Positions 1 to 64,000 of a DNA stretch of 64,000 nt are shown here, piece after piece (within the stretch, counting starts at the first letter, position 1; every line of letters begins with the position of its first letter). The notes beneath the pieces are model-generated. The model had not been told where the DNA came from. It was given only the letters and a program-made list of their open reading frames with translations, and did not search any database. The position numbers and the translations under genes were made by a program. Source of the DNA: Raillietiella orientalis (lineage: Eukaryota); the NCBI GenBank assembly GCA_036172245.1, contig JAYWIR010000036.1, positions 434,001 to 498,000 of the forward strand, read 5' to 3'.

Positions 1-1006
1 TGAGATACCTTAATTTTCAGATCACCATTGGTGGGAGGTCTTCTCAAGTGATTGTAGAATTTGTTTTACCTATCCACGCTCCAGAGAAAACAAACACCAA
101 CACATCCGTGAAAATTAGTGGAACCGAGTTATGAAATTCGCGAAATTTCATCCAGCATCCTCTTTACAAACCACAGCATTCGGAATGGTCAGAGATTCCA
201 TTGTGTGTGAAATGGCTGCACATCTACCTTCGAGCTTGGGAAGCCACCAACGGTATCTCAACTGTGCTTTTTGCGGCCTCACCACACCATGCTTCCCAGA
301 GCACTGAGCTCTTCACAGAGTGCATCCCTGTGAGACCCACGCCATGTTTTGCGATTCCCGGTCAGTAGCCTCGCGCTGAAGAGACCGGCTGCAATCAGGA
401 AGATGGGACGCTGACGTGAACCACCGTCAATGACGTCAGATAAGGATGAATGGGAATTCCTTGTAAGTTCCCTGAGGCGAAATGAAGGATTTAATCTATG
501 CAGTGGACCCGTCGATCCTGGGGAGAACCGGGAAGCGCGAAATCCGGGTCATCCAAATCAGAAGGATCGGCTTTTTTAGCCACGAGATGTCGATGGAAAC
601 ACAACAAGGGGGATCTAGAGAAAGAATGCCCTAATGCGATATGAGGTGTTGGTTCCGGGGAAAGAACATTGCGATAAACACCTAAGGCGTCTCGGACGCT
701 CCGAACATCAACTTCAAAAACTTTTCCGTATATGCGTTCCGGGCATTTCCACCAGAGTGAGAAGGACAGGGGTAATGGTGACTTTCATCGCTCTTTCAAT
801 GAGGTGCGATATCGCCTTGCACAGTGTCTTTCGAGACCTCCGTAGACGCTCGCAGGCCTCTCACTCCGTGTAGCAGTTCAGATGAAAGAGCACCCCTCCC
901 TGTTCGCGCAGTGAAGTGCTAAACTCTCTCTGCTTTGAAATTCCCTTGCTCCCCCTATTCATGACAAGCAACATATTGACATACGTTCGTTCCCCTTTCC
1001 TCTGCG

Positions 1007-1309
1007 ATGGGATGCCCGAAAGAACCTTCCAGAGCCTTGTTCCCAGCCTTCCTGAGACATGCGACTACCAAAGCAATATGCAATATCATTAAATACGTTT
1101 GGGGAATAGGTGGACCTCTTACAGTAATAATAGGTGCGGCTTTGCTTGCGGTATTTGGTAGAACGCCCTGGCCTGCTCTTTTTGCACTCGGTGTATTTGG
1201 CGCTGTATTTTTTGGTGCAAAAGCTGTTGTGACAAAAGTAATCGGTGGTGCAGGTGGTACTGGAAGTACTTCCATCATGGACAAATGCGGGGCGGAAGAA
1301 AAGAAATAA
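1007..1309 (+). CDS. virB2: TrbC/VirB2-family type IV secretion pilin core lacking its native signal peptide; first ~18 codons come from non-Wolbachia flanking DNA
   Basis: TTKAICNIIKYVWGIGGPL..IIGAALLAVFGRTPWPALFALGVFGAVFFGAK matches the Anaplasmataceae VirB2 core with two hydrophobic helices. Confidence 0.8.
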   Translation: MGCPKEPSRALFPAFLRHATTKAICNIIKYVWGIGGPLTVIIGAALLAVFGRTPWPALFALGVFGAVFFGAKAVVTKVIGGAGGTGSTSIMDKCGAEEKK

Positions 1310-1610
1310 ATTCTTTTGCTAATAAATTGCTTCCATTGTACACACTGCAACTGATATTTTCTGCTTTGCACTTCTGATACCGAATTGCTCCATTGATAAT
1401 AAAAAAAATACTTCCCTTTCTCTGAGAAATCTGTTATATTCAGTTTAATTACTGACTTTCGTTGTCTCTAGAATATTTTTCCCTTGATGGCTATTTTATA
1501 ATGAATTTGTCAGTAGTTTTTTTGGTTGCCACGCAACAAAACCCACTGGACTCTGAATTTTTTAGGCTGGATTTTGTGGTCAAACCACGGCTACTTATAA
1601 GTAATTTAAT

Positions 1611-1852
1611 ATGAAAAGGACCCAATACAATAATTTAGTTTCATCTTATGCTAGAGCTCTGTTTTATATCTCAGAAGATAAACGAGGTGCTACAAGAAAG
1701 GAAGTGGAATTTTGGTTGGTTTCTTTCAAAAATCAACTTGATATCCTTATATACCTATCTCATCCTTTTTTGGTTTCTCCTGTACCCAAAAAAGAAGCAA
1801 TACTCCCTATAAATGAAAACTGAAGTGAGAACTTAGTGGAATTTATTATGTT
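1611..1852 (+). pseudogene. atpH: ATP synthase F1 delta subunit, premature stop and 3' truncation
   Basis: QYNNLVSSYARALF...YLSHP...KKEAIL..NEN*SENLVEFIM; similarity ends at ~1852. Confidence 0.85.
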
Positions 1853-1907
1853 TGAAAAAGAGCTAAAAGACAATCAATAATAAGTGATTCTTATAGGGTA
1901 TTAACAA

Positions 1908-1939
1908 TAAAAACAGCCAAAGGCCTTTGGCTGTTTTTA
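1908..1939. terminator. Perfect 32-bp palindrome, probable bidirectional rho-independent terminator of bacterial origin
   Basis: TAAAAACAGCCAAAGG|CCTTTGGCTGTTTTTA: GC-containing stem with A/T tails on both sides, just downstream of a minus-strand ORF remnant ending at ~1975. Confidence 0.6.
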
Positions 1940-2196
1940 CTCTAGTTTACAAAATCAACAAAATATTTCCTAATTCAAGCAGCTTCATCATCTCTTTTCC
2001 TGTTCATCTGTATTATTTTCAATTCCTTCCCCTCCATTTTATCCCCAACCATCTCAGGAATCATACTCATAAAACTAGGCATAATACCTCTTCATTACTG
2101 ACTATTACCCATCCTTAACAACTCCTCATAACTATCAACCAAAATTCTCCTATCCTGACAAAAACTAGCCCCCAAATTCATCATCTCCCTAAACTG

Positions 2197-2790
2197 TCTT
2201 CAACCAGGTGGCTGCATCGTCATTTAAATGACAAGTACGTGCAGAAAACCAATAAGGATGGTTATAGGTCACGCTCAGCATATAAGCTAATGGAAATACA
2301 TAATAAATTCAAATTATTCCGAAAAGAGCAAAAAATCATTGATATTGATGCCTCTCCCGGTGGATGGTCACAAGTTGCATCTCAGAAAGGAGCAAATGTG
2401 GTTGCTATGGATATCAAGCCAATTAACACGATTCATGGGGCAGAATGTATAAAATGCGATATTATAAATGGGCTTGAAATTTCGAGGGAAAGTCTGAAAG
2501 ATCGAAAATTCGATGTAATTCCACCTGATGTGGCCCCAGAATCCTGTGGTTTAAAATAGTGGGATCATATCAAAATCATACTTTGATGCGAAGCAGCATC
2601 GAACCTTGCAAAGCATTTTCTAAATCGTGGTGGTAAGTTTGTAGTAAAAAAATTTTCAAGCAGAGTCTGATAAAGATTTTTATAACGAATTAAAGAAAAT
2701 AGCTCAAACGGTAAAATACTTCAAACCAAAATAAAGTAGATCTGAATCTGCAGAAATGCATTTAGTAGGTTTAGTCTTTACCGATTCCTG
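2197..2790 (+). pseudogene. rlmE: 23S rRNA Um2552 methyltransferase RlmE/FtsJ
   Basis: RWLHRHLNDKYVQ..KDGYRSRSAYKL..ASPGGWSQV..; in-frame stops (e.g. 2557-2559) and a frameshift before the C-terminal KP..SRSESAEM motif. Confidence 0.9.
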
Positions 2791-2917
2791 AATTATATCC
2801 ACGGTCTTCGCTTATAGGTGAAAAAAGATTGTAAGCTCATTACGAAATGTTATTATAATGGCATAAGTATAAAACAGCTTTTATACCCAATTTTACCCAT
2901 AGTGTCTTTATTGAAAG

Positions 2918-3720
2918 GTGGTAAGTATGTTAAAAAATTCAAGTATTAGTAGTAAGACGAACAGTAGTTTTGAAGTGCTAAATTTAGAAGATGCATGCTC
3001 AAAAGAAGAGTATTTTTCATTAGCTGAAAAGTCTGCAAAAAGTGCAGAAGAAGCATTTGAAAAAGTGGTCGAGCATACAGAGGGTGAAAGCATCGGCATA
3101 GCTGAACTTTGGAGTGATGTAAAAAAAAAAAAAATGAAAAAGTGAAGCTTGAAGGTGGAGATGTTTTCTTCATCTCGTTATTTGCAAATTTGCAAGCGGC
3201 TGTTGAAAGCACCACTGCTTCACTTTCAGCTAAGACGGCCATCAATGGTGCTGTCGGCACAATTCATACACCAACACCTGCCGTTTCTTCGAGGACTGAA
3301 GCAGTAACACCACTTACTTCAAGGCCCGAGGTGAAAGTAGCAAAAGGACCAGTAACAAAAGAAATAGAAGGTGACCCTGTGCGGCTGCAGACAGTAACTA
3401 ATAGAGCTGTAACAGTACGAGAATATTCGGGTAAAGGAGGAGAATCGTATTCTGTATACCAGGGTAATAAAGAAATAGAAGGCATGGATATTTTTCGTAA
3501 CTGCTTAGAGCAACATCCTAACCTTCACGCTGTACAGTTAAAGGACTTTGAGCCAAAATATACTGGAGCCACTTATGTTTTTGGAAATAGTGATCAAGAC
3601 AATTTAGTATTTTCCATCAAAGCCCACCAGGCAAACCAAGAGAAACCTGGTAACAAATGGTGCGCTTGGTTCGGACCTGGTATCTATAAAAGAAAAAAAT
3701 GGGGTCTCACTCCTCTGTAG
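2918..3720 (+). pseudogene. Hypothetical Wolbachia-like protein, frameshifted at a poly(A) run (~3122-3134) and 3'-truncated at the junction with rpsM
   Basis: ORFs 2918-3145 and 3142-3720 join across an A-run; bacterial composition; family not recognised. Confidence 0.45.
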
Positions 3721-3969
3721 CATCCCATTTCCACTAGAAACTTTATATTCATAGCCACTTCTTTTCTGAGCTCACCTTCTATAGAATAATTCTGCCTAAT
3801 GAAACTGCTGATCTGTTCTGTGTCTTTCTCTTGTACTTCCGAAACACAAATCAATTTCACAAGCATAGCAAATTATGTTGGCAGTAGCAATACCTATACC
3901 ATATATATAAGTTAATGCAGAAGGAACACTTTTCTTTACTGAAACATTTACATCCGCAATACGTGCCAC
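3705..3969 (-). pseudogene. rpsM: 30S ribosomal protein S13, frameshifted and 3'-truncated
   Basis: GTG start, ARIADVNV...LTYIYGIG...[26 protein letters not shown], then abrupt loss of similarity. Confidence 0.9.
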
Positions 3970-4028
3970 TGGTACTGCGATTCTTTATTAATAGTAACTC
4001 TTAATTTGTACCATAAAACAATCCAGAG

Positions 4029-4140
4029 TCAAACTAAATTGCAAGAAATTTTGCTTTCGACCTCTTGTCTTACCTGATCAACATTAAGATTAGCATTGAT
4101 CGTTAGCAATCTGTCTTTATAATATTCACGTAAAGTCTTT
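4029..4140 (-). pseudogene. adk: Adenylate kinase, C-terminal fragment
   Basis: [34 protein letters not shown] directly upstream of rpsM, the canonical adk-rpsM order. Confidence 0.7.
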
Positions 4141-4563
4141 ATTTATTGCCAACTTTTGGAGTACCATGGATGACTAAAAGACCTCCAGGAGTTAAGATTC
4201 TTGGACCTATTATATCTTTTGGCATTGGTGATTTATCATTCGGGTACTGTCCTACAGAGAATGCGGTTTTTGTATTTCGCTGTTTTTGTAACTTCTCAGC
4301 ACACCACTGTTTGGCATTTTGGGTGGCATCTACAGTACCCTCAACTAAAGTCCAAAGACTGAGTTTGTCCCCTTTCTTTTCCATGTAAAGGTCATGCCAA
4401 TTTCCCAATTTCTCTTCTTTTATTCCAATTATTATCTTGTTCTCGCCTAAATTCCCCATGTAGAACTTGTCTTGATGAAATTCCCCATCAGGAAGTAAGA
4501 TACACATTCCTTAATATCATAAATTAAAAATTTTTTTATTTCTTTTTGAGATGAAAAATCCAT
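4139..4563 (-). pseudogene. Phage WO RepA/AAA-family ATPase, N-terminal part (ends at Walker A)
   Basis: MPKDIIGPRILTPGGLLVIHGTPKVG, truncated at the P-loop; frameshifted N-terminus. Confidence 0.75.
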
Positions 4564-5250
4564 AAAACCTCCCTTTTTTCCAATAATTTTACTCAACGTA
4601 TTTTTTAAACGTTCAGAGTCCAAGTTAGCGAGCTCGCAAACAGGTCTGAAAGATTCTGTGCTGTGGATCCATGGATAAGCTTCCTCTCGAAGCTCTCTAT
4701 TCTTTCCTGTTACATCCCGAATAGCTTGTTCTGCAACAGCAACCCACAGCTTCTCTTCATCGTACTTCGGAGAGGGATCCAATCAGATTCCATGCTTTCT
4801 GGAGTAACGACTGCAGCAATTCTGTTCCTGTTTCCGTATCTACTATCGGCTTCAATACCAACTTTTGCAGTAAACTCGAAACCGTTGAAATCAGCTATAG
4901 AGTTCATTTTTCTAGCAATAACTGCTTTTTCTGAAGTGTCATGTGGATGAATATTCCGGGCTGAACCCCAAAATACTTCTAAGCATAGAACGACCAGATT
5001 CTCCCCACGTATCTTCTGTACCTCCCACTTTGCCACTTTTAATACCAATCATTTGATAAATCTTATGCTTTGCATATGGATCTTCAGTGACGGTAAACTC
5101 TGCATTTAAGTAAATGCTTCCGGTGGTAAGCCTTCTTGTAAACCAACATCCGTATCCTGCCGGCTTTATTGCCATTTTTACCATTCGGTATGAAACTGCT
5201 TCGCTGTTTCACTTTGTTAAAATCAGTTAAAAAATCCTGCAGTATAAACT
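4564..5250 (-). pseudogene. Two phage WO replication-module hypothetical genes (DUF669-like and a small downstream ORF), frameshifted
   Basis: TGSIYLNAEFTVTEDPYAKHKIYQMIGIKS...TWGESGRSMLRSIL...FEFTAKVGIEAD..GNRNRIAAVVTP, followed by EEKLWVAVAEQAIRD...VCELANLD; typical WO order upstream of repA. Confidence 0.6.
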
Positions 5251-5274
5251 CTCCTATAAATTGATTTCAAATTT

Positions 5275-5771
5275 TAGCTATTCCATTGATCTAGGAGCTG
5301 CCAACGCCCAACGACAAGCTTGCTTGGTACACGCTCACCATTACGCAGGTCAAATACCATCTGACGTACGGTGCTTTCCTCGTCACGAGCAAACATCACC
5401 ATGCCAGTGCTGTAGAAATCCCCGCAAAGATCCAGCACCACTTAGGCCCTGAAATGGATCCTCTTCAAGCATTTTCCTAGATAATTTTTTCGTATGGTGG
5501 GTCAACACTATGCCTGCATCTGGATTGACAGCATTACGTAGCTTTTCAAGTGTGTTTTGTAAAAAGAACAGCATTGCACTATTATCATTTTCATTTCCAT
5601 ACCCACTGCTAAAGGTGTTCCGCGATGGATCTATGGTTAAAACATCAGGTTGAAAGAGTTCTTTCACAGTTTCTCTGATTTCCCTTATTTCGTCATGGCT
5701 AAATGAGAGTTGTACTTTAGGGGGAATTATGAGATTACTTGCAGCTACAGCCAAAAGTTCTTTGTCGAATT
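5275..5771 (-). pseudogene. Phage WO RepA/AAA ATPase, C-terminal part, displaced from its N-terminal part
   Basis: PDVLTIDP..N...GNENDNSAMLFFL...GIVLTHHTKK...DPFQGLSGAGSLRGFY (Walker B and RepA C-terminal motifs). Confidence 0.75.
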
Positions 5772-5849
5772 TTAGCAGCGCATGATTTGTTTTTCCTTCA
5801 GATTCTACCACAGTACACTTGCTTCCTTTCTTCTATAACTCCATTGGTA

Positions 5850-7031
5850 TCAGTTTGTCCTCTGATTCAGAACAACCTCTATTCCTTCCTCTCTTACCCA
5901 TACTCCCTTTATTAATCTGTTCACTTCTTCCTTCTGTTCTACGGAACTTAAATTTTTCCATTCTTCCCCATTTTCATGTAATTCCTGCGCTCTTTTCATT
6001 ACTTCTTTTTCTCCTTCACCAGCTACTATACTTCGCCTCTTTGACCCACAGCCTTTTCCTCCCAAATGATTACTACATATATAATATCGGCACCTCTTGT
6101 TTTCCTTTTTTGCATACGTTAGTGCCATTTTTACTTTGCAGCACCTGCTCCTTATTATCCCCTTTAGTGGCGCCTCTTCTTAATACTTTTTTGCCTTCAT
6201 GCGGCTGATTCTTTAGTAATAATTGTGCTTTTTGCCATTTTTCTTCTTCTAGTATCTCTTCATGCTTTCTCCGTACTGTTTCTCATAATGCCTTTTTTTT
6301 CTCATATATATCGGATGTGTTTTTATTCTCCTCACCGTTGCCTTCTTAAATAGCTCTCCTCCATGCACTTTTCCTGATTTCGCTTCAAATCTCTTTGCTC
6401 GGTATCCTTCTCTGTTTAACTCCCTTGCCAGTTCTGCCATCGATTTTAGCTCCATATACCTTTCATATACGGGTTTTACCGTCTTTGCTTCTTTTTCATT
6501 TATTACTAATTCTTCATCTTTTACATCATACCCAAGCGGCAAAGTTCCTCCCATCCATAACCCTTGTTCTTTTGATGTTGCCATTTTATTCGTTACGCTT
6601 TCCACTATCGTTTTTCTTTCCGGTTGTGTTGCTCCCAATAACACTGCTTGTACAAATTTTCCCATTGGTGTGTGACTGTCAATTAACTGTGTTACTGCTA
6701 CAAAACTTGTCCGGTGCCTCCTAAAAAATGACTTTACTTCTATCTGTCCTTTGTTTCTCTTGACAACCTTTCTACACAGCGTATACTCTGCCACACAGTC
6801 TATTTCCCCGGCTTTTACATCTTCAAATAATTCCTTTTTCGCTGGTTTGTTTTAATGGCTCCCTGGAAACCCTCCTTCATCGTACCTTTTCGTCAATGTT
6901 ACCCATCCTTCTCGACCTTTTATATACTCTTCACATGCTGTCCTCTGTGCATCTAAACTATTCGACTTTTGCTCTAGTCCATCTTCGTTTGATTTCCTCG
7001 TATACATTGCACACCTTACCTCTTTTAGCAT
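5850..7031 (-). pseudogene. Phage WO large serine recombinase, multiple frameshifts
   Basis: MLKEVRCAMYTRKSNEDGLEQKSNSLDAQRTAC...GLWMGGTLPLGYDV...YRYYIC-like; split across ORFs 6852-7112, 6249-6794 and 5850-6128. Confidence 0.9.
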
Positions 7032-7039
7032 TTTTCCTC

Positions 7040-7461
7040 TCAATCTCCCTTCCAATAACGCATCCCAAAAAGCAAAAGGCCGTTGTAACTCATTCCCATT
7101 ATTTCCTTCCACTGCTGATAATGACCACTTCTTTGTAGATCAGACCATTATCGGTTACCATTACCTCATGAGTTTCCTCACCTCTCTTTAGTATGAATTC
7201 CGTTCCCGCTACTGGTAATTTATCGCTACGTATCCTTTTTCCCTTCTCTAGCCGTCCTGCCAGATATTTCAGTCTTTTTGCACTTTTCCTTGACATCTCT
7301 CCATACGCTTCTCCCTGTATCCTATATGCTAACCACGGTACCAGATATTTCTTTGTGCATCTCGGTGCTTCTTTCCCAAATGCTTTCCTCCATATTTTTT
7401 TCACTTCTGCTAAGGGTTTGTTCCCTAAATTCCTTACTTCTATGTCTTCCTTTTTTTCCAT
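7040..7461 (-). pseudogene. DUF2924-domain protein (phage WO, upstream of the recombinase), frameshift near 3' end
   Basis: IWRKAFGKEAPR..KKYLVPWLAYRIQ..AYG...GTEFILKRGEETHEVMVTDNGLIY; C-terminal IMGMSYNG.LLFG continues in another frame. Confidence 0.8.
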
Positions 7462-7736
7462 ATAATCACCCCTTTCCTAGCCACAGCACTTTTAAATTTC
7501 TAAAAAGGCTGCAGCAACTTATACCAACATTCGTTATTGCAAAGGCAAATAAAACCCACCTCAATTTCGCCAAACCCTCCAGCTGTAGGTAAACTTTTCA
7601 ATTTGTTTTCACCATTAGGATTCATGCACAGCTTCTAGCTCTTCCCTTGACACTATTACACCTGCTGCCGCTTTTCCCGACACACTCCTTGCTTTTTCTA
7701 GGAACTCTTTTTGTTTATTTGCGATTTTTACTTTCT

Positions 7737-8837
7737 TTAACACTTCGATTTTCCCCAAGTCCCACAACGGGTGGGGTAAATTCATTTTCTAATTTTGTCA
7801 TTCACACTACAATCTCATTCATACTGTCTTAAACTTTGTTTTCACTTGGAAGTCTGCTTTAGGGTAACACAAGTTCCGCACTCAGGGTGGGTCCCCCGTT
7901 GTTGTTTCCCGGGCGTCGTCCTCGATCCTCTTCAGGATGTAACGGTACGTCCAGGCTTGCAGTCTTCCGCAATTCCTAATGCTGATCTCCCTCTGGATTA
8001 GTCCTTCCAGGATCTCCATCGGGGATGCGGCTGTTCTGGCTTTCCTCATCTTCCACCACCGCACAAATATAGCGGTGATGAAGAGAGCGATGGTCGTGCT
8101 TACCATGGGATTGTAATAGGGAACATTTCCATTTCCCTGGAACATCCCGGCAAGTACTCCCCTCACTGAGGTGGTGGTCAGTCTTATGATCCTTTTCAGG
8201 ATCAGTCAGTCGTGGAGCAATGTGGGACACGCCAAGATGTGAAGCCTTGTGTCTGTCTCCACATGCCTTGCAGTCTTCGTCTTCCCGTCTTCCGGTAAAG
8301 TGCTTCAGTCTGGACCCGCTCTGGATTCCTCCATGATAGAACATCAGGAGTTTGTCCTGAGTGTTCAGCGGAAGGTCACTCCTCCAGAGCGTCGTGCTGA
8401 TCGCTAACAGGTTGATCCAGTCACTCCCGTAGCGATCGGCTGCTTCTTCGAGGGCACTGATGCCTCTTTGGTCTTTAATTATTTTTCGGAGGTTCAGCAT
8501 GTTCACCCTGGACCACGCATAGTTATCGTGGTACTTCCACACTTCGCTCATTCTGTGGGTGAATCTTCCAAACATCATCTTTATGCACCGAAGTATACGA
8601 GTGTAATGAAGGTATCCTCCTCTTCTCCATTCCTGGATTCTTCGCAAGGTAACTCTGGGCCGCTGGTGATTCCTCGTATCCGGGGGCACTCGGAGCATCC
8701 AAGGGATCAACAGGATGCATGCCTCCTGCCAGAGTTACCTACTTCTTGGAACGATCTTCAGCTGGTGCTTGCGCACCAGCTGTTGTTTTCTTCTCTAGGT
8801 GGGATCGATGGTAAGCCAGTCCCCTGCTCAGCCTAGT
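7737..8837 (-). mobile_element. 5'-truncated L1/Tx1-clade LINE copy (ORF2 C-terminus plus 3' UTR)
   Basis: Diverged paralogue of 8838-9960 with the same C-terminal zinc-finger region and near-identical terminal ~45 nt. Confidence 0.9.
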
Positions 8838-8992
8838 TAGTTTAACACTTCGATTTTCCCCAAGTCCCACAAGGAGTGGGGTAAATTTATTTTCATTTTT
8901 TTTAATATCATTCACACTACAGTCACATTCATACAATACACTACTTGTTCTGTATTCACTGGAAGTCCTTGGGATTCACTGAAGTTCTGCAC

Positions 8993-11900
8993 TTAGGGTG
9001 GGTATGCGGGTGTTTGGTCCCGGGCCTCGTCTTCAATCCTCTTAAGGATGAGTCTGTACGTCCAGGCTGCTCGTCTTCCACAATTTCTTATGCCGATTTT
9101 CTTCTTCAGGAGTCCTTGCAGGATCTCCATCGGAGGTGCGGCTCTCCTGGCTTTCCTCATCTTCCACCACCGCACCAGAATGGCAGTGATGAAGAGGGCA
9201 ATGGTCGTCCTCACCATGGGATTGTAACAGGGAACATTACCATCCCCCTGAAACATCCCGGCTAGGATCTCCATCGTGGAACTGGTGGTGCGTTCAATGA
9301 TCCGTTTAAGGATCAGCCAGTCGTGGAGCAATGTGGGACACGTCAGGATGTGAAGTCTGGTATCCGTGTCTCCACATGCTAAGCAGTCTTCGTCTCCTCT
9401 TCTTCTTGTGAAGTACTTTAGTCTGGACCCGCTCTGGATTCCTCCATGATAGAACATCAGGAGTTTGTCCTGGATGTTCGGCGGAAGGTCACTCCTCCAT
9501 AGGGTCGTGCCGATCGCCAACAGGTTGATCCTGTTGCTTCCGTAGCGATTGGCCGTTTCCTGGAGGGCACTGATGTCTTCATCTTGATCCTTTATCATTC
9601 TTCGGAGGTTTGTTTTGGTTACCCTGGACCACGGAAAGTCACCGTGGTTTATCCACACTTAGCGGGTCCGGTGGGTGAACCTACCTAGCATCTTCTCGAT
9701 ATACCGAAGTATACGAGCATGATGTAGGTGGCCTCCTTTTCTCCATTCCTGGATTCGTTGCAAGGTTACTCTGTGCCTCCGGTAGATCCATCCTCGGGTA
9801 TCGTCCGGGACCGGAAGCATCCAAGGGATCACGAGGATGGACTCCTGTTGCCAGAGTTCCCTGCTTCTTGGCACGATCTTGATCTTGTACTTTCGTACCA
9901 GCAGTTGTTTCCTCCTCCAAGTCGGGTCGATGGTCATCCACTCCCCTACTCGGCCTAGCAGCGCAGTCATCAGACCTTTCGAGTTGTTAAGCAGCATCGA
10001 GTAGGCCCTATGCGCCGCGTACGGCCAGTCGTCCCATTGTTCGGCGATATCCAGGATGTGTCGCGTGTCCATGATTGCCATGGAGTGTGCAAGCGACTTC
10101 ATCCTGGTTCCACCTTCTTCTTTGGGACGACATAGGGGTTTCAAAAGAACTCTTGGGCGATATTTGCCCCATAATGTCTTCCTTTGCAGTTTTTCCAGCT
10201 CCCTCGAGGTGTCCCTTTTCACTCTCGCAAAGGCCGTTCCGAAGAGCACCTTAGGAAGGAGGACTCCATTCCAGAGGTTGGCCTTGCGTTTCATTCCAAG
10301 GTCCTGTCGGGTGTACTTCGCTGCCTCTTTCGCCGTTTTTCCCAGGGTTTCATCCCACAAAAGCTTCGACGCAAGGCCGTCGCCAATGTAGACTCCCAGG
10401 TATTTGGCTGTGTCCACCGTTCGGAATCCTCTCCCCGTGAGGACGGAGAGGTCCAGGATTCCGACGGGCAAAAGTTGGCTTTTCCTTGCATTGATCTTTA
10501 ATCCTAGTCCTTCTTCCATGAGCGTCACCACTTCCAGGAACGCACGCTGATTTCGTTCTCCTTTGATGAAGAAGAGAAGGTCATCAGCGTACGCCAGGTG
10601 GGTGAGCCGCTGGTCGTCGATCTGGATGCCTTGGAGGCGTCCACTCTTCTCGATGTACGAGGACAGCGCCTCCATGTAAATAACGAACAGCATAGGACTT
10701 AGCGAGTCGCCCTGGTGGACTCCTCGTTCCATCCTAATTGCTGTCGTGTCTTCGCCGTTGATCTTGATTCGGCAGTACTGGTTCTTGAGTACCAATCTCA
10801 CGAAGGTGCTGAAGTATTCCGGAAGGTCCAGCTTGTCCAGACTCTTCAGCAGCATCCCATGGTCGATGGAGTCGAAAGCCTTCTCCATGTCAGTGAACAC
10901 CAGCACCAGGTCCTCGCCGACGTACCGGCTGAGTCCCACGGTGGCCTGGGCACACTTGACATTGTCCAACATGTGGCGTCCGGGCACCGCACATGTTTGG
11001 ACCGGAGCGATGAGCTTCGGCATGACCTTGCCTAAGCGGTTGGACCAGATCTTCGCCAACCACTTGGCATCGGAGTTTAGGACGGAGATTGGCCTCCATT
11101 GGGCGACCTGCGTGAGGTCGCCTCCTTTCGGCAACAATCTCATCCGACTCTCGTACAAGGACTCGGGTAGTCTTCCTTCTCCACGGATGCAGAGGGTGAG
11201 CTGATGGAACAAGCGCAGGTAGGCGTGCAGGTACCGCTGATAGTGCGTGATGGGTACACTATCAGGGCCCGCTGCCACGTCCTTCCGCAGTTGCCCAAAA
11301 GCCGTTTTCACCTCATCTTCGGAGAAATACTTCTCCAGTTTGTCTCTCTGGAGATCTCTTGTCCTCTTCTCGAGGTAGCTCAGGAAAGTTCTCTGCATAG
11401 ACTTGCACGTGTGTTGCCGTCGGAAGTGTTCTTCGTAGTGCTGATGGAATGCTCCCACGATGTCTTCCGACGTGTGCTGCTTCTGGCCGCCGTACTGGAT
11501 GCAGAAGATGTCTGTCGCCAGATTCTTCTTTTCCAGCACGCCGACCTCTTCTTTCACATCATTGAAGACGTACCGACTTTCGTACTGATCGTAGTACTTG
11601 GAGAGGGAGCGGTCTTGGATGTTGAGCTCCTGGTACGCTCCTGGTACGCTTCTCTTGCCTCAGTCGCTTGCAAAAGTACTGCATGTTGCAGAACAGGTGG
11701 ATCCGATGCTTCAACCTGTCCCAGTCGGCGACTCTGCGGATGGTGGTGTCCCGCAGAATCGCCTCGATCACCTCTTAGTGACAGGGAAGCATCTCAAACC
11801 AGGCGGGCATGCAGATGAGCGCCACCCTAGTGGCCTTTCGCCGTCGCGGATTTTCCGTGCGGAGGGAGAACCGAACCAAAGGGTGATCGGACAGCAGGTG

Positions 11901-12524
11901 AGGAATGTCGCGAAAACCTTGGATTCGGTTGTCGATCTCCACGCTATGAAGGACGTGATCGATCGGTTTGTGGCTGGCTGTTCGCCACACGAGTCCGAAG
12001 TCGTCGGACAACCGTCGATACGCCTCTCTTCCTCTGATGTCTTGACGGTACTTGATGTGGTCTTGAATATTCAGGTCATCCGCGACGATGACCATGTCCT
12101 TCGGTGCTACACGTTGGCGGAGTGCCTCGTGGAGAGCCTCCACGCACCGATGCTTGTTCTTGTGCGGTCCGTACACGTTCACCAGAAACAGGTGAACGTT
12201 GTCGGACCAGGACAGTCGCACGCCGATTATCCTTCCAGCGAGTGGACAGAAGGTTTCCAGAAGGGTGTGGACGAGCTTGTTCTTGATGAGGATCGCCACA
12301 CCCATGGTCTTCCTTTGTCCCTCGCTGACAAACAGTTGCCCGTTGAACCGGCGTTCCATCTCCTGGGCGTTTTGTTGCCCGAGACGGTGGGTTTCCTGTA
12401 GGCACACTACGTCTTGTCTTGCGATGGTCCGCAAGATTGTCTTCCTTTTGACTTGGTCTGTCAATCCATTGATGTTCCAGGAGGCGATGTTTAGCCTCCT
12501 GGCGTTCGCTAGCGACGAGGACAT
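8993..12524 (-). pseudogene. LINE ORF2 (endonuclease-reverse transcriptase) with two in-frame stops and one frameshift
   Basis: SWNINGL, VCLQET, IDH, SDH (APE); WRPISVLN, GVHQGDSLSPMLF, YADD, KYLGV (RT); CLACG..HILTCP. Stops at 11775-11777 and 9659-9661; frameshift at ~11630-11650. Confidence 0.92.
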
Positions 12525-12539
12525 GAAAGGGTTCGAAGT

Positions 12540-14378
12540 CTAATGCTTCGCTTTCCTCAGCTTTTTCTGACGGGGAGACCTTTCGCGTCTCACCGTCGAG
12601 GAAGCTGGCTTCTCACTCCCGGCTTCGCTCTCCATGCCGGTGTGGTCTGTGGACTCCCGGTCCGTTTCCATTGTGTGTTCTGCCCTGGCGATCGCCTTGC
12701 GCGGAAGTGTCTCGAGGGAGACCTTCGCGCAGTACTCCGCTTTCACTTCGAAAAGCTGGTTCTCTAGCTTTTCGCGCTTTTCTTGGATCACCAGGGTGTT
12801 GATTCCCTGTTGGGTTTCATTGATGCGAGTCAGGAGTTGCTCCTGCTGCATCTCACTTTTCTCGCCCTGCACTTCTTCCGCAAGCTTCACCACCTCCTCG
12901 GTGAGCTGCACCGCCTCCTGCGATGTCGGAACGGTTTCGGTGATTTCCATCACCTCACCTTCCGGCACACCCTGCTTCTCGCCAACCTGCTCTACTTCGG
13001 CCTTCTCGCCAACCTGCTCGCCAATCTGCTCCTCGACCTGCGCAGCAGAGGATTCTTGCTCCTTCACGAGCATCCTCCTCTTGCCGCCCTTCCCCACCGT
13101 GGTGAAGCCGTCCGCCGAAACTGGGGCTGCCTCCTTCGCCTTCCTCTGCTTCATCGCCCTTTGAGGTTTGATTACCTCCTCCAACACCCGTGTCCTAACT
13201 GGGGATTGACCCCGCATCGTTCTGTAGTTTGCAAACTCCGAGCAGCACCACTTTGCATGCCCCGGAGACTTGCAGAACGAACACACCTCCGGCATGCTGC
13301 AGTCCCGCACCTGGTGGCCCTGCTTCCCACAGCGGAAGCACTTGGCCCTCGGGCAGACTCGCTGCCGGTGTCCAAAGGTTTTGCAGCCGTTGCAGAAAAC
13401 TGGCTGAGCCCTATATCGAACGGAGACTCCCATGTCGTCTCCGTCGAAGTAGATCATCCCAGGAACCTGGGCTTCCTCCTTCAACTTCATCTTCACCGTC
13501 GCCTCCCCCGAAAAGATCTTTCCCGATATATTGTGGAAGTTGCTGTCCAGTACCTCGCCGTACTGCGACAGTTTCCTCCACAGAGCCCTTTGGGTGACGA
13601 ACGGCCCGAGTCCGCTCAGGAATAGGGTGGTGTACGGCATTTCACACACTATCCTGCCCTGAATGTTGATCCCTTTTTCAATTAGGGATTCCCTTATTTC
13701 TTCACAGTCGGTGTACACTGTGAATCCCGAGGTGTTCGGGACGATCGCCTGCAGGCGGTCAAAGTCCACTTGCTGTTTGTAGAGAGCCAGGTATACCTCT
13801 TTGATGTTGTTCATTTTTATAAGTCCAGTCTTGAACGTGACCGTCTTCACGTTCGGTCCTAGTTTAATTATGGGCTCGTCGATGTCTCGTATCGGCCCAG
13901 ACTCTGGCTTCCCGAATTTCCTCTGCGGCTGAGTGGTCGCCGTCCCAGCCGCCACCGCCGCATAGGAAAAAGCTGCTGCCGCTGCCGGTGGCCGCCCCAC
14001 GGTCGCAGCCACCGCGCAAGATGGCGTCGCGTCACTAGCAACGGTGGGGCCTAAGGGCCCTCCCATCGCTCCGGCGACCGCCGTCTCCGGGGACGCCGCC
14101 GCCGCCACCGCCATCGTCGTCTCCACCGCTTCCATCGGAGTCGCGCCGGAAGAAACACACGATTGCCCTACCTCCATGGGCTGTGGCTTCTCCGTGGCTC
14201 CCATCCACCGCTGCTCTTGCATCTTGACGGGGTGCTGCTGCACCGCCGCCAGGGAGGGTCGCGAGTCCTCCACCTTGGACTCCCTTTCGCTGCTTCTGCT
14301 GCTGCAGTCGCTGTGGGACGTCCTTGGTTGCGCACTCACTGTCTTTTCACTCAGCACTTGCCCTCTCGGGGCACGCAA
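12540..14378 (-). CDS. LINE ORF1 nucleic-acid-binding protein (intact); true start may be a downstream ATG
   Basis: TTLFLSGLGPFVTQRALWRKLSQYGEV (RRM-like); CNGCKTFGHRQRVC, CFRCGKQGHQVRDC, CSFCKSPGHAKWCC; coiled-coil C-terminus. Confidence 0.9.
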   Translation of the reverse strand: MRAPRGQVLSEKTVSAQPRTSHSDCSSRSSERESKVEDSRPSLAAVQQHPVKMQEQRWMGATEKPQPMEVGQSCVSSGATPMEAVETTMAVAAAASPETAVAGAMGGPLGPTVASDATPSCAVAATVGRPPAAAAAFSYAAVAAGTATTQPQRKFGKPESGPIRDIDEPIIKLGPNVKTVTFKTGLIKMNNIKEVYLALYKQQVDFDRLQAIVPNTSGFTVYTDCEEIRESLIEKGINIQGRIVCEMPYTTLFLSGLGPFVTQRALWRKLSQYGEVLDSNFHNISGKIFSGEATVKMKLKEEAQVPGMIYFDGDDMGVSVRYRAQPVFCNGCKTFGHRQRVCPRAKCFRCGKQGHQVRDCSMPEVCSFCKSPGHAKWCCSEFANYRTMRGQSPVRTRVLEEVIKPQRAMKQRKAKEAAPVSADGFTTVGKGGKRRMLVKEQESSAAQVEEQIGEQVGEKAEVEQVGEKQGVPEGEVMEITETVPTSQEAVQLTEEVVKLAEEVQGEKSEMQQEQLLTRINETQQGINTLVIQEKREKLENQLFEVKAEYCAKVSLETLPRKAIARAEHTMETDRESTDHTGMESEAGSEKPASSTVRRERSPRQKKLRKAKH

Positions 14379-15014
14379 AAATTGCCGCGGCAGTGATGTT
14401 ACTCACTGCCTTGGCGGGGTATTGGGTAAAGTTTTCAACTAGCAATAATCACGGCTCAGTCGCCTTCCTCGCCTCGTGCCCTTCTCCTTTTTGACCAAGT
14501 CCTTAAATGCTGCGGTTTAAATACAAGTTTGAATTTATAATTTCCCTGGGATTTTTGTCAAAGTGCGAACTTTGACATTTTCCAGCTTTCTGGATCATGA
14601 GCACAAAAATAGCCGTTTCACGTTAAAATACAACATTTTAATTACTATGGAAAGACTGGATCCCGGTGTCGAAGCACTGGAATAACACCCTTCCGGTGAG
14701 AGCTGCTCTCAAACTACAATGTTCGTTGCACCCTGTATTCCATTCCATTCCATTAGCTTTACTACGCTCGTTATCTTAGGTAGAATAATGGTCAGTTCTG
14801 GGCTGTTGGCTAGACTTTGCCTAGCTTGGATTTCCACCAGCTGTGCTCCAAACGCTTCTCTTGGAGCACACATAATGTACCTCCTTGGTTTAGGTTAAAA
14901 ATTTGGACTTGAAGCAGGGATTGAAATTTGGTGCGAACGTTGTCTGCTGAAATAGGCGCCACCCACTCCTGTCATTCCGATGTCCCTGTTGTCATCCAAG
15001 TAATCTATTTCTTC

Positions 15015-15612
15015 GTCGAGTAGATCAGTGGAACTTTCCCACCAGCCCCTCACAGAACTGTGCATGAACCTCTCGATTCACGCAGCTCTTCTCATTTTTA
15101 GCCTTTACATCAAAGACCTACCTTAATTATTTGCTCCTCCCATTTCGGTTGACAAATAACTAAAACCCAAATGACTCAGTCCCTTCGCTCCATTTCCATT
15201 ACAGAAACTTCCTCGCTACTGTGCGCCCCTGTTTTTCGCATTGGTACTCTCATCCTCAGAGATCAGCTCTTTGGATTTCTCCTTTATCATCGAAACGACG
15301 GGTTCCCGCAGTTCTACACAATAGCTCAAAATAGATTCGCGCCACTTCTATGCCGGACGCCACCTACCCAGTAAACAAGTTCCCAGTAGCCAGGTTAAGA
15401 TGAAACCCCTGGTTTTGACGTCGTCTATGGCCTTTCGACACTTCTTCAGTGGTTCATTTTCATTCGCCTTTCTATTTCACACATGACGCATAATTGCGCC
15501 TCTTCCACAACGCTCACTACCGTGGCCCTTGACCTAAGCAGCTTATGGCTGTTTGAAGCCTGCTCTTGTAGACCGGCTCCGAGGGGTTCAGCTTACCGCT
15601 TCTACGGCAAAC
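15015..15612 (-). ncRNA. Bacterial group II intron ribozyme with internally deleted RT ORF
   Basis: The minus strand ends in domain V (GAGCTGCGTGAATC-GAGA-GGTTCATGCACAGTTC) and domain VI ending ...TACTCGAC. It begins GTTTGCCG. An SD-like GGGAGGAG and a few degenerate ORF-start codons jump almost directly to domain V. Confidence 0.85.
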
Positions 15613-15660
15613 TCATCCCAGTGCCCTCTTCGTGTCATCCTAGTGCCCCGACACTGGGAT
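15613..15660. repeat. Wolbachia palindromic element (WPE)-type repeats; similar copies at ~14655-14690, ~14970-15000 and ~17971-18022
   Basis: Recurrent gtcatcccagtg...cactgggat / gtcatccaagtag motifs. Confidence 0.7.
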
Positions 15661-16158
15661 ACGATTTCCATAAAACAGTGTGTTTTAACATAACTTTTAT
15701 ACTCACTAACCTAATAAAATTCCTGGATTTCAGCATCACGCGCTGGAATGACATCATTTGTTGCAAAAACAAATGTTCGTTCATAAATTGCAACTAGCTA
15801 TAAATATTAAGAAATTTACAAAGCAGAAAAAAAGGCAAAAGAATCCCGTGGTAGAAGCTGCTCACTCTCTAATCCTGCAAATTGGCGTACTATACTGTCT
15901 GAAAGGACTTATAAGCGCGTTTCAGCTTGCATAGGTAAAAACCAACCTAGAAGTCTAGCTAAAATTAATATAGACATGAGGTGCACATAGTGCAAAAAAT
16001 GAAACATAAGACACCAACTACGTGATACTTTCCTCGTTTAATCTGCGCAGATTGAAGCTAAATGAATAGCTCTAATTCTATGATAAAGGAGCTGGCGGAA
16101 TTTGTCAAGCAGTTTTTTGTTCTGTTTCTATGCTACTTGGATGACATTGAAAATAGGA

Positions 16159-16735
16159 TTACTTTGCACAATTACTTAGATATTCCCGGCTCCCTAGCTT
16201 GGTTACAGGCAGTTTTCTCAATTCTACAGGAAGCTCCGCCTCACTAAGCTCAAGCAAAGATATAACAGGAAAAGGCAATTTTATTTCACCATTCCTCTTG
16301 ATTAGAGCAGCTTCAGCAACGACCTTACCCCCCTCCCCTTCTGCACATTCCACTGCTTCTAGTGAAGATTTGCCCGTGGTTATCACATCTTCCATCAGTA
16401 ATATTTTCTCACCCTTTCTGATCTCAAATCCGCGGCGCAATTCAAACTTGTCATTGGCGCGCTCGCAAAACATCGTCCTGATTCCAAGCTGCCGGCCAAT
16501 CTCATAACCCACCAATTGCGGGAGATAGTATTAAATCCATTGAGCTACTTAGCTCTTTTCTTATCTTGTTTGCCAATAGCTCGCAAACTTTCATGGCTCC
16601 GCTTGGATTCTCAAAAATCGTAGCGCATGGTATATACGTATCGCTATGCAACCCTGATGAAAGGACAAAATGCCCGTGCAGAATCGCTCCAGCTTCCTCA
16701 AATTCCTTCATTATTGAATCATCTTTGTCTAACAT
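16159..16735 (-). pseudogene. pyrE: Orotate phosphoribosyltransferase, frameshift at ~16505
   Basis: GAILHGHFVLSSGLHSDTY...SPAIGG / VGYEIGRQLG...FELRRGF..LLMEDVITTGKS (PRPP-binding motif). Confidence 0.92.
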
Positions 16736-16741
16736 CGTTTT

Positions 16742-17545
16742 CTAAGTTTCATCTTTACATTCTTTATTGGTTATATGAGTTACGCAAACATCAGACCACG
16801 CATTTATTGCAGTTTCACACACATCGATGATTGCGTAAATAGGCAAAACCAGCCCCACAATATGCAAAGGAACGTTTATTGATACAAGATAACCAGTTGC
16901 CATAAAATAGCATCCCATCGGTACTCCGGCGTTGCCAATCGCAGCCCCTGTAGCTGAAAAAATCCATATAAACATTTCTCTGAAGAAAAATTGCTGTGCC
17001 CATTCATCTCTGCAAAAACATTACTGCAATCAAAATAAACGCAGCACATGCGTTCCTATTGACTGTTCCGCATATTGGTAAGATAAAGGACGACAGTTTC
17101 TTTGGCACTTTTAGTTTATTTTTCACGCAGTCTATGGTCGTCGGCAGTGTTGCACTGGATGATTTAGAAAAAAAATGCAAGTGTGAGCGCTGGCATTACT
17201 GCTTTCAGCGTTTGAATTGGTGGTGTGCCTTTATACCGCGTAAGTAGCGGTAAAACCAGAAACGCTTGCACGAGATTTGCAGGCATTATGCAGGCAAAAT
17301 ACCGCAAAAGACTGTGGAACTCGCTGCCACCTCTTAACTCGTGCAGAAAAACACGTGATAAAAGACCACACAGCGAGTAGAACAAATCTGAGTAGCCCTT
17401 GAGCAATTTTAAGTAGTGCAGAAAGCACGTGATGTAATATATCCTGTTTTCCTCTTGAGAGTGAAATAACAGCTCCATCCATAAAAAAAGCGATCACTAT
17501 GCTGCCCATAACGTTATTTTCAAGAAAGACTTGCACAAAAGAAGG
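16742..17545 (-). pseudogene. Dicarboxylate/amino acid:cation symporter (DAACS), 5'-truncated with multiple frameshifts
   Basis: FLENNV; KSSSATLPTT; GTVNRNACAAF; AAIGNAGVPMG; IDVCETAINAWSD. Confidence 0.85.
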
Positions 17546-18022
17546 GAGTTCAAGTAATTAGGAAAGATTTACATGTTATTGCAGAATTTGGAGTAGATAA
17601 GAAAAAACATCTTTTTGTTTTCTCAGAAAGCAAAGGCAAAAAGTCCAATTCCAATTTGGAGGAAGAAATGAAGAATATAGGCAACCATATAGGCAAAAAT
17701 TTAGGGTCAAGTACAACTAAGTTTCTAACAGGTAGAGAAAGGAGAAGAAAAAGAAAAATGAGGATCAGAGGTGGAAGTTTAGTCTTAGTAGAACATAAAA
17801 CAGGCAAGAACCCTGAAGTCAAAGATTTCAAAAAAAAACAGATTGCAGAGTAGATGAAGATTTAGATAGTAGTATAGTTAAGTTAGCTTAAGAAGTTAAG
17901 AGTGAAGATATTGATGATATAGAAAAGGCTATTGAAAAGACAGCATCTGGGATCTCATTTCACTTTATGATGGTGTCATCCAAGTAGCCCCACAGTGTCA
18001 TCCCAGTACTTGATACTGGGAT

Positions 18023-18818
18023 GGCTTTGTCACACAGCACCTTATGCTGTGTTGATTTATGACAAATTCATGTAACCATTTCAAACCTAGCCATGCCAAT
18101 GTCAGTAAATTTATTAAGCAAACAACATTTTATTAGCAGTTCTTTTTCACGATTTATCTCAGATTTATTCCTCAAGCTAAATCCAAATATTCGTTTCAAC
18201 CTTGAGAAGAACCCTTCAATGTAAGATCTTTTCCCATAATTTACTCTCCTTTTCCACTCTTTCACACCGTCTTCACTGTATGATTTTATTAACCTAATAG
18301 CAGTATTCCTGTCAGAAATATAATCTTTTTTCGGATGTTCTGCCGCGCCATTTTTTGGTAGAACTTTTGTCTTTATATCATACTCCTTACACAATTTATA
18401 AACTTTGTGCCTGTCATATGCCCTATCTGCACACAGTGTTTTTATAGCATGTTTGCAACCTACTTCTTCAATCAAATCGCAAGCTCCATAGTGATCAGAG
18501 TAGACGCCGTAACTGTATTTTGCAGATACAGCTTTTTTATTATTTATGTTCAACATTGCATGTAGCTTCTTTACTTACCTGTTCATAACCGCGATACTTT
18601 CTATCTTCTCTATTTTCCTTGCTGTGGCCAGGAGTGTTGTTATAAATGCTGATACTTGTGCTGTCTATGGCACTTTCAATACCTTCCATGTTGCTTTTGT
18701 CAGCTCCGCAGTCATTGATCTTGATATTAAGTTTTTTAAATCTCCTCGAAGCTTGTGAATAGCTGATGACTGTCAAATTTTTTCCTATTTGTTGCAAATA
18801 TCCTTGTGTAAATCCGAC
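18023..18818 (-). mobile_element. IS5-family (IS903-group) insertion sequence, frameshifted transposase, left end missing
   Basis: Terminal GGCTTTGT at 18023; SYSQASRR, AIDSTSI, ADRAYD, YGKRSYIEGFFSRLK. Truncated at VGFTQGYLQQ, which marks the right edge of the NUWT. Confidence 0.9.
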
Positions 18819-18819
18819 T

Positions 18820-21800
18820 TTGCAAGTTGGTATTCAGAATCACTCGGATCAAATCCTCCCTTCCTTCGAAGCAAGCACGAAGTCTTCAGCCACTATGAGG
18901 TTCTTTCATCTTCTCAGCTGACCAGATTAGGACGCTGTCGCGTTGAATTTGAGTGCATGCTGGAAACGCAATGCAAGCTCCAGTTGAGTTCCTGGGAGTC
19001 ATCACAGGCTCGTTCTTTGAGATTTCTGCACCTCAGATGCCAACCTAGCGTGACAAAGAGGACACTGCCGATCGCGTTCTACGCATCCGAGTGCGCCATA
19101 AGTGGAGGGACTTTGCTTGTGCCCCTGAAGTCCGTCGCCGAACGTTCTCCATCTAAGCAGTGCAATGGAAAAACTCTTCGTATCTGCAGGTTTCTGTATT
19201 TTCAAGGATTCAATTGGAAGCCTTCCACTCTAGGGGACAAACGCTCATTACAGGAACAGCGGTAAAAGGGGATTTCGAGGACGAAAGCAGAACACCACCC
19301 CTCATGCTTCATCTTCTCATTTGGATTGCCTCTGCGAGTGAGATGGAATGGCAGATGCACTGCCAAGGAAACTGCATGAGCGACACCCTCACACAGACTG
19401 CGCAATGGCTTTGAGAATTTCTCAATGGGGGAACCTCCTTTCATGCCAAGGTCGGGGTTTTTACTGCCAAAAGTCAACCAACCGCCTCTCAGCAGCCACT
19501 TACGAGCGAAGAAGTTTCCATCCTGGACGTCGAATACATGCGCATTCCTTCCTTCATTGTTTCCTATCATCAGCATCTGTATCTATCCCAGGATTGCTGC
19601 TGTGCGGCGTCGCGCCACCTTGGGAAGCAGCAGTTGCGAACGTGGATGAGATTGGAACTTCGGCTTCTTCCTCTCCAGTCACAATTCTCCCAATGACGCT
19701 GTGCCGTACAGAGAGAGCTTCAAAGAACGCAACTTTCGCGGCTCCCAAAACAAGTTCTTGCGAGGAGTCTTCCTTCAGAGTGCATCACCAAAGAGCTCCC
19801 TTGCTCTTACGGAAATCATCGGAGTCTTCGCCGTGTACTCTCAGAAGAAAGCATATAACCACCCCATCTACTCGTTTATGAGCGCGGTGTTTGTATTTAG
19901 ATGCATGGTACATGAATGTTACGGTGTCTCTTCCTGCCTGCTCGACCCACTCTGAAATGGGATCTCGTAGATCTCGAATATCTACCGGTGGTCCGAAGAA
20001 AACTTTCGAATGAAACAGATATGGAACCGGCATAGGAAACTGCTCGCTTCAGAAAACGTGAAGCTGCGGATCTTCCCGACCAAAACGAGAATCCAGCAAG
20101 GATCGATCCATTTCCATTTCCTGCGATTCACTGCAGTGCCTGCAGTCATGCCGGGAGCGCGACTCTTTTTCCACTCATGACTCAACCTCCGCGACTCCTG
20201 CACTTTCCAGTCTGAAAATTGGATTTCTGGGTGGAAAGAAACCAATGGCACTCAAGGTTTGACGTTTCTTGCTCATCCGAAAGTGCGGGACTAGGAATAT
20301 AATCAGATCCTGCTTCAAACTGATCCAAAACGTGACTTCTGTCCCGACAAGAACCACTGGATATCGGCCATTTCTTCATGCCATCGCTAAGCGCAGCTGC
20401 GATGCTGCTGCGACAGAGTGGAACGTGACCTGAAACCCTGTTCGGTTCCCACGTGCAGGCAGATTGCTGGCGAACCCGACTGAGCAACATCGTCAAGTGT
20501 CTGGAGAGGGAAAGTAGGCGAGCGACCCTTTCCCGATGTGAACACACGACCTCGAAAGGGGTCATGATGGTTCCAGTAGTCCCAGAACTACGCTCATCGC
20601 TGTGATAAGCAGCCCTTATCTCACCTGAAACCGTGCGGAAGGCCGGAAATCTTTGCAGCACCCACCACGCTCACGTGCGCGCAGGGCGCGGAGAGTATAG
20701 CAGGGTGCCTCCGGTCGCACGAGGTCGAAGGAGACAAAGGAAACGCGTCCATCTCACGGAAGGGCCCACGGTCGCTACCAAGAAGTCGGAACATCGCATG
20801 CGTGGGTATTCCTAGAGGAATTCATGACGTGTGTCTGTCAAAGCCCATTCTTGCCCACATGCTAAATCCTAATTTTTGCGCTTTGCACATGACGTCCACA
20901 GTGTGCCCTGAGCGCTGGAAAACCCCTTGAACGTCTGTTTCGGTGCCGACATGGGCACGCAAACCAGCAAGTCGTCGGAGTACGGCGACACGGCTGCCCT
21001 GCGAGAACAGGTGGACAGAGGGTCGTACCTTGCTTTCGTCAGCTCCTGACACGATGAAAAAGGCAGACGGACTTGAGAATGTTGACTTCAGAGAAGCACG
21101 AAAAGGCTGATGGGAAAAAAGAGCCCCTAGACCTTGCCAGCATGTCTCCGCAGTGTGTCTCCCACTAGAAATCTGGTGGAGCGATCACAACCAGATAGCT
21201 TTGAAAGCAGCAGGGTGGAAAATACGAATCGAGCCTCGCCCTCGAGTGTCTTTTTCGCAAAGGGCAAAGCTGCCCTTCTCTGCGGAGGTCCTGACGTCAT
21301 CGAACGCAAGGTTCTTGCCCATTGTCGTCAGGAACGGTACGCAAAAGAAGGAATGGAAGCTGCGGACAATCAAGTGATAGCAGTGCAACGTGCACTCTGC
21401 ACCATCAACATGAAGATGAGTTTGTTTATTCTCTTTTCATGACCCCTGTACCCGAGTTTCATCATGAAAAAACAACGAATATTCAGTGAGGACCCACAGG
21501 GGCTTCCAAGGGCATTACGGAGTGAACTCAGGCACAATGCACCTACTCCCACGAATCCAGCATGCGCTGCCCTGGGTTCAAAGAATTCACCCTTTCTCAA
21601 TCCTGATCTGCTTACTGATGTTTATCTTCTTCGTTTTGAGGTCGAAAATTGTGGAATAATAGGTCATAAACAGATCTCCAAAGATGATCTCGTCTTCCTT
21701 GGCGATGCTAGTTTTGATCAGAGACTCACACGAAGCTTCCCCTCCGTAGTCTGGAAAAGACTGAAAATTTCTTCCATAGGTGCAGAAGCAGCATACTCGA

Positions 21801-23100
21801 ATTACCGTTTTAATGTACTCGTCAGGAGAGAACGTGAAGACTTTCCTGCTTATGTTGAACGTGACGTTTCCTCTTTTATAGTTGCAAGATACCTATGCAT
21901 CCCGTGTTTCCTCAAAACTTCATGAACGTGCACTTACAGTTTCTCGATGAGAAGGATTTAATTCCACATTCAAAGCGTTAATGTATTCTTTGAACTTTAC
22001 ATCTGGAAGGCCAATCCCCTTGAAGTTCAAATCAAAAGCCGCTTTGCAAGCTTGGCAAATCATGTGTGTTCCCAATTTCATGCTAGAAACGGAATTCAGA
22101 GCCTCCATTATAGGTACGCATGCATATTCATACCTCTCCACTGGTAGCGACCACTGGAAATCGTCGGCAGTTTTTTGGTATAGCAAGGGAGTCTTTGGTA
22201 GAGGACGTCCGAGGATAAGCAATCCAATAATGCTTCCATATCTGAAACTGCAAAAACAGTTGCAGTCTTGGAAACCTTGTCGAATACTGCTCAATCTTGT
22301 GGATGCAAACTAAAGTGTCAATAATTCTTTCTCTCTGCAGCCTTTCCCTATTCAGGATGGAAACTATTGTCATTATCATGAGCCCAAACAGCGCCATGCA
22401 AACCATGGCAAGCGTGGTACGTGAGCCCAGTGCCCCGATGTCCACGTAGCATGATGAATAAAAACAGCCGATGGGACTACCAGCAACCCTTGCTTCCCTC
22501 CCTTCCATGGTGAGAACACGAAATGTATTACAGTGTTTAGGATCACACCCTGGGGAAAACCTGCAAACATCGTCCACCTTCCTCACAGCGATTCTGAATT
22601 TCGAAAGTTCCCGAGGATACTGAGAAGAATGTTTTTACTGCATCCGCTGCACTTGCGTCCCCGGTGATTCGAAGAGGATGCAACACGGAGGATCTCGAAT
22701 TTGCGCTTCTTTAGTTATTCCTGAGGTATTCCAGATGGACAGTATCGTGCCCGCCTTGTTTGCATCCGTGTCCATGAATTTCAGGCAGACCTTTCTCGCG
22801 CTAAGAGTTCCCCGGTTGACGCTGCACGCATAGTCCGCGTGGTGTGCCCATTCACCTGTGCCCTCTCTCTGCATGCAGCAACGCTCCCTTCACTGCGCTG
22901 TTCTTTGTACATCACCCATTGGCAACAAAAGACTTAGAATTTTCTTCCTATCTCTCATTTCTTCCGACGGTTCTCAAACTGCAAGACGAGTGTGATGAAT
23001 TTTCGTTAGAGGTGATTCTTCTCAGTTCAATCCATGGCTACCATCTACTTCGAGAAAAGCATGCCTTCTTACATGGACGCTATCTGAATGCCCTCGTGAC
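18820..23100 (-). pseudogene. Putative decayed bunyavirus-like glycoprotein precursor (endogenous viral element); tentative
   Basis: Cys-rich ORF fragments, a transmembrane segment at ~22360-22420, DCNCFCSFRY after it, and a frameshifted CEG/CRSC at 19374-19393. By-eye matches only. Confidence 0.35.
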
Positions 23101-26100
23101 ATCAGTTGAGTGCGAAGAAATGCCAGTTGCCTTCTAGGTAGGCGCTGGCAAGTGCCATCTACTCGCTCCCATGCTCCTCACGAGCTGCTGTTGCACGTCA
23201 ATTCATGCGAAGCACACGGGAAAGAAATTGTTCACCACTGAGAATCCAGACATTCTCCATCCCAGCGTGCACCAGGAACTTCATTTCTCAAGCTTGTCCG
23301 AACCGTCGACTAGAACCGAATTCCCCGAAAGACGTACTAGGACTCTGGGAACGTTCCTAGGGTCTACTCGCTTACCGACAGAAGAAGATTTTCAAGTGAA
23401 GAAGAACGCCGGTGGGTTGAGCCCCTATTTGCTTTACGAAGAGTCCGCATCCTGAGCTGATACGGAAATGAAGAGCAGAACCGAACGCAGGAATCAGAAC
23501 CGGTAACAAAAAAAGGAAACTGCTCGAAACCGAATCGAGTCCGCTCCCAGATTGGATGCAGCTTGCGGATCTTGCAAGAGAGCACAATAGAAGTACAACT
23601 TTTGTAGACTGCAGTCGCGGAACTCCATGCCAACGTCTCAACTCCCCTCGTTTGAAATCAACGGATATTTCTGCAGGCCTTCCTCCCCATCCATCATATG
23701 AACCGGTGCCACATCTTCATGATGACTCTCGGACGTGAGACGGCCATCAACGAGGGTGCATGGCGCGTGCCGGTTAGAAAGGCATTTAAACACCTTCCTT
23801 GCTTCGGGGTGTTGGCCTGCTGAAGACCGCCTAACCTTGATGAGGTTGCGTTTTCCTTGGCAATCGGAAACGCCGGCATCAATTCGCAACAGGTGTTCTA
23901 AGAGCAAGTTTGTGCACACGAAAGCCGCGACGGCAGCCACGGACCGCAACACGAAACTCTCTGACTTTGGGTCGAAGCAGCGACGAGCCCATGCAATCGC
24001 GTCGTGACGAGCAGCTGCGCCTGCGCAGTACCTTCTAAACTCGATGGAAAACGTCGGGGGCATCTTCGGATTCACGGATTTCAGCTTGCAAAACCACGAC
24101 GGTGTTCTGCATGATTTGTCCATCAGCTTCGGTGAGAGTCCAAGAAATCCATGGTGTATGAATGAATTTCGTATTCGCAATCGCGACTTTGGTACCATCC
24201 AAAATTTCTGATTGATAAGGTTGTTGCTGTCCAGCTGGAAATAAAGAAAAATTCTTCCCATAATCCAGAAATCGAAGTCGCCACGCATCCCCCATCAGGA
24301 GCGTCAACTCGGAAGCAACTCAACGGAGTACGCAGGAAGAGCGCACAAATTGGCAGGACATCGCTTTTCTTGACCCGTGTAAAGCTGGACAGGTCGAGGT
24401 CATTGATGATTTACTTTGGCTGAGGCAACCAAGGTATTTTTTTACGCCATGTGAGCCACTCTATGCTCCCTTCTTCTGCGGCGCGGGCCCGTTCTATAGA
24501 CAAATCCTTACGTCTTCGATTTGGGAATAGGGAAACTGGAAAAGCGATTAACGCGTTATCCAGCTACTCGGATGCTCAGCTTTGGGTGGAAATAGGTGAG
24601 AGCCACAGGGCTCGCGATTATTTCCAGAAAATGTTGCTGAGGCCACAACTGCTCCCATGCGGCGATAAACACACGGGCGCTCACCGTAATGTCATCTTCT
24701 CCCAGAGTGACTGTGTAAGTATCTGTATCGCTTCCAACATGCAATTTCGAAGTGCGTCCACTGAAGTTCTGGAAAGTGTACGAGTTTAATGGCAAATACC
24801 CTGGAAAGAACGGTATGTGATAAACCGGGATTTCGGGATTCCCTCTTACCGAATGTATTCTGAGTTGTCATTACTATGTAGTCGTATCTATCATGAAGGG
24901 CCATGGACACCAATTGCTGTGGCACTCCTATGTTCATTTTGAAATGAATGTACTGAAACGAATGATCATGGACTGCGGTCACCACAGTGCGGGGTATTCT
25001 GCAACGCGGATCGCACATTTCTTGTGCCCGAAGGCAAATGCTGTGCTCTCGCGCGTACGGAAGGAATCGGCGTGCGCAATTCTATGGCGACTGGCGCTCT
25101 ACTCGGGGCTGCGTTCGGACCGATGTGCTCGGCAAATCTCACATGAAAGTGAAGAAAAGGAAGGAAGCTGCCCGTGCTCTGCAGCACTCGATGGAGGAGA
25201 ATGCGGAAATGGCGGAAGAACGCGGACCGGGAAATCGGCGGCGCTGGGCCCGGATCTCCGTGATGCACTCGGCGTAAAGGGCGTTTGTGCAGACAGAAAC
25301 GGACTGCTGATGCTGTGCCTTCTCTGGGCCACAGAGACGATTTCCGTTTCCTGTGGCGCAAGCTGCTGCAGCCGCTGTCTCTGTTGCATTTTCTTCAGTC
25401 TTTGGCTGCGAACGCGGCTGCATGCAACCCTGCGTTTCAGTTAGCGATGCGATAGCCTGGTGGCTCCTTCCAGAGACGCACTTTCAGCTCAGGCTTCCCG
25501 GAAGGAAGCTTCACCTCCGAAGGGCAATCAATGCACATTTGACCGGATGCTTGCTCGAAGCGATCCGTGAGAAAAGATGCAAAAAGGCACAAAGTTCTTT
25601 TTTGGTCACTGCGAAGTTACGTGCAGATGGGAGCACATCATAGAAAAACGTAGACCTTCGCCGGAATCGGGCGGTGATTTGGGATAAATGCTTGAGCTCT
25701 TGGAAAGACACAGTTCTGAGGCAGAACGCTGTGACTTCCTCACTTTCGTAAAATGTGCAGTTCACTCGCATTTGGGGCTTTCAGGCAGAGAAGGGAAAGC
25801 GACTGAGTTTCTCACCTTTTTATCGTAGACGAGAGACAGTCTGATCCATCCGTCTCTTTCCTCGGGTGCTCCTCGCGCGCTCCGATTGCCAAGTCTCTTC
25901 TCCTGGGGTGACTCCATCTGCACAGCTCCACCTCCGTACTCTTTGGTATCCAACACGACGTAAGAGGGAGAGTGGAGTGCTCTACGATGACCAGAATCCG
26001 TGAGCCCCCCAGGCATCCCAGAATGAATGGAACACGAAATTCGGGAAAGCATATTCGAGCCCCCCAGTTTCGCCTGCTCCTGTCGGAGTTCATGACAACT

Positions 26101-26449
26101 GCTCCCAATTGCAATTCATGCTTGACCGTTAGGAAGAGTGCGCGTTCCGACCGTTTGCAAGATTTTCTCCGGCTGCGGGAAAGCTCTTCAGCTCAGGAGC
26201 ACCGGCGGGTGGAAACGAAATTTCGGAAGGAGCAGAAAGGTATGCATCAGTTCGAAGAGGCCGCCGTCCAAGTTGCGAGCAGCTCGTTCAGAGCCGAAAT
26301 GACTATCAGTCCATACTGAGAGTTGGATTCAAAGATTGAGGATTCGAAATGCAAAGCTCTCCTGTCAAAGCCTTTCTTTCGCCGTTCCACGGGACATTGA
26401 GGTAGCGAGGGTTCTAAATCAAGGCAGTGTGAAAGAAAATAGGCACTGG

Positions 26450-29400
26450 AAAAGCGCGAGATGCAAAACTCGAGAATTCACGGTATGCAGGTGAACCGGA
26501 AGCGGTCGGTCTGCGGATTTGAGGCATTGAGAGACCTCTGTGAATTTAGACTTTGCGAAAGTAATGTCCTCCTTGTCCATGGACGAACTAATGCTCATTA
26601 TGCGGAGCGAGGAAGTTTCGTGTCGCCTAAAGTGGACAATTTTGATAACGGAGAACTGATCCTTTGCAAAGAATCTGCCATCGGAAGATGACCTACCCGG
26701 ATGATCTATGAATTTAGATTAGAGGCAGATTTGCCACACTATCAATGACGTAGTGTTCGGACCTCAGGGGCCACTTTTACTTTGTAAGGACCTCATAAGC
26801 AACCGTTGGAAAGAAGGTATACAAGTGGATTGTTTAGCGGACAACGTTCCATTTCAAATCTATCAATCTGTTGTCTTTGCTCACTCCCATTGTGGGCATG
26901 AAGTCTTGGATGTGTGCAGAGTCAACTACTGAAGTGTGAGAGGACAAACGTGAGAAAAGCCCGCATTCTCTTTGTGTACCACTACGAAAGATGCGATTTC
27001 ATTTCGCTTTATTCTGAAAAAAATTTTTTCCTTTCTCCCTATTCGAGACTGAAAATAGGCATGAAGCGCGCGACGATAGCCATTGCAACATATGGCGGAA
27101 ATTTGCTACAGCAGCCAAGAAGAAGCATAGAGGGCAGAATGCAAGAACGCACCTTTGCGGATCTCCATAGATAAAGGAGACGTGTAGTACCAGAAATCCC
27201 AAGAGCAGCAACTTCATGATCGTTCTGCCGTTCTCCGTTTGCTGCTGAAGAAGAAGGTGGGTGACTGGAAAGACAAGAAGTTACTGGATGTGGAGATCAA
27301 ATTTCGAACATGCTGTCCCTCGCTCATGATGCAGTATAGGAAACTCTGGGAGTCGGAGGGCTACGCCTCAGCTGCAATGGAAGCTACTCGAAGAGGCATC
27401 AGGGATTTTACTTCTTCCAGAATTCTCATGAGGGCTCTTATAGGAACAACTCAAGAAACTTTCATCGCCTGGCACAAACAGAAATCGAGAACGGCTTGAA
27501 AGCACCAATCACAGGTTCCATGATTCAGTGCATCCCATTTTCCGAAAGTGATCTTCCCTTGGTTTGCATGTCCTGGTGGTGGATTGAGTCCAAGAAACGA
27601 ATATCTTGCTTTTGTCTTCTGCCTTTCCATTCTCTTGGGTTGTGAGGCTACGAGGCCGCCATCTCTGTATCTAGAAAGAAGGATTTGCGTCGCAATCCTC
27701 CACCACCAGCAGTATGGAAACCGTTGCCTCTTCGGGGGCGCCAAAATCGTACCGCTCACAACGCTGCGATCCAGGCGAAATCGTCTTCATTGCAGTAGAA
27801 ACATTTGCTCCTGAGGATTTTGCCGAGAATGCTAAATTTGTGTCTCTTCGCGATACGTTCTACTTCTATCTCAGTCCACGAGGAACTGCCACTGAATTCA
27901 TCCACACAACCCTGTGTCCATAAATCTACTCAAGTATGGGTGGAAATTTCTGAATTAACCATTTAGCGGAAATCGCTTTATCTGAGATGACTTTGTAACA
28001 GAAAGAAGCTGCTTTATGGTCGCATTTCAGGAACCTATTGTGACATGGCACAAAATTCGAAGCCCGTACCTGATGTGTGCCTTCCACCAAACGACTCCCG
28101 TGATATGTGCCACCACAAGAAGGGGACAGCATGCAGCAGTGTTTCCTTCAACGCGGATGCAGGGAACCACACAAACCGTGCTCAGGAAGGAAGGCGATCT
28201 GAGGAAAAACTGCATGTGTAGAAAGGCGTCTTTATCGAAACCCTCAGACCATTATTTGGCAATTCTCCGTGACAACAAGGAAGCAAATCACATAGATCTT
28301 TTGCAGCTGTGCATCGCTAATGTGGGACTCCGCTGAGGCTGCTTTACTGACATGTTTTCCTTCCGCATAAATTGGGCTTTGTTCCATGGAAAAATTTTCT
28401 GCGCACATTCTTCAAAGTTTTCATTCGCCAAGCAACAGCCTTCTCATGTGCGACTTCTTCAATATGCATAAGCTGGCCTCCGGTTTCTCTTTGCGCCAGA
28501 GTGACCGACTCCTGAAGACCTTCCGTTTGCTTTTGGAAATGCTAATTCCTCAAGATTATACCCAGCTGTCAGTGTGGACATAGGAGTAGCTGATCGGTGC
28601 TTGAGACGAGCGATGCGTTGGGCAGTGCAACGGAAGACACGATTGGAAGTGGATCATGTCTTCTTCAGGTCACTAAGCAAAGCGCGCAACTTTGTAGAGC
28701 TCTCTTAGAGGAAAACTTGCGTCAGTTTGGTCCCTACACTCAAAGGTCATTTTTTGGGGGGGATCTTCTCCTCAATTTGATTTGGTGCTAACATTTTTCT
28801 AATTTTGCAAAGGATTTTTTTCTTTGTTTTCTTCGCAAGAAGTCAGTTTAGGAGGAAACAAGGCACGAGGCATTTCTTATGCACACGAGCACAGTAGAAC
28901 AATATCCGTTGTTTGAATGCCCCCTGCTGTACAACATCACCAGTAGTAACACACCCACGAGCAGTTCAAAGAGTCACGCAAACCCATGTGACCTATGGAG
29001 CATCCATCGTTCTCTGAACCCTCGATCTGGTCTTCGGACACCATTCGTTCCTTTGCAATGGAAGCGGATGAGCACATAACAGTGATTGTGCATCTGCTCG
29101 TACAAAGTGGAAGCTCCAAGGACACGAGCTGCAACATTGGTACAAACCGCGAGCTTCGGAGTTTTCAGATTCGCAGTTTGTGAGATTCCAAGCCCCATTC
29201 TGTGTTTTCAGAAACACTGTTCTGAATGTAGGGCGCCATTCTTTTCATGCTCTTGTGCATGTGCCTCATTCAGGAGATGCAGGTTGCGATCTTCTCATTC
29301 CATATGTCCATTGTAATCAGCGTATTATTGAAGGCTAACCATTGCATGGATACCAGCAGTACGGACGCTGATCTTATCAACCTCCGTGTGAAATTTAGGC

Positions 29401-30300
29401 AATCTGAATACCTGATTGTGGAGAAGAGCATAACCAGGTTCCAGAATTTTAAGAATGCAACAGAGTGCCTCTTTTGGTTTTCCTTCGAAGAAGACTAGCA
29501 GCAGTAACCACATTCTTAAGAAATTAATGCACAACGCTGCAGAAGAATATCTCTGATTCCAGATCGCCTTTGCACGAATGGTTGGAATCTTTCCCATATG
29601 TTATTGAAGACGTGCAACGAAATCTTCCTCTGTGAGGGAGAGGCCAATACCTGTGAAGAATTTTCAGTTTGTTTGATTGCATCTGGGTTCCTTGAGGAGC
29701 AGGGATTCTGAGCGTGTCGCTGAGTGCATCGGTGGACTAGCCGGCATTGTGGAGCATGAATTTTGGATTTCTCCACTCTACAAGGATTCACCGTGTCCTA
29801 TGAAAAGTATAGCAGAGCGCAAGTTTTGATTGCAATGACGAAACTTCCTGCTTGCAAAGTTGTAACGGCAATTTAGATGATTGAGTGGCAGCAATTTCGA
29901 AACAAGATTCCGAGCCACTCTTTCGCCAAACTCTACTCACATTACGGATATTTTTAGGAAATATCTTTTCTTCTGCTGTCCTCGATCTCTGCAACTTCCT
30001 TCCAGAGCAACAAACTTTCTGTTCCGAAATACTTCTTTTTACTGCATGATGTGACTTCATTTCGATGCTTTTACTCCGAGCATAAGAATACTGGGACACA
30101 CCTTTCTCCTCGCTCCTGATGAAGTGGTCCCCGGATCTGCAGTGGTGTCTCTCTGCGTCAAGGGTTGATGAAAGCAGTTGTTTATGCACAAGATCGCAAA
30201 CGCATCCACCAGAAGTTCCGATTCTTTAGTTTCGCCTATTCTTGTAACCAACGCGCGCTGAGAATAATCTTTAAGTGTGGTTGCATTTTGATGAGCTTTC
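26450..30300 (+). pseudogene. Putative decayed bunyavirus-like L (RdRp) gene (endogenous viral element); tentative
   Basis: NDVVFG and LTPIV..CAESTT (endonuclease-like), LRKK../GGN (motif F-like) and CASARTKWKLQGH (motif A-like) in the expected order; motifs B and C not seen. Confidence 0.35.
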
Positions 30301-31529
30301 TTTGCAGTGAGAATGTTTCACCAACTGGATGGCATACATCAACATCCTCTTCCCCGGACCCAACTGGAAGACCTGGTGACGCCGCTCCGGGATGTCGGAT
30401 TGGACACCTTGTCCATCCACAAGATCAAAGGACTGTATCGCCCTCCGAGCCCTTTCGGATCGACTCTTGTTGATCCTAGAAATCCCAGCAGGAGACCTCA
30501 AGAACATTTTCTGGCGCCTCTTCATGCGTGACTCCCTGCCGCCAGCCGCATCTCTAGCAGTTCTCTCCTGTGTACGCGAAATCGTGGCAACCTTGAACGT
30601 AAGAAGAGGTCAAAATTGCAAGAATGCTATCCACCAGGAGGAAATCTTTTCTTGAAGACCGCTTCCCGATGACCTCACAACAAAAAAAAGTAGAACTTGT
30701 CAGCATCCTGAAAAGGATGCAGAGGACGTTTCCTGGAGAACTGTAATCCCCGCCTCCCCTCTCCAAGAAGCATCCTCCCCTTTTCTTTCCCTTCTTTGTT
30801 TGTTTGTTTTTTTGTGGTTTTCACTCCTCCTTCGTTACTTGAGTGGACCTCACCGGTCTGCGTACCGGTTTTTAGCAAGTCCTTTGCGCGTGGTAGAACC
30901 TAATGTTCTGCCACAGAAATAAAGACTTTTATTGCAATTTTTTATAATAAATGCCCCGCCAAATCAACGTGAAAAACCACTCATCAGCTTCCGCTTTCCT
31001 GCGATCTCACAGGAAAGTTCCCACCACGGCATTTGGCTGCTGTGAAGTGCCCTCAGGAAGGGCATCGTGGTAGCAAGAGGGGTCATCTCCGTCCGCGCGC
31101 TCATGCTGGAACACTCCAAAATCTTTCGCAGCGAGCAGCGGGCGCAGTTGCCGAGTTTCAGGCAGTCCCGGATCCCTGTGCTCGGCTCAATCTTCGCCCA
31201 CGTTCCAACTGTTCCTTCTAGCCGGGCGCTAGAGTTGGTGGGACAACAGATCATCCAGCCATTCTCCTTCTCCAGGGTGACCCACACATCCGAGGGGTCC
31301 TGGAAAGGATGGACCTTCCTCCCAGTGGTTAGTGATCCCTTCCCGGCCCTCCAAAATTCTTTCTTTTTTTTTTTTTGGTTTTATTTTTATTTATTTATTT
31401 TCGCCTATCCCCTTCCGCTGCCGAGGAGAGTCGCGCCGGTCTGCGTACCGGCTACCCGGCAGGTCCTGTGTTGTGTTGACCGTAGTGGGGACTAGTACCA
31501 CAATCTGTAGAGAATTTTAATAAACGCCC

Positions 31530-34150
31530 CTACGTGACCGGGTGGCAACCCCAAAGCCGGAGGGGAGGCGGTCTACAGGGAAGGTTTCGCAGAACCCTCG
31601 GACCGAGCGCTTCAGAGCGTCCCAGTCCTCGAGTCTCTGCATTGCTGCTCCTCGCAGGAAGCCACGGGGGTGCTCCACGGCCTCGGGGAGATGCATCCAG
31701 TCTCCCGATATACACCACGCGGAGGACGGGAGGCCTTTCTGGCGTGGCAGCATTTCAAACTCAACTCGAGGGTGATCTGACAGCTCCGACGGCATCCTGA
31801 CCCGGCGACCCACCCGCGCGTGCAGGTGCTCGTCGAGGAAGACGTGGTCGATGCTGTTTTCCGCCTCCCGGTCGCCGTCAAACAAGTTGCGCGCGCGCAC
31901 GTTGACGTGGTGGAGTTCGGCGATGTTCCCACCTGAGAGCAGGAGCATGTAATCAGGTGCCTGCAATTAAAGTCGCCTGCACAATCAGGTGGGCCTTGCA
32001 CATGCCGGTGTCATCCAGGCATCCACGCTGCAGGGAGTCGAAAAAGTCTTTGTGTTCCATGCACAGGTGGGAGCAGCTCGGCGCATAGATGTAGGTAACG
32101 ACTAGGTCGATCGAGTCGGACCAATTGAGTACAAGCTGGCCGACCCGACCTTCCGCGTCGAACCGTACGCTGTGCACCGCGCACATGAAGGCTGGCTTCA
32201 ACAGGAAGGTCACCCCTTGCGATTTACGGGTGCCGCACTGCCAATGCAGCCTTCCGCCCGCGATCCGTTCGAAGTCGGCGGCATCCTCGTCGGAGATCAG
32301 TGGATCTCTTGGAGGAGCGCCAAGGCGAAGTTTCGTAGGGCGTTGGCTTTGTCGCGTCTTTTCCCGACGTCGTGCAGGCCGTTCCCGTTCCAAACGTCCA
32401 CGCGCAAGCGACGGGAGGACGCGACTTCGCGTATCACTGCTGACAATCTGGCAGTGCGTCCCCCTTCTGACTTGCAGGGGCACGTTCCCGCTGGGAGAAG
32501 GCATTTCCCGGACTTCCGTGGCGCGCCCTATGCCCTCCTTACCTTGCAACGGGAAGGGCGGGTCTGTCTCCACGGAGGAGACCCGTGAGCCTTACTCCAT
32601 TTTCTCTGTATCAGAACCAGCGTCGTTCTTCCCTTGCAGGGATACTTCCCTGTGGACCGCTTCGGCATGGCGCGCGGACGTGTGGCGTGGTCCCTGTACG
32701 AGAAGCACCGGTTCGCCTCTACTTCGGAGATCGGGCGGAGAGATACTTTAGCGGTGGACCTGCGTATAGCGTCCGGGGCGACTCTCGCGGCCGCGCGCGG
32801 CATGACGCTGGGACGCTTTCTAGAGGCTGGCGGGAGGTTTGCAGGGCTTCCGCTAGGCACCGCTGGTGGAGCGCCGTCGAGGTCAACAACTTGACGACCT
32901 GCATGTTGCAGGTCCCGTCCATCGTGCTCTCGGTCGCAGGTGGTCCGACCTTGTCGCTGTCCGTAGGAGGTGGGACGGTGCGCTGAGCCGCAGTTTCCAT
33001 GCTTTTTTTCTTCTCGAGTCGTGGAATGACTTCGCGATCCATCTGCGGTTTCTTTCCCTTGCTTTTTTCCCCTTTTTGTTTTTTCCGATAGATGCCTGCA
33101 CCCAGCCTGCTTCCTCTTTCCCCTCCTCGGCTTCTACATGGCTGCTTGCCGCAGGTGCAGGGTGTGGTGGATGCCGTTGGTTGCGGGTCACCTTCCGGAA
33201 TCGCTTCCGATGCGGAATCGGCTGCGAGCGCTCGGTTTTCTTATAGATTTTTTTATTCTTTTTATTTTTATGTTTTTTGTTTTCGCTCTTTTTTTTCTTC
33301 TTGTTGTGGCCGACGCATGTTTGACTGGATGGCGGCCACGAACAGGCACACGAATTGGATGTGTCCTTTCGCACCGCAACGCTAGCACTCGATGTCGTGG
33401 CACCCCCTTTTCCGGTGCCGCGACTTTCCACAGTGGGCGCACACAAGGGGCTTCCCTTCGTCCAATCTGTGGGGTAGCGTTCCCCCTTCGCGAACGGTAA
33501 TGCGTGCCGCTGTGAGGCCACTGATCAGACCTACTGGTCCCTGGTATGCAGGGAAGACGCAGGGCTTTACCCACTGTGCGTGCACCATCGCGAACTCCTC
33601 CAGTTTCCGGTGGACCACTTCCCTATTCATCCTTACCGTAATGCTGGTGAGGTGCACGATCAGGAAACGGTCCTCCATTACGGGAAGAGCTAGCGCCCTT
33701 TGATCACGATCGGGGTTCGCAATAGTCGCTGGGCCAGGCTAGCGTCCTTGCAAGTCACCTCAATGACCCTTCCCCCGGCCAGAACGGAGAGCACGCAAAG
33801 CCCTTCCGATTTTATTTGCAGTCGATGCAGCTCATCCGAGAAGGACCGCCGCGACCACAGGGTCATACAAACGGTCTACCTTATATCTCAGTCATGGATT
33901 TCAGCCTGAGACGTGGTAGACCTGCTCTTCGGTAGCAGCCGCAGGCAAGGGTGCCGCAGAATCATGCTCCACGTCTTTCTGCTGAGGGAAGACGACCCTT
34001 CTTTGGAGGGGACAGCGTCCACCTCCCTCTCTCCGAGTGGTCGAGCTTCCGCCCCTCCTCCTAGGGAGGTCTCAGCTGGCCTGTTAGGGTCCGAGGCCAT
34101 CGGGCAACCGCCAAACACTTCCACACACTTCGCAGGTTATTAACCTCACG
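31530..34150 (-). mobile_element. Decayed L1/Tx1-like element: ORF1 (RRM + zinc knuckles) and APE endonuclease; RT missing
   Basis: CAHCGKSRHRKRGC and CGAKGHIQFVC knuckles; GVTFLL, YIYAP, GDFNC, IDHVF, SDH. Confidence 0.8.
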
Positions 34151-35859
34151 GAGCGCGCAGATGCACGTCCGATCTATGCGGCGCCGTGATCGCAACCATG
34201 GGTTGCATTCGTGCCATCGTCAGGTCCCGACGTGTGCTGGAGAGAAACACGCAGAGAAGGGAGGTCAGCAGGACGGCAGCCGCCCATATGAGGATAGCCG
34301 CGAGGTGGTCTCACCTTGAAGAACTCAAGGAGAGGATCGCCGGCATCCAGAGCCGGTTTTAGGAAAGCCGGACACCGGTGATCCTTGTCCCTTACTTCCT
34401 TTTAGTTTTTTTCTCATTTCTTATGACCCTTATACCTTTTTTTCTTATTCCTTTGCTCCGTCACTTCCCCAGTGGTTTTTCGTTTTGATCCCGGTGCACA
34501 CGGAGCGAACCCAAAGATCCTTGCCCAATCCCACCAGGTTAACTTTATTTTTTTGTTGTCCCGGCTCCCCTTCTCCGTTCTGGACTTTTGGTTGCCCCGA
34601 CGGCGTGTCCGCCCTTGAAAGTTTTTTGTCTTCGGTTGGGAACTCTGCTCCAACTGGTTCGTTTCTTTGTAAAATAAACGCCCAGGCATGACCGGGAGAA
34701 ACACTTCAATGCGCGGACGGGTCCTCTTGTCTCTCCGTCTAGCCGCTTTCTAGTTGGGCTTTGTGTTGGTGCTGGACTTGTCTTGAAGGTGGTCAGTGAG
34801 CAAAAAGCTATCGATGTCAGCGAAGTAGTCGTTCCTGCCGTTCCTGTGGTGGAATTGATGGCTGCCTCCACTTCGACTTCCTTGCTGCTGGTGAGGAGCT
34901 TCACTGACGTCGCTGCCGTCTCGATGACGCAAGGAGCGGCTCCGGACTCACTGGAGTTGCGGTCTGACGTTGTAGACAGCAGTGTCGCTCCCTGGGGCAA
35001 GGCGACCCTTTTCCCGAGCGCTTTGTCCGAGAAACAGAACGACTGCATTGAGTTGCACCGCATCGAGTGGTAAAGGAAAGCGTTCACTCCTTGACGCCCA
35101 CAAGTGACCAGGAATGCTGGCGACTGATCTCCTGATGCAACGTTTGTTGCGCACCCCACTTAACATCGAGTGGAATAAAATCGTTCCCTCTTTTGATGAC
35201 CGTTCGTTTCTGAGTCCACTTGAGTGGTGTGGAAATGCTCAACACAGGCCAAGAGATCATCAAGGTCAGTTCGCCACCGTCCACGCATTGTGGAGGAAAC
35301 CGAACCATGCAGGAGGGTGTGGGGACTTCCACAGTGGGCTTGCGGCTGTGGAGAATCGCAAGGCACGCCCCACACGTTCGAGGTGAACGACACATGACGA
35401 CTTGGACCGCACAATTTCGCCGTCACGACGGAAGACTGCATTCCGTAGGCCGATGAGAGTATGTGCTCTGCGGTCCCCAATGTGGAAAGTTGTCCCTGTC
35501 TTTCGGATATTGCCAGGTGAAATTGCATACTGAAATTCTCTAAGGAGACTGTCGTTCCGGGAACTGTGTTGGCGTTCCACATTCTTCCTGGATCGTTCCC
35601 TCGACTTCATTTGCTCCCTTTCCCGAAATGCGACCTTTAGAGCGAAAACAAACTTCATTTTCGAAAAGTGCTCAACTTGTATGGTAGTTGCTCTTTCCTG
35701 TGCTTCTGGTGAAAGTGTTGAAGTGCTTGAAAAACTCCAATGATTTTCTGTCTCTCCTGAATTGGTTTGCAAGGCTGCCAGCACAGAACTACATTTCAGC
35801 TGTTGACTAAAGGTCGTTGATGTAGATCTCCGGAAGTAGTCCTTGCAGTATATCTTTCT

Positions 35860-36960
35860 CAGTCGTTGGATCTAGATGGTAATCTTCTGCACTTCCGGCA
35901 ATCAATGGCTTTGTCAGCGTCTTCCGCACTTCCAGCAGTCTCTGTCTCTGCTACGGTTTTCCGCGCCTTTGGCATTCGCTGGAGTCCCAGGCGCAGCAAA
36001 GCGAGGTCGCTCTCATAGCGACCGCCTTCCTGAGGGCGGCTGCGCTCTGGTTCACTTCTCACGCATCGGTTTGCCGCAGGAGTCACACAATGCTGCCCGT
36101 TGACCTCCCATCTTTTGTTCCGGCGCGAGTTTCCACCTATAGGGCGAAAATTCTCCATGAACTGGAGATCGGCAGAAGGAACGTCGACATCTGGTTTGTG
36201 AGGAAGCCCAAAGTTTGCAGCGAGTGCGGCGAAGCGGAACACCCCAAGAGAGTTGCCAGAAGATCGAGTGCCGCCGGCTGCAAACAACCTGGACACATCA
36301 GGCGGGCATGCCCGGCACTCGCAGCAGAGTCCTCTCGTTCCAACTTCGAGCAGCATGCGACCCCGACCCGATCTCCGTGTTACAAGAGACCGTCACAGAG
36401 GCAAGGGAAATAATTCTGGAGAGGATCTCGACGAATAAGGCGCCTCTGGGACAGCGGTGTTTAGGAAGGCACAGAGCGAACGTCAGCACAAGCGCCTCCG
36501 GATGCGCATGGAGGAACTCGCTCTCCATACGCAGAAAAGGTGGAAAACTCGACCCACTCAAGCGGAAAGCAGGTGGCGCGTTGCTCTGCACCAACCTGGC
36601 GGAAACGCGAGATCGTCATTGAACGGTGCGACGATGCCACCCCTTTGGTCGCGTCCTCATTCGTCGTGCACAAGTTAGCGCAACCGAGGACGCGACTGCA
36701 CGAAAGCGTTGCCTACGGCGACAAATGGAAACCAGTGAATCGCCAGCTTCGGACTCCGAGAAGGAGTCGGATTCCGTTGCGGCCACGGGTCATGCTCCAT
36801 CCATTGCGCGAAAGCGCAAGCCCAAGGCGCGTAGCCGCGAGCCGATGGAGAAAATGCACCAGGAAGAGGTCATGGGAGTGGTCTCACGCGACACCTCCAA
36901 GGAAGTCTGAATCCGAGAGCGCCAACCCTGCGGTCAAAGGCACGAGTTCACAAGCGACCT
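35860..36960 (+). mobile_element. Decayed LINE ORF1 fragment (zinc knuckles); another ORF1-like remnant lies on the minus strand at ~34740-35850
   Basis: KPKVCSECGEAEH and CKQPGHIRRACP. Confidence 0.6.
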
Positions 36961-39900
36961 GCCTGCACCCGCTGTCTCCATGACCCAGCCGCCCATGAAT
37001 GAGGTGGGTTCATCCCTTCATCCCTGCCATAACGCGCAACCACGTCCCTTCTCGGAGTGGATCCGACGAAGCAGATGTTAACGGAAGGGATGTCATGGAG
37101 TATGCAGCTCGCTTTCTGCGAATAGCAACCCGATAGCCCCACCTGGGAAATCTGCAGAAGGACCTCGTCAGCATCCTGCAAAGGATGGAAACTCCACGCA
37201 GCAGACAGTGATCCCTTCCCGGCCCTCCAAAGAACTATGGTTTTGTGTCTTCAGTTTCCTTTATTTTTATTTTTGTTTTCCCCATTTCCCTACGCTGACG
37301 TGGAGTGTCAAGTCGGTCTGTGCACCGACATCCCGGCAGCTCCCTATGTTTTATTGACAGCAGCGGAGCCTTGTACCGCAAATACCGAAAGTTTACCTTG
37401 TACCGAAAGTTTTTAAATAAACGGCCCGGATTGACCGGGTGGAAACGTCCCTTCCTGTTCGAACGTCAGCGGGCTGCACGACAACGAAAAGAGTCGCGCG
37501 GTAACGGAAATCCTGCAATCTTTGGATCTCGCTCTGCTCCAGAAGACACACCAGATCTCCCAGCAGGAAGTCGAGGATATCGAGAAATTTGCGGGGGGGA
37601 AGCCACACAGAAGGAATGGCACAGCGCTCCCGTGTGGGGTGGCCATCTCTGCAGATAAACCTCTCTGATGGGAAAAGGGCAACGTGTTTATTTATGGTGT
37701 TCCTGGGAACCGCCACGGGACATTTCGCAGTTGAAGAAGTTCAGTGACAGTGGCGCCTCAAACGGCAGGAGTTTGCGTTGCTGGTGTTGCGTCGGGAAAT
37801 TCCGTGCAAAGCGTTCCTTCACCACTGGACACGGGGGGAAGGGGGTGAACTTGTGGATGTCAAGTGAGACAGGTAAGGCTAGAAGGAGACCCTCCCGCAA
37901 CTCCTGCTGGACTGTACCGCCCACCGACCCTTTTGGGATTACCTCTCGACAGTCCTAGAAATCCCGGTGGGCGGTCCCAGAGACATTTTTCGACGCCTCT
38001 TCGTGCACGCCGCACTACCGCGTCCTTAGCAGTTCTCCGCTGCATCCGCGGAATTCTGGTAGCCTGGAACGCGGAAAGGGGTCAGGATGGCAAGGACGTC
38101 ATCCATTGGGCTCAGACCTTTTTGAAGACCTCCTCGATATGGTTCCACCTGAGCAACAAAAGAATACCACGTGTCGGCATCCAGGACTGGATGCAAAGGA
38201 CCTCATCCAGTGAAACGTGATCCCTTTTCCGTTCCCTCCCCCCCCCCACATTTGCTTCCCCTTTTTTTGTTTTTTGTTTTTCAGTTTCCCTTTACATCTT
38301 TGCTGCTGGGGAGGATCTCGCCCGTCTTCGTACCATTGATCGGTACGCTGGACGGATGTGGTAGGCCAAATGTTGCTCCACTTGGACAAATTGACCGTAC
38401 GTTTGTTATTTTTAATAATAAACGCCCCGGCAAATCCCAGTAAAAAACCTGGAAGAGGGAGTCAAGACGGACATTTAGTTTAAAGAAGGAGTGACCGAAC
38501 CCGGTGATCTCTGTCTTGAATCTTCCCCTTTTGTGTCGCTGTTCCCCTTTTCCTCTAAGAAACTCCTCCCAGTGCTCGAAGAGGAACGGGAAAAGCCAAA
38601 GACTCATGCCCCTTCCCTCGTTCCTTTTTTTCCTTTTTTCGTTCCTCAGCCCCGCTTAGCCCGTTACGGACTTCTGGGGCGACCTGCATGCCGGCGGCCA
38701 TCCACCCTTCGAACTCCTCATTGTCATCTTGCTGGGTGCTTTCTACCGTGTTTGTTCATTTTTCGAAAGAACGTCCCGGCGTGAGGGAGGTAATGGGTGA
38801 ATTTCCCGGGTTTCCACTACGGGGAGCACGGGATCTCTCAATAGAGTGCCAGGTTAGAGGTCCGAGGGACGATAGCTACGTCGCCGCGTCCTGACGTCGT
38901 TGCGCACCCCGATGACGTGCCAGCAGACTGCTGCTGGCGCGGCGCTACTCAGAACTCTACCGGAAGACCTCGAGTGGCGCGCCGGAACACTAGGACTCTC
39001 CCTCTGAGTGACGCCAGGAGTCGGCGCGGTTGCCGATGCACTGGGGACTTCCATGCAACGCCCGCCGCTCCCACTAAACCCGGAGAAAAGTGAACTTTGA
39101 CCTGCGGTAGTTGCGGCAAGCGAGGGGAACCTGCCGGAGCACCTGCTTGCGGGTTGCGCTGCTGCCCTGCGGATCCTGTGGGAACGCTTTGCCGCGACCC
39201 TGAGGATCCCCAAAGACAACCACGGAGACGCTGTGGAGCACCTCTTCCTGAGCACTGCCCTCACGCCGGCCGCTCCCTCCCTAGCAGCACTGCAGAGTGC
39301 TGCTAGGGGAGGTAGTGGCGTGGGATGGTGGCGTCCTGGAGTGCCAAGAGAGGAGGCTAGGACGGCGAGGACACCATCCACTTCGCAGTCGGCTCCCTGA
39401 GGATCGCAACGAGATGGCCCTGTCCAGGAAACATCCTGTGGAAACCTGCCGGCATCCTGGCAGGGATGCGGAGGATGCCCTCTGGTGATCCCTTCCCAAA
39501 CCTTCCAGAGTTTTTTCTATTTCTTCCATTTATTTTGATGTTATTTTTTTATTTCCGTTCTCCCTCCTTCCTCTGCGGCGACCTCGCCGGTCTGCACATC
39601 TGCCTCTCTCCAGATTCCATCTTCAATCTCTCTGGTCCAGCCAAAGCTTCTGTCTGCGGTTCTTTTTTTTTTTTTAAAAAAAAAAAAGAGTAGAAGAAAC
39701 ACACCGGCGCACTCTGGAGAGAAGCACTGCTTTCAGGGGCGTACCGGAGGGGCTCCTGCCCACGGGGCTGTGGCATCTGAGCTCGTCCGTCCCTTTTGGT
39801 ACCCTCCTCGTCGTCTGGCCGCAGGACCTTCTCCGACGAGGGGTCGACACAGCCGCCTTGCTTTCAAAGGCCGGCTTTCTCACCCCTGCTTCCCCTCTAG

Positions 39901-42900
39901 GGACGATCTCTGGCGCCGTCTCGCGGAGTCCAGGCATCTGGGTTCCCGACGTTTCCGCACCGGAGGGCGGGCTGGCAGCCCCTCTAGGCATCCGGATCGG
40001 ACGTCTCTGGCCGGTTTCACGCTGCCTCTAGGTCTTCCTCCCGACCTCGAGTACTGCCGCAGAGCGACTGCTGTTGCCCCCACGCCTCGCAGCCCCGGGG
40101 GGTAAGCGGCGGCAGCTGAGGAAGGGGCTGGGAAGGCATCCCATTGTGTCCAGAGATGTCCTGTTTATCCTCTGGGACAGCTATACTCGATCTACGGCCC
40201 GCCAAGCTTCTATGTGAGGTCACAAAATATGCAGGAATCAGCTTACTGATTCTCACCTTGATAATTTAAGAATAGTATGTAGTAGCTATAAACCCGATTT
40301 AGTCTAAAATAGTCAAAAAATCTCAACATCAAATATTACTCTAATTTCTAAATAAAAACTTAGTTTCATTTAGATTTTCAATTTTTTTTTACATGATTAT
40401 ATTATAATATATAGCGTACTATATACAGCATGCGTAATGTTGCAAACTTGTGTATGTGGCTCGAGAAGACAGGTTGAGTATGACTGCTCCGGAGGATGTT
40501 GAAAAGTTGGCTTTTGTCTTCCCCCAGATGGGGCCATCTCTCGGCGATCCTGGGATGGCTCCTGAGGATCCGAACACCCGTCACGAAGTGTTCCCACGGA
40601 ACCGAAGGGCAACACAGTGAAGGAGCAGGTGTGCGAGGGTCTGTCTTTCCCCGCATGAACACTCCGCAGGGTCCAGTGGTGGAGGCAGCAGCAACAACAA
40701 CGCCGAATTCTTCCACTTGAGCAAGGGGGTGCGGTTGTTCAGCAACACTGGGGACCACATCCGGGATTCTCTATTAATCCCCAGCAGCTCGTCCTAGCGG
40801 ATAAGTCCTTTGAGTGGGACAGTCGGGGTCGATCGTCCATCACCAACCGAGTTGTCCACGCACACAGAATTTTCTCGTTTGCTTTAATGCAGCATTCCAC
40901 CTCCCACCTTGGCGGAAGTCGCTGTTGCTTGCATCCTATTAGGGGGCAGCACTGGACCCACGGAAGCTTTCGTGGGTTGCACACGATCTCTTGCAGTGGC
41001 CGTCGAGCGTTCCTTCGTTTCCAGAGGCAGGCTTACTCCGCCTCGCTCGCGCCGCTGGCCTTCCCTCACGTGGAAGCTGACTTACAAACAGGCAGTGCAG
41101 TTCGCGGGGAGGCAGGAGATCCAGCTGCTCTCCTCCACCAAGGCAACCACACCTTGGTGTGCTGGCGCGCACCAAGGTGTGGTTCAACTTCGCCCCAAGG
41201 GTGAGTCTTCTGAATTGGAACTCACGCTACATCCTCTCCAGGGTAAGAAGACTCAGTCGAGCTCAACATTCTGAGACCTCGTGTGACTCGAATTGCCTCA
41301 CTTTCCACGCCTGATCGATACCGATCGATCGATCGCTACTGGCAGCGACTGGCGCTCGACCATCAGCGTCGACCGTCGGGCCGTGCCTGTATTCTTACAT
41401 ACTCGACTGTACGCACCTATGCCTGCGTAAGCACCTGCGCACCGGCCCTTTCTGTGTCGAACAGTGTCGACCATCTTAACCCTGGCGCTTGTAATGGCGC
41501 CTTTACTTTTTGTAATTTTCCCCATCATAGACATTCATTAAAATGCCACTCTCCTTGGATAAATACAAACCCAGGTTTATTGACTCTGAGCAGTTGTTTT
41601 TGTACTCTACTTCCCCGTCCTTGTGCTTGTTCTATTCTTGACGGCAAGTCTGCCTTCACTGCAGAGGATGAACACAGTCGTATCGGGAAGAAGATGAAAC
41701 ACCATCTCAGTAGGATTCATGGAGTTCTTCTTCAACAAAGTTTCTGTTTTTGCGATAATTGTGACTTCTTTTTTACCATGATGTTTTCAAATACTGCCCC
41801 ATTTCCTTCTTGTTAAGATACGAAACGTTCTAACCCACTTTATGCTCCTCTATGCATCCGAAAGTATAAATGTGATCAATATGAACCTAGTTTTGAACAC
41901 AAACACCTGAAAAGGTAATCACCAACAGCTTGTGCAATTTTCTGCCCTCAAAAAATCAACATGTCTTGAACTTTTTGAAGATTACACATGCGGCGAACCC
42001 ACAATATCGATGTCTTTGGCAATCTGCTTTCGCCTGTTCTCCCTTCTCTTTAAGTTCCTCTTGAGCCTCGTCCTTCTGACCCTACGCCAATTTTCGACAA
42101 GACTATGTCTCCCTCTTGTGCCTCTCCTGCACTTATTGCTGCTATTGAAACATTCCAGAAACATGAAAACGGGTTCCCTCCTGAACTCACCACAGGAAAT
42201 TACTGTATCTTTGCCCTTTCCTGAAGATCGCTTCCACGATGGAACGTCTCCAAAACTCCCTTCCTCTCCCGAAAACACTTATGCAGGCATCGTTAACCCT
42301 TTGGGTGCGGAGCTCATCAGATTGAAACGTTCCATGTTGACGACACGCGAGTCGCTGTTGGACGGAACGCTTTTCTGCGTACCATGTGCTCCTTCGAGGT
42401 ACCGACTGACTACAGCAGGTGCTGATTGAAGCTACTATTGTAATTGTTCATTGACACTACACTAAACGAAATATTTTCATTTTCCCCAAACATATATCAT
42501 TTATTTAAAAATTATAATTAGAGTTTGCAATGAAATCAATAACTCATTCACATTTTCTAGATTTCACAAAGATAAAAAAAGAACAATATAACAAATTCTA
42601 TACGACACGGAGAGAAACCGAGAGCAGCTAGCTGATATAAATAGAATTCTGTTTGCTGTCGTTGCTAAGTTAACCATAGGAACGTGATTGCATGCGTCCA
42701 TCTCAAACATGGATGGTGTTAACTCGTGCCGCGACTACAAGGTGAAAACATCTGCCAAACGCATTGATGCGTCGTCCATGGAGCACTCTGACAGCTTTCG
42801 TCGGACGCATCTATGCGTCCATAGCACTCGAAGGATTAAATCACAACTGCATGTCTTCCGGAAACGTTTGCCGCCCATCAATCGTTCAACAAATACCTCT

Positions 42901-43299
42901 CTAACACCATCCATTCGCCTTATAAAAACACATTCCCTTTGTCCGGCGCCTCCACCTGTGATTGATTTGCAACCGTTATCGCAGGAAAGTTTCTTCATCC
43001 CTTATGCTGGCTCCTTACAGGACCCCAACGTTCGACCCTCACCCAATCCTACATGAGAGCACCAAAGTCCTTGTGCCCCTCTAAGAATGTCTGCCCCCTA
43101 TCGAATCAACGCTGTAAGTGTGAAAATTTATGACCTTCCAATGGATTCTTGTTCCTTCATGGCTCTTGCCCCCAATCCTCCTCCCCTCTCATTTCTTCGA
43201 TCTCTATTAATGAATCTAAAACTACTCCAAAATTTAATGAACCTTGGGAACCTAATGGACAACGTATGAAGGGTACAAGCGCTGTCCCTCCTTCCTTTT

Positions 43300-44870
43300 C
43301 GTCATGTTTAAGGCTCTTTCCCAGAATTTTCCCGCGCAAAAGCCTCCTCTCCTATACGCTCCATTCCTTCGCATTTTCAACGGACTAGCACTTCACCCTT
43401 CGTTTGCCTCCTCCTTCCTCCAGTTCATAGCAATGCCGAAGCATCAACAGCTGACAGCAGACTCGTTGTTTTTCCAGTGTTCCCAGGCCTTCATTGCATA
43501 ATCTCTTCTTGCTCCTGCTGCACTCAAACCATGGATGCACCTCGTACTTTATCCTCCCTTAGCCGTCACTTTCAAACAGCAGATAATCTAAAGTTTTATA
43601 AGGATTCTCTTCTTTGCCGACATTGCTGTCAGCCGGTATTACGACTCGCTCATCACCACCTCTGTTTTGGGAACACACGTTCTACCTACACCCGTCCACA
43701 ATCAACAACAACTTTGTCTCACAAATGTCCTATCCCTAACTGCTCCGCCTCTTCCTCATCCTCCAAAGGGTTGAAAAATCATTCCCAATGTCATCACAAA
43801 ATTCGCAATAAAAACAAATCATTGCCTCTTCCCCCTCCTTCTTTGATGCATCCCAATATAAATCAATCATGACTTCCAGTCTTCTACCAGATCCATACAA
43901 GGTTTATCCTTCCTTCGGAGAAGTAACAGGTCGACCATCCGTTCCTCATACCCCACCATCTCTTCAACAGTATGCACCTATTATCAGAGTACTTCCAGAC
44001 TATCAAGCCCCCCTAAAAGGCTAATTTCGCCCTCCCTATTCCCGGTCCTTTTCCTTCCTCAATTCCCCCCCTCCCCGACGCCTACACGGACAACAGCATC
44101 GCAATCCTTTCTTGGTCAATACACTGCCAGTTTCAAATTGTTACATTCCTCTGTCCCCATCTGTGATTCTTGGAAGCATATCCTTGATACCTTGCAGTTG
44201 ATGATTCAGGACATAAAAGAAATGTTTAAGACTCACCCCCTAGGGCTGCCAACAGCTTGTTCTGTTCTTCCTGGAAATGCATTGCAGTCTCCCTATAGAC
44301 GTCATCGTAAGCGTGCAATTTGTGCAGCCTTAGACCTCAATGCAGTTGGCATATGCTGGTTCCCGTTCGACTGTCGAAGACTTTTTCCTCGAAAAACTTT
44401 CATAATAAGAATTGTTGCATCAGTTGTTCCAATTCTTCAAGTAGATCACTCGACTATTTCTCCTCATGAAGTTCATTCTATGCTCCTTGAACTCTTCTAC
44501 TGGTATGCTCCGGGTAGCGATGGAATTATCTATCCTGTACCTTGACGCACTGACTGTGACTGCACTTATCTTGCTGCACTTTATTCAGCCTGCACATTCC
44601 ATGAAAGCCTTCCTGATGGCGGAAATCGTCTCGAACTGTCCTTATCCCTAAAGTAAGTTCTGTCAACCCCTTGGACGATTACCAGTTCCATCCAATAGCC
44701 ATCTCAGATACTACTGGCAAACTTTTCTGTAAAATTTTTGCTCATTGACTTCGTTTGTGGATTTTCTCTAATGGTATTCTTGGACCTAATGCGAAGGGAC
44801 CTTCCTTCCTCATGACGGGGTTCCTGAACAAGAAGATTGTATAAAACTAATTTTACAACCTTCAAGATTA
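43300..44870 (+). mobile_element. Decayed NeSL/Utopia/R2-like (RLE-class) non-LTR retrotransposon; a similar zinc-finger remnant lies at ~41560-42290
   Basis: N-terminal zinc fingers (CRHCCQ..., HKCPIPNCSAS...GLKNH..CH), LQSPYRRHRKRAI, APGSDGI.Y, RTVLIPK, PIAISDT.GKLF (start of RT). Confidence 0.65.
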
Positions 44871-45543
44871 CTCGGCGGAAACATTAAAAAATATTTTCCT
44901 TTACTTGACATACCATCCTTTGATCGGATAGGAGATCCGTTTGTCTTAAGCGCGTGCAAATTTCCAAATTTAAACGTTACAGAAGAGGACGAGCTAATAG
45001 AGATAAGGAATAAAGAGGAGTGAAACTTAAACACTTGACAAAAATTGCCTCATTTTGGTTATGTCTTGAAAGTGAATCTCCCGATATCATAGAGGAAAGT
45101 AACAAAAGTAGCGCTTCCTTTCTCCACATTGTATTTGTGTGACAGTTGACAGTATTTCCTAGCTTTTTAACAGTGAATAATATAGACCTCTTGCACTCCA
45201 CTGGCTCCTCTGAGAGGACATTCAAATTGCTCCACAGATCCATTGGCTCCGCTGAGGGGACATGCATTGTGTTGATGCGTTAGAATGGGGACCAGAATTA
45301 TGTATTCTTTACCTTGCAGACCAGAATATTCAGCCCGCTCGTCGGCACCCAAAGTGAGTGCAAGCAAGCGCCGTGATCGTTCACAGTTTTCTGCTAGAGA
45401 TCACTGCTCTGCAAACATTACACAGTGTTAAGTTGCAACCATGATTTCCTAAAATTTGTTTATTTTCGAACAGGACCTCGACTTTTCCATAAAAGTTACT
45501 CTCTAGCTGCCAACAATCAGTTGCAACGCAAGTTTATAGTAAA

Positions 45544-46091
45544 GATGGATAGAGAGGAAAGTAATTATGATTATTTTGAATTGAGTGAAAGTGAAGAACT
45601 TCATTTATACCCAGTTGATGACTATTTAACTGATATTGCATCTGAAGATAGTGCAAGCGATTATGATTCTGGAATTCGTTCCAGTGAAAGCGAAATTATT
45701 GTAAAATGGCGACAAAGAATCGAAATTATTGAGAGTGAAAACTCTCTCGAAGATGAATGGGTCGACATAACGGATAACAAAAGGATTCCAAAAAAGATTG
45801 ATCTTACAGTATCGCCCATGGTCACTGGACCACAGATTGCATCCAACATTGTGGAACCAATAGAACATTTCCAGTTATTTTTCACACAGAAGAGCTTGTC
45901 AAAGGATATCATCGAAGAAACAAACAGCTTTGCAAAAAGCATAATCGCAGCGAAACACCTGACGAATGAACATTTATCATTTTTTTTTCTTATCAAAGAA
46001 AAGCCATTACTTTTCACATTTTTTGATTGAGAAAGTGTGCTGGAGCTGCTAGTTGGTCGTGTCAACAATCACTTGGAGTGCAAAGGGTTAA
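45544..46091 (+). mobile_element. piggyBac-like DNA transposon remnant: transposase N-terminus and right end
   Basis: Acidic N-terminus, then PIEHFQLFFT...DIIEETNSFAK; terminal CAAAGGG followed by TTAA at 46081-46091. Confidence 0.75.
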
Positions 46092-46728
46092 GAAGAAAGG
46101 TAGATCGCACCTGGGAACCCTGGAAGAAGATTTAGGGATGTGCGTGTCCACAATTCAACCTCACTCGGAAGATATTCTTAAACAACGTCGAGCTTGGATA
46201 TCTCATTAAAAATTGAATGCAAATAAATTAAATAAAAAATGATAAACGAAAATTGTCTTAAATGATCTGAGCTTTATTTTTGCATTACAAATCGTCATAA
46301 TGAGTTCTGTCAAAGACATTTTTGAAATCTAACTTTGGAGCAAAAAAAAAAAAAAACGTAGATAGCTGCTATATTATCGTTTGGTGTGGCACAGGATTTT
46401 AGTAACCGATTTATGTGTGCCGTGATAGGAAAAAGATTGAAAATCACTGCGCTGGACCGATTGAAGTCGAAAATGACCAGCCACATCCGCTGAGCACTGG
46501 GCCGTTATATAGGCAGCTTCACAAAGCAGGTGATGATTTGCAGGCGTTTCTTTGGGGATCCCGTAGGGAAAGCAGATTTTGACATTAACCGGTCTGGAAA
46601 GTGGGGATAGTGTCATTTTTCGTACGTGTTCCGTGCTGTTCCGTTCCCTTGGCCCACCGACAAGGTCGAAGTGCAGGTGTATGCCCGGAAGCAGGGGATC
46701 CAGTTGCAGAACATGTCTTGTGCACAAT

Positions 46729-48194
46729 ATGCTCTCCAAGCATTTGCAGCGAAGAAACATTCATAGTTATCTGTATATTTTGTTGTTATGTGCAATGATC
46801 ATAGTGAGCTTTCACTATTTGAAAGTCAGCACCCAGTATAGTCTGCTTTCGGAGAAGTTACAATATTTCGATGAACAGCTGAAAGCCAAGTAAGGCATGG
46901 ATAGGTTTTGTAATGACCACCGGAAGTCAGGTTCTCATCTTTTGAGTTCATTGCATGTTATTTTCCAGTCAAAAATTGCAAACACAGTTAAATAGCGAAA
47001 AGGAAAATCTGAAAGATAAGCTGATTGAAACTGAGGAAATAGTGAACGCGTATGTTGCAGAAGCCAAAGTCAAAGATTCTGACCATGAAAAACTGAAGCA
47101 AGCATTGGATTCAGTAAGTACAAAATTAAAGTCCAGAAACCAAGAATTCGCTGCTTGCTGCGACACCCGTATGTTGGTGAGTTTATGTGATGAATTTTCT
47201 TCTTAGCAGTTTTTGATTCATTAGGTAACAGTAAGTGGCCTGCACTGTTCGATAATATAGTAATGTTTGTTTAATGGTCTCTAAATAATCTTATGCCATG
47301 TCTAAATTTTGTAAGCTCGCATTTTAAATTCCTTTTGCACCGTGCACGGCTCGACCTGTCTTCCACTTTGATCCTGAAAACTCTAGTCCATTTCTTAGGG
47401 CATTGCCAAACGTTGAAAAGCATTGAGCTGCCCATGAAAAAACTCCTATTTTGTTTGTTTGTTGAAGTTGTGTGTGTGTGTTTTCAATTAATATTAAGGT
47501 ATGATAATTAAATAGTGCTTGAACTTGAAAGACAAACTGTCTGGCATGTTTAAGATAAGATTTCGCATTCTTCACCTTTTGTGTTGCCCAAATTAAAACA
47601 TAGTGTTCTTATTCACGGTAATGACAAAAAGTAACGTGTGGACAAAAAAAGTGTGCCTATTTTCAAATGTTAGTAGCACCTAGAGGAACATAAAGAGGAA
47701 ATAAACTAATGCACAAACATTTTGTGAAATGTTAGAAACTAAAATATTTGGTAAACTATTATTTTTTGTTATCATTTATTCATTAGCAGAATAAAAAAAT
47801 TGATTCTTATTTTGTACATGATAGTAAATAATATTTGTGTTGCCGACAGTGCAGTAAATATTCTAGAAATCAAAATCTTTAATCAAAAATGGGAACAAAT
47901 GCATTCACAGATCACTGTGTGGTTTAATTTGTAGTTTGAATGCATTTGTGATGTTTTTGAATTGTTACATTTTTGTTTACAATGATGCAGATGCCACAGA
48001 ATTTGTGAACTTGAACAAAAGGTGCAGGCATACAATGTTTTGTTACATTTTCTCCCAATAGGAGCAGTTAAGAGGTTGTAGTATGGAGTTGCGTAAGATG
48101 CAAAACCACATCAATAGGTTGACTGCAGTACAGCAATCACCAGATTATCTAGCAAACAGTCCCAAAACTGCTGGTAACAATAATAGGATAATGG
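46729..48194 (+). CDS. Host multi-exon gene: type II membrane protein with coiled coil (GOLM1/GOLIM4/CASC4-like architecture); 3' end unresolved
   Basis: Exon 46729-46889 (N-terminal hydrophobic segment) splices in frame via GT-AG to exon 46969-47176 (heptad-rich). Further exon-like segments at ~47991-48021 and 48062-~48194; the phase between them suggests a missed exon. Confidence 0.55.
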
Positions 48195-49472
48195 GTACAT
48201 TTGTGGAACTTTGTTCTAAGGTGATTTGCCATTTGGTTCACTTCTGGATGTGCAGCACACTGCAGTGCAAATGCTTCATATGGGAAGTTCTGGAGCACGT
48301 GATGTGAAGAGTTCTTGATGCAAATACTATCTATTTTTTGATCAGAATCATCTTAAATGAAATTTGTACTTCAAGTTTTCTATATATAATGAAAGATTTC
48401 ATTGCAAGCATATGCCTCTGTTCTCTCTGCAAATAGTGAGCATTGTTAATTGCAGAGTATCAGAATGTGAAACTGTTGGAGATCATGGCAGTTTGAAATT
48501 TATGAATTGTGAAAGTATTAACATGCTGTGTAAGTAATTTTTGTGTGATCCTTAAAAACGTCTTTTAATCATCAATTTGATACTCTTGAAAAGAAAGTGA
48601 TTTGAATAATCACATTTGCTGCACATAGATATTTCTTAGTTGATATTTCCAAATCCATTTTCAAGCAAGCATCATTTTGCTTTCATTTGGCATCATCATC
48701 ATCATCTGTGCAATGAATTAAAAGCATATAGAAGAACCTTCAATTCTAAACATTGGAAACACTTCAAAAAACACCACTCTGTAAAGTCGTCAGCATGTTC
48801 TTATCAAATAATTTTTTGGGGGTCTTGAAATTCACTGTGGATCATGCATAAGTTCCAAACCACAAATATGGGGTGCAAATCCTGTACCAAGGGCAAACAC
48901 TGTTCTTGTTACAACATAGCCACATTGCAATAGCATGCAAACTGCAAGTAACTGTACTTCCAGTTTGCATGCTATTGCAGCTTGGATGCAAGGTATGGAC
49001 ACTGGAATGTAGGCAGTGCAAAAGTTTGATCTTCGCCTTTGATATGCCGAAATTGCCTGCAAATTTGCCATCAGGGCGTAATTGTTTATAGAAAAATATC
49101 GAAAGCACAGAGTTTCTTAATATTTGGAACCAAAATAGCGATTTCTCACAAATGACTGCGTTTTCAGTTCCTTGGTTTTCATATCAACGCCTGCATGTAA
49201 GATTTCATACTTGCCAGGTGTATTTTAGTTAGTAGAAATGCATAAAAGGAACAAACGTTCACAAATCAAAAATCCGTGTATCAGCATAAGACCTTTGATG
49301 CAATTTTGAATTCACCGATACTAATAATGATTTAGTGATGTTTAAAGACTACATCATTTTTAAAATAGGAAAGCAATTTTCTCTTCAGTGAGCAAAAGAA
49401 TTTAACTATTTTGATTATGGATTGACAGTGGATCACAACTGAAATGATTAGCACATTAATATCAAAAACATT

Positions 49473-52400
49473 TTACGTTTTCAAATAATTTATTGACATG
49501 GATGATAAGTCGGTGATCAGCTTTATATCACTGATTTTCATTGATGCTGAACACATTGGGCAGCTAGAATTCACTTTCAGCAACCTGAAACTAAATTAAG
49601 AAAACTCCTAATGTACCAGTTTCTCACTTCTCAAATTCACTGTGAATGGCAGGTAAGTCACAGGATGGGCAAGCTGTTAAATCTCCACTAACAATATGAC
49701 GACCCTTTTAAATATTTATTGGCTGCTCAGTGATGCTCTACAAACTTACTGTTGCTATACAATATGGAAGGGCGTTCTTGCACTGATTGCAATGCAATTC
49801 CATCTCTGCCAAAAGAAATGAGCAATAGGGACATGGAGTATACACTTCTGGTAAATCCTCTGCCTTTACGCATTTTCTAATCACTGATTCAATTTTTTTT
49901 TTATATTTTGGATTTAAGGATGCACGATTTTCGGGTCTCATCAGCAAGACAGCAAAATTGTATGCTGAATGCAAAAGCCCTGATCTATGACATTCTATCA
50001 CAGCTGATGTCAGAATTGGCACAACATCTACAAAAGCAAATGGAAACGAGCTTTACTATTTTACATACGGGACGGAAATCGAGAAATGTTTGCTATGATT
50101 CTTATAAGCAAGCGAGCAGCCAGTGAATGGTGATCCAAACTGACATGTAGACGCACCAGTAAATAACTATGGAGTAGTAGCAATCTAGTTTCCATATCCT
50201 TTGGCACATGCATTTTATGTTGGCGCAGTTCCTGATACATGCTTAGCAATACACTATGAGCACTTCGATAGTTGCCTGCAGAAAATACATAAAAAAGAGG
50301 CAAATGAAGTCCTTTACCTATAATCTGGTCCTCCTCAGCAATTATAAGGGCTGTGTTGCATGCTTCTTTATGTTTCCCCTGAATCAAATACAACTGAAAT
50401 AGGAGCCTAGGGTCCTAGATGGAATGAGTGCATTAGATATTTCACATCTGAATCTTACTTTAGGATTGCTATCGGTATCACCTAACAAATAGGCAACTGT
50501 CTGAGAAATAAGTTCCTCATTCTGACTTTTTCCTGCTACCTCAACCAAAAGCTGTAGGGCTTTCTGATTACTTCCCGCCTTAAATAAGTGCTTTGCCGCC
50601 TATATTTCATCAAATTGAATTGGAACTTTTGAACATTTCCTACTTTATCAGGATTTCCAGCCATCCAATAGAACTTTCCAGCAAGATAATGATCCGAGCT
50701 CTCGAAATAAGAAGCTATTTTACTGTAGTCCTCAGAGTTAGCTTCTGTAACCAAAATGTCTGCCAGAAAATCTAGCTGGTTGTTGTGTTCTGCTAACTGA
50801 TGAGCTTCTTTGATGCACCCAGATAACACTAAGAAAGTGATGGCTGACTGATGGTCATCTAGTGCAGAAAAAAATCTGAACAGCGGTTGCAAGAAACAAT
50901 TAACTTCATCACAACCTGGCAACTAAATGAGCTGCTTCTTTGTTCTTGTTCTTTCTCACAAGAGCAACAGCAGCCTCAGCATCATGAAGGTAATCTAACT
51001 GAATACGCACAGTATTCTGGATATCTCCTGCTGACTCATATGCAGATGCAGCTTGTGAAAAGTTACCCATAGCTTCCATTGCCTTCAAAACATTCTCTCT
51101 GTTTTCTATAAATACATTCTGACCTTTGCATATTGTAACCACATCTTGGGAGAAGTTATATAGGGCAACAAATCTGTCACAGCATTCCAGTTCCGCGTTT
51201 CTATAAACATTTGGGCTGCCTTTTCATATGCTCCGCATTTCTGGAAAAGAACTGCTGCTTCTTGGAATCGCTAAAGAGACTTCATGGCCTTTGATCAAAC
51301 AAAATATCTGTAATCGACCTTCATGTTTTCTAATATGCAGCCACATTCTCTTATCAAACTACGATCCTGAGATGAAGAAGCCATGGCAACACCTTCTGAA
51401 ACATCACCACAATGGAGGGTTGTACGGATGATGCCATTTTTGCAAATTGTGCTGTGGGGCTCTTTATTAAGAACCATGGCCTTTTTGAAATGGGCAAGAG
51501 CAGAAGAGTAATTTTTGCTGAAGAAGGCTATGCAAACGTCCATAGAAATATCGTGCATACGCGATCTCTAGCTGCTGTGCATATTGCAATGCAATGTCTG
51601 GGACTTCTTCAGGAGCCACTTTTTCAGCCATGTGAAGAGCTTGCTCCCAATTTAGTAGATCTTTATACAAAGCAAGGGCTGACCTAAGATTGGGAAGCTG
51701 GAGAAAAATTTTCTGAGCTTCTTCATGCTTGCCCAGTAGAACACACAAATATCCTGCAAGCAACTGTTTATCCACTATATGAGCAAGCTTTTTCAGCTGC
51801 CACACTACTCCTGCTTTCCCCAACTGACGAAAGATTCTGATTGCTACAACACCAAAATCTCAGATAGACAAATACTTAATATTAATACAGTAAACAATGC
51901 AGAAATATCTGATTCTCTTGACAAACATTAACAGAAATATTTTACCAAAATTCAGAAAATGCAACAAAGGTTTCAAGAAGAACAGATGGCTGATTAATAA
52001 GAAACCCACCCAGGTGCACATCCATGTAGTACAAAGCCTTTCTTCCGAATTCTTCCCAATATTCAAGACTATTTTCAGTTAAACAAAAACTCCAAGCTTC
52101 CTTGAAACTGAAACAGGTGACTGAAGAAACATTGCACAAAATAAAAATACCGATGCAGCTGAATTTGGCAATGTAAATATGCTTGATTATTTGGAGGGAT
52201 ATCCTTCATGAAATTGACTGCACTGATCTTGCCAATTCTTGATAAACAAAGCAATTCATCTCCAATCAAAAGAAGAGGCACCTGCTCAGGACTCACAGGT
52301 ACTTGGCAAAGAAACTCCACCTGGGTACCTAGGAATTGCTTAAAGATATGCAAATAAAGGTACATCTTACCAGCAATAGTATTTACTTGGTATGCAAACA

Positions 52401-54889
52401 GTCGGATGACATCCTTGTTGCACATGGCTAATACATTCTTTTCAGGTTCCTCACCCCATATAATACTTTGAGATCTACTCAAGGGAGTAGGAACTTTGAT
52501 ACATACTTCTTTGGCCTATTTACAGTAAGCAGCTTCTACATGATGCGTGAATACGGAACTTACAGCTACATAGATAAAAGCCGAACCTTCGTGGTCAATA
52601 TAAGCAACTAGAGTTCCCAGTTTATTGCACCCTAAACTATGGATTCCAGCAGAATGCCTGTATTCTCTTACTGGTGTCCAGTCTTCAATTCCAAAAAGTA
52701 CAAGATGGCCACTCTAAGATGAAATGCAGAAAACTCAAGCTAAAACTCATGATTCCTTACATCTGAACAAAATATCAGCAAATCATGTGTTAGACAATGA
52801 TCAGTGAGAAACAACTGCTGTGAAGTCTGATCAGGAAATAAACGTGCATCCCTCTTTATTCGTTCTTTTTCAGCATAACCATTGATCTGGATTTGGAAAC
52901 CTCCATACTAATATTATTATTAGATTACCAACCATATGAAGCTGTAGCTGTCCTTTAAATAAAGCAGAAGCATAATGAGAACACACATGTATGCTGATAA
53001 CAGACTGAGGATACTGATGCTCACAAAGCAGTTCCATTTCACCATCTGCCTCACTGTAAAACCAAGCTTGGTTATTGATGCCTACAACTACAAGAGATGG
53101 TAGGCCTACTGATAGGAATGTTGGTTCAACATCCACCATGAAGGAACACAACTTGGTCTGAAAAATTATAAATAAAAATAATGAAGCAGCACCATAGTGC
53201 ACCATTCCAGAGTTCCAACATCGTCAAACTTTTATTCGAACTTAAATGAATAGTCACTTGTTCAATTCAACTTAAAGAATGAAAATAATAATGACAAAAA
53301 GGCAACAAAATCATGAAGGCAGGTAATCAATAGCTGTTGAAAAGCTCTCAACATAAACATAGACATAACAAAAAGTGCTCAAGTTAATCAAGATAATGAC
53401 AACAATACCTTAGAATGAGATTCATACATAGTTACTTCTTGCAGGTTAGAAAGACAAGATAGATATCCAATGTGAGCGTCTCCCAAGAGGGGAAGCCATG
53501 TTAAATATACGTGAAGGTTTCCTTGAACTGTGGAAATTGCAAGTAACTGGCCATCAGCATTCCAAGCAAGCTGATCTACTGTTTCTTCTTCATTCAGTAC
53601 AATAATATTTTGCAGATTTCTCAGATCATTGAGTTGAAGGATTTTGATCCTGGGATCTAATACTACTTTTGTAAATTTCAACCTTACATATTGTCTCCAC
53701 AAGAAGCAATCAAGTCAGAATTTGGGGAGAGGCAAAAAGAGGACAAATTATTTCTATGGTTCTTGATTTGAGCAAGTTCTTGACCAATTTCTTGCATATG
53801 AGTCGAAATAGATACCAAATAACCAGCAGAAAATCCGATGAGGATATAACCATCTCCAAACCTGAGAAGGCTTACAAATAGCAATCTTGAACTTTCATTT
53901 GAGTATCTCACCATTCATATGTAATAATAGAACCGTATTGACTTTGGAAGGCTAATTCAATGGGATTTTCAGTATCATCCAGATTCATTAACAGCAGAGT
54001 TTTTGTACCTATAACTAGACTTACCTAAGATCAACTTATCAACTATTACAATAGTCAACTCACAGTGCTTTCATTCCGTGTAGGAATGCATTGTTTCATT
54101 TTGGAAAACTTGAGAACAGAAGGTTCTCCATGCAAAGTGCTGTGATGTAATGTGTCCCCATCTGCACTGCTAATAGATAATGTTTTGTCCTCACTTCCCA
54201 AAGCTAGAAGAGTCTCTTTACTCCAGCAACCACAGGTAATGCATCGAGTATGTTTACCCATCACAGGCAAATGTCTAGAGACATTATAAATGCTTGTTTA
54301 TTATGTGTGTAAAAAACAATACAAACGAACCTTGAGGTTTTGCTGTCGTAGATAATGACATTTCCCTTTGAGGTTCCAACAGCTAACAATGATGCTGTGT
54401 CAGACCATATCAGAAATGACAGTTTCTCTTTAAAACCAGTGTCCAGAGTAAAAGTTCGTAATTTATGTGAATCCCAAAATAACAGCTGGGATGTAAGATC
54501 ATCGACAATACACAATAAGTCTCCATCCTTGCTCCAACTTACACCTGTGCATGCTCTTATAAAATACAACTATTGTAATAAGACAACAAATAAACAATGA
54601 GGTTGAATGTTTTATTTGTAATTTCAGGAATTTAAGGTGAATTGGTGAAAGTGTTAAAAGAAAAAAATTTCAGTTACCCGGATAAAACTACTTTCTCCAC
54701 TTTATGTCCTTGTCTATTGTATATATTTACAATATTATCCTGGCCAAATATCACTAGGTATTTGTTTAACCATTTTTGCCACACAAAACTGAGTTTACCT
54801 AATGTAGAGGAATTGATTATGGAAAAAACCTACAACAAAACTGGGTATTCTGAATTGCCATGGGCATGCTGTACCTTTTTTTCAGTCAT
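49473..54889 (-). CDS. WDR19: WD repeat-containing protein 19 / IFT144 (IFT-A complex), many short introns
   Basis: [79 protein letters not shown]...[31 protein letters not shown]; stop at 49473-49475. Confidence 0.95.
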
Positions 54890-57800
54890 TCTAACCCTGT
54901 AGTCACGAACAACTTACAAAAAAGTGGCCATCATAGTTACGTATGTTAATGCAACTGATAGAAAGGATAAAAAGAGTTGCGAGATGACTGACCTTTCCAT
55001 GATAGCAAACTCACTTCATCCCTGTTTTGGTATACTTATGGAAAAGCCTACACTTTGAAGAGTTTGCTCCACAAACTTATGATCATTAACTCCTGAATAG
55101 TTTTATGACATGATTAATATTAATATTGAAACATGTGAAGATATTCAAATGGTGCAGAAAGAAAATATCTGGCAGTGTGCTTTACCAATTATGGTTATTA
55201 AATCGGCATCATGGAAGAACCGGAGGAACTGATATTGTCCACTCCTTTGTATAGGCATTCCCGTAAACAAGCATCGGCCATTGCCTTCTGTTTATAATAA
55301 CAATTGCGAACAAGATTACCAAAATCAACATGTATGAAAATCGCAACTTTTCAAAATTCAAATTCACTTACGAAGACGTGCCATATCCTTCAACGATGAA
55401 TGATCTCTAGTCCTTTACATATGTTCCAGAAACAGTTAGTGTCTAACTGTTTCTTTTTCTGAATTTGCTGATAAACTGTATTCATTAAACTGTGAGCCCC
55501 TAAACTTTCCGAAAAGTTCAAATCAGGTAAGGTACATTATTAATTAATATTGTAGCCTTTTTTCTCTTACATTTACGGTTTCTTTAATTTCTTTAACGCA
55601 TCTTTCACTGAGTACTCTAGTACTGGGAATTTCTTTTTGATCATTGATTTGTTGAATATTGTCAGAAGTTGAGGAATCGAATATTTGATGAACCATTTCG
55701 GTGTTACTATTCCTAAAGAATTCTGTAAAAAAAAGTATGCAAAAGTGATGTTGTCTTGTCTGTGATTGAAGCTGAATTCCATGTTGATTATCACACTTGC
55801 AATTTTCCATGGTAAAAGTTTCCTTCGTATTCATGGAAAGAAATATATAGAAATAGTTGAAACCCAAATCACCAAATTAGAGAAAAATATGACATAGAGT
55901 TTTGTGGATTTCGGCTACAAGCGTATTGATTTTTGAAAACTTCAGGATAACTATCCTCCATCCTCCATCATAGCTCTCTTGGTAAAGTATGTGGAGATTA
56001 ATCGAAATTTCTTCTCACATATATGAAGATTGCATTATTAAAATAATCATAGATTTTAATGATAGAGGATATGAATAATAATTGTTGGAAGATGACCTGC
56101 ATCCAAATCAATGAAGTTTTTTTTCGCTGTTCACCTAAGGGGAACAATTATTCCACTTAGCTCTTTTTTGTGATTCAAATCCAAATCATGGATGGAAAAG
56201 AACCATAGTTGTGAAATTATTTCTAGGAACACTTTTGCTTAACTACCATTGATAACCATACTAATTCTACATCATTCTACATACGATTTATCTGAATGAA
56301 AGCAAAGTTATGTTTGTTAACTTTAACAATTTTGGGGCTAGGTTACCTTTTCACGTTTTTAGATGTATTAATCAACGTAATCTCTTTAGGTAGCGTGATT
56401 GGTTGTATGCAGAGCATTCAAGCAGTTATGTTTAGTAGACGTTTTGTTTGGATAACGATAACTACGATAGCAAGGAACTGCATCTAATTGGAGTAAAAAT
56501 TATCGTCTTCTTCGTTGATACTGTCCACTGCGAAGCACCAGTTTTGCGTTGATACTCAATGAAGCATGTTGATCGGCCCGATGTTATATGAATACAAATT
56601 TCATGTCATTATCCTTCTCTAGATCATGTAAAAAATTCAACTTTCCAGCTTCCTTGAATCTTTGTTATTCGGAAATCATGTAATGACTTCAAATAAAGAG
56701 CACATAATAACATTCTTTCTACTTTTAAGCGAATTAGATAAAATTAAATGATTGCAGAGAATCGAGACCCACACTCCACCAACGTTTGGAACATTGAGGA
56801 CGATTTATTCCCAAACACTGATGATATGCTTCGTTTGTGGTGACAATTCAGTTGATTAGCTCTGCACACATCTGATTGAATCTGATTTCTCAGTTTCCAA
56901 GATTATTTTAATTTCCAAATGGCTTGAAAATTCATGAAAGTTGATCATCGGAACTGACTTCGGAAGTAGCGAAGTCTGAACAACGGAAGCAAAACGAGCT
57001 TTTCTGATAAATAGTGATTAAAACAGCTGTCTTAGTGCTCCGAGAGAATCAGAAACATGATTCTGAGCTTTCTAGAAATGTGTATTACATAAGAAGTATT
57101 ACATATTATTCCTTTGAAAATGAATTTGGGGTTCTTCTCGCCCTCTATTAACCAGCACAAGCGTTCGGGAGGCAGAACTTCCTTGGTGTCATTTGATTTT
57201 CACTTTCCCCGGTCCACATGAGTTTGTGTACATTTCATATGAGGACACTTTGGTACAACGATTTTACAAATGACTCGTTGGCAGAAGGCATAAAAGCGCC
57301 AGTTATTTACGGGATTGCATAGAGATCGAAAGAATGCTGGAGCCTTTTTCGTCTGGCCGCAGCTTGCTGCAGTTTCAAAGACCATGCCAACCAGAGGAGA
57401 TGCGAAGCCATCCGTCCGGTTGTGCTTTCCCCTTGGGGAGAGGTTCCGTGGATACTGCAGCCGGAGTGTGCTTTACCTATGCAGCAAAGCCATGCAGTGC
57501 GTGGACAAATGCATTAATATTTAAATAAAGGTTTCTCGGTAATGGTTTTATAACAGCTTATCATCGAGTGGGAGCGAAGTCGTTATATTTGGTTCCCGGT
57601 TTTTTGTTTTTTAAAGCAGCATGACTCTGTGGGAATTTCAGCGTCCGGAAGGTAAAGATAAAGCAGGTCTGCCAGTCGGGGGTGCGTGATGACTTTCATC
57701 AAGTGGGACTGCCCAAGTTTATCTTGTGATCGATAGTCAGATCAGCCAGTAGCATCCGGCTGTTATTTAAATTTCCTAACCATGCCCTTATGCCGCTGTA

Positions 57801-58228
57801 CATGTCGGAAAAACGATCAGATTTTACGAACTTGAAGTGTACCAAAAGTTATGCTTTTCGGTTTGCGTGAAGCCCAATACACATGTACAAGGCTGCCCAA
57901 GACAAGCAGATTAGCGCCACAATTGAGGGAATTAGAAATAAGTGGAAACAGTAGGCCCTTGTCGAAATCCCATTTGCGACCAATCGCGTGTTTTGTGTAA
58001 CGTAAGTTTTTCACCGATCTGCCCGATTAGAATTGAAATGCGGCATAAAGTACAATAATAGACTTTCCGAATTCTATACTTTTTTGTCATTGCTTCAGTT
58101 AGAAAACGAGATGGTCCATTTTGGTGATACACTTTGATTATCGAAGAATGCAATATGAGTGCAAATGATTATACAGTGTCCGCTATAAAGCTGTTAACTG
58201 CCGGAAACACGTTTTTACTGACAATGCT

Positions 58229-59967
58229 ATGACAGAAACATTACAAAAGTGGAGTACTCATTTCAGTGTAGTAGAGCTCATAGTAAGGAAACAAGTTCCC
58301 AGGTAAAATATTGACTGTTGGACATTCTCCATTTTCTTTTAAACATTACTTGCTAACGTAAAAGACACGTAATTTCTTTGTGTGTGACCTATGCATAGCA
58401 GATAACAGCAAAAACGTTGCTGTTTTCAAAATCTCTCATTTGAGATTGCAGAAAAGGTAGCCAAGCAGTATGCAGATCAGCTGTTGAATGATGTGACCCT
58501 GATAGTAGGTTCAAGCAGAGTGCCTGCAAATCGCCTTGTTCTATGTACATCTTCAGATGTCTTTCAAGTTGGTGCCTTTTTTTTTAAAGTTTTTGTAAAT
58601 ATTGTTTAGGTCATGCTTATGAGCTCACGATGGATAGAATGTCAACAGGATTACATTAAGTTACAAGAGGAAGATGCATGTTCTCAAGTGTTTCAAGATT
58701 TTATACATTACTTCTACACTAAGAATATTCAGTTAACACTCAACACTGTATTGCCTATGTTTATCTTGGCTGACAAATACAATGTTAAGGTGGGTTTGTT
58801 TTTTAATCAATTTACCCATCAGAATATGTGTACATATAGGACTTAATATTGATCTGCCTTGAGTATATGGAGGCGAACATGGTTTCTGCTTGTTACAGTG
58901 GAAACCTGATATCTTGGTACCAGTGTTTCTTATCAAGGAACCTTATGATCATCAAGGTTTGCATGGCAATGAGTCTGTTGCAATCAGTGTAAATCTGTTC
59001 ATACCTTTTAGAGGTATGAGAAATTCATGAAGGCAAACTTTGGTTTGGTGATCTTAGCAAGTGATTTTCTTACCATGCACGTGGACATTCTGGTTGATTT
59101 TATTTCCAGCACTGATCTGGTGGTAGGAGATGAAGCTGCTTTGCTAGAGTCAGTGTGTAAGTCTTTGGAAACTAGTGCTCATTTTTTCAGTTTAGTGGTA
59201 TATGTGCATGGCTGAAGGAAAGGAATAAAGAAGACATGCATTTAATTCTGCAGCATATCAGATTTCCCATGATGACTGTTGAACAACTAGCAAAGCTGAC
59301 ACTGTTACCACTGGCTCAAAACAACCCTGAAGTCTTCATGAAATTCATAGCATTGGGCATGTCAGCTAAGTGCAATGACTGGAAACTATATCAGCGTCTG
59401 AGCAACAATGATGTCCTCTGTCTTGCTCGAGTGTACACTAGATGCAGTGCTATTTCAGAATATTTGGTTGAATCAGTTGCTGTACCATATGACACTGACT
59501 GTTCATACTCTGTCATTGAGCGGGATCTGTCTCATAGACCTGTTCCTTACTCACCTTCCAGAACTGGACATTTTTCAGAACTAATATGGAAATTGCAGTT
59601 GTATCCCAGAGGAATTTTGTATGACCCGTCCTTTATATACACTCATGAAGGCATGAGGACAGTTCCTGGATTTTTGATCCCTGGTCTTCATGTAAAAATC
59701 CAACTAATATCTCTGTTAACTGTGAACACGCGAATTTCTCTTTTACTTTTTGATGAGAGCAAGGACAATATGGAATTTGTGAGAGAAGTTTTGCATGTTA
59801 ATCATATATTTGCTGCAAATTCTCCATCCTTGAAAATTTCTCCTCCAATTCAAGCTTATGAAACATATTTACGAGATGGTGAAATGCTCAAAATAATGAT
59901 TGTTATACGAATACAAAGTGTGTGCAATACTGATAGTAATTCTAATCAAATTGTTGTTACAAACTAA
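58229..59967 (+). CDS. BTB/POZ-BACK domain protein (BTBD17-like); first exon and start uncertain
   Basis: LNDVTLIVG...ANRLVLCTSSDVFQVMLM...FIHYFYT...LADKYNVK|DL..C..YM; SDF...ISSTDLVV.DE; LQHIRFPMMT; exons joined by GT-AG introns. Confidence 0.85.
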
Positions 59968-62900
59968 AGGTATTTTTTTGAATACACCAGCATCTGTTGT
60001 TACAGTCATTGTTATTGCAAGATCATCTATGTTTCTTCCGTTCCTTTTTTTTTTTTTTTTTTTCTTTTTTATTAAAAGTCTTATAACTGTCTATACACGA
60101 GCACATTCATGTTTCTGTTTCTATCTGCACTTTTGAAAGAGAACTGCAACATTTCAAAAACGGTGTACAAAAATAAAGATTATCTTCTCAAAACTCAAAC
60201 ATTCACTTCCAGGGTACAGACTTGCTTTCTTTCCAAGCACAAAAAAGAAAAGGCAACAGCTTAATGGCAATTTACCTCATTTACCCCCACCCCCACCTCC
60301 CTGTTTGGTTGCATTAGGGTCTTGAGTATAACTACCAAGTCACTGACAGAGACTTCCTGCGAGGAAAGCAGCTAGGGTATTGGAAAAGGATGCGTAGGAA
60401 TGGAAAATGCAAGCAATACAACGCAAAACCTCAATCTTCGATCCAAATAAGAAAGGAATTCCCGCAATTGGAAATTTTACGGAAGAACAGGGAATCAAAT
60501 GCTGAAAGTGAAACTTCCGCTTTTGTTTTGGTTTTAGACAGTGCAACAGATCGATCCCATGATATCCTGACCGAGAGGAACTAAGGGTTCTAACAGGCAA
60601 AAAGCAATTCAGGGGTTTCAAATCGGCATTTCCCGATAAGTTCGGAAATTAATAAAATCAAGGAATTCTTTGGGGAAATTCTACGCATTCTAGAAATTGG
60701 TGGCGTGAGAATTGGGGCAAGATGACGCTTAACAGAAACGCATATCACGTGGAAATGGAGGCACTTTGTTTCTGTTTGTCGTCAGGGGCCATTCAGTTAC
60801 CACGGAAATGACCGACGGGTACCGGTACGCCGTTGCTTCCTAAACGACGTGAGTTCCGCCAAGCTAAAAGGTAGACCTGTGCACTGTTTCTCCGCTTAGA
60901 AACACCAGTGTCCCTCTCGAACTGAGGAAGTCTTTCAAAGATTCCTTCAGCTGCTGATCCTGATTTCGTTTTGGTGTCTCGACAAGGCACTTCATTGAAA
61001 ATTCTTCTTCTGCCGGTAGCCGTACGTACTTCTTGGTACACATACCGAGTACCTCTCAGGTCTTTCCGAACCTGAGCACTACGGAGGAGCAAGTTTCGGC
61101 ACTAGGAAGAGCGTCTTTTACCTACGCCTATGGGAACAGCTTGGGGCAGCAATTCCCTCATTCCACAGCTCTTCCCACTACGTATCTGATCTTGTTTCCT
61201 TACACCTTCGCATGCCCCACATTCGCTTGCAAAGGCTTTGCAAATCAATTATCTACATCATTTATTAAGCTCTGTCGATTACGGACGCGACTGCCATACG
61301 TGGGATGCAGTAGCGATCGATAAAACTGGTACCTTGTGTTGATGCAGCAGCACCTTATTCTCCCTACCCACTTTTGTTTATTGCGTGCCGCCTGCTTCAC
61401 CCGCGGCCTGGAACTAACCGGCCCATAATTACGAGGGTGCTCGGTTCTTCATTAGTTGGACCTTTGGGCACATTTGGTGGGAATTCGCAAACAAAACAAC
61501 CGGCAGACCGATACCGTTAAGAGAAGTCCCCTCTGCAACATTCGCATATGTTCGATTGGTGTCATCTTGCACGGCTTCGGAATCCAAGCAGCTGCGCTAG
61601 CAATTAACTGATCGTGGAGATGCTCACTTTTCTTGGGGACCTTTGCGCTGTTTGCTTGCTTTGCGCGGAAATTTCCAGGTGATTTCGACGAATCCGTTTA
61701 TTTCTAATTGGAACCTCGTCCCATTAACTGCTTCGAGTTGCTCGCATGGCGATCGTTTGTTCCCTAACCAAAGAGTCCTTACAAAGCGTTCTTTGGGAGC
61801 ACATTCGCACCTTCCTTGATTTCCCCACCCCACCCCCAAAACGAATGGCGAAACGCTTTTCTTCGTCAATTAAATTGGCAAAAGAACGCATTACCTGACA
61901 TTCTTACACCTTTGCAAGGTGGCGTGGGCTCGTGCAGCCTTCGGGACATAAACCATATTGTGGATACTGGCAGGAAAAAAGTTGGGCGCAAGAACAGCAG
62001 AGTCTGCTGGCGTTAAAAGCACTGCATCTTATCTTGAGGTGCCAGCATATGTCAGGTGGCGCGAGGTACGTTTTAGTCATCCGATCACAAGCTGTTCCTG
62101 GTACCGATCGGTTGAGGTCGCCTGCTCTTCTGAGACGCGCAAGAGGGACTCAATGTCGAACCCTGTGACGTGCAGCCTCTCGATCCCAGTTACCACAGAC
62201 GAACTGAGTACTCTTCTCTGTTAGAACAGCTTAATTGAGACGGAAAAGGCAGTTCCGGTTGTCGCTGTTTGTGAAATTTCGCAGCTGCGAAATCATCAGC
62301 AACAGCAATTACGGGCAACGGCGATTTTTGGCGGTGCTCCTGTCCTTTGAAGTTATCAATTTCCCTTACCACTCGTTCATCGCATAATCAGCATCTGCCA
62401 TCGAGCGTGGGATGTCTGAGCCCGGATGACCCAAGTACGAATCACCACAAGTCTCAGCACAGCGGACCCCGTTTGCTTCCACCGACCTCGTGGATGGGTT
62501 CGAAGGAACGCGCGCGGACGAGAAACGACTTCGCTCCACTGAAAATGTGCAGGGCCTGGGGATATCTTCGAAACCTCTTGAAATTACTGCCGGTCCTTCT
62601 CTCTTGTAGACTACGCATTCAATTTCCTTTCGAGACCATTTCCTTTACGGAAGAATCCATCCTCTTTCTCTCTCGACCGGGAACGAAGCACTTTCGGTTC
62701 ATTTTACTGTTTTCTACTTTCTTTTCTTTTCTTTTTTTATGCTGCGGAGGGGCAAATGCCGACTTAATTTCGTTGCTGGCGCCAATCATGGGCTGAGAGT
62801 TCTGTCTATGCCCCCATGCTCGGTCTGCTCGCAATCGAAGGTCGGAGCCTTAGAACGAAGACACGATGACCATCCGCGGGAAACAACCTCCCAGCAGATT

Positions 62901-64000
62901 CGAGGACAGACACAACTACCGCGCAAAAGGAGGAAACAACCGCGCGCGCGTGGACTGGGTGCTCTTTGCCTACAGTCACGCTCACTTCTCGCCAAATGCT
63001 GGCTCCAACCGTGAAAGGATGCTGAAGAACGAGCAATGCTCGCGCAATGCTTTCCTTTTCGGCAGCAAAGTGTGCGACTGATACATTCTTGGGCTTGGCG
63101 ACCGCACATTTGCTGCTGCCACAATAAACTCGATGTCCGCCGTCACTGCACCCGCGTTCCGTGCCTCTCTCTCTCTTCAGAAATTGTCACCACATCGAAA
63201 ATCGACTTTTCCTCGCCTCCTGTGGCGCCCCCTGCCGCCTACGAACATCAGCGGTGGTGCCAAGCCTTTTGCCGCCAGCTCGGTCTGCATCCGGGCGGTT
63301 CCATTCCTCGTCGCAGCGGTTCCTGGTTTGCATGCTGAGTAGTCCCATCCCTTTCCAGAGGAGTCGCACAGTTCGTGCAACGAGCGACAAAGGAGTTCGT
63401 CACCAGCTCCTTCGCCCCACGGAGTCCTAGTGATCGACGTCTGAGGACCACTTGCGTTCACATTACAAGAGTCCAATCTGCTGCACTCCCCAAACGAAGA
63501 GAGTCGAGGTCGCCGACGCCGAATGCGTGGACTGCAATTGCCGAGGGACTAGTGCGTTGTACAAAGCCAAACTGTCCCTGTTCTTCGCTCCCCTCCCTAC
63601 TGCTTGGTCTGTCCCTACTCTTTCTCGTACACCTGGCAGGGAGCTGCCCGCCATTCATGTATCCAGTTCTGATGACTTCCTCCCCAACCCCATAACTTGT
63701 AAGAAACTTTGAACCTGCCTCTTACGCACCCTCTTTTATGACTACAAGAACCACCATCTCGGGTGGTCGTGAATGTCGGTAACTCGGAAATTCCCGTTTC
63801 GGGTTCGACAGTGTCGTCGAGAACACACACCAAAACAGCAGACGGCTCGTTTCGTTTCGGTGTTTCATTTTCTGTTCAATCCGAAATCATCCACGAGAAT
63901 GGGGGGTCGGAAGATTGCGGATTAGCGAAGAAAATCGCGGATCAGTTTCGCGTCTTTCTCCGGCCGTACTTCGCTGAGCAACACGGCTGCCGCTTGTCAT

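Follow-up and report, generated by a model that had tools for sequence, protein, structure and literature searches.

A probable transfer of Wolbachia DNA to an animal chromosome

The nuclear copies of organelle DNA known as NUMTs and NUPTs show how fragments of an intracellular genome, once patched into chromosomes, decay and become targets of transposons. Large, recent Wolbachia insertions exist in addition to those of Drosophila ananassae discussed below. Nuclear Wolbachia transfers (NUWTs) regarded as "fossils" have been described in Dictyocaulus viviparus (PMC4046930) and in filarial nematodes (PMC12693587), and the former report gives 34.9% GC for the inserts and 34.5% for the D. viviparus genome (PMC4046930). 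The insertions of D. ananassae are reported to be large, recent and close to the living strain (PMC4558871).

The locus described here lies in a stretch of 64,000 nucleotides (the window) and exemplifies symbiont-to-host DNA transfer of this common type; it does not define a new kind of system. An ordinary NUWT, involving patchwork entry, neutral decay and the later landing of a LINE, is in our estimate about 90% probable. As in NUMTs and NUPTs, fragment patching, decay and transposon invasion are found together, the difference being that the donor was a facultative bacterium and not an organelle. The locus resembles the D. viviparus and filarial fossils (PMC4046930, PMC12693587) in that short fragments are co-assembled with host DNA, carry frameshifts and stops, evolved neutrally and can be used as a record of infection. 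It differs from them in forming one 11-kb patch instead of a genome-wide set and in including WO prophage DNA (PMC4046930, PMC12693587). Moreover, its fragments drifted to higher GC, whereas the D. viviparus inserts have the GC content of their genome (PMC4046930). With the D. ananassae insertions it shares the donor genus and the route into the germ-line nucleus, but the patch is small, scrambled and privately diverged by 5.9%, while those insertions are reported to be much larger (PMC4558871).

Extent and origin of the blocks

Both blocks are of Wolbachia origin. DNA matches to Wolbachia genomes delimited them at 1059-7746 and 14597-18818, in total ~10.9 kb, which agrees with the ~11 kb of bacterial sequence estimated by the sequence-only reading. 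The outer boundaries given there (1060 and 18818) stood, the measured ones being 1059 and 18818, and the inner ones (7737 and 14502) came near: Wolbachia matches stop at 7746 and resume at 14597, the 3' end of a retrotransposon lies at 7736, and the outer end of a U4-like sequence at 14496. The comparison set consisted of 60 genomes from a single GTDB genus, to which named Wolbachia belong (prefix G in Table 1), and the best nucleotide identities of the blocks to these genomes were 87-92%. The region 15981-17940 was matched by all 60 (68-89% identity), and for the other chromosomal pieces six genomes of one clade showed 83-92% identity versus 77-83% for two named Wolbachia.

Family scans gave NCBIfam matches in 10 of 27 stop-to-stop frames and Pfam matches in 16 of 31, the families found being RlmE, uS13, PyrE, IS5 transposase, TrbC/VirB2, SDF transporter, large serine recombinase and DUF2924. 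All the NCBIfam scores were under the whole-protein cut-offs, as expected because the frames are fragments. In 2-kb windows, GC was 0.36-0.41 over 1001-8000, 0.51-0.56 over 8001-15000, 0.38-0.43 over 15001-19000 and 0.44-0.52 past 19000. None of five Wolbachia genomes matched 18800-58799.

All the chromosomal pieces pointed to one donor clade, with G041 most often the nearest genome. A phylogeny, recommended earlier as a check, placed the donor inside Wolbachia and in a well-sampled clade: the window sits in an 11-row clade with support 100/99, and the clade around it is made of 10 sampled species-level Wolbachia genomes. Since the donor is nested there, a new supergroup is not indicated, and the suggestion of a supergroup of unknown kind was not borne out.

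Table 1. Features of the two Wolbachia blocks, the insert between them and the neighbouring host genes (coordinates within the window).
Feature	Coordinates	Strand	Evidence
virB2/TrbC pilin fragment	1059..1309	+	Pfam TrbC 2.2e-08; 91% identity to G041
Putative atpH (ATP synthase delta) 5' fragment	1611..1854	+	aligned to 186-aa ORF of G013
Stretch without Wolbachia match, 242 bp	1949..2190	.	0/60 Wolbachia genomes
rlmE pseudogene	2191..2858	+	NCBIfam RlmE 3.9e-27, 95 bits vs cut-off 269; 90% identity to G041
Rare Wolbachia accessory gene fragment	2915..3720	+	61% aa identity to 337-aa ORF of G019
rpsM fragment	3704..3977	-	NCBIfam uS13 in two frames, 2.6e-08 and 2e-14; 92% identity to G013, G043
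Presumed adk 3' tail	4037..4144	-	name from gene order
Phage WO gene fragments	4146..5774	-	71-76% identity to WO records and G003
WO large serine recombinase pseudogene	5770..7139	-	Pfam Resolvase, Recombinase, Zn_ribbon_recom
DUF2924 gene, WO recombinase neighbour	7099..7476	-	Pfam DUF2924 2.2e-18
Tail of next WO ORF	7621..7735	-	82% identity to G003:C66; last Wolbachia DNA ahead of retrotransposon
Non-LTR retrotransposon copy a, 5'-truncated	7736..8836	-	79% identical to 8841-9958
Non-LTR retrotransposon copy b, near full-length	8839..14359	-	Pfam zf-CCHC, Exo_endo_phos, RVT_1
U4 spliceosomal snRNA-like sequence	14360..14495	-	Rfam RF00015, 57 bits vs gathering score 46, model positions 1-138
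Short multi-copy Wolbachia repeats	14597..15003	.	46/60 genomes match, many copies each; second block begins
Bacterial group II intron without protein-coding part	15009..15894	-	Rfam RF01999 71.8 bits, RF00029 52.3 bits; 79% identity to G013
Wolbachia dispersed repeat, ~320 bp	15795..16132	.	dozens of copies in G001, G002, G003
pyrE pseudogene	16159..16741	-	NCBIfam pyrE in two frames, 1.3e-28 and 1.3e-19
Sodium:dicarboxylate symporter fragment	16742..17540	-	Pfam SDF 1.3e-15; 89% identity to G041
Internal piece of large (>700 aa) Wolbachia gene	17544..17940	.	86% identity to G001:C112
IS5-family transposase gene	17996..18818	-	NCBIfam IS5 1.4e-26 and 2.4e-05 in two frames; 79% identity to G002 copies
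WDR19/IFT144 host gene	49741..54569	-	Pfam WDR19 propellers, TPR, IFT144 zinc finger, ordered along strand
BTB-BACK-TRAF (BTBD17-like) host gene	58610..59967	+	Pfam BTB, TRAF_BTBD17

Gene remnants and the phage WO piece

The 10 genes that could be aligned to intact orthologues are all broken (truncated, frameshifted or stopped), and the accessory gene is frameshifted too. The virB2 fragment, with which the Wolbachia DNA opens on the left (1059), lacks its first 94 nt and carries a 6-nt deletion. The fragment read as atpH, a name that follows our reading of the G013 ORF, retains 247 of 561 nt, counted from the start of the gene, contains a single premature stop and had no NCBIfam or Pfam match of its own. 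At the site of the 242-bp stretch that follows, relatives have ~26 bp between two genes. The rlmE pseudogene contains one frameshift (a 1-nt insertion) and about three premature stops; the accessory gene, matched in just 2 of the 60 Wolbachia genomes, is frameshifted near 3120-3145 and has lost its C-terminus; and rpsM, with an 8-nt deletion, is reduced to 278 of 369 nt. Only the last 122 of 651 nt remain of the gene that we take to be adk, named by gene order and not by a family scan. In the right block, pyrE shows deletions of 11 and 15 nt, the symporter gene has four frameshifts and lacks its first 381 nt, and the IS5 transposase is truncated N-terminally where the right block ends (18818). 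The alignments to orthologues, through truncations, indels and stops, thus upheld the previous claim that rpsM, atpH, adk, rlmE and pyrE are all broken.

All 12 phage records matching 4100-7700 were phage WO (66-82% nucleotide identity). The recombinase, with 64-71% amino acid identity to Wolbachia recombinases, is spread over three frames by six frameshifting indels, the DUF2924 gene has two frameshifts, and one of the other WO fragments contains an AAA_25-like domain (Pfam AAA_25). The recombinase, its DUF2924 neighbour and the WO-like genes identify a phage WO prophage, which is present only as a dead 3.6-kb fragment, its genes all being frameshifted.

Neutral decay and mosaic structure

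Substitutions were counted by codon position and direction in four segments (2777 sites), using parsimony against 5-8 relatives. The window has 164 private changes at these sites (5.9%), the divergence varying by segment from 58/1190 to 45/511 sites. Private substitutions assigned to codon positions are distributed 44:56:44 (chi-square p = 0.37 against equal), whereas the substitutions of living relatives (25 rows) are distributed 46:48:109 (p = 6e-9), and the two spectra differ (Fisher p = 1.9e-5). The ratio of AT-to-GC to GC-to-AT changes is 114:32 in the window versus 112:114 in the relatives (Fisher p = 2.5e-8); A>G and T>C account for 92 of the 164 changes, and the equilibrium GC implied by the window's changes is 0.64. 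Even codon positions and an AT-to-GC bias, both unlike the relatives, indicate that the DNA drifted neutrally outside a bacterium. With its genes disabled and its evolution neutral, the block does not belong to the genome of a living bacterium.

The block is also a mosaic, in which neighbouring pieces abut within 0-3 bases although their counterparts in a complete relative are separated by hundreds of kb, and in which the edges of the pieces cut through genes. That the sequence might be a contig of a living Wolbachia was likewise considered, and was ruled out by the truncated or frameshifted rpsM, atpH, adk, rlmE and pyrE together with the abutting of distant loci.

The retrotransposon insert and the host context

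None of the 60 Wolbachia genomes matched 7747-14596. The eukaryotic LINE reported earlier inside the bacterial block proved real, and consists in fact of two copies and a U4-like sequence. The copies have a common 3' terminus, which in copy a begins at 7736. In copy b, an ORF1 with a CCHC knuckle is followed, in minus-strand order, by an ORF2 with AP-endonuclease and reverse transcriptase (RT) domains, interrupted by one frameshift and one in-frame stop, and the best solved relatives of the RT are LINE-1 ORF2 proteins (E 1e-43). By this domain content, copy b is an AP-endonuclease-type non-LTR retrotransposon (LINE). The U4-like sequence, whose 5' stem is damaged, abuts the 5' end of copy b in the same orientation. 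Chimeric snRNA-LINE retrocopies are known, for example U6-L1 in mammals, and the present arrangement is similar in that an snRNA lies directly 5' of a LINE in the same orientation, although it involves U4 and a near full-length LINE part. Template switching may have generated the junction; flanking duplications are absent.

In the assembled sequence the LINE and the U4-like element lie inside the Wolbachia DNA, with the WDR19 and BTB genes alongside. WDR19/IFT144 has many short exons, and of four exons three have human WDR19 as their best solved relative; its introns of ~38-58 bp fit the compact-intron animal genome proposed beforehand. The named relatives of the BTB protein are arthropod proteins (24-29% identity), and for two of the host's proteins no close relative was found in very large protein collections. 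The protein comparisons narrowed the host to an animal, probably an arthropod. Spliced host genes were correctly anticipated on the same contig; their distance from 18818 is 31-41 kb, not ~28 kb. The flanks have 49-50% GC, and the 1058 bases to the left of the Wolbachia DNA contain no recognisable gene (Pfam matches in 0 of 4 frames). Only one public run shared words with the stretch (share 0.08).

Origin of the patch

These observations are best explained by a model in which DNA of a WO-prophage-carrying Wolbachia strain reached a germ-line nucleus in the ancestry of the host animal, where fragments were joined into the chromosome as a patchwork, presumably by end-joining repair. Never functional in the chromosome, this DNA has drifted neutrally; private substitutions have risen to ~6%, indels and stops are numerous, and its composition has moved towards that of the GC-richer host. 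Later, the host non-LTR retrotransposon would have been added in two copies, one with the U4-like sequence at its 5' end. We infer the joining mechanism, one complex insertion instead of several, and the order of events. That the LINE entered pre-existing Wolbachia DNA is suggested by the degree of decay rather than by a clean empty site.

That the transfer is old and genuine, as originally put forward, is supported by the broken genes, the lack of a third-position excess, the AT-to-GC bias and a eukaryotic insert absent from the 60 Wolbachia genomes. An assembly chimera or contamination, in which reads of a living Wolbachia were misjoined to host sequence, might be suspected from the mere 1 kb of host-like DNA on the left, and yet it is exceedingly improbable: a truncated rpsM, an atpH fragment and frameshifted rlmE and pyrE are impossible in a living Wolbachia, the substitutions are unlike those of the 25 rows of living relatives, and pieces of distant loci are joined almost without intervening bases. 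The pattern of decay thus contradicts, and nearly refutes, such a misjoin. It is also very unlikely that one piece was retained as a working host gene. The best candidate would be the 200-codon open frame 3118-3720, the longest in the Wolbachia DNA, but in comparison with its sole full relative, the 337-aa ORF, its N-terminal part is in another frame and the C-terminal 67 residues are gone, and we estimate that one surviving 600-nt frame among ~12 fragments is unsurprising.

Several independent insertions, made at different times on both sides of a retrotransposon that was already present, are an unlikely explanation. In its favour, the Wolbachia DNA to the left and right of the LINE is contiguous in no genome examined, a target-site duplication was looked for around the retrotransposon and not found, and private divergence differs somewhat between segments. 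However, the chromosomal pieces share one donor clade, and rlmE and pyrE, now in the left and right blocks, lie within 5-8 kb of each other in three relatives, one of which also shares the order and orientation seen in the window. Furthermore, the retrotransposon carries about one frameshift and one stop per 5.5 kb, versus 4-6 frameshifts per 0.8-1.5 kb in the Wolbachia genes, and with fewer lesions it looks younger than the DNA around it. A single patchwork transfer followed by the arrival of the LINE is the reading that we prefer.

Significance of the patch

As a molecular fossil, the patch records a past infection of the host's lineage by Wolbachia of this clade, with phage WO, and such fossils allow infection histories to be rebuilt even after the symbiont has been lost. 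A more far-reaching but unlikely reading is that the host, two of whose proteins lack close relatives in the protein collections, belongs to an animal lineage without recorded Wolbachia, the patch then being the fossil of a lost symbiosis. In the same unlikely reading, the decay pattern, with its high equilibrium GC and its predominance of A>G and T>C changes, would make the patch a clean neutral probe of an unusually strong GC-ward force in the host genome, for example biased gene conversion or an atypical spectrum of mutation. Having started AT-rich and having no function, the transferred DNA offers a direct view of the neutral substitution spectrum of the host, which here is strongly GC-ward. 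In practice, contamination filters wrongly remove sequence of this kind from animal assemblies, and in PCR and metagenome screens it can be mistaken for a live infection.

Structure of the Wolbachia-Derived Patch

Base composition divided the opening 19 kb of the window into two low-GC zones (GC of 0.36–0.41 across 1001–8000 and 0.38–0.43 across 15001–19000) on either side of a GC-rich insert (0.51–0.56 across 8001–15000), and ranged from 0.34 to 0.60 over the remainder. When stop-to-stop frames from both zones and the insert were scanned, 10 of 27 matched NCBIfam and 16 of 31 matched Pfam. The families recovered in the low-GC zones were RlmE, the SDF transporter, the TrbC/VirB2 pilin and DUF2924, ribosomal protein uS13, PyrE and the IS5 transposase (two frames each), and the large serine recombinase family (three frames), with every NCBIfam score far under the whole-protein cut-off, as with fragments. 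DNA matches to Wolbachia sum to about 10.9 kb, thus bearing out the roughly 11 kb of bacterial sequence proposed in the sequence-only reading.

Features of the window and their coordinates
Feature	Position	Strand	Identity or remark
virB2 3' two-thirds, spacer, first 247 nt of atpH	1059–1854		best 91%
Gene tail, then rlmE	1849–1914 and 2191–2858		best 90–94%
242 bp without Wolbachia match, between gene tail and rlmE	1949–2190		
Accessory-gene piece	2859–3720	+	61% aa identity with a 337-aa ORF in Wolbachia genome G019
Short piece like G041:C77, preceding the rpsM/adk remnants	3604–3709		
rpsM first 278 nt and adk tail	within 3604–4144	minus	best 92%
WO genes	4146–5774		best 76%
WO recombinase, DUF2924, tail of next ORF	5770–7516 and 7621–7746		79–82%
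Second retrotransposon copy, 5'-truncated	7736–8836		79% to 3' end of long copy
Long retrotransposon copy (CCHC knuckle, AP-endonuclease, reverse transcriptase, in order)	8839–14359	minus	
U4 snRNA-like sequence	14360–14495	minus	Rfam 57 bits (gathering score 46), full model length
Multi-copy short Wolbachia repeats	14597–15003		up to 91%; matched in 46 of 60 genomes
ORF-less group II intron (RF01999, RF00029)	15009–15894		79%
Dispersed repeat, pyrE, transporter-gene 3' two-thirds	15795–17540		best 89%
Internal fragment of a gene exceeding 700 codons	17544–17940		best 86%
IS5, N-terminally truncated	17996–18818		best 79%
WDR19/IFT144 exons, in order	54569 to 49741	minus	
BTB-BACK-TRAF gene	58610–59967		

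Within the window, the pieces adjoin within 0–3 bases and nearly all edges cut through a gene; in G013, a relative with a complete genome, they map to positions around 472 kb, 84 kb, 228 kb and 75 kb. None of five Wolbachia genomes matched window 18800–58799; the whole-genome searches covered 1000–58799, and 1–999 was compared with individual loci only. Several families of short repeats (90–330 bp; 14597–15003 and 15795–16132) recur dozens of times in each Wolbachia genome through most of the genus and are absent from its smallest genomes (0.6–1.0 Mb). The accessory gene (2915–3720 on the plus strand; 1261–2274 of the corresponding Wolbachia locus, L082) was found in 2 of 60 Wolbachia genomes, full-length only in G019, and its donor form belongs to no Pfam or NCBIfam family.

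When the window's genes were aligned with intact orthologues, none of those examined proved intact; in the counts of stops, the normal terminal codon is included wherever an alignment runs to the end of its gene. virB2 lacks 94 nt at its 5' end and carries a 6-nt deletion; atpH keeps 247 of 561 nt, with one premature stop; rlmE has a single 1-nt insertion and 4 stops in 201 codons; only the last 122 nt of adk remain; rpsM keeps 278 of 369 nt and has an 8-nt deletion; and pyrE shows deletions of 11 nt and 15 nt. The breakage of these last five essential genes, previously read from the sequence, was therefore confirmed. The transporter gene is missing 381 nt and has four frameshifts, the recombinase contains six frameshifting indels (including one 250-nt loss), DUF2924 has two frameshifts, and in the accessory gene the N-terminal part is in a different frame and the C-terminus is missing.

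Donor Clade

A search of the translated pyrE piece against a species-level genome collection returned four loci: a metagenome-assembled genome labelled Rickettsiales bacterium (87% amino acid identity), two named Wolbachia (79–80%), and a 16-residue match that was discarded as spurious. The first three belong to the same GTDB genus, and all 60 genomes of that genus matched window 15981–17940 at 68–89% nucleotide identity, the closest eight (G041, G046, G043, G001, G013, G033, G029 and G044) at 87–89%. The other chromosomal pieces, compared with six of these eight, showed 83–92% identity in G041, G013, G043, G046 and G033 and 86–89% in G001; in two named Wolbachia the figure was 77–83%. When the pyrE-transporter piece was placed in a maximum-likelihood tree (22 rows, 1595 columns), the window fell inside an 11-row clade with support of 100/99, on an end branch of 0.07 that is among the longer ones of that clade. 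This nesting indicates that the donor was a Wolbachia of an already sampled clade, and the earlier suggestion of a new supergroup was not sustained. As for the prophage portion, all 12 phage records matching window 4100–7700 are phage WO (66–82%), and the recombinase piece is 64–71% identical to its five best-scoring proteins, four of which are named Wolbachia recombinases.

Nuclear Copy or Living Symbiont

The patch might come from a living symbiont whose sequence was falsely linked to that of the host during assembly, or be a nuclear copy that has decayed in place, and the two were separated by the substitution pattern. Private changes, defined as changes in one row at sites where all other clade rows agree, were counted in four segments (virB2-atpH, rlmE, rpsM and pyrE-transporter). 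Those of the window are spread evenly over codon positions 1, 2 and 3 (44:56:44; p = 0.37 against equality), whereas those of the living relatives (25 rows) concentrate at the third (46:48:109; p = 6e-9), the two distributions being distinct (Fisher's test, 1.9e-5). The direction of change differs as well, with AT-to-GC and GC-to-AT changes numbering 114:32 in the window versus 112:114 in the relatives (Fisher's test, 2.5e-8). The window changed at 164 of 2777 sites (5.9%), and 92 of the 164 changes are A>G or T>C.

The flat codon positions, together with the GC-ward bias, imply that nearly all of the private divergence arose without selection at the protein level. The regime of mutation or fixation behind this divergence differed from the one in Wolbachia, and the pattern is as predicted for a nuclear copy; the mis-joining alternative is very unlikely, given that a contig of a living symbiont cannot yield such a pattern. 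The window's rate of change was 6.2% for AT sites and 3.5% for GC sites, implying an equilibrium GC near 0.64, a neutral spectrum unusually GC-ward for an animal genome. The flanking DNA has a GC of 49–50%. DNA around the nearby host genes is 34–40% GC, and transposon-like DNA 50–60% GC.

The Retrotransposon Insert and the Probable Order of Events

The proposal that a eukaryotic LINE lies inside the bacterial sequence held up: the insert encodes a CCHC knuckle, an AP-endonuclease and a reverse transcriptase, and none of the 60 Wolbachia genomes matched window 7747–14596. The ORF1 frame of the long copy comprises 620 codons and includes the CCHC knuckle, its reverse transcriptase matches solved LINE-1 ORF2 proteins (E of 1e-43), and frame coordinates place one frameshift and one in-frame stop in ORF2. 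Both copies have a common 3' terminus. Their 3' ends (7736–8836 and 8839–9958) lie head to tail and are 79% identical, an arrangement suggesting repeated insertion at or beside an earlier copy. Directly 5' of the long copy, and in the same orientation, lies the U4-like sequence, with its central and Sm-site regions conserved and its 5' stem damaged. Chimeras of snRNA and LINE sequences arise by template switching, and by analogy this junction may be one of them. No target-site duplication was found when 7701–7900 was compared with 14401–14650, the longest common words being two 8-mers, which is about the chance expectation, one of them inside the element.

Decay is far less advanced in the retrotransposon than in the Wolbachia genes, so that it most likely arrived after them. 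As to whether the two blocks entered together, rlmE (left block) and pyrE (right block) are 5–8 kb apart in three relatives, one of which has the order and orientation of the window; this favours, though short of proof, one original insertion, split afterwards. Nothing else of the window's interval matches between rlmE and pyrE in these relatives. In a test for a simple insertion of the LINE, the continuation of the left-side WO sequence did not reappear to the right of the element. rlmE and the pyrE-transporter pair occur in three different arrangements in the loci L090, L091 and L092 (from G013, G043 and G046, respectively), suggesting that this spot, with dispersed repeats on its flanks, is prone to rearrangement.

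Host Genes and the Remainder of the Window

Spliced host genes had been noted on the same contig, and two, WDR19/IFT144 and a BTB-BACK-TRAF gene, were indeed recovered. The WDR19 introns measure about 38–58 bp, with GT...AG ends where readable, and the best solved relative is human WDR19 for three of the four exons tested and a protist IFT144 chain for the fourth. Introns as short as these may help to place the host lineage. In a word-indexed collection, neither the BTB exon nor a WDR19 exon (the latter against longer proteins) gave a match at E <= 0.001. Searched in full with HMMER, the BTB exon yielded 14 weak matches, the best at 29% identity; its best relatives among 1.84 billion representatives are 23–46% identical, the 46% match being a 69-residue fragment, and 3 of 10 looked up were named, as arthropod proteins (ostracod, stick insects, ladybird). 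These named matches give a pointer to the host rather than a firm position, and two ESM Atlas look-ups carried no taxonomic signal. Taken together, both genes identify the host as an animal with very short introns, probably an arthropod.

The region 19205–40102 consists of about 20 kb of 45–60% GC in which long open frames are numerous on either strand; of the 40 frames scanned there, each at least 100 codons long, none matched Pfam. Only two weak internal repeats were seen in it (31298–31503 with 37174–37381, and 30430–30727 with 37909–38201). A 210-codon open frame at 45398–46030 (plus strand) has no Pfam match, and its end may be similar to the N-terminal part of piggyBac-type transposases. 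Self-comparison revealed a 54-bp near-perfect palindrome at 48926–48979 (89% self-complementary).

Relation to Known Nuclear Wolbachia Transfers

Nuclear Wolbachia transfers are already well documented. The inserts of Dictyocaulus viviparus are described as short fragments with disabling mutations, co-assembled with host genes, and as clade F-like Wolbachia fossils with the same GC as the genome, 34.5% (PMC4046930); a 2025 study rebuilt the infection histories of 22 filarial species from such fragments (PMC12693587). The window has in common with D. viviparus the short fragments, the disabling mutations and the co-assembly with host genes, but differs in its GC-rich flanks and GC-ward drift. 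D. viviparus was weighed as the host on account of its clade F-like fossils, and these differences in GC speak against it. Judged from its sequence, the patch is very probably a further nuclear Wolbachia transfer of the same kind, and what is particular to it is its WO prophage content, its strong GC-ward drift and its retrotransposon-plus-U4 insert.
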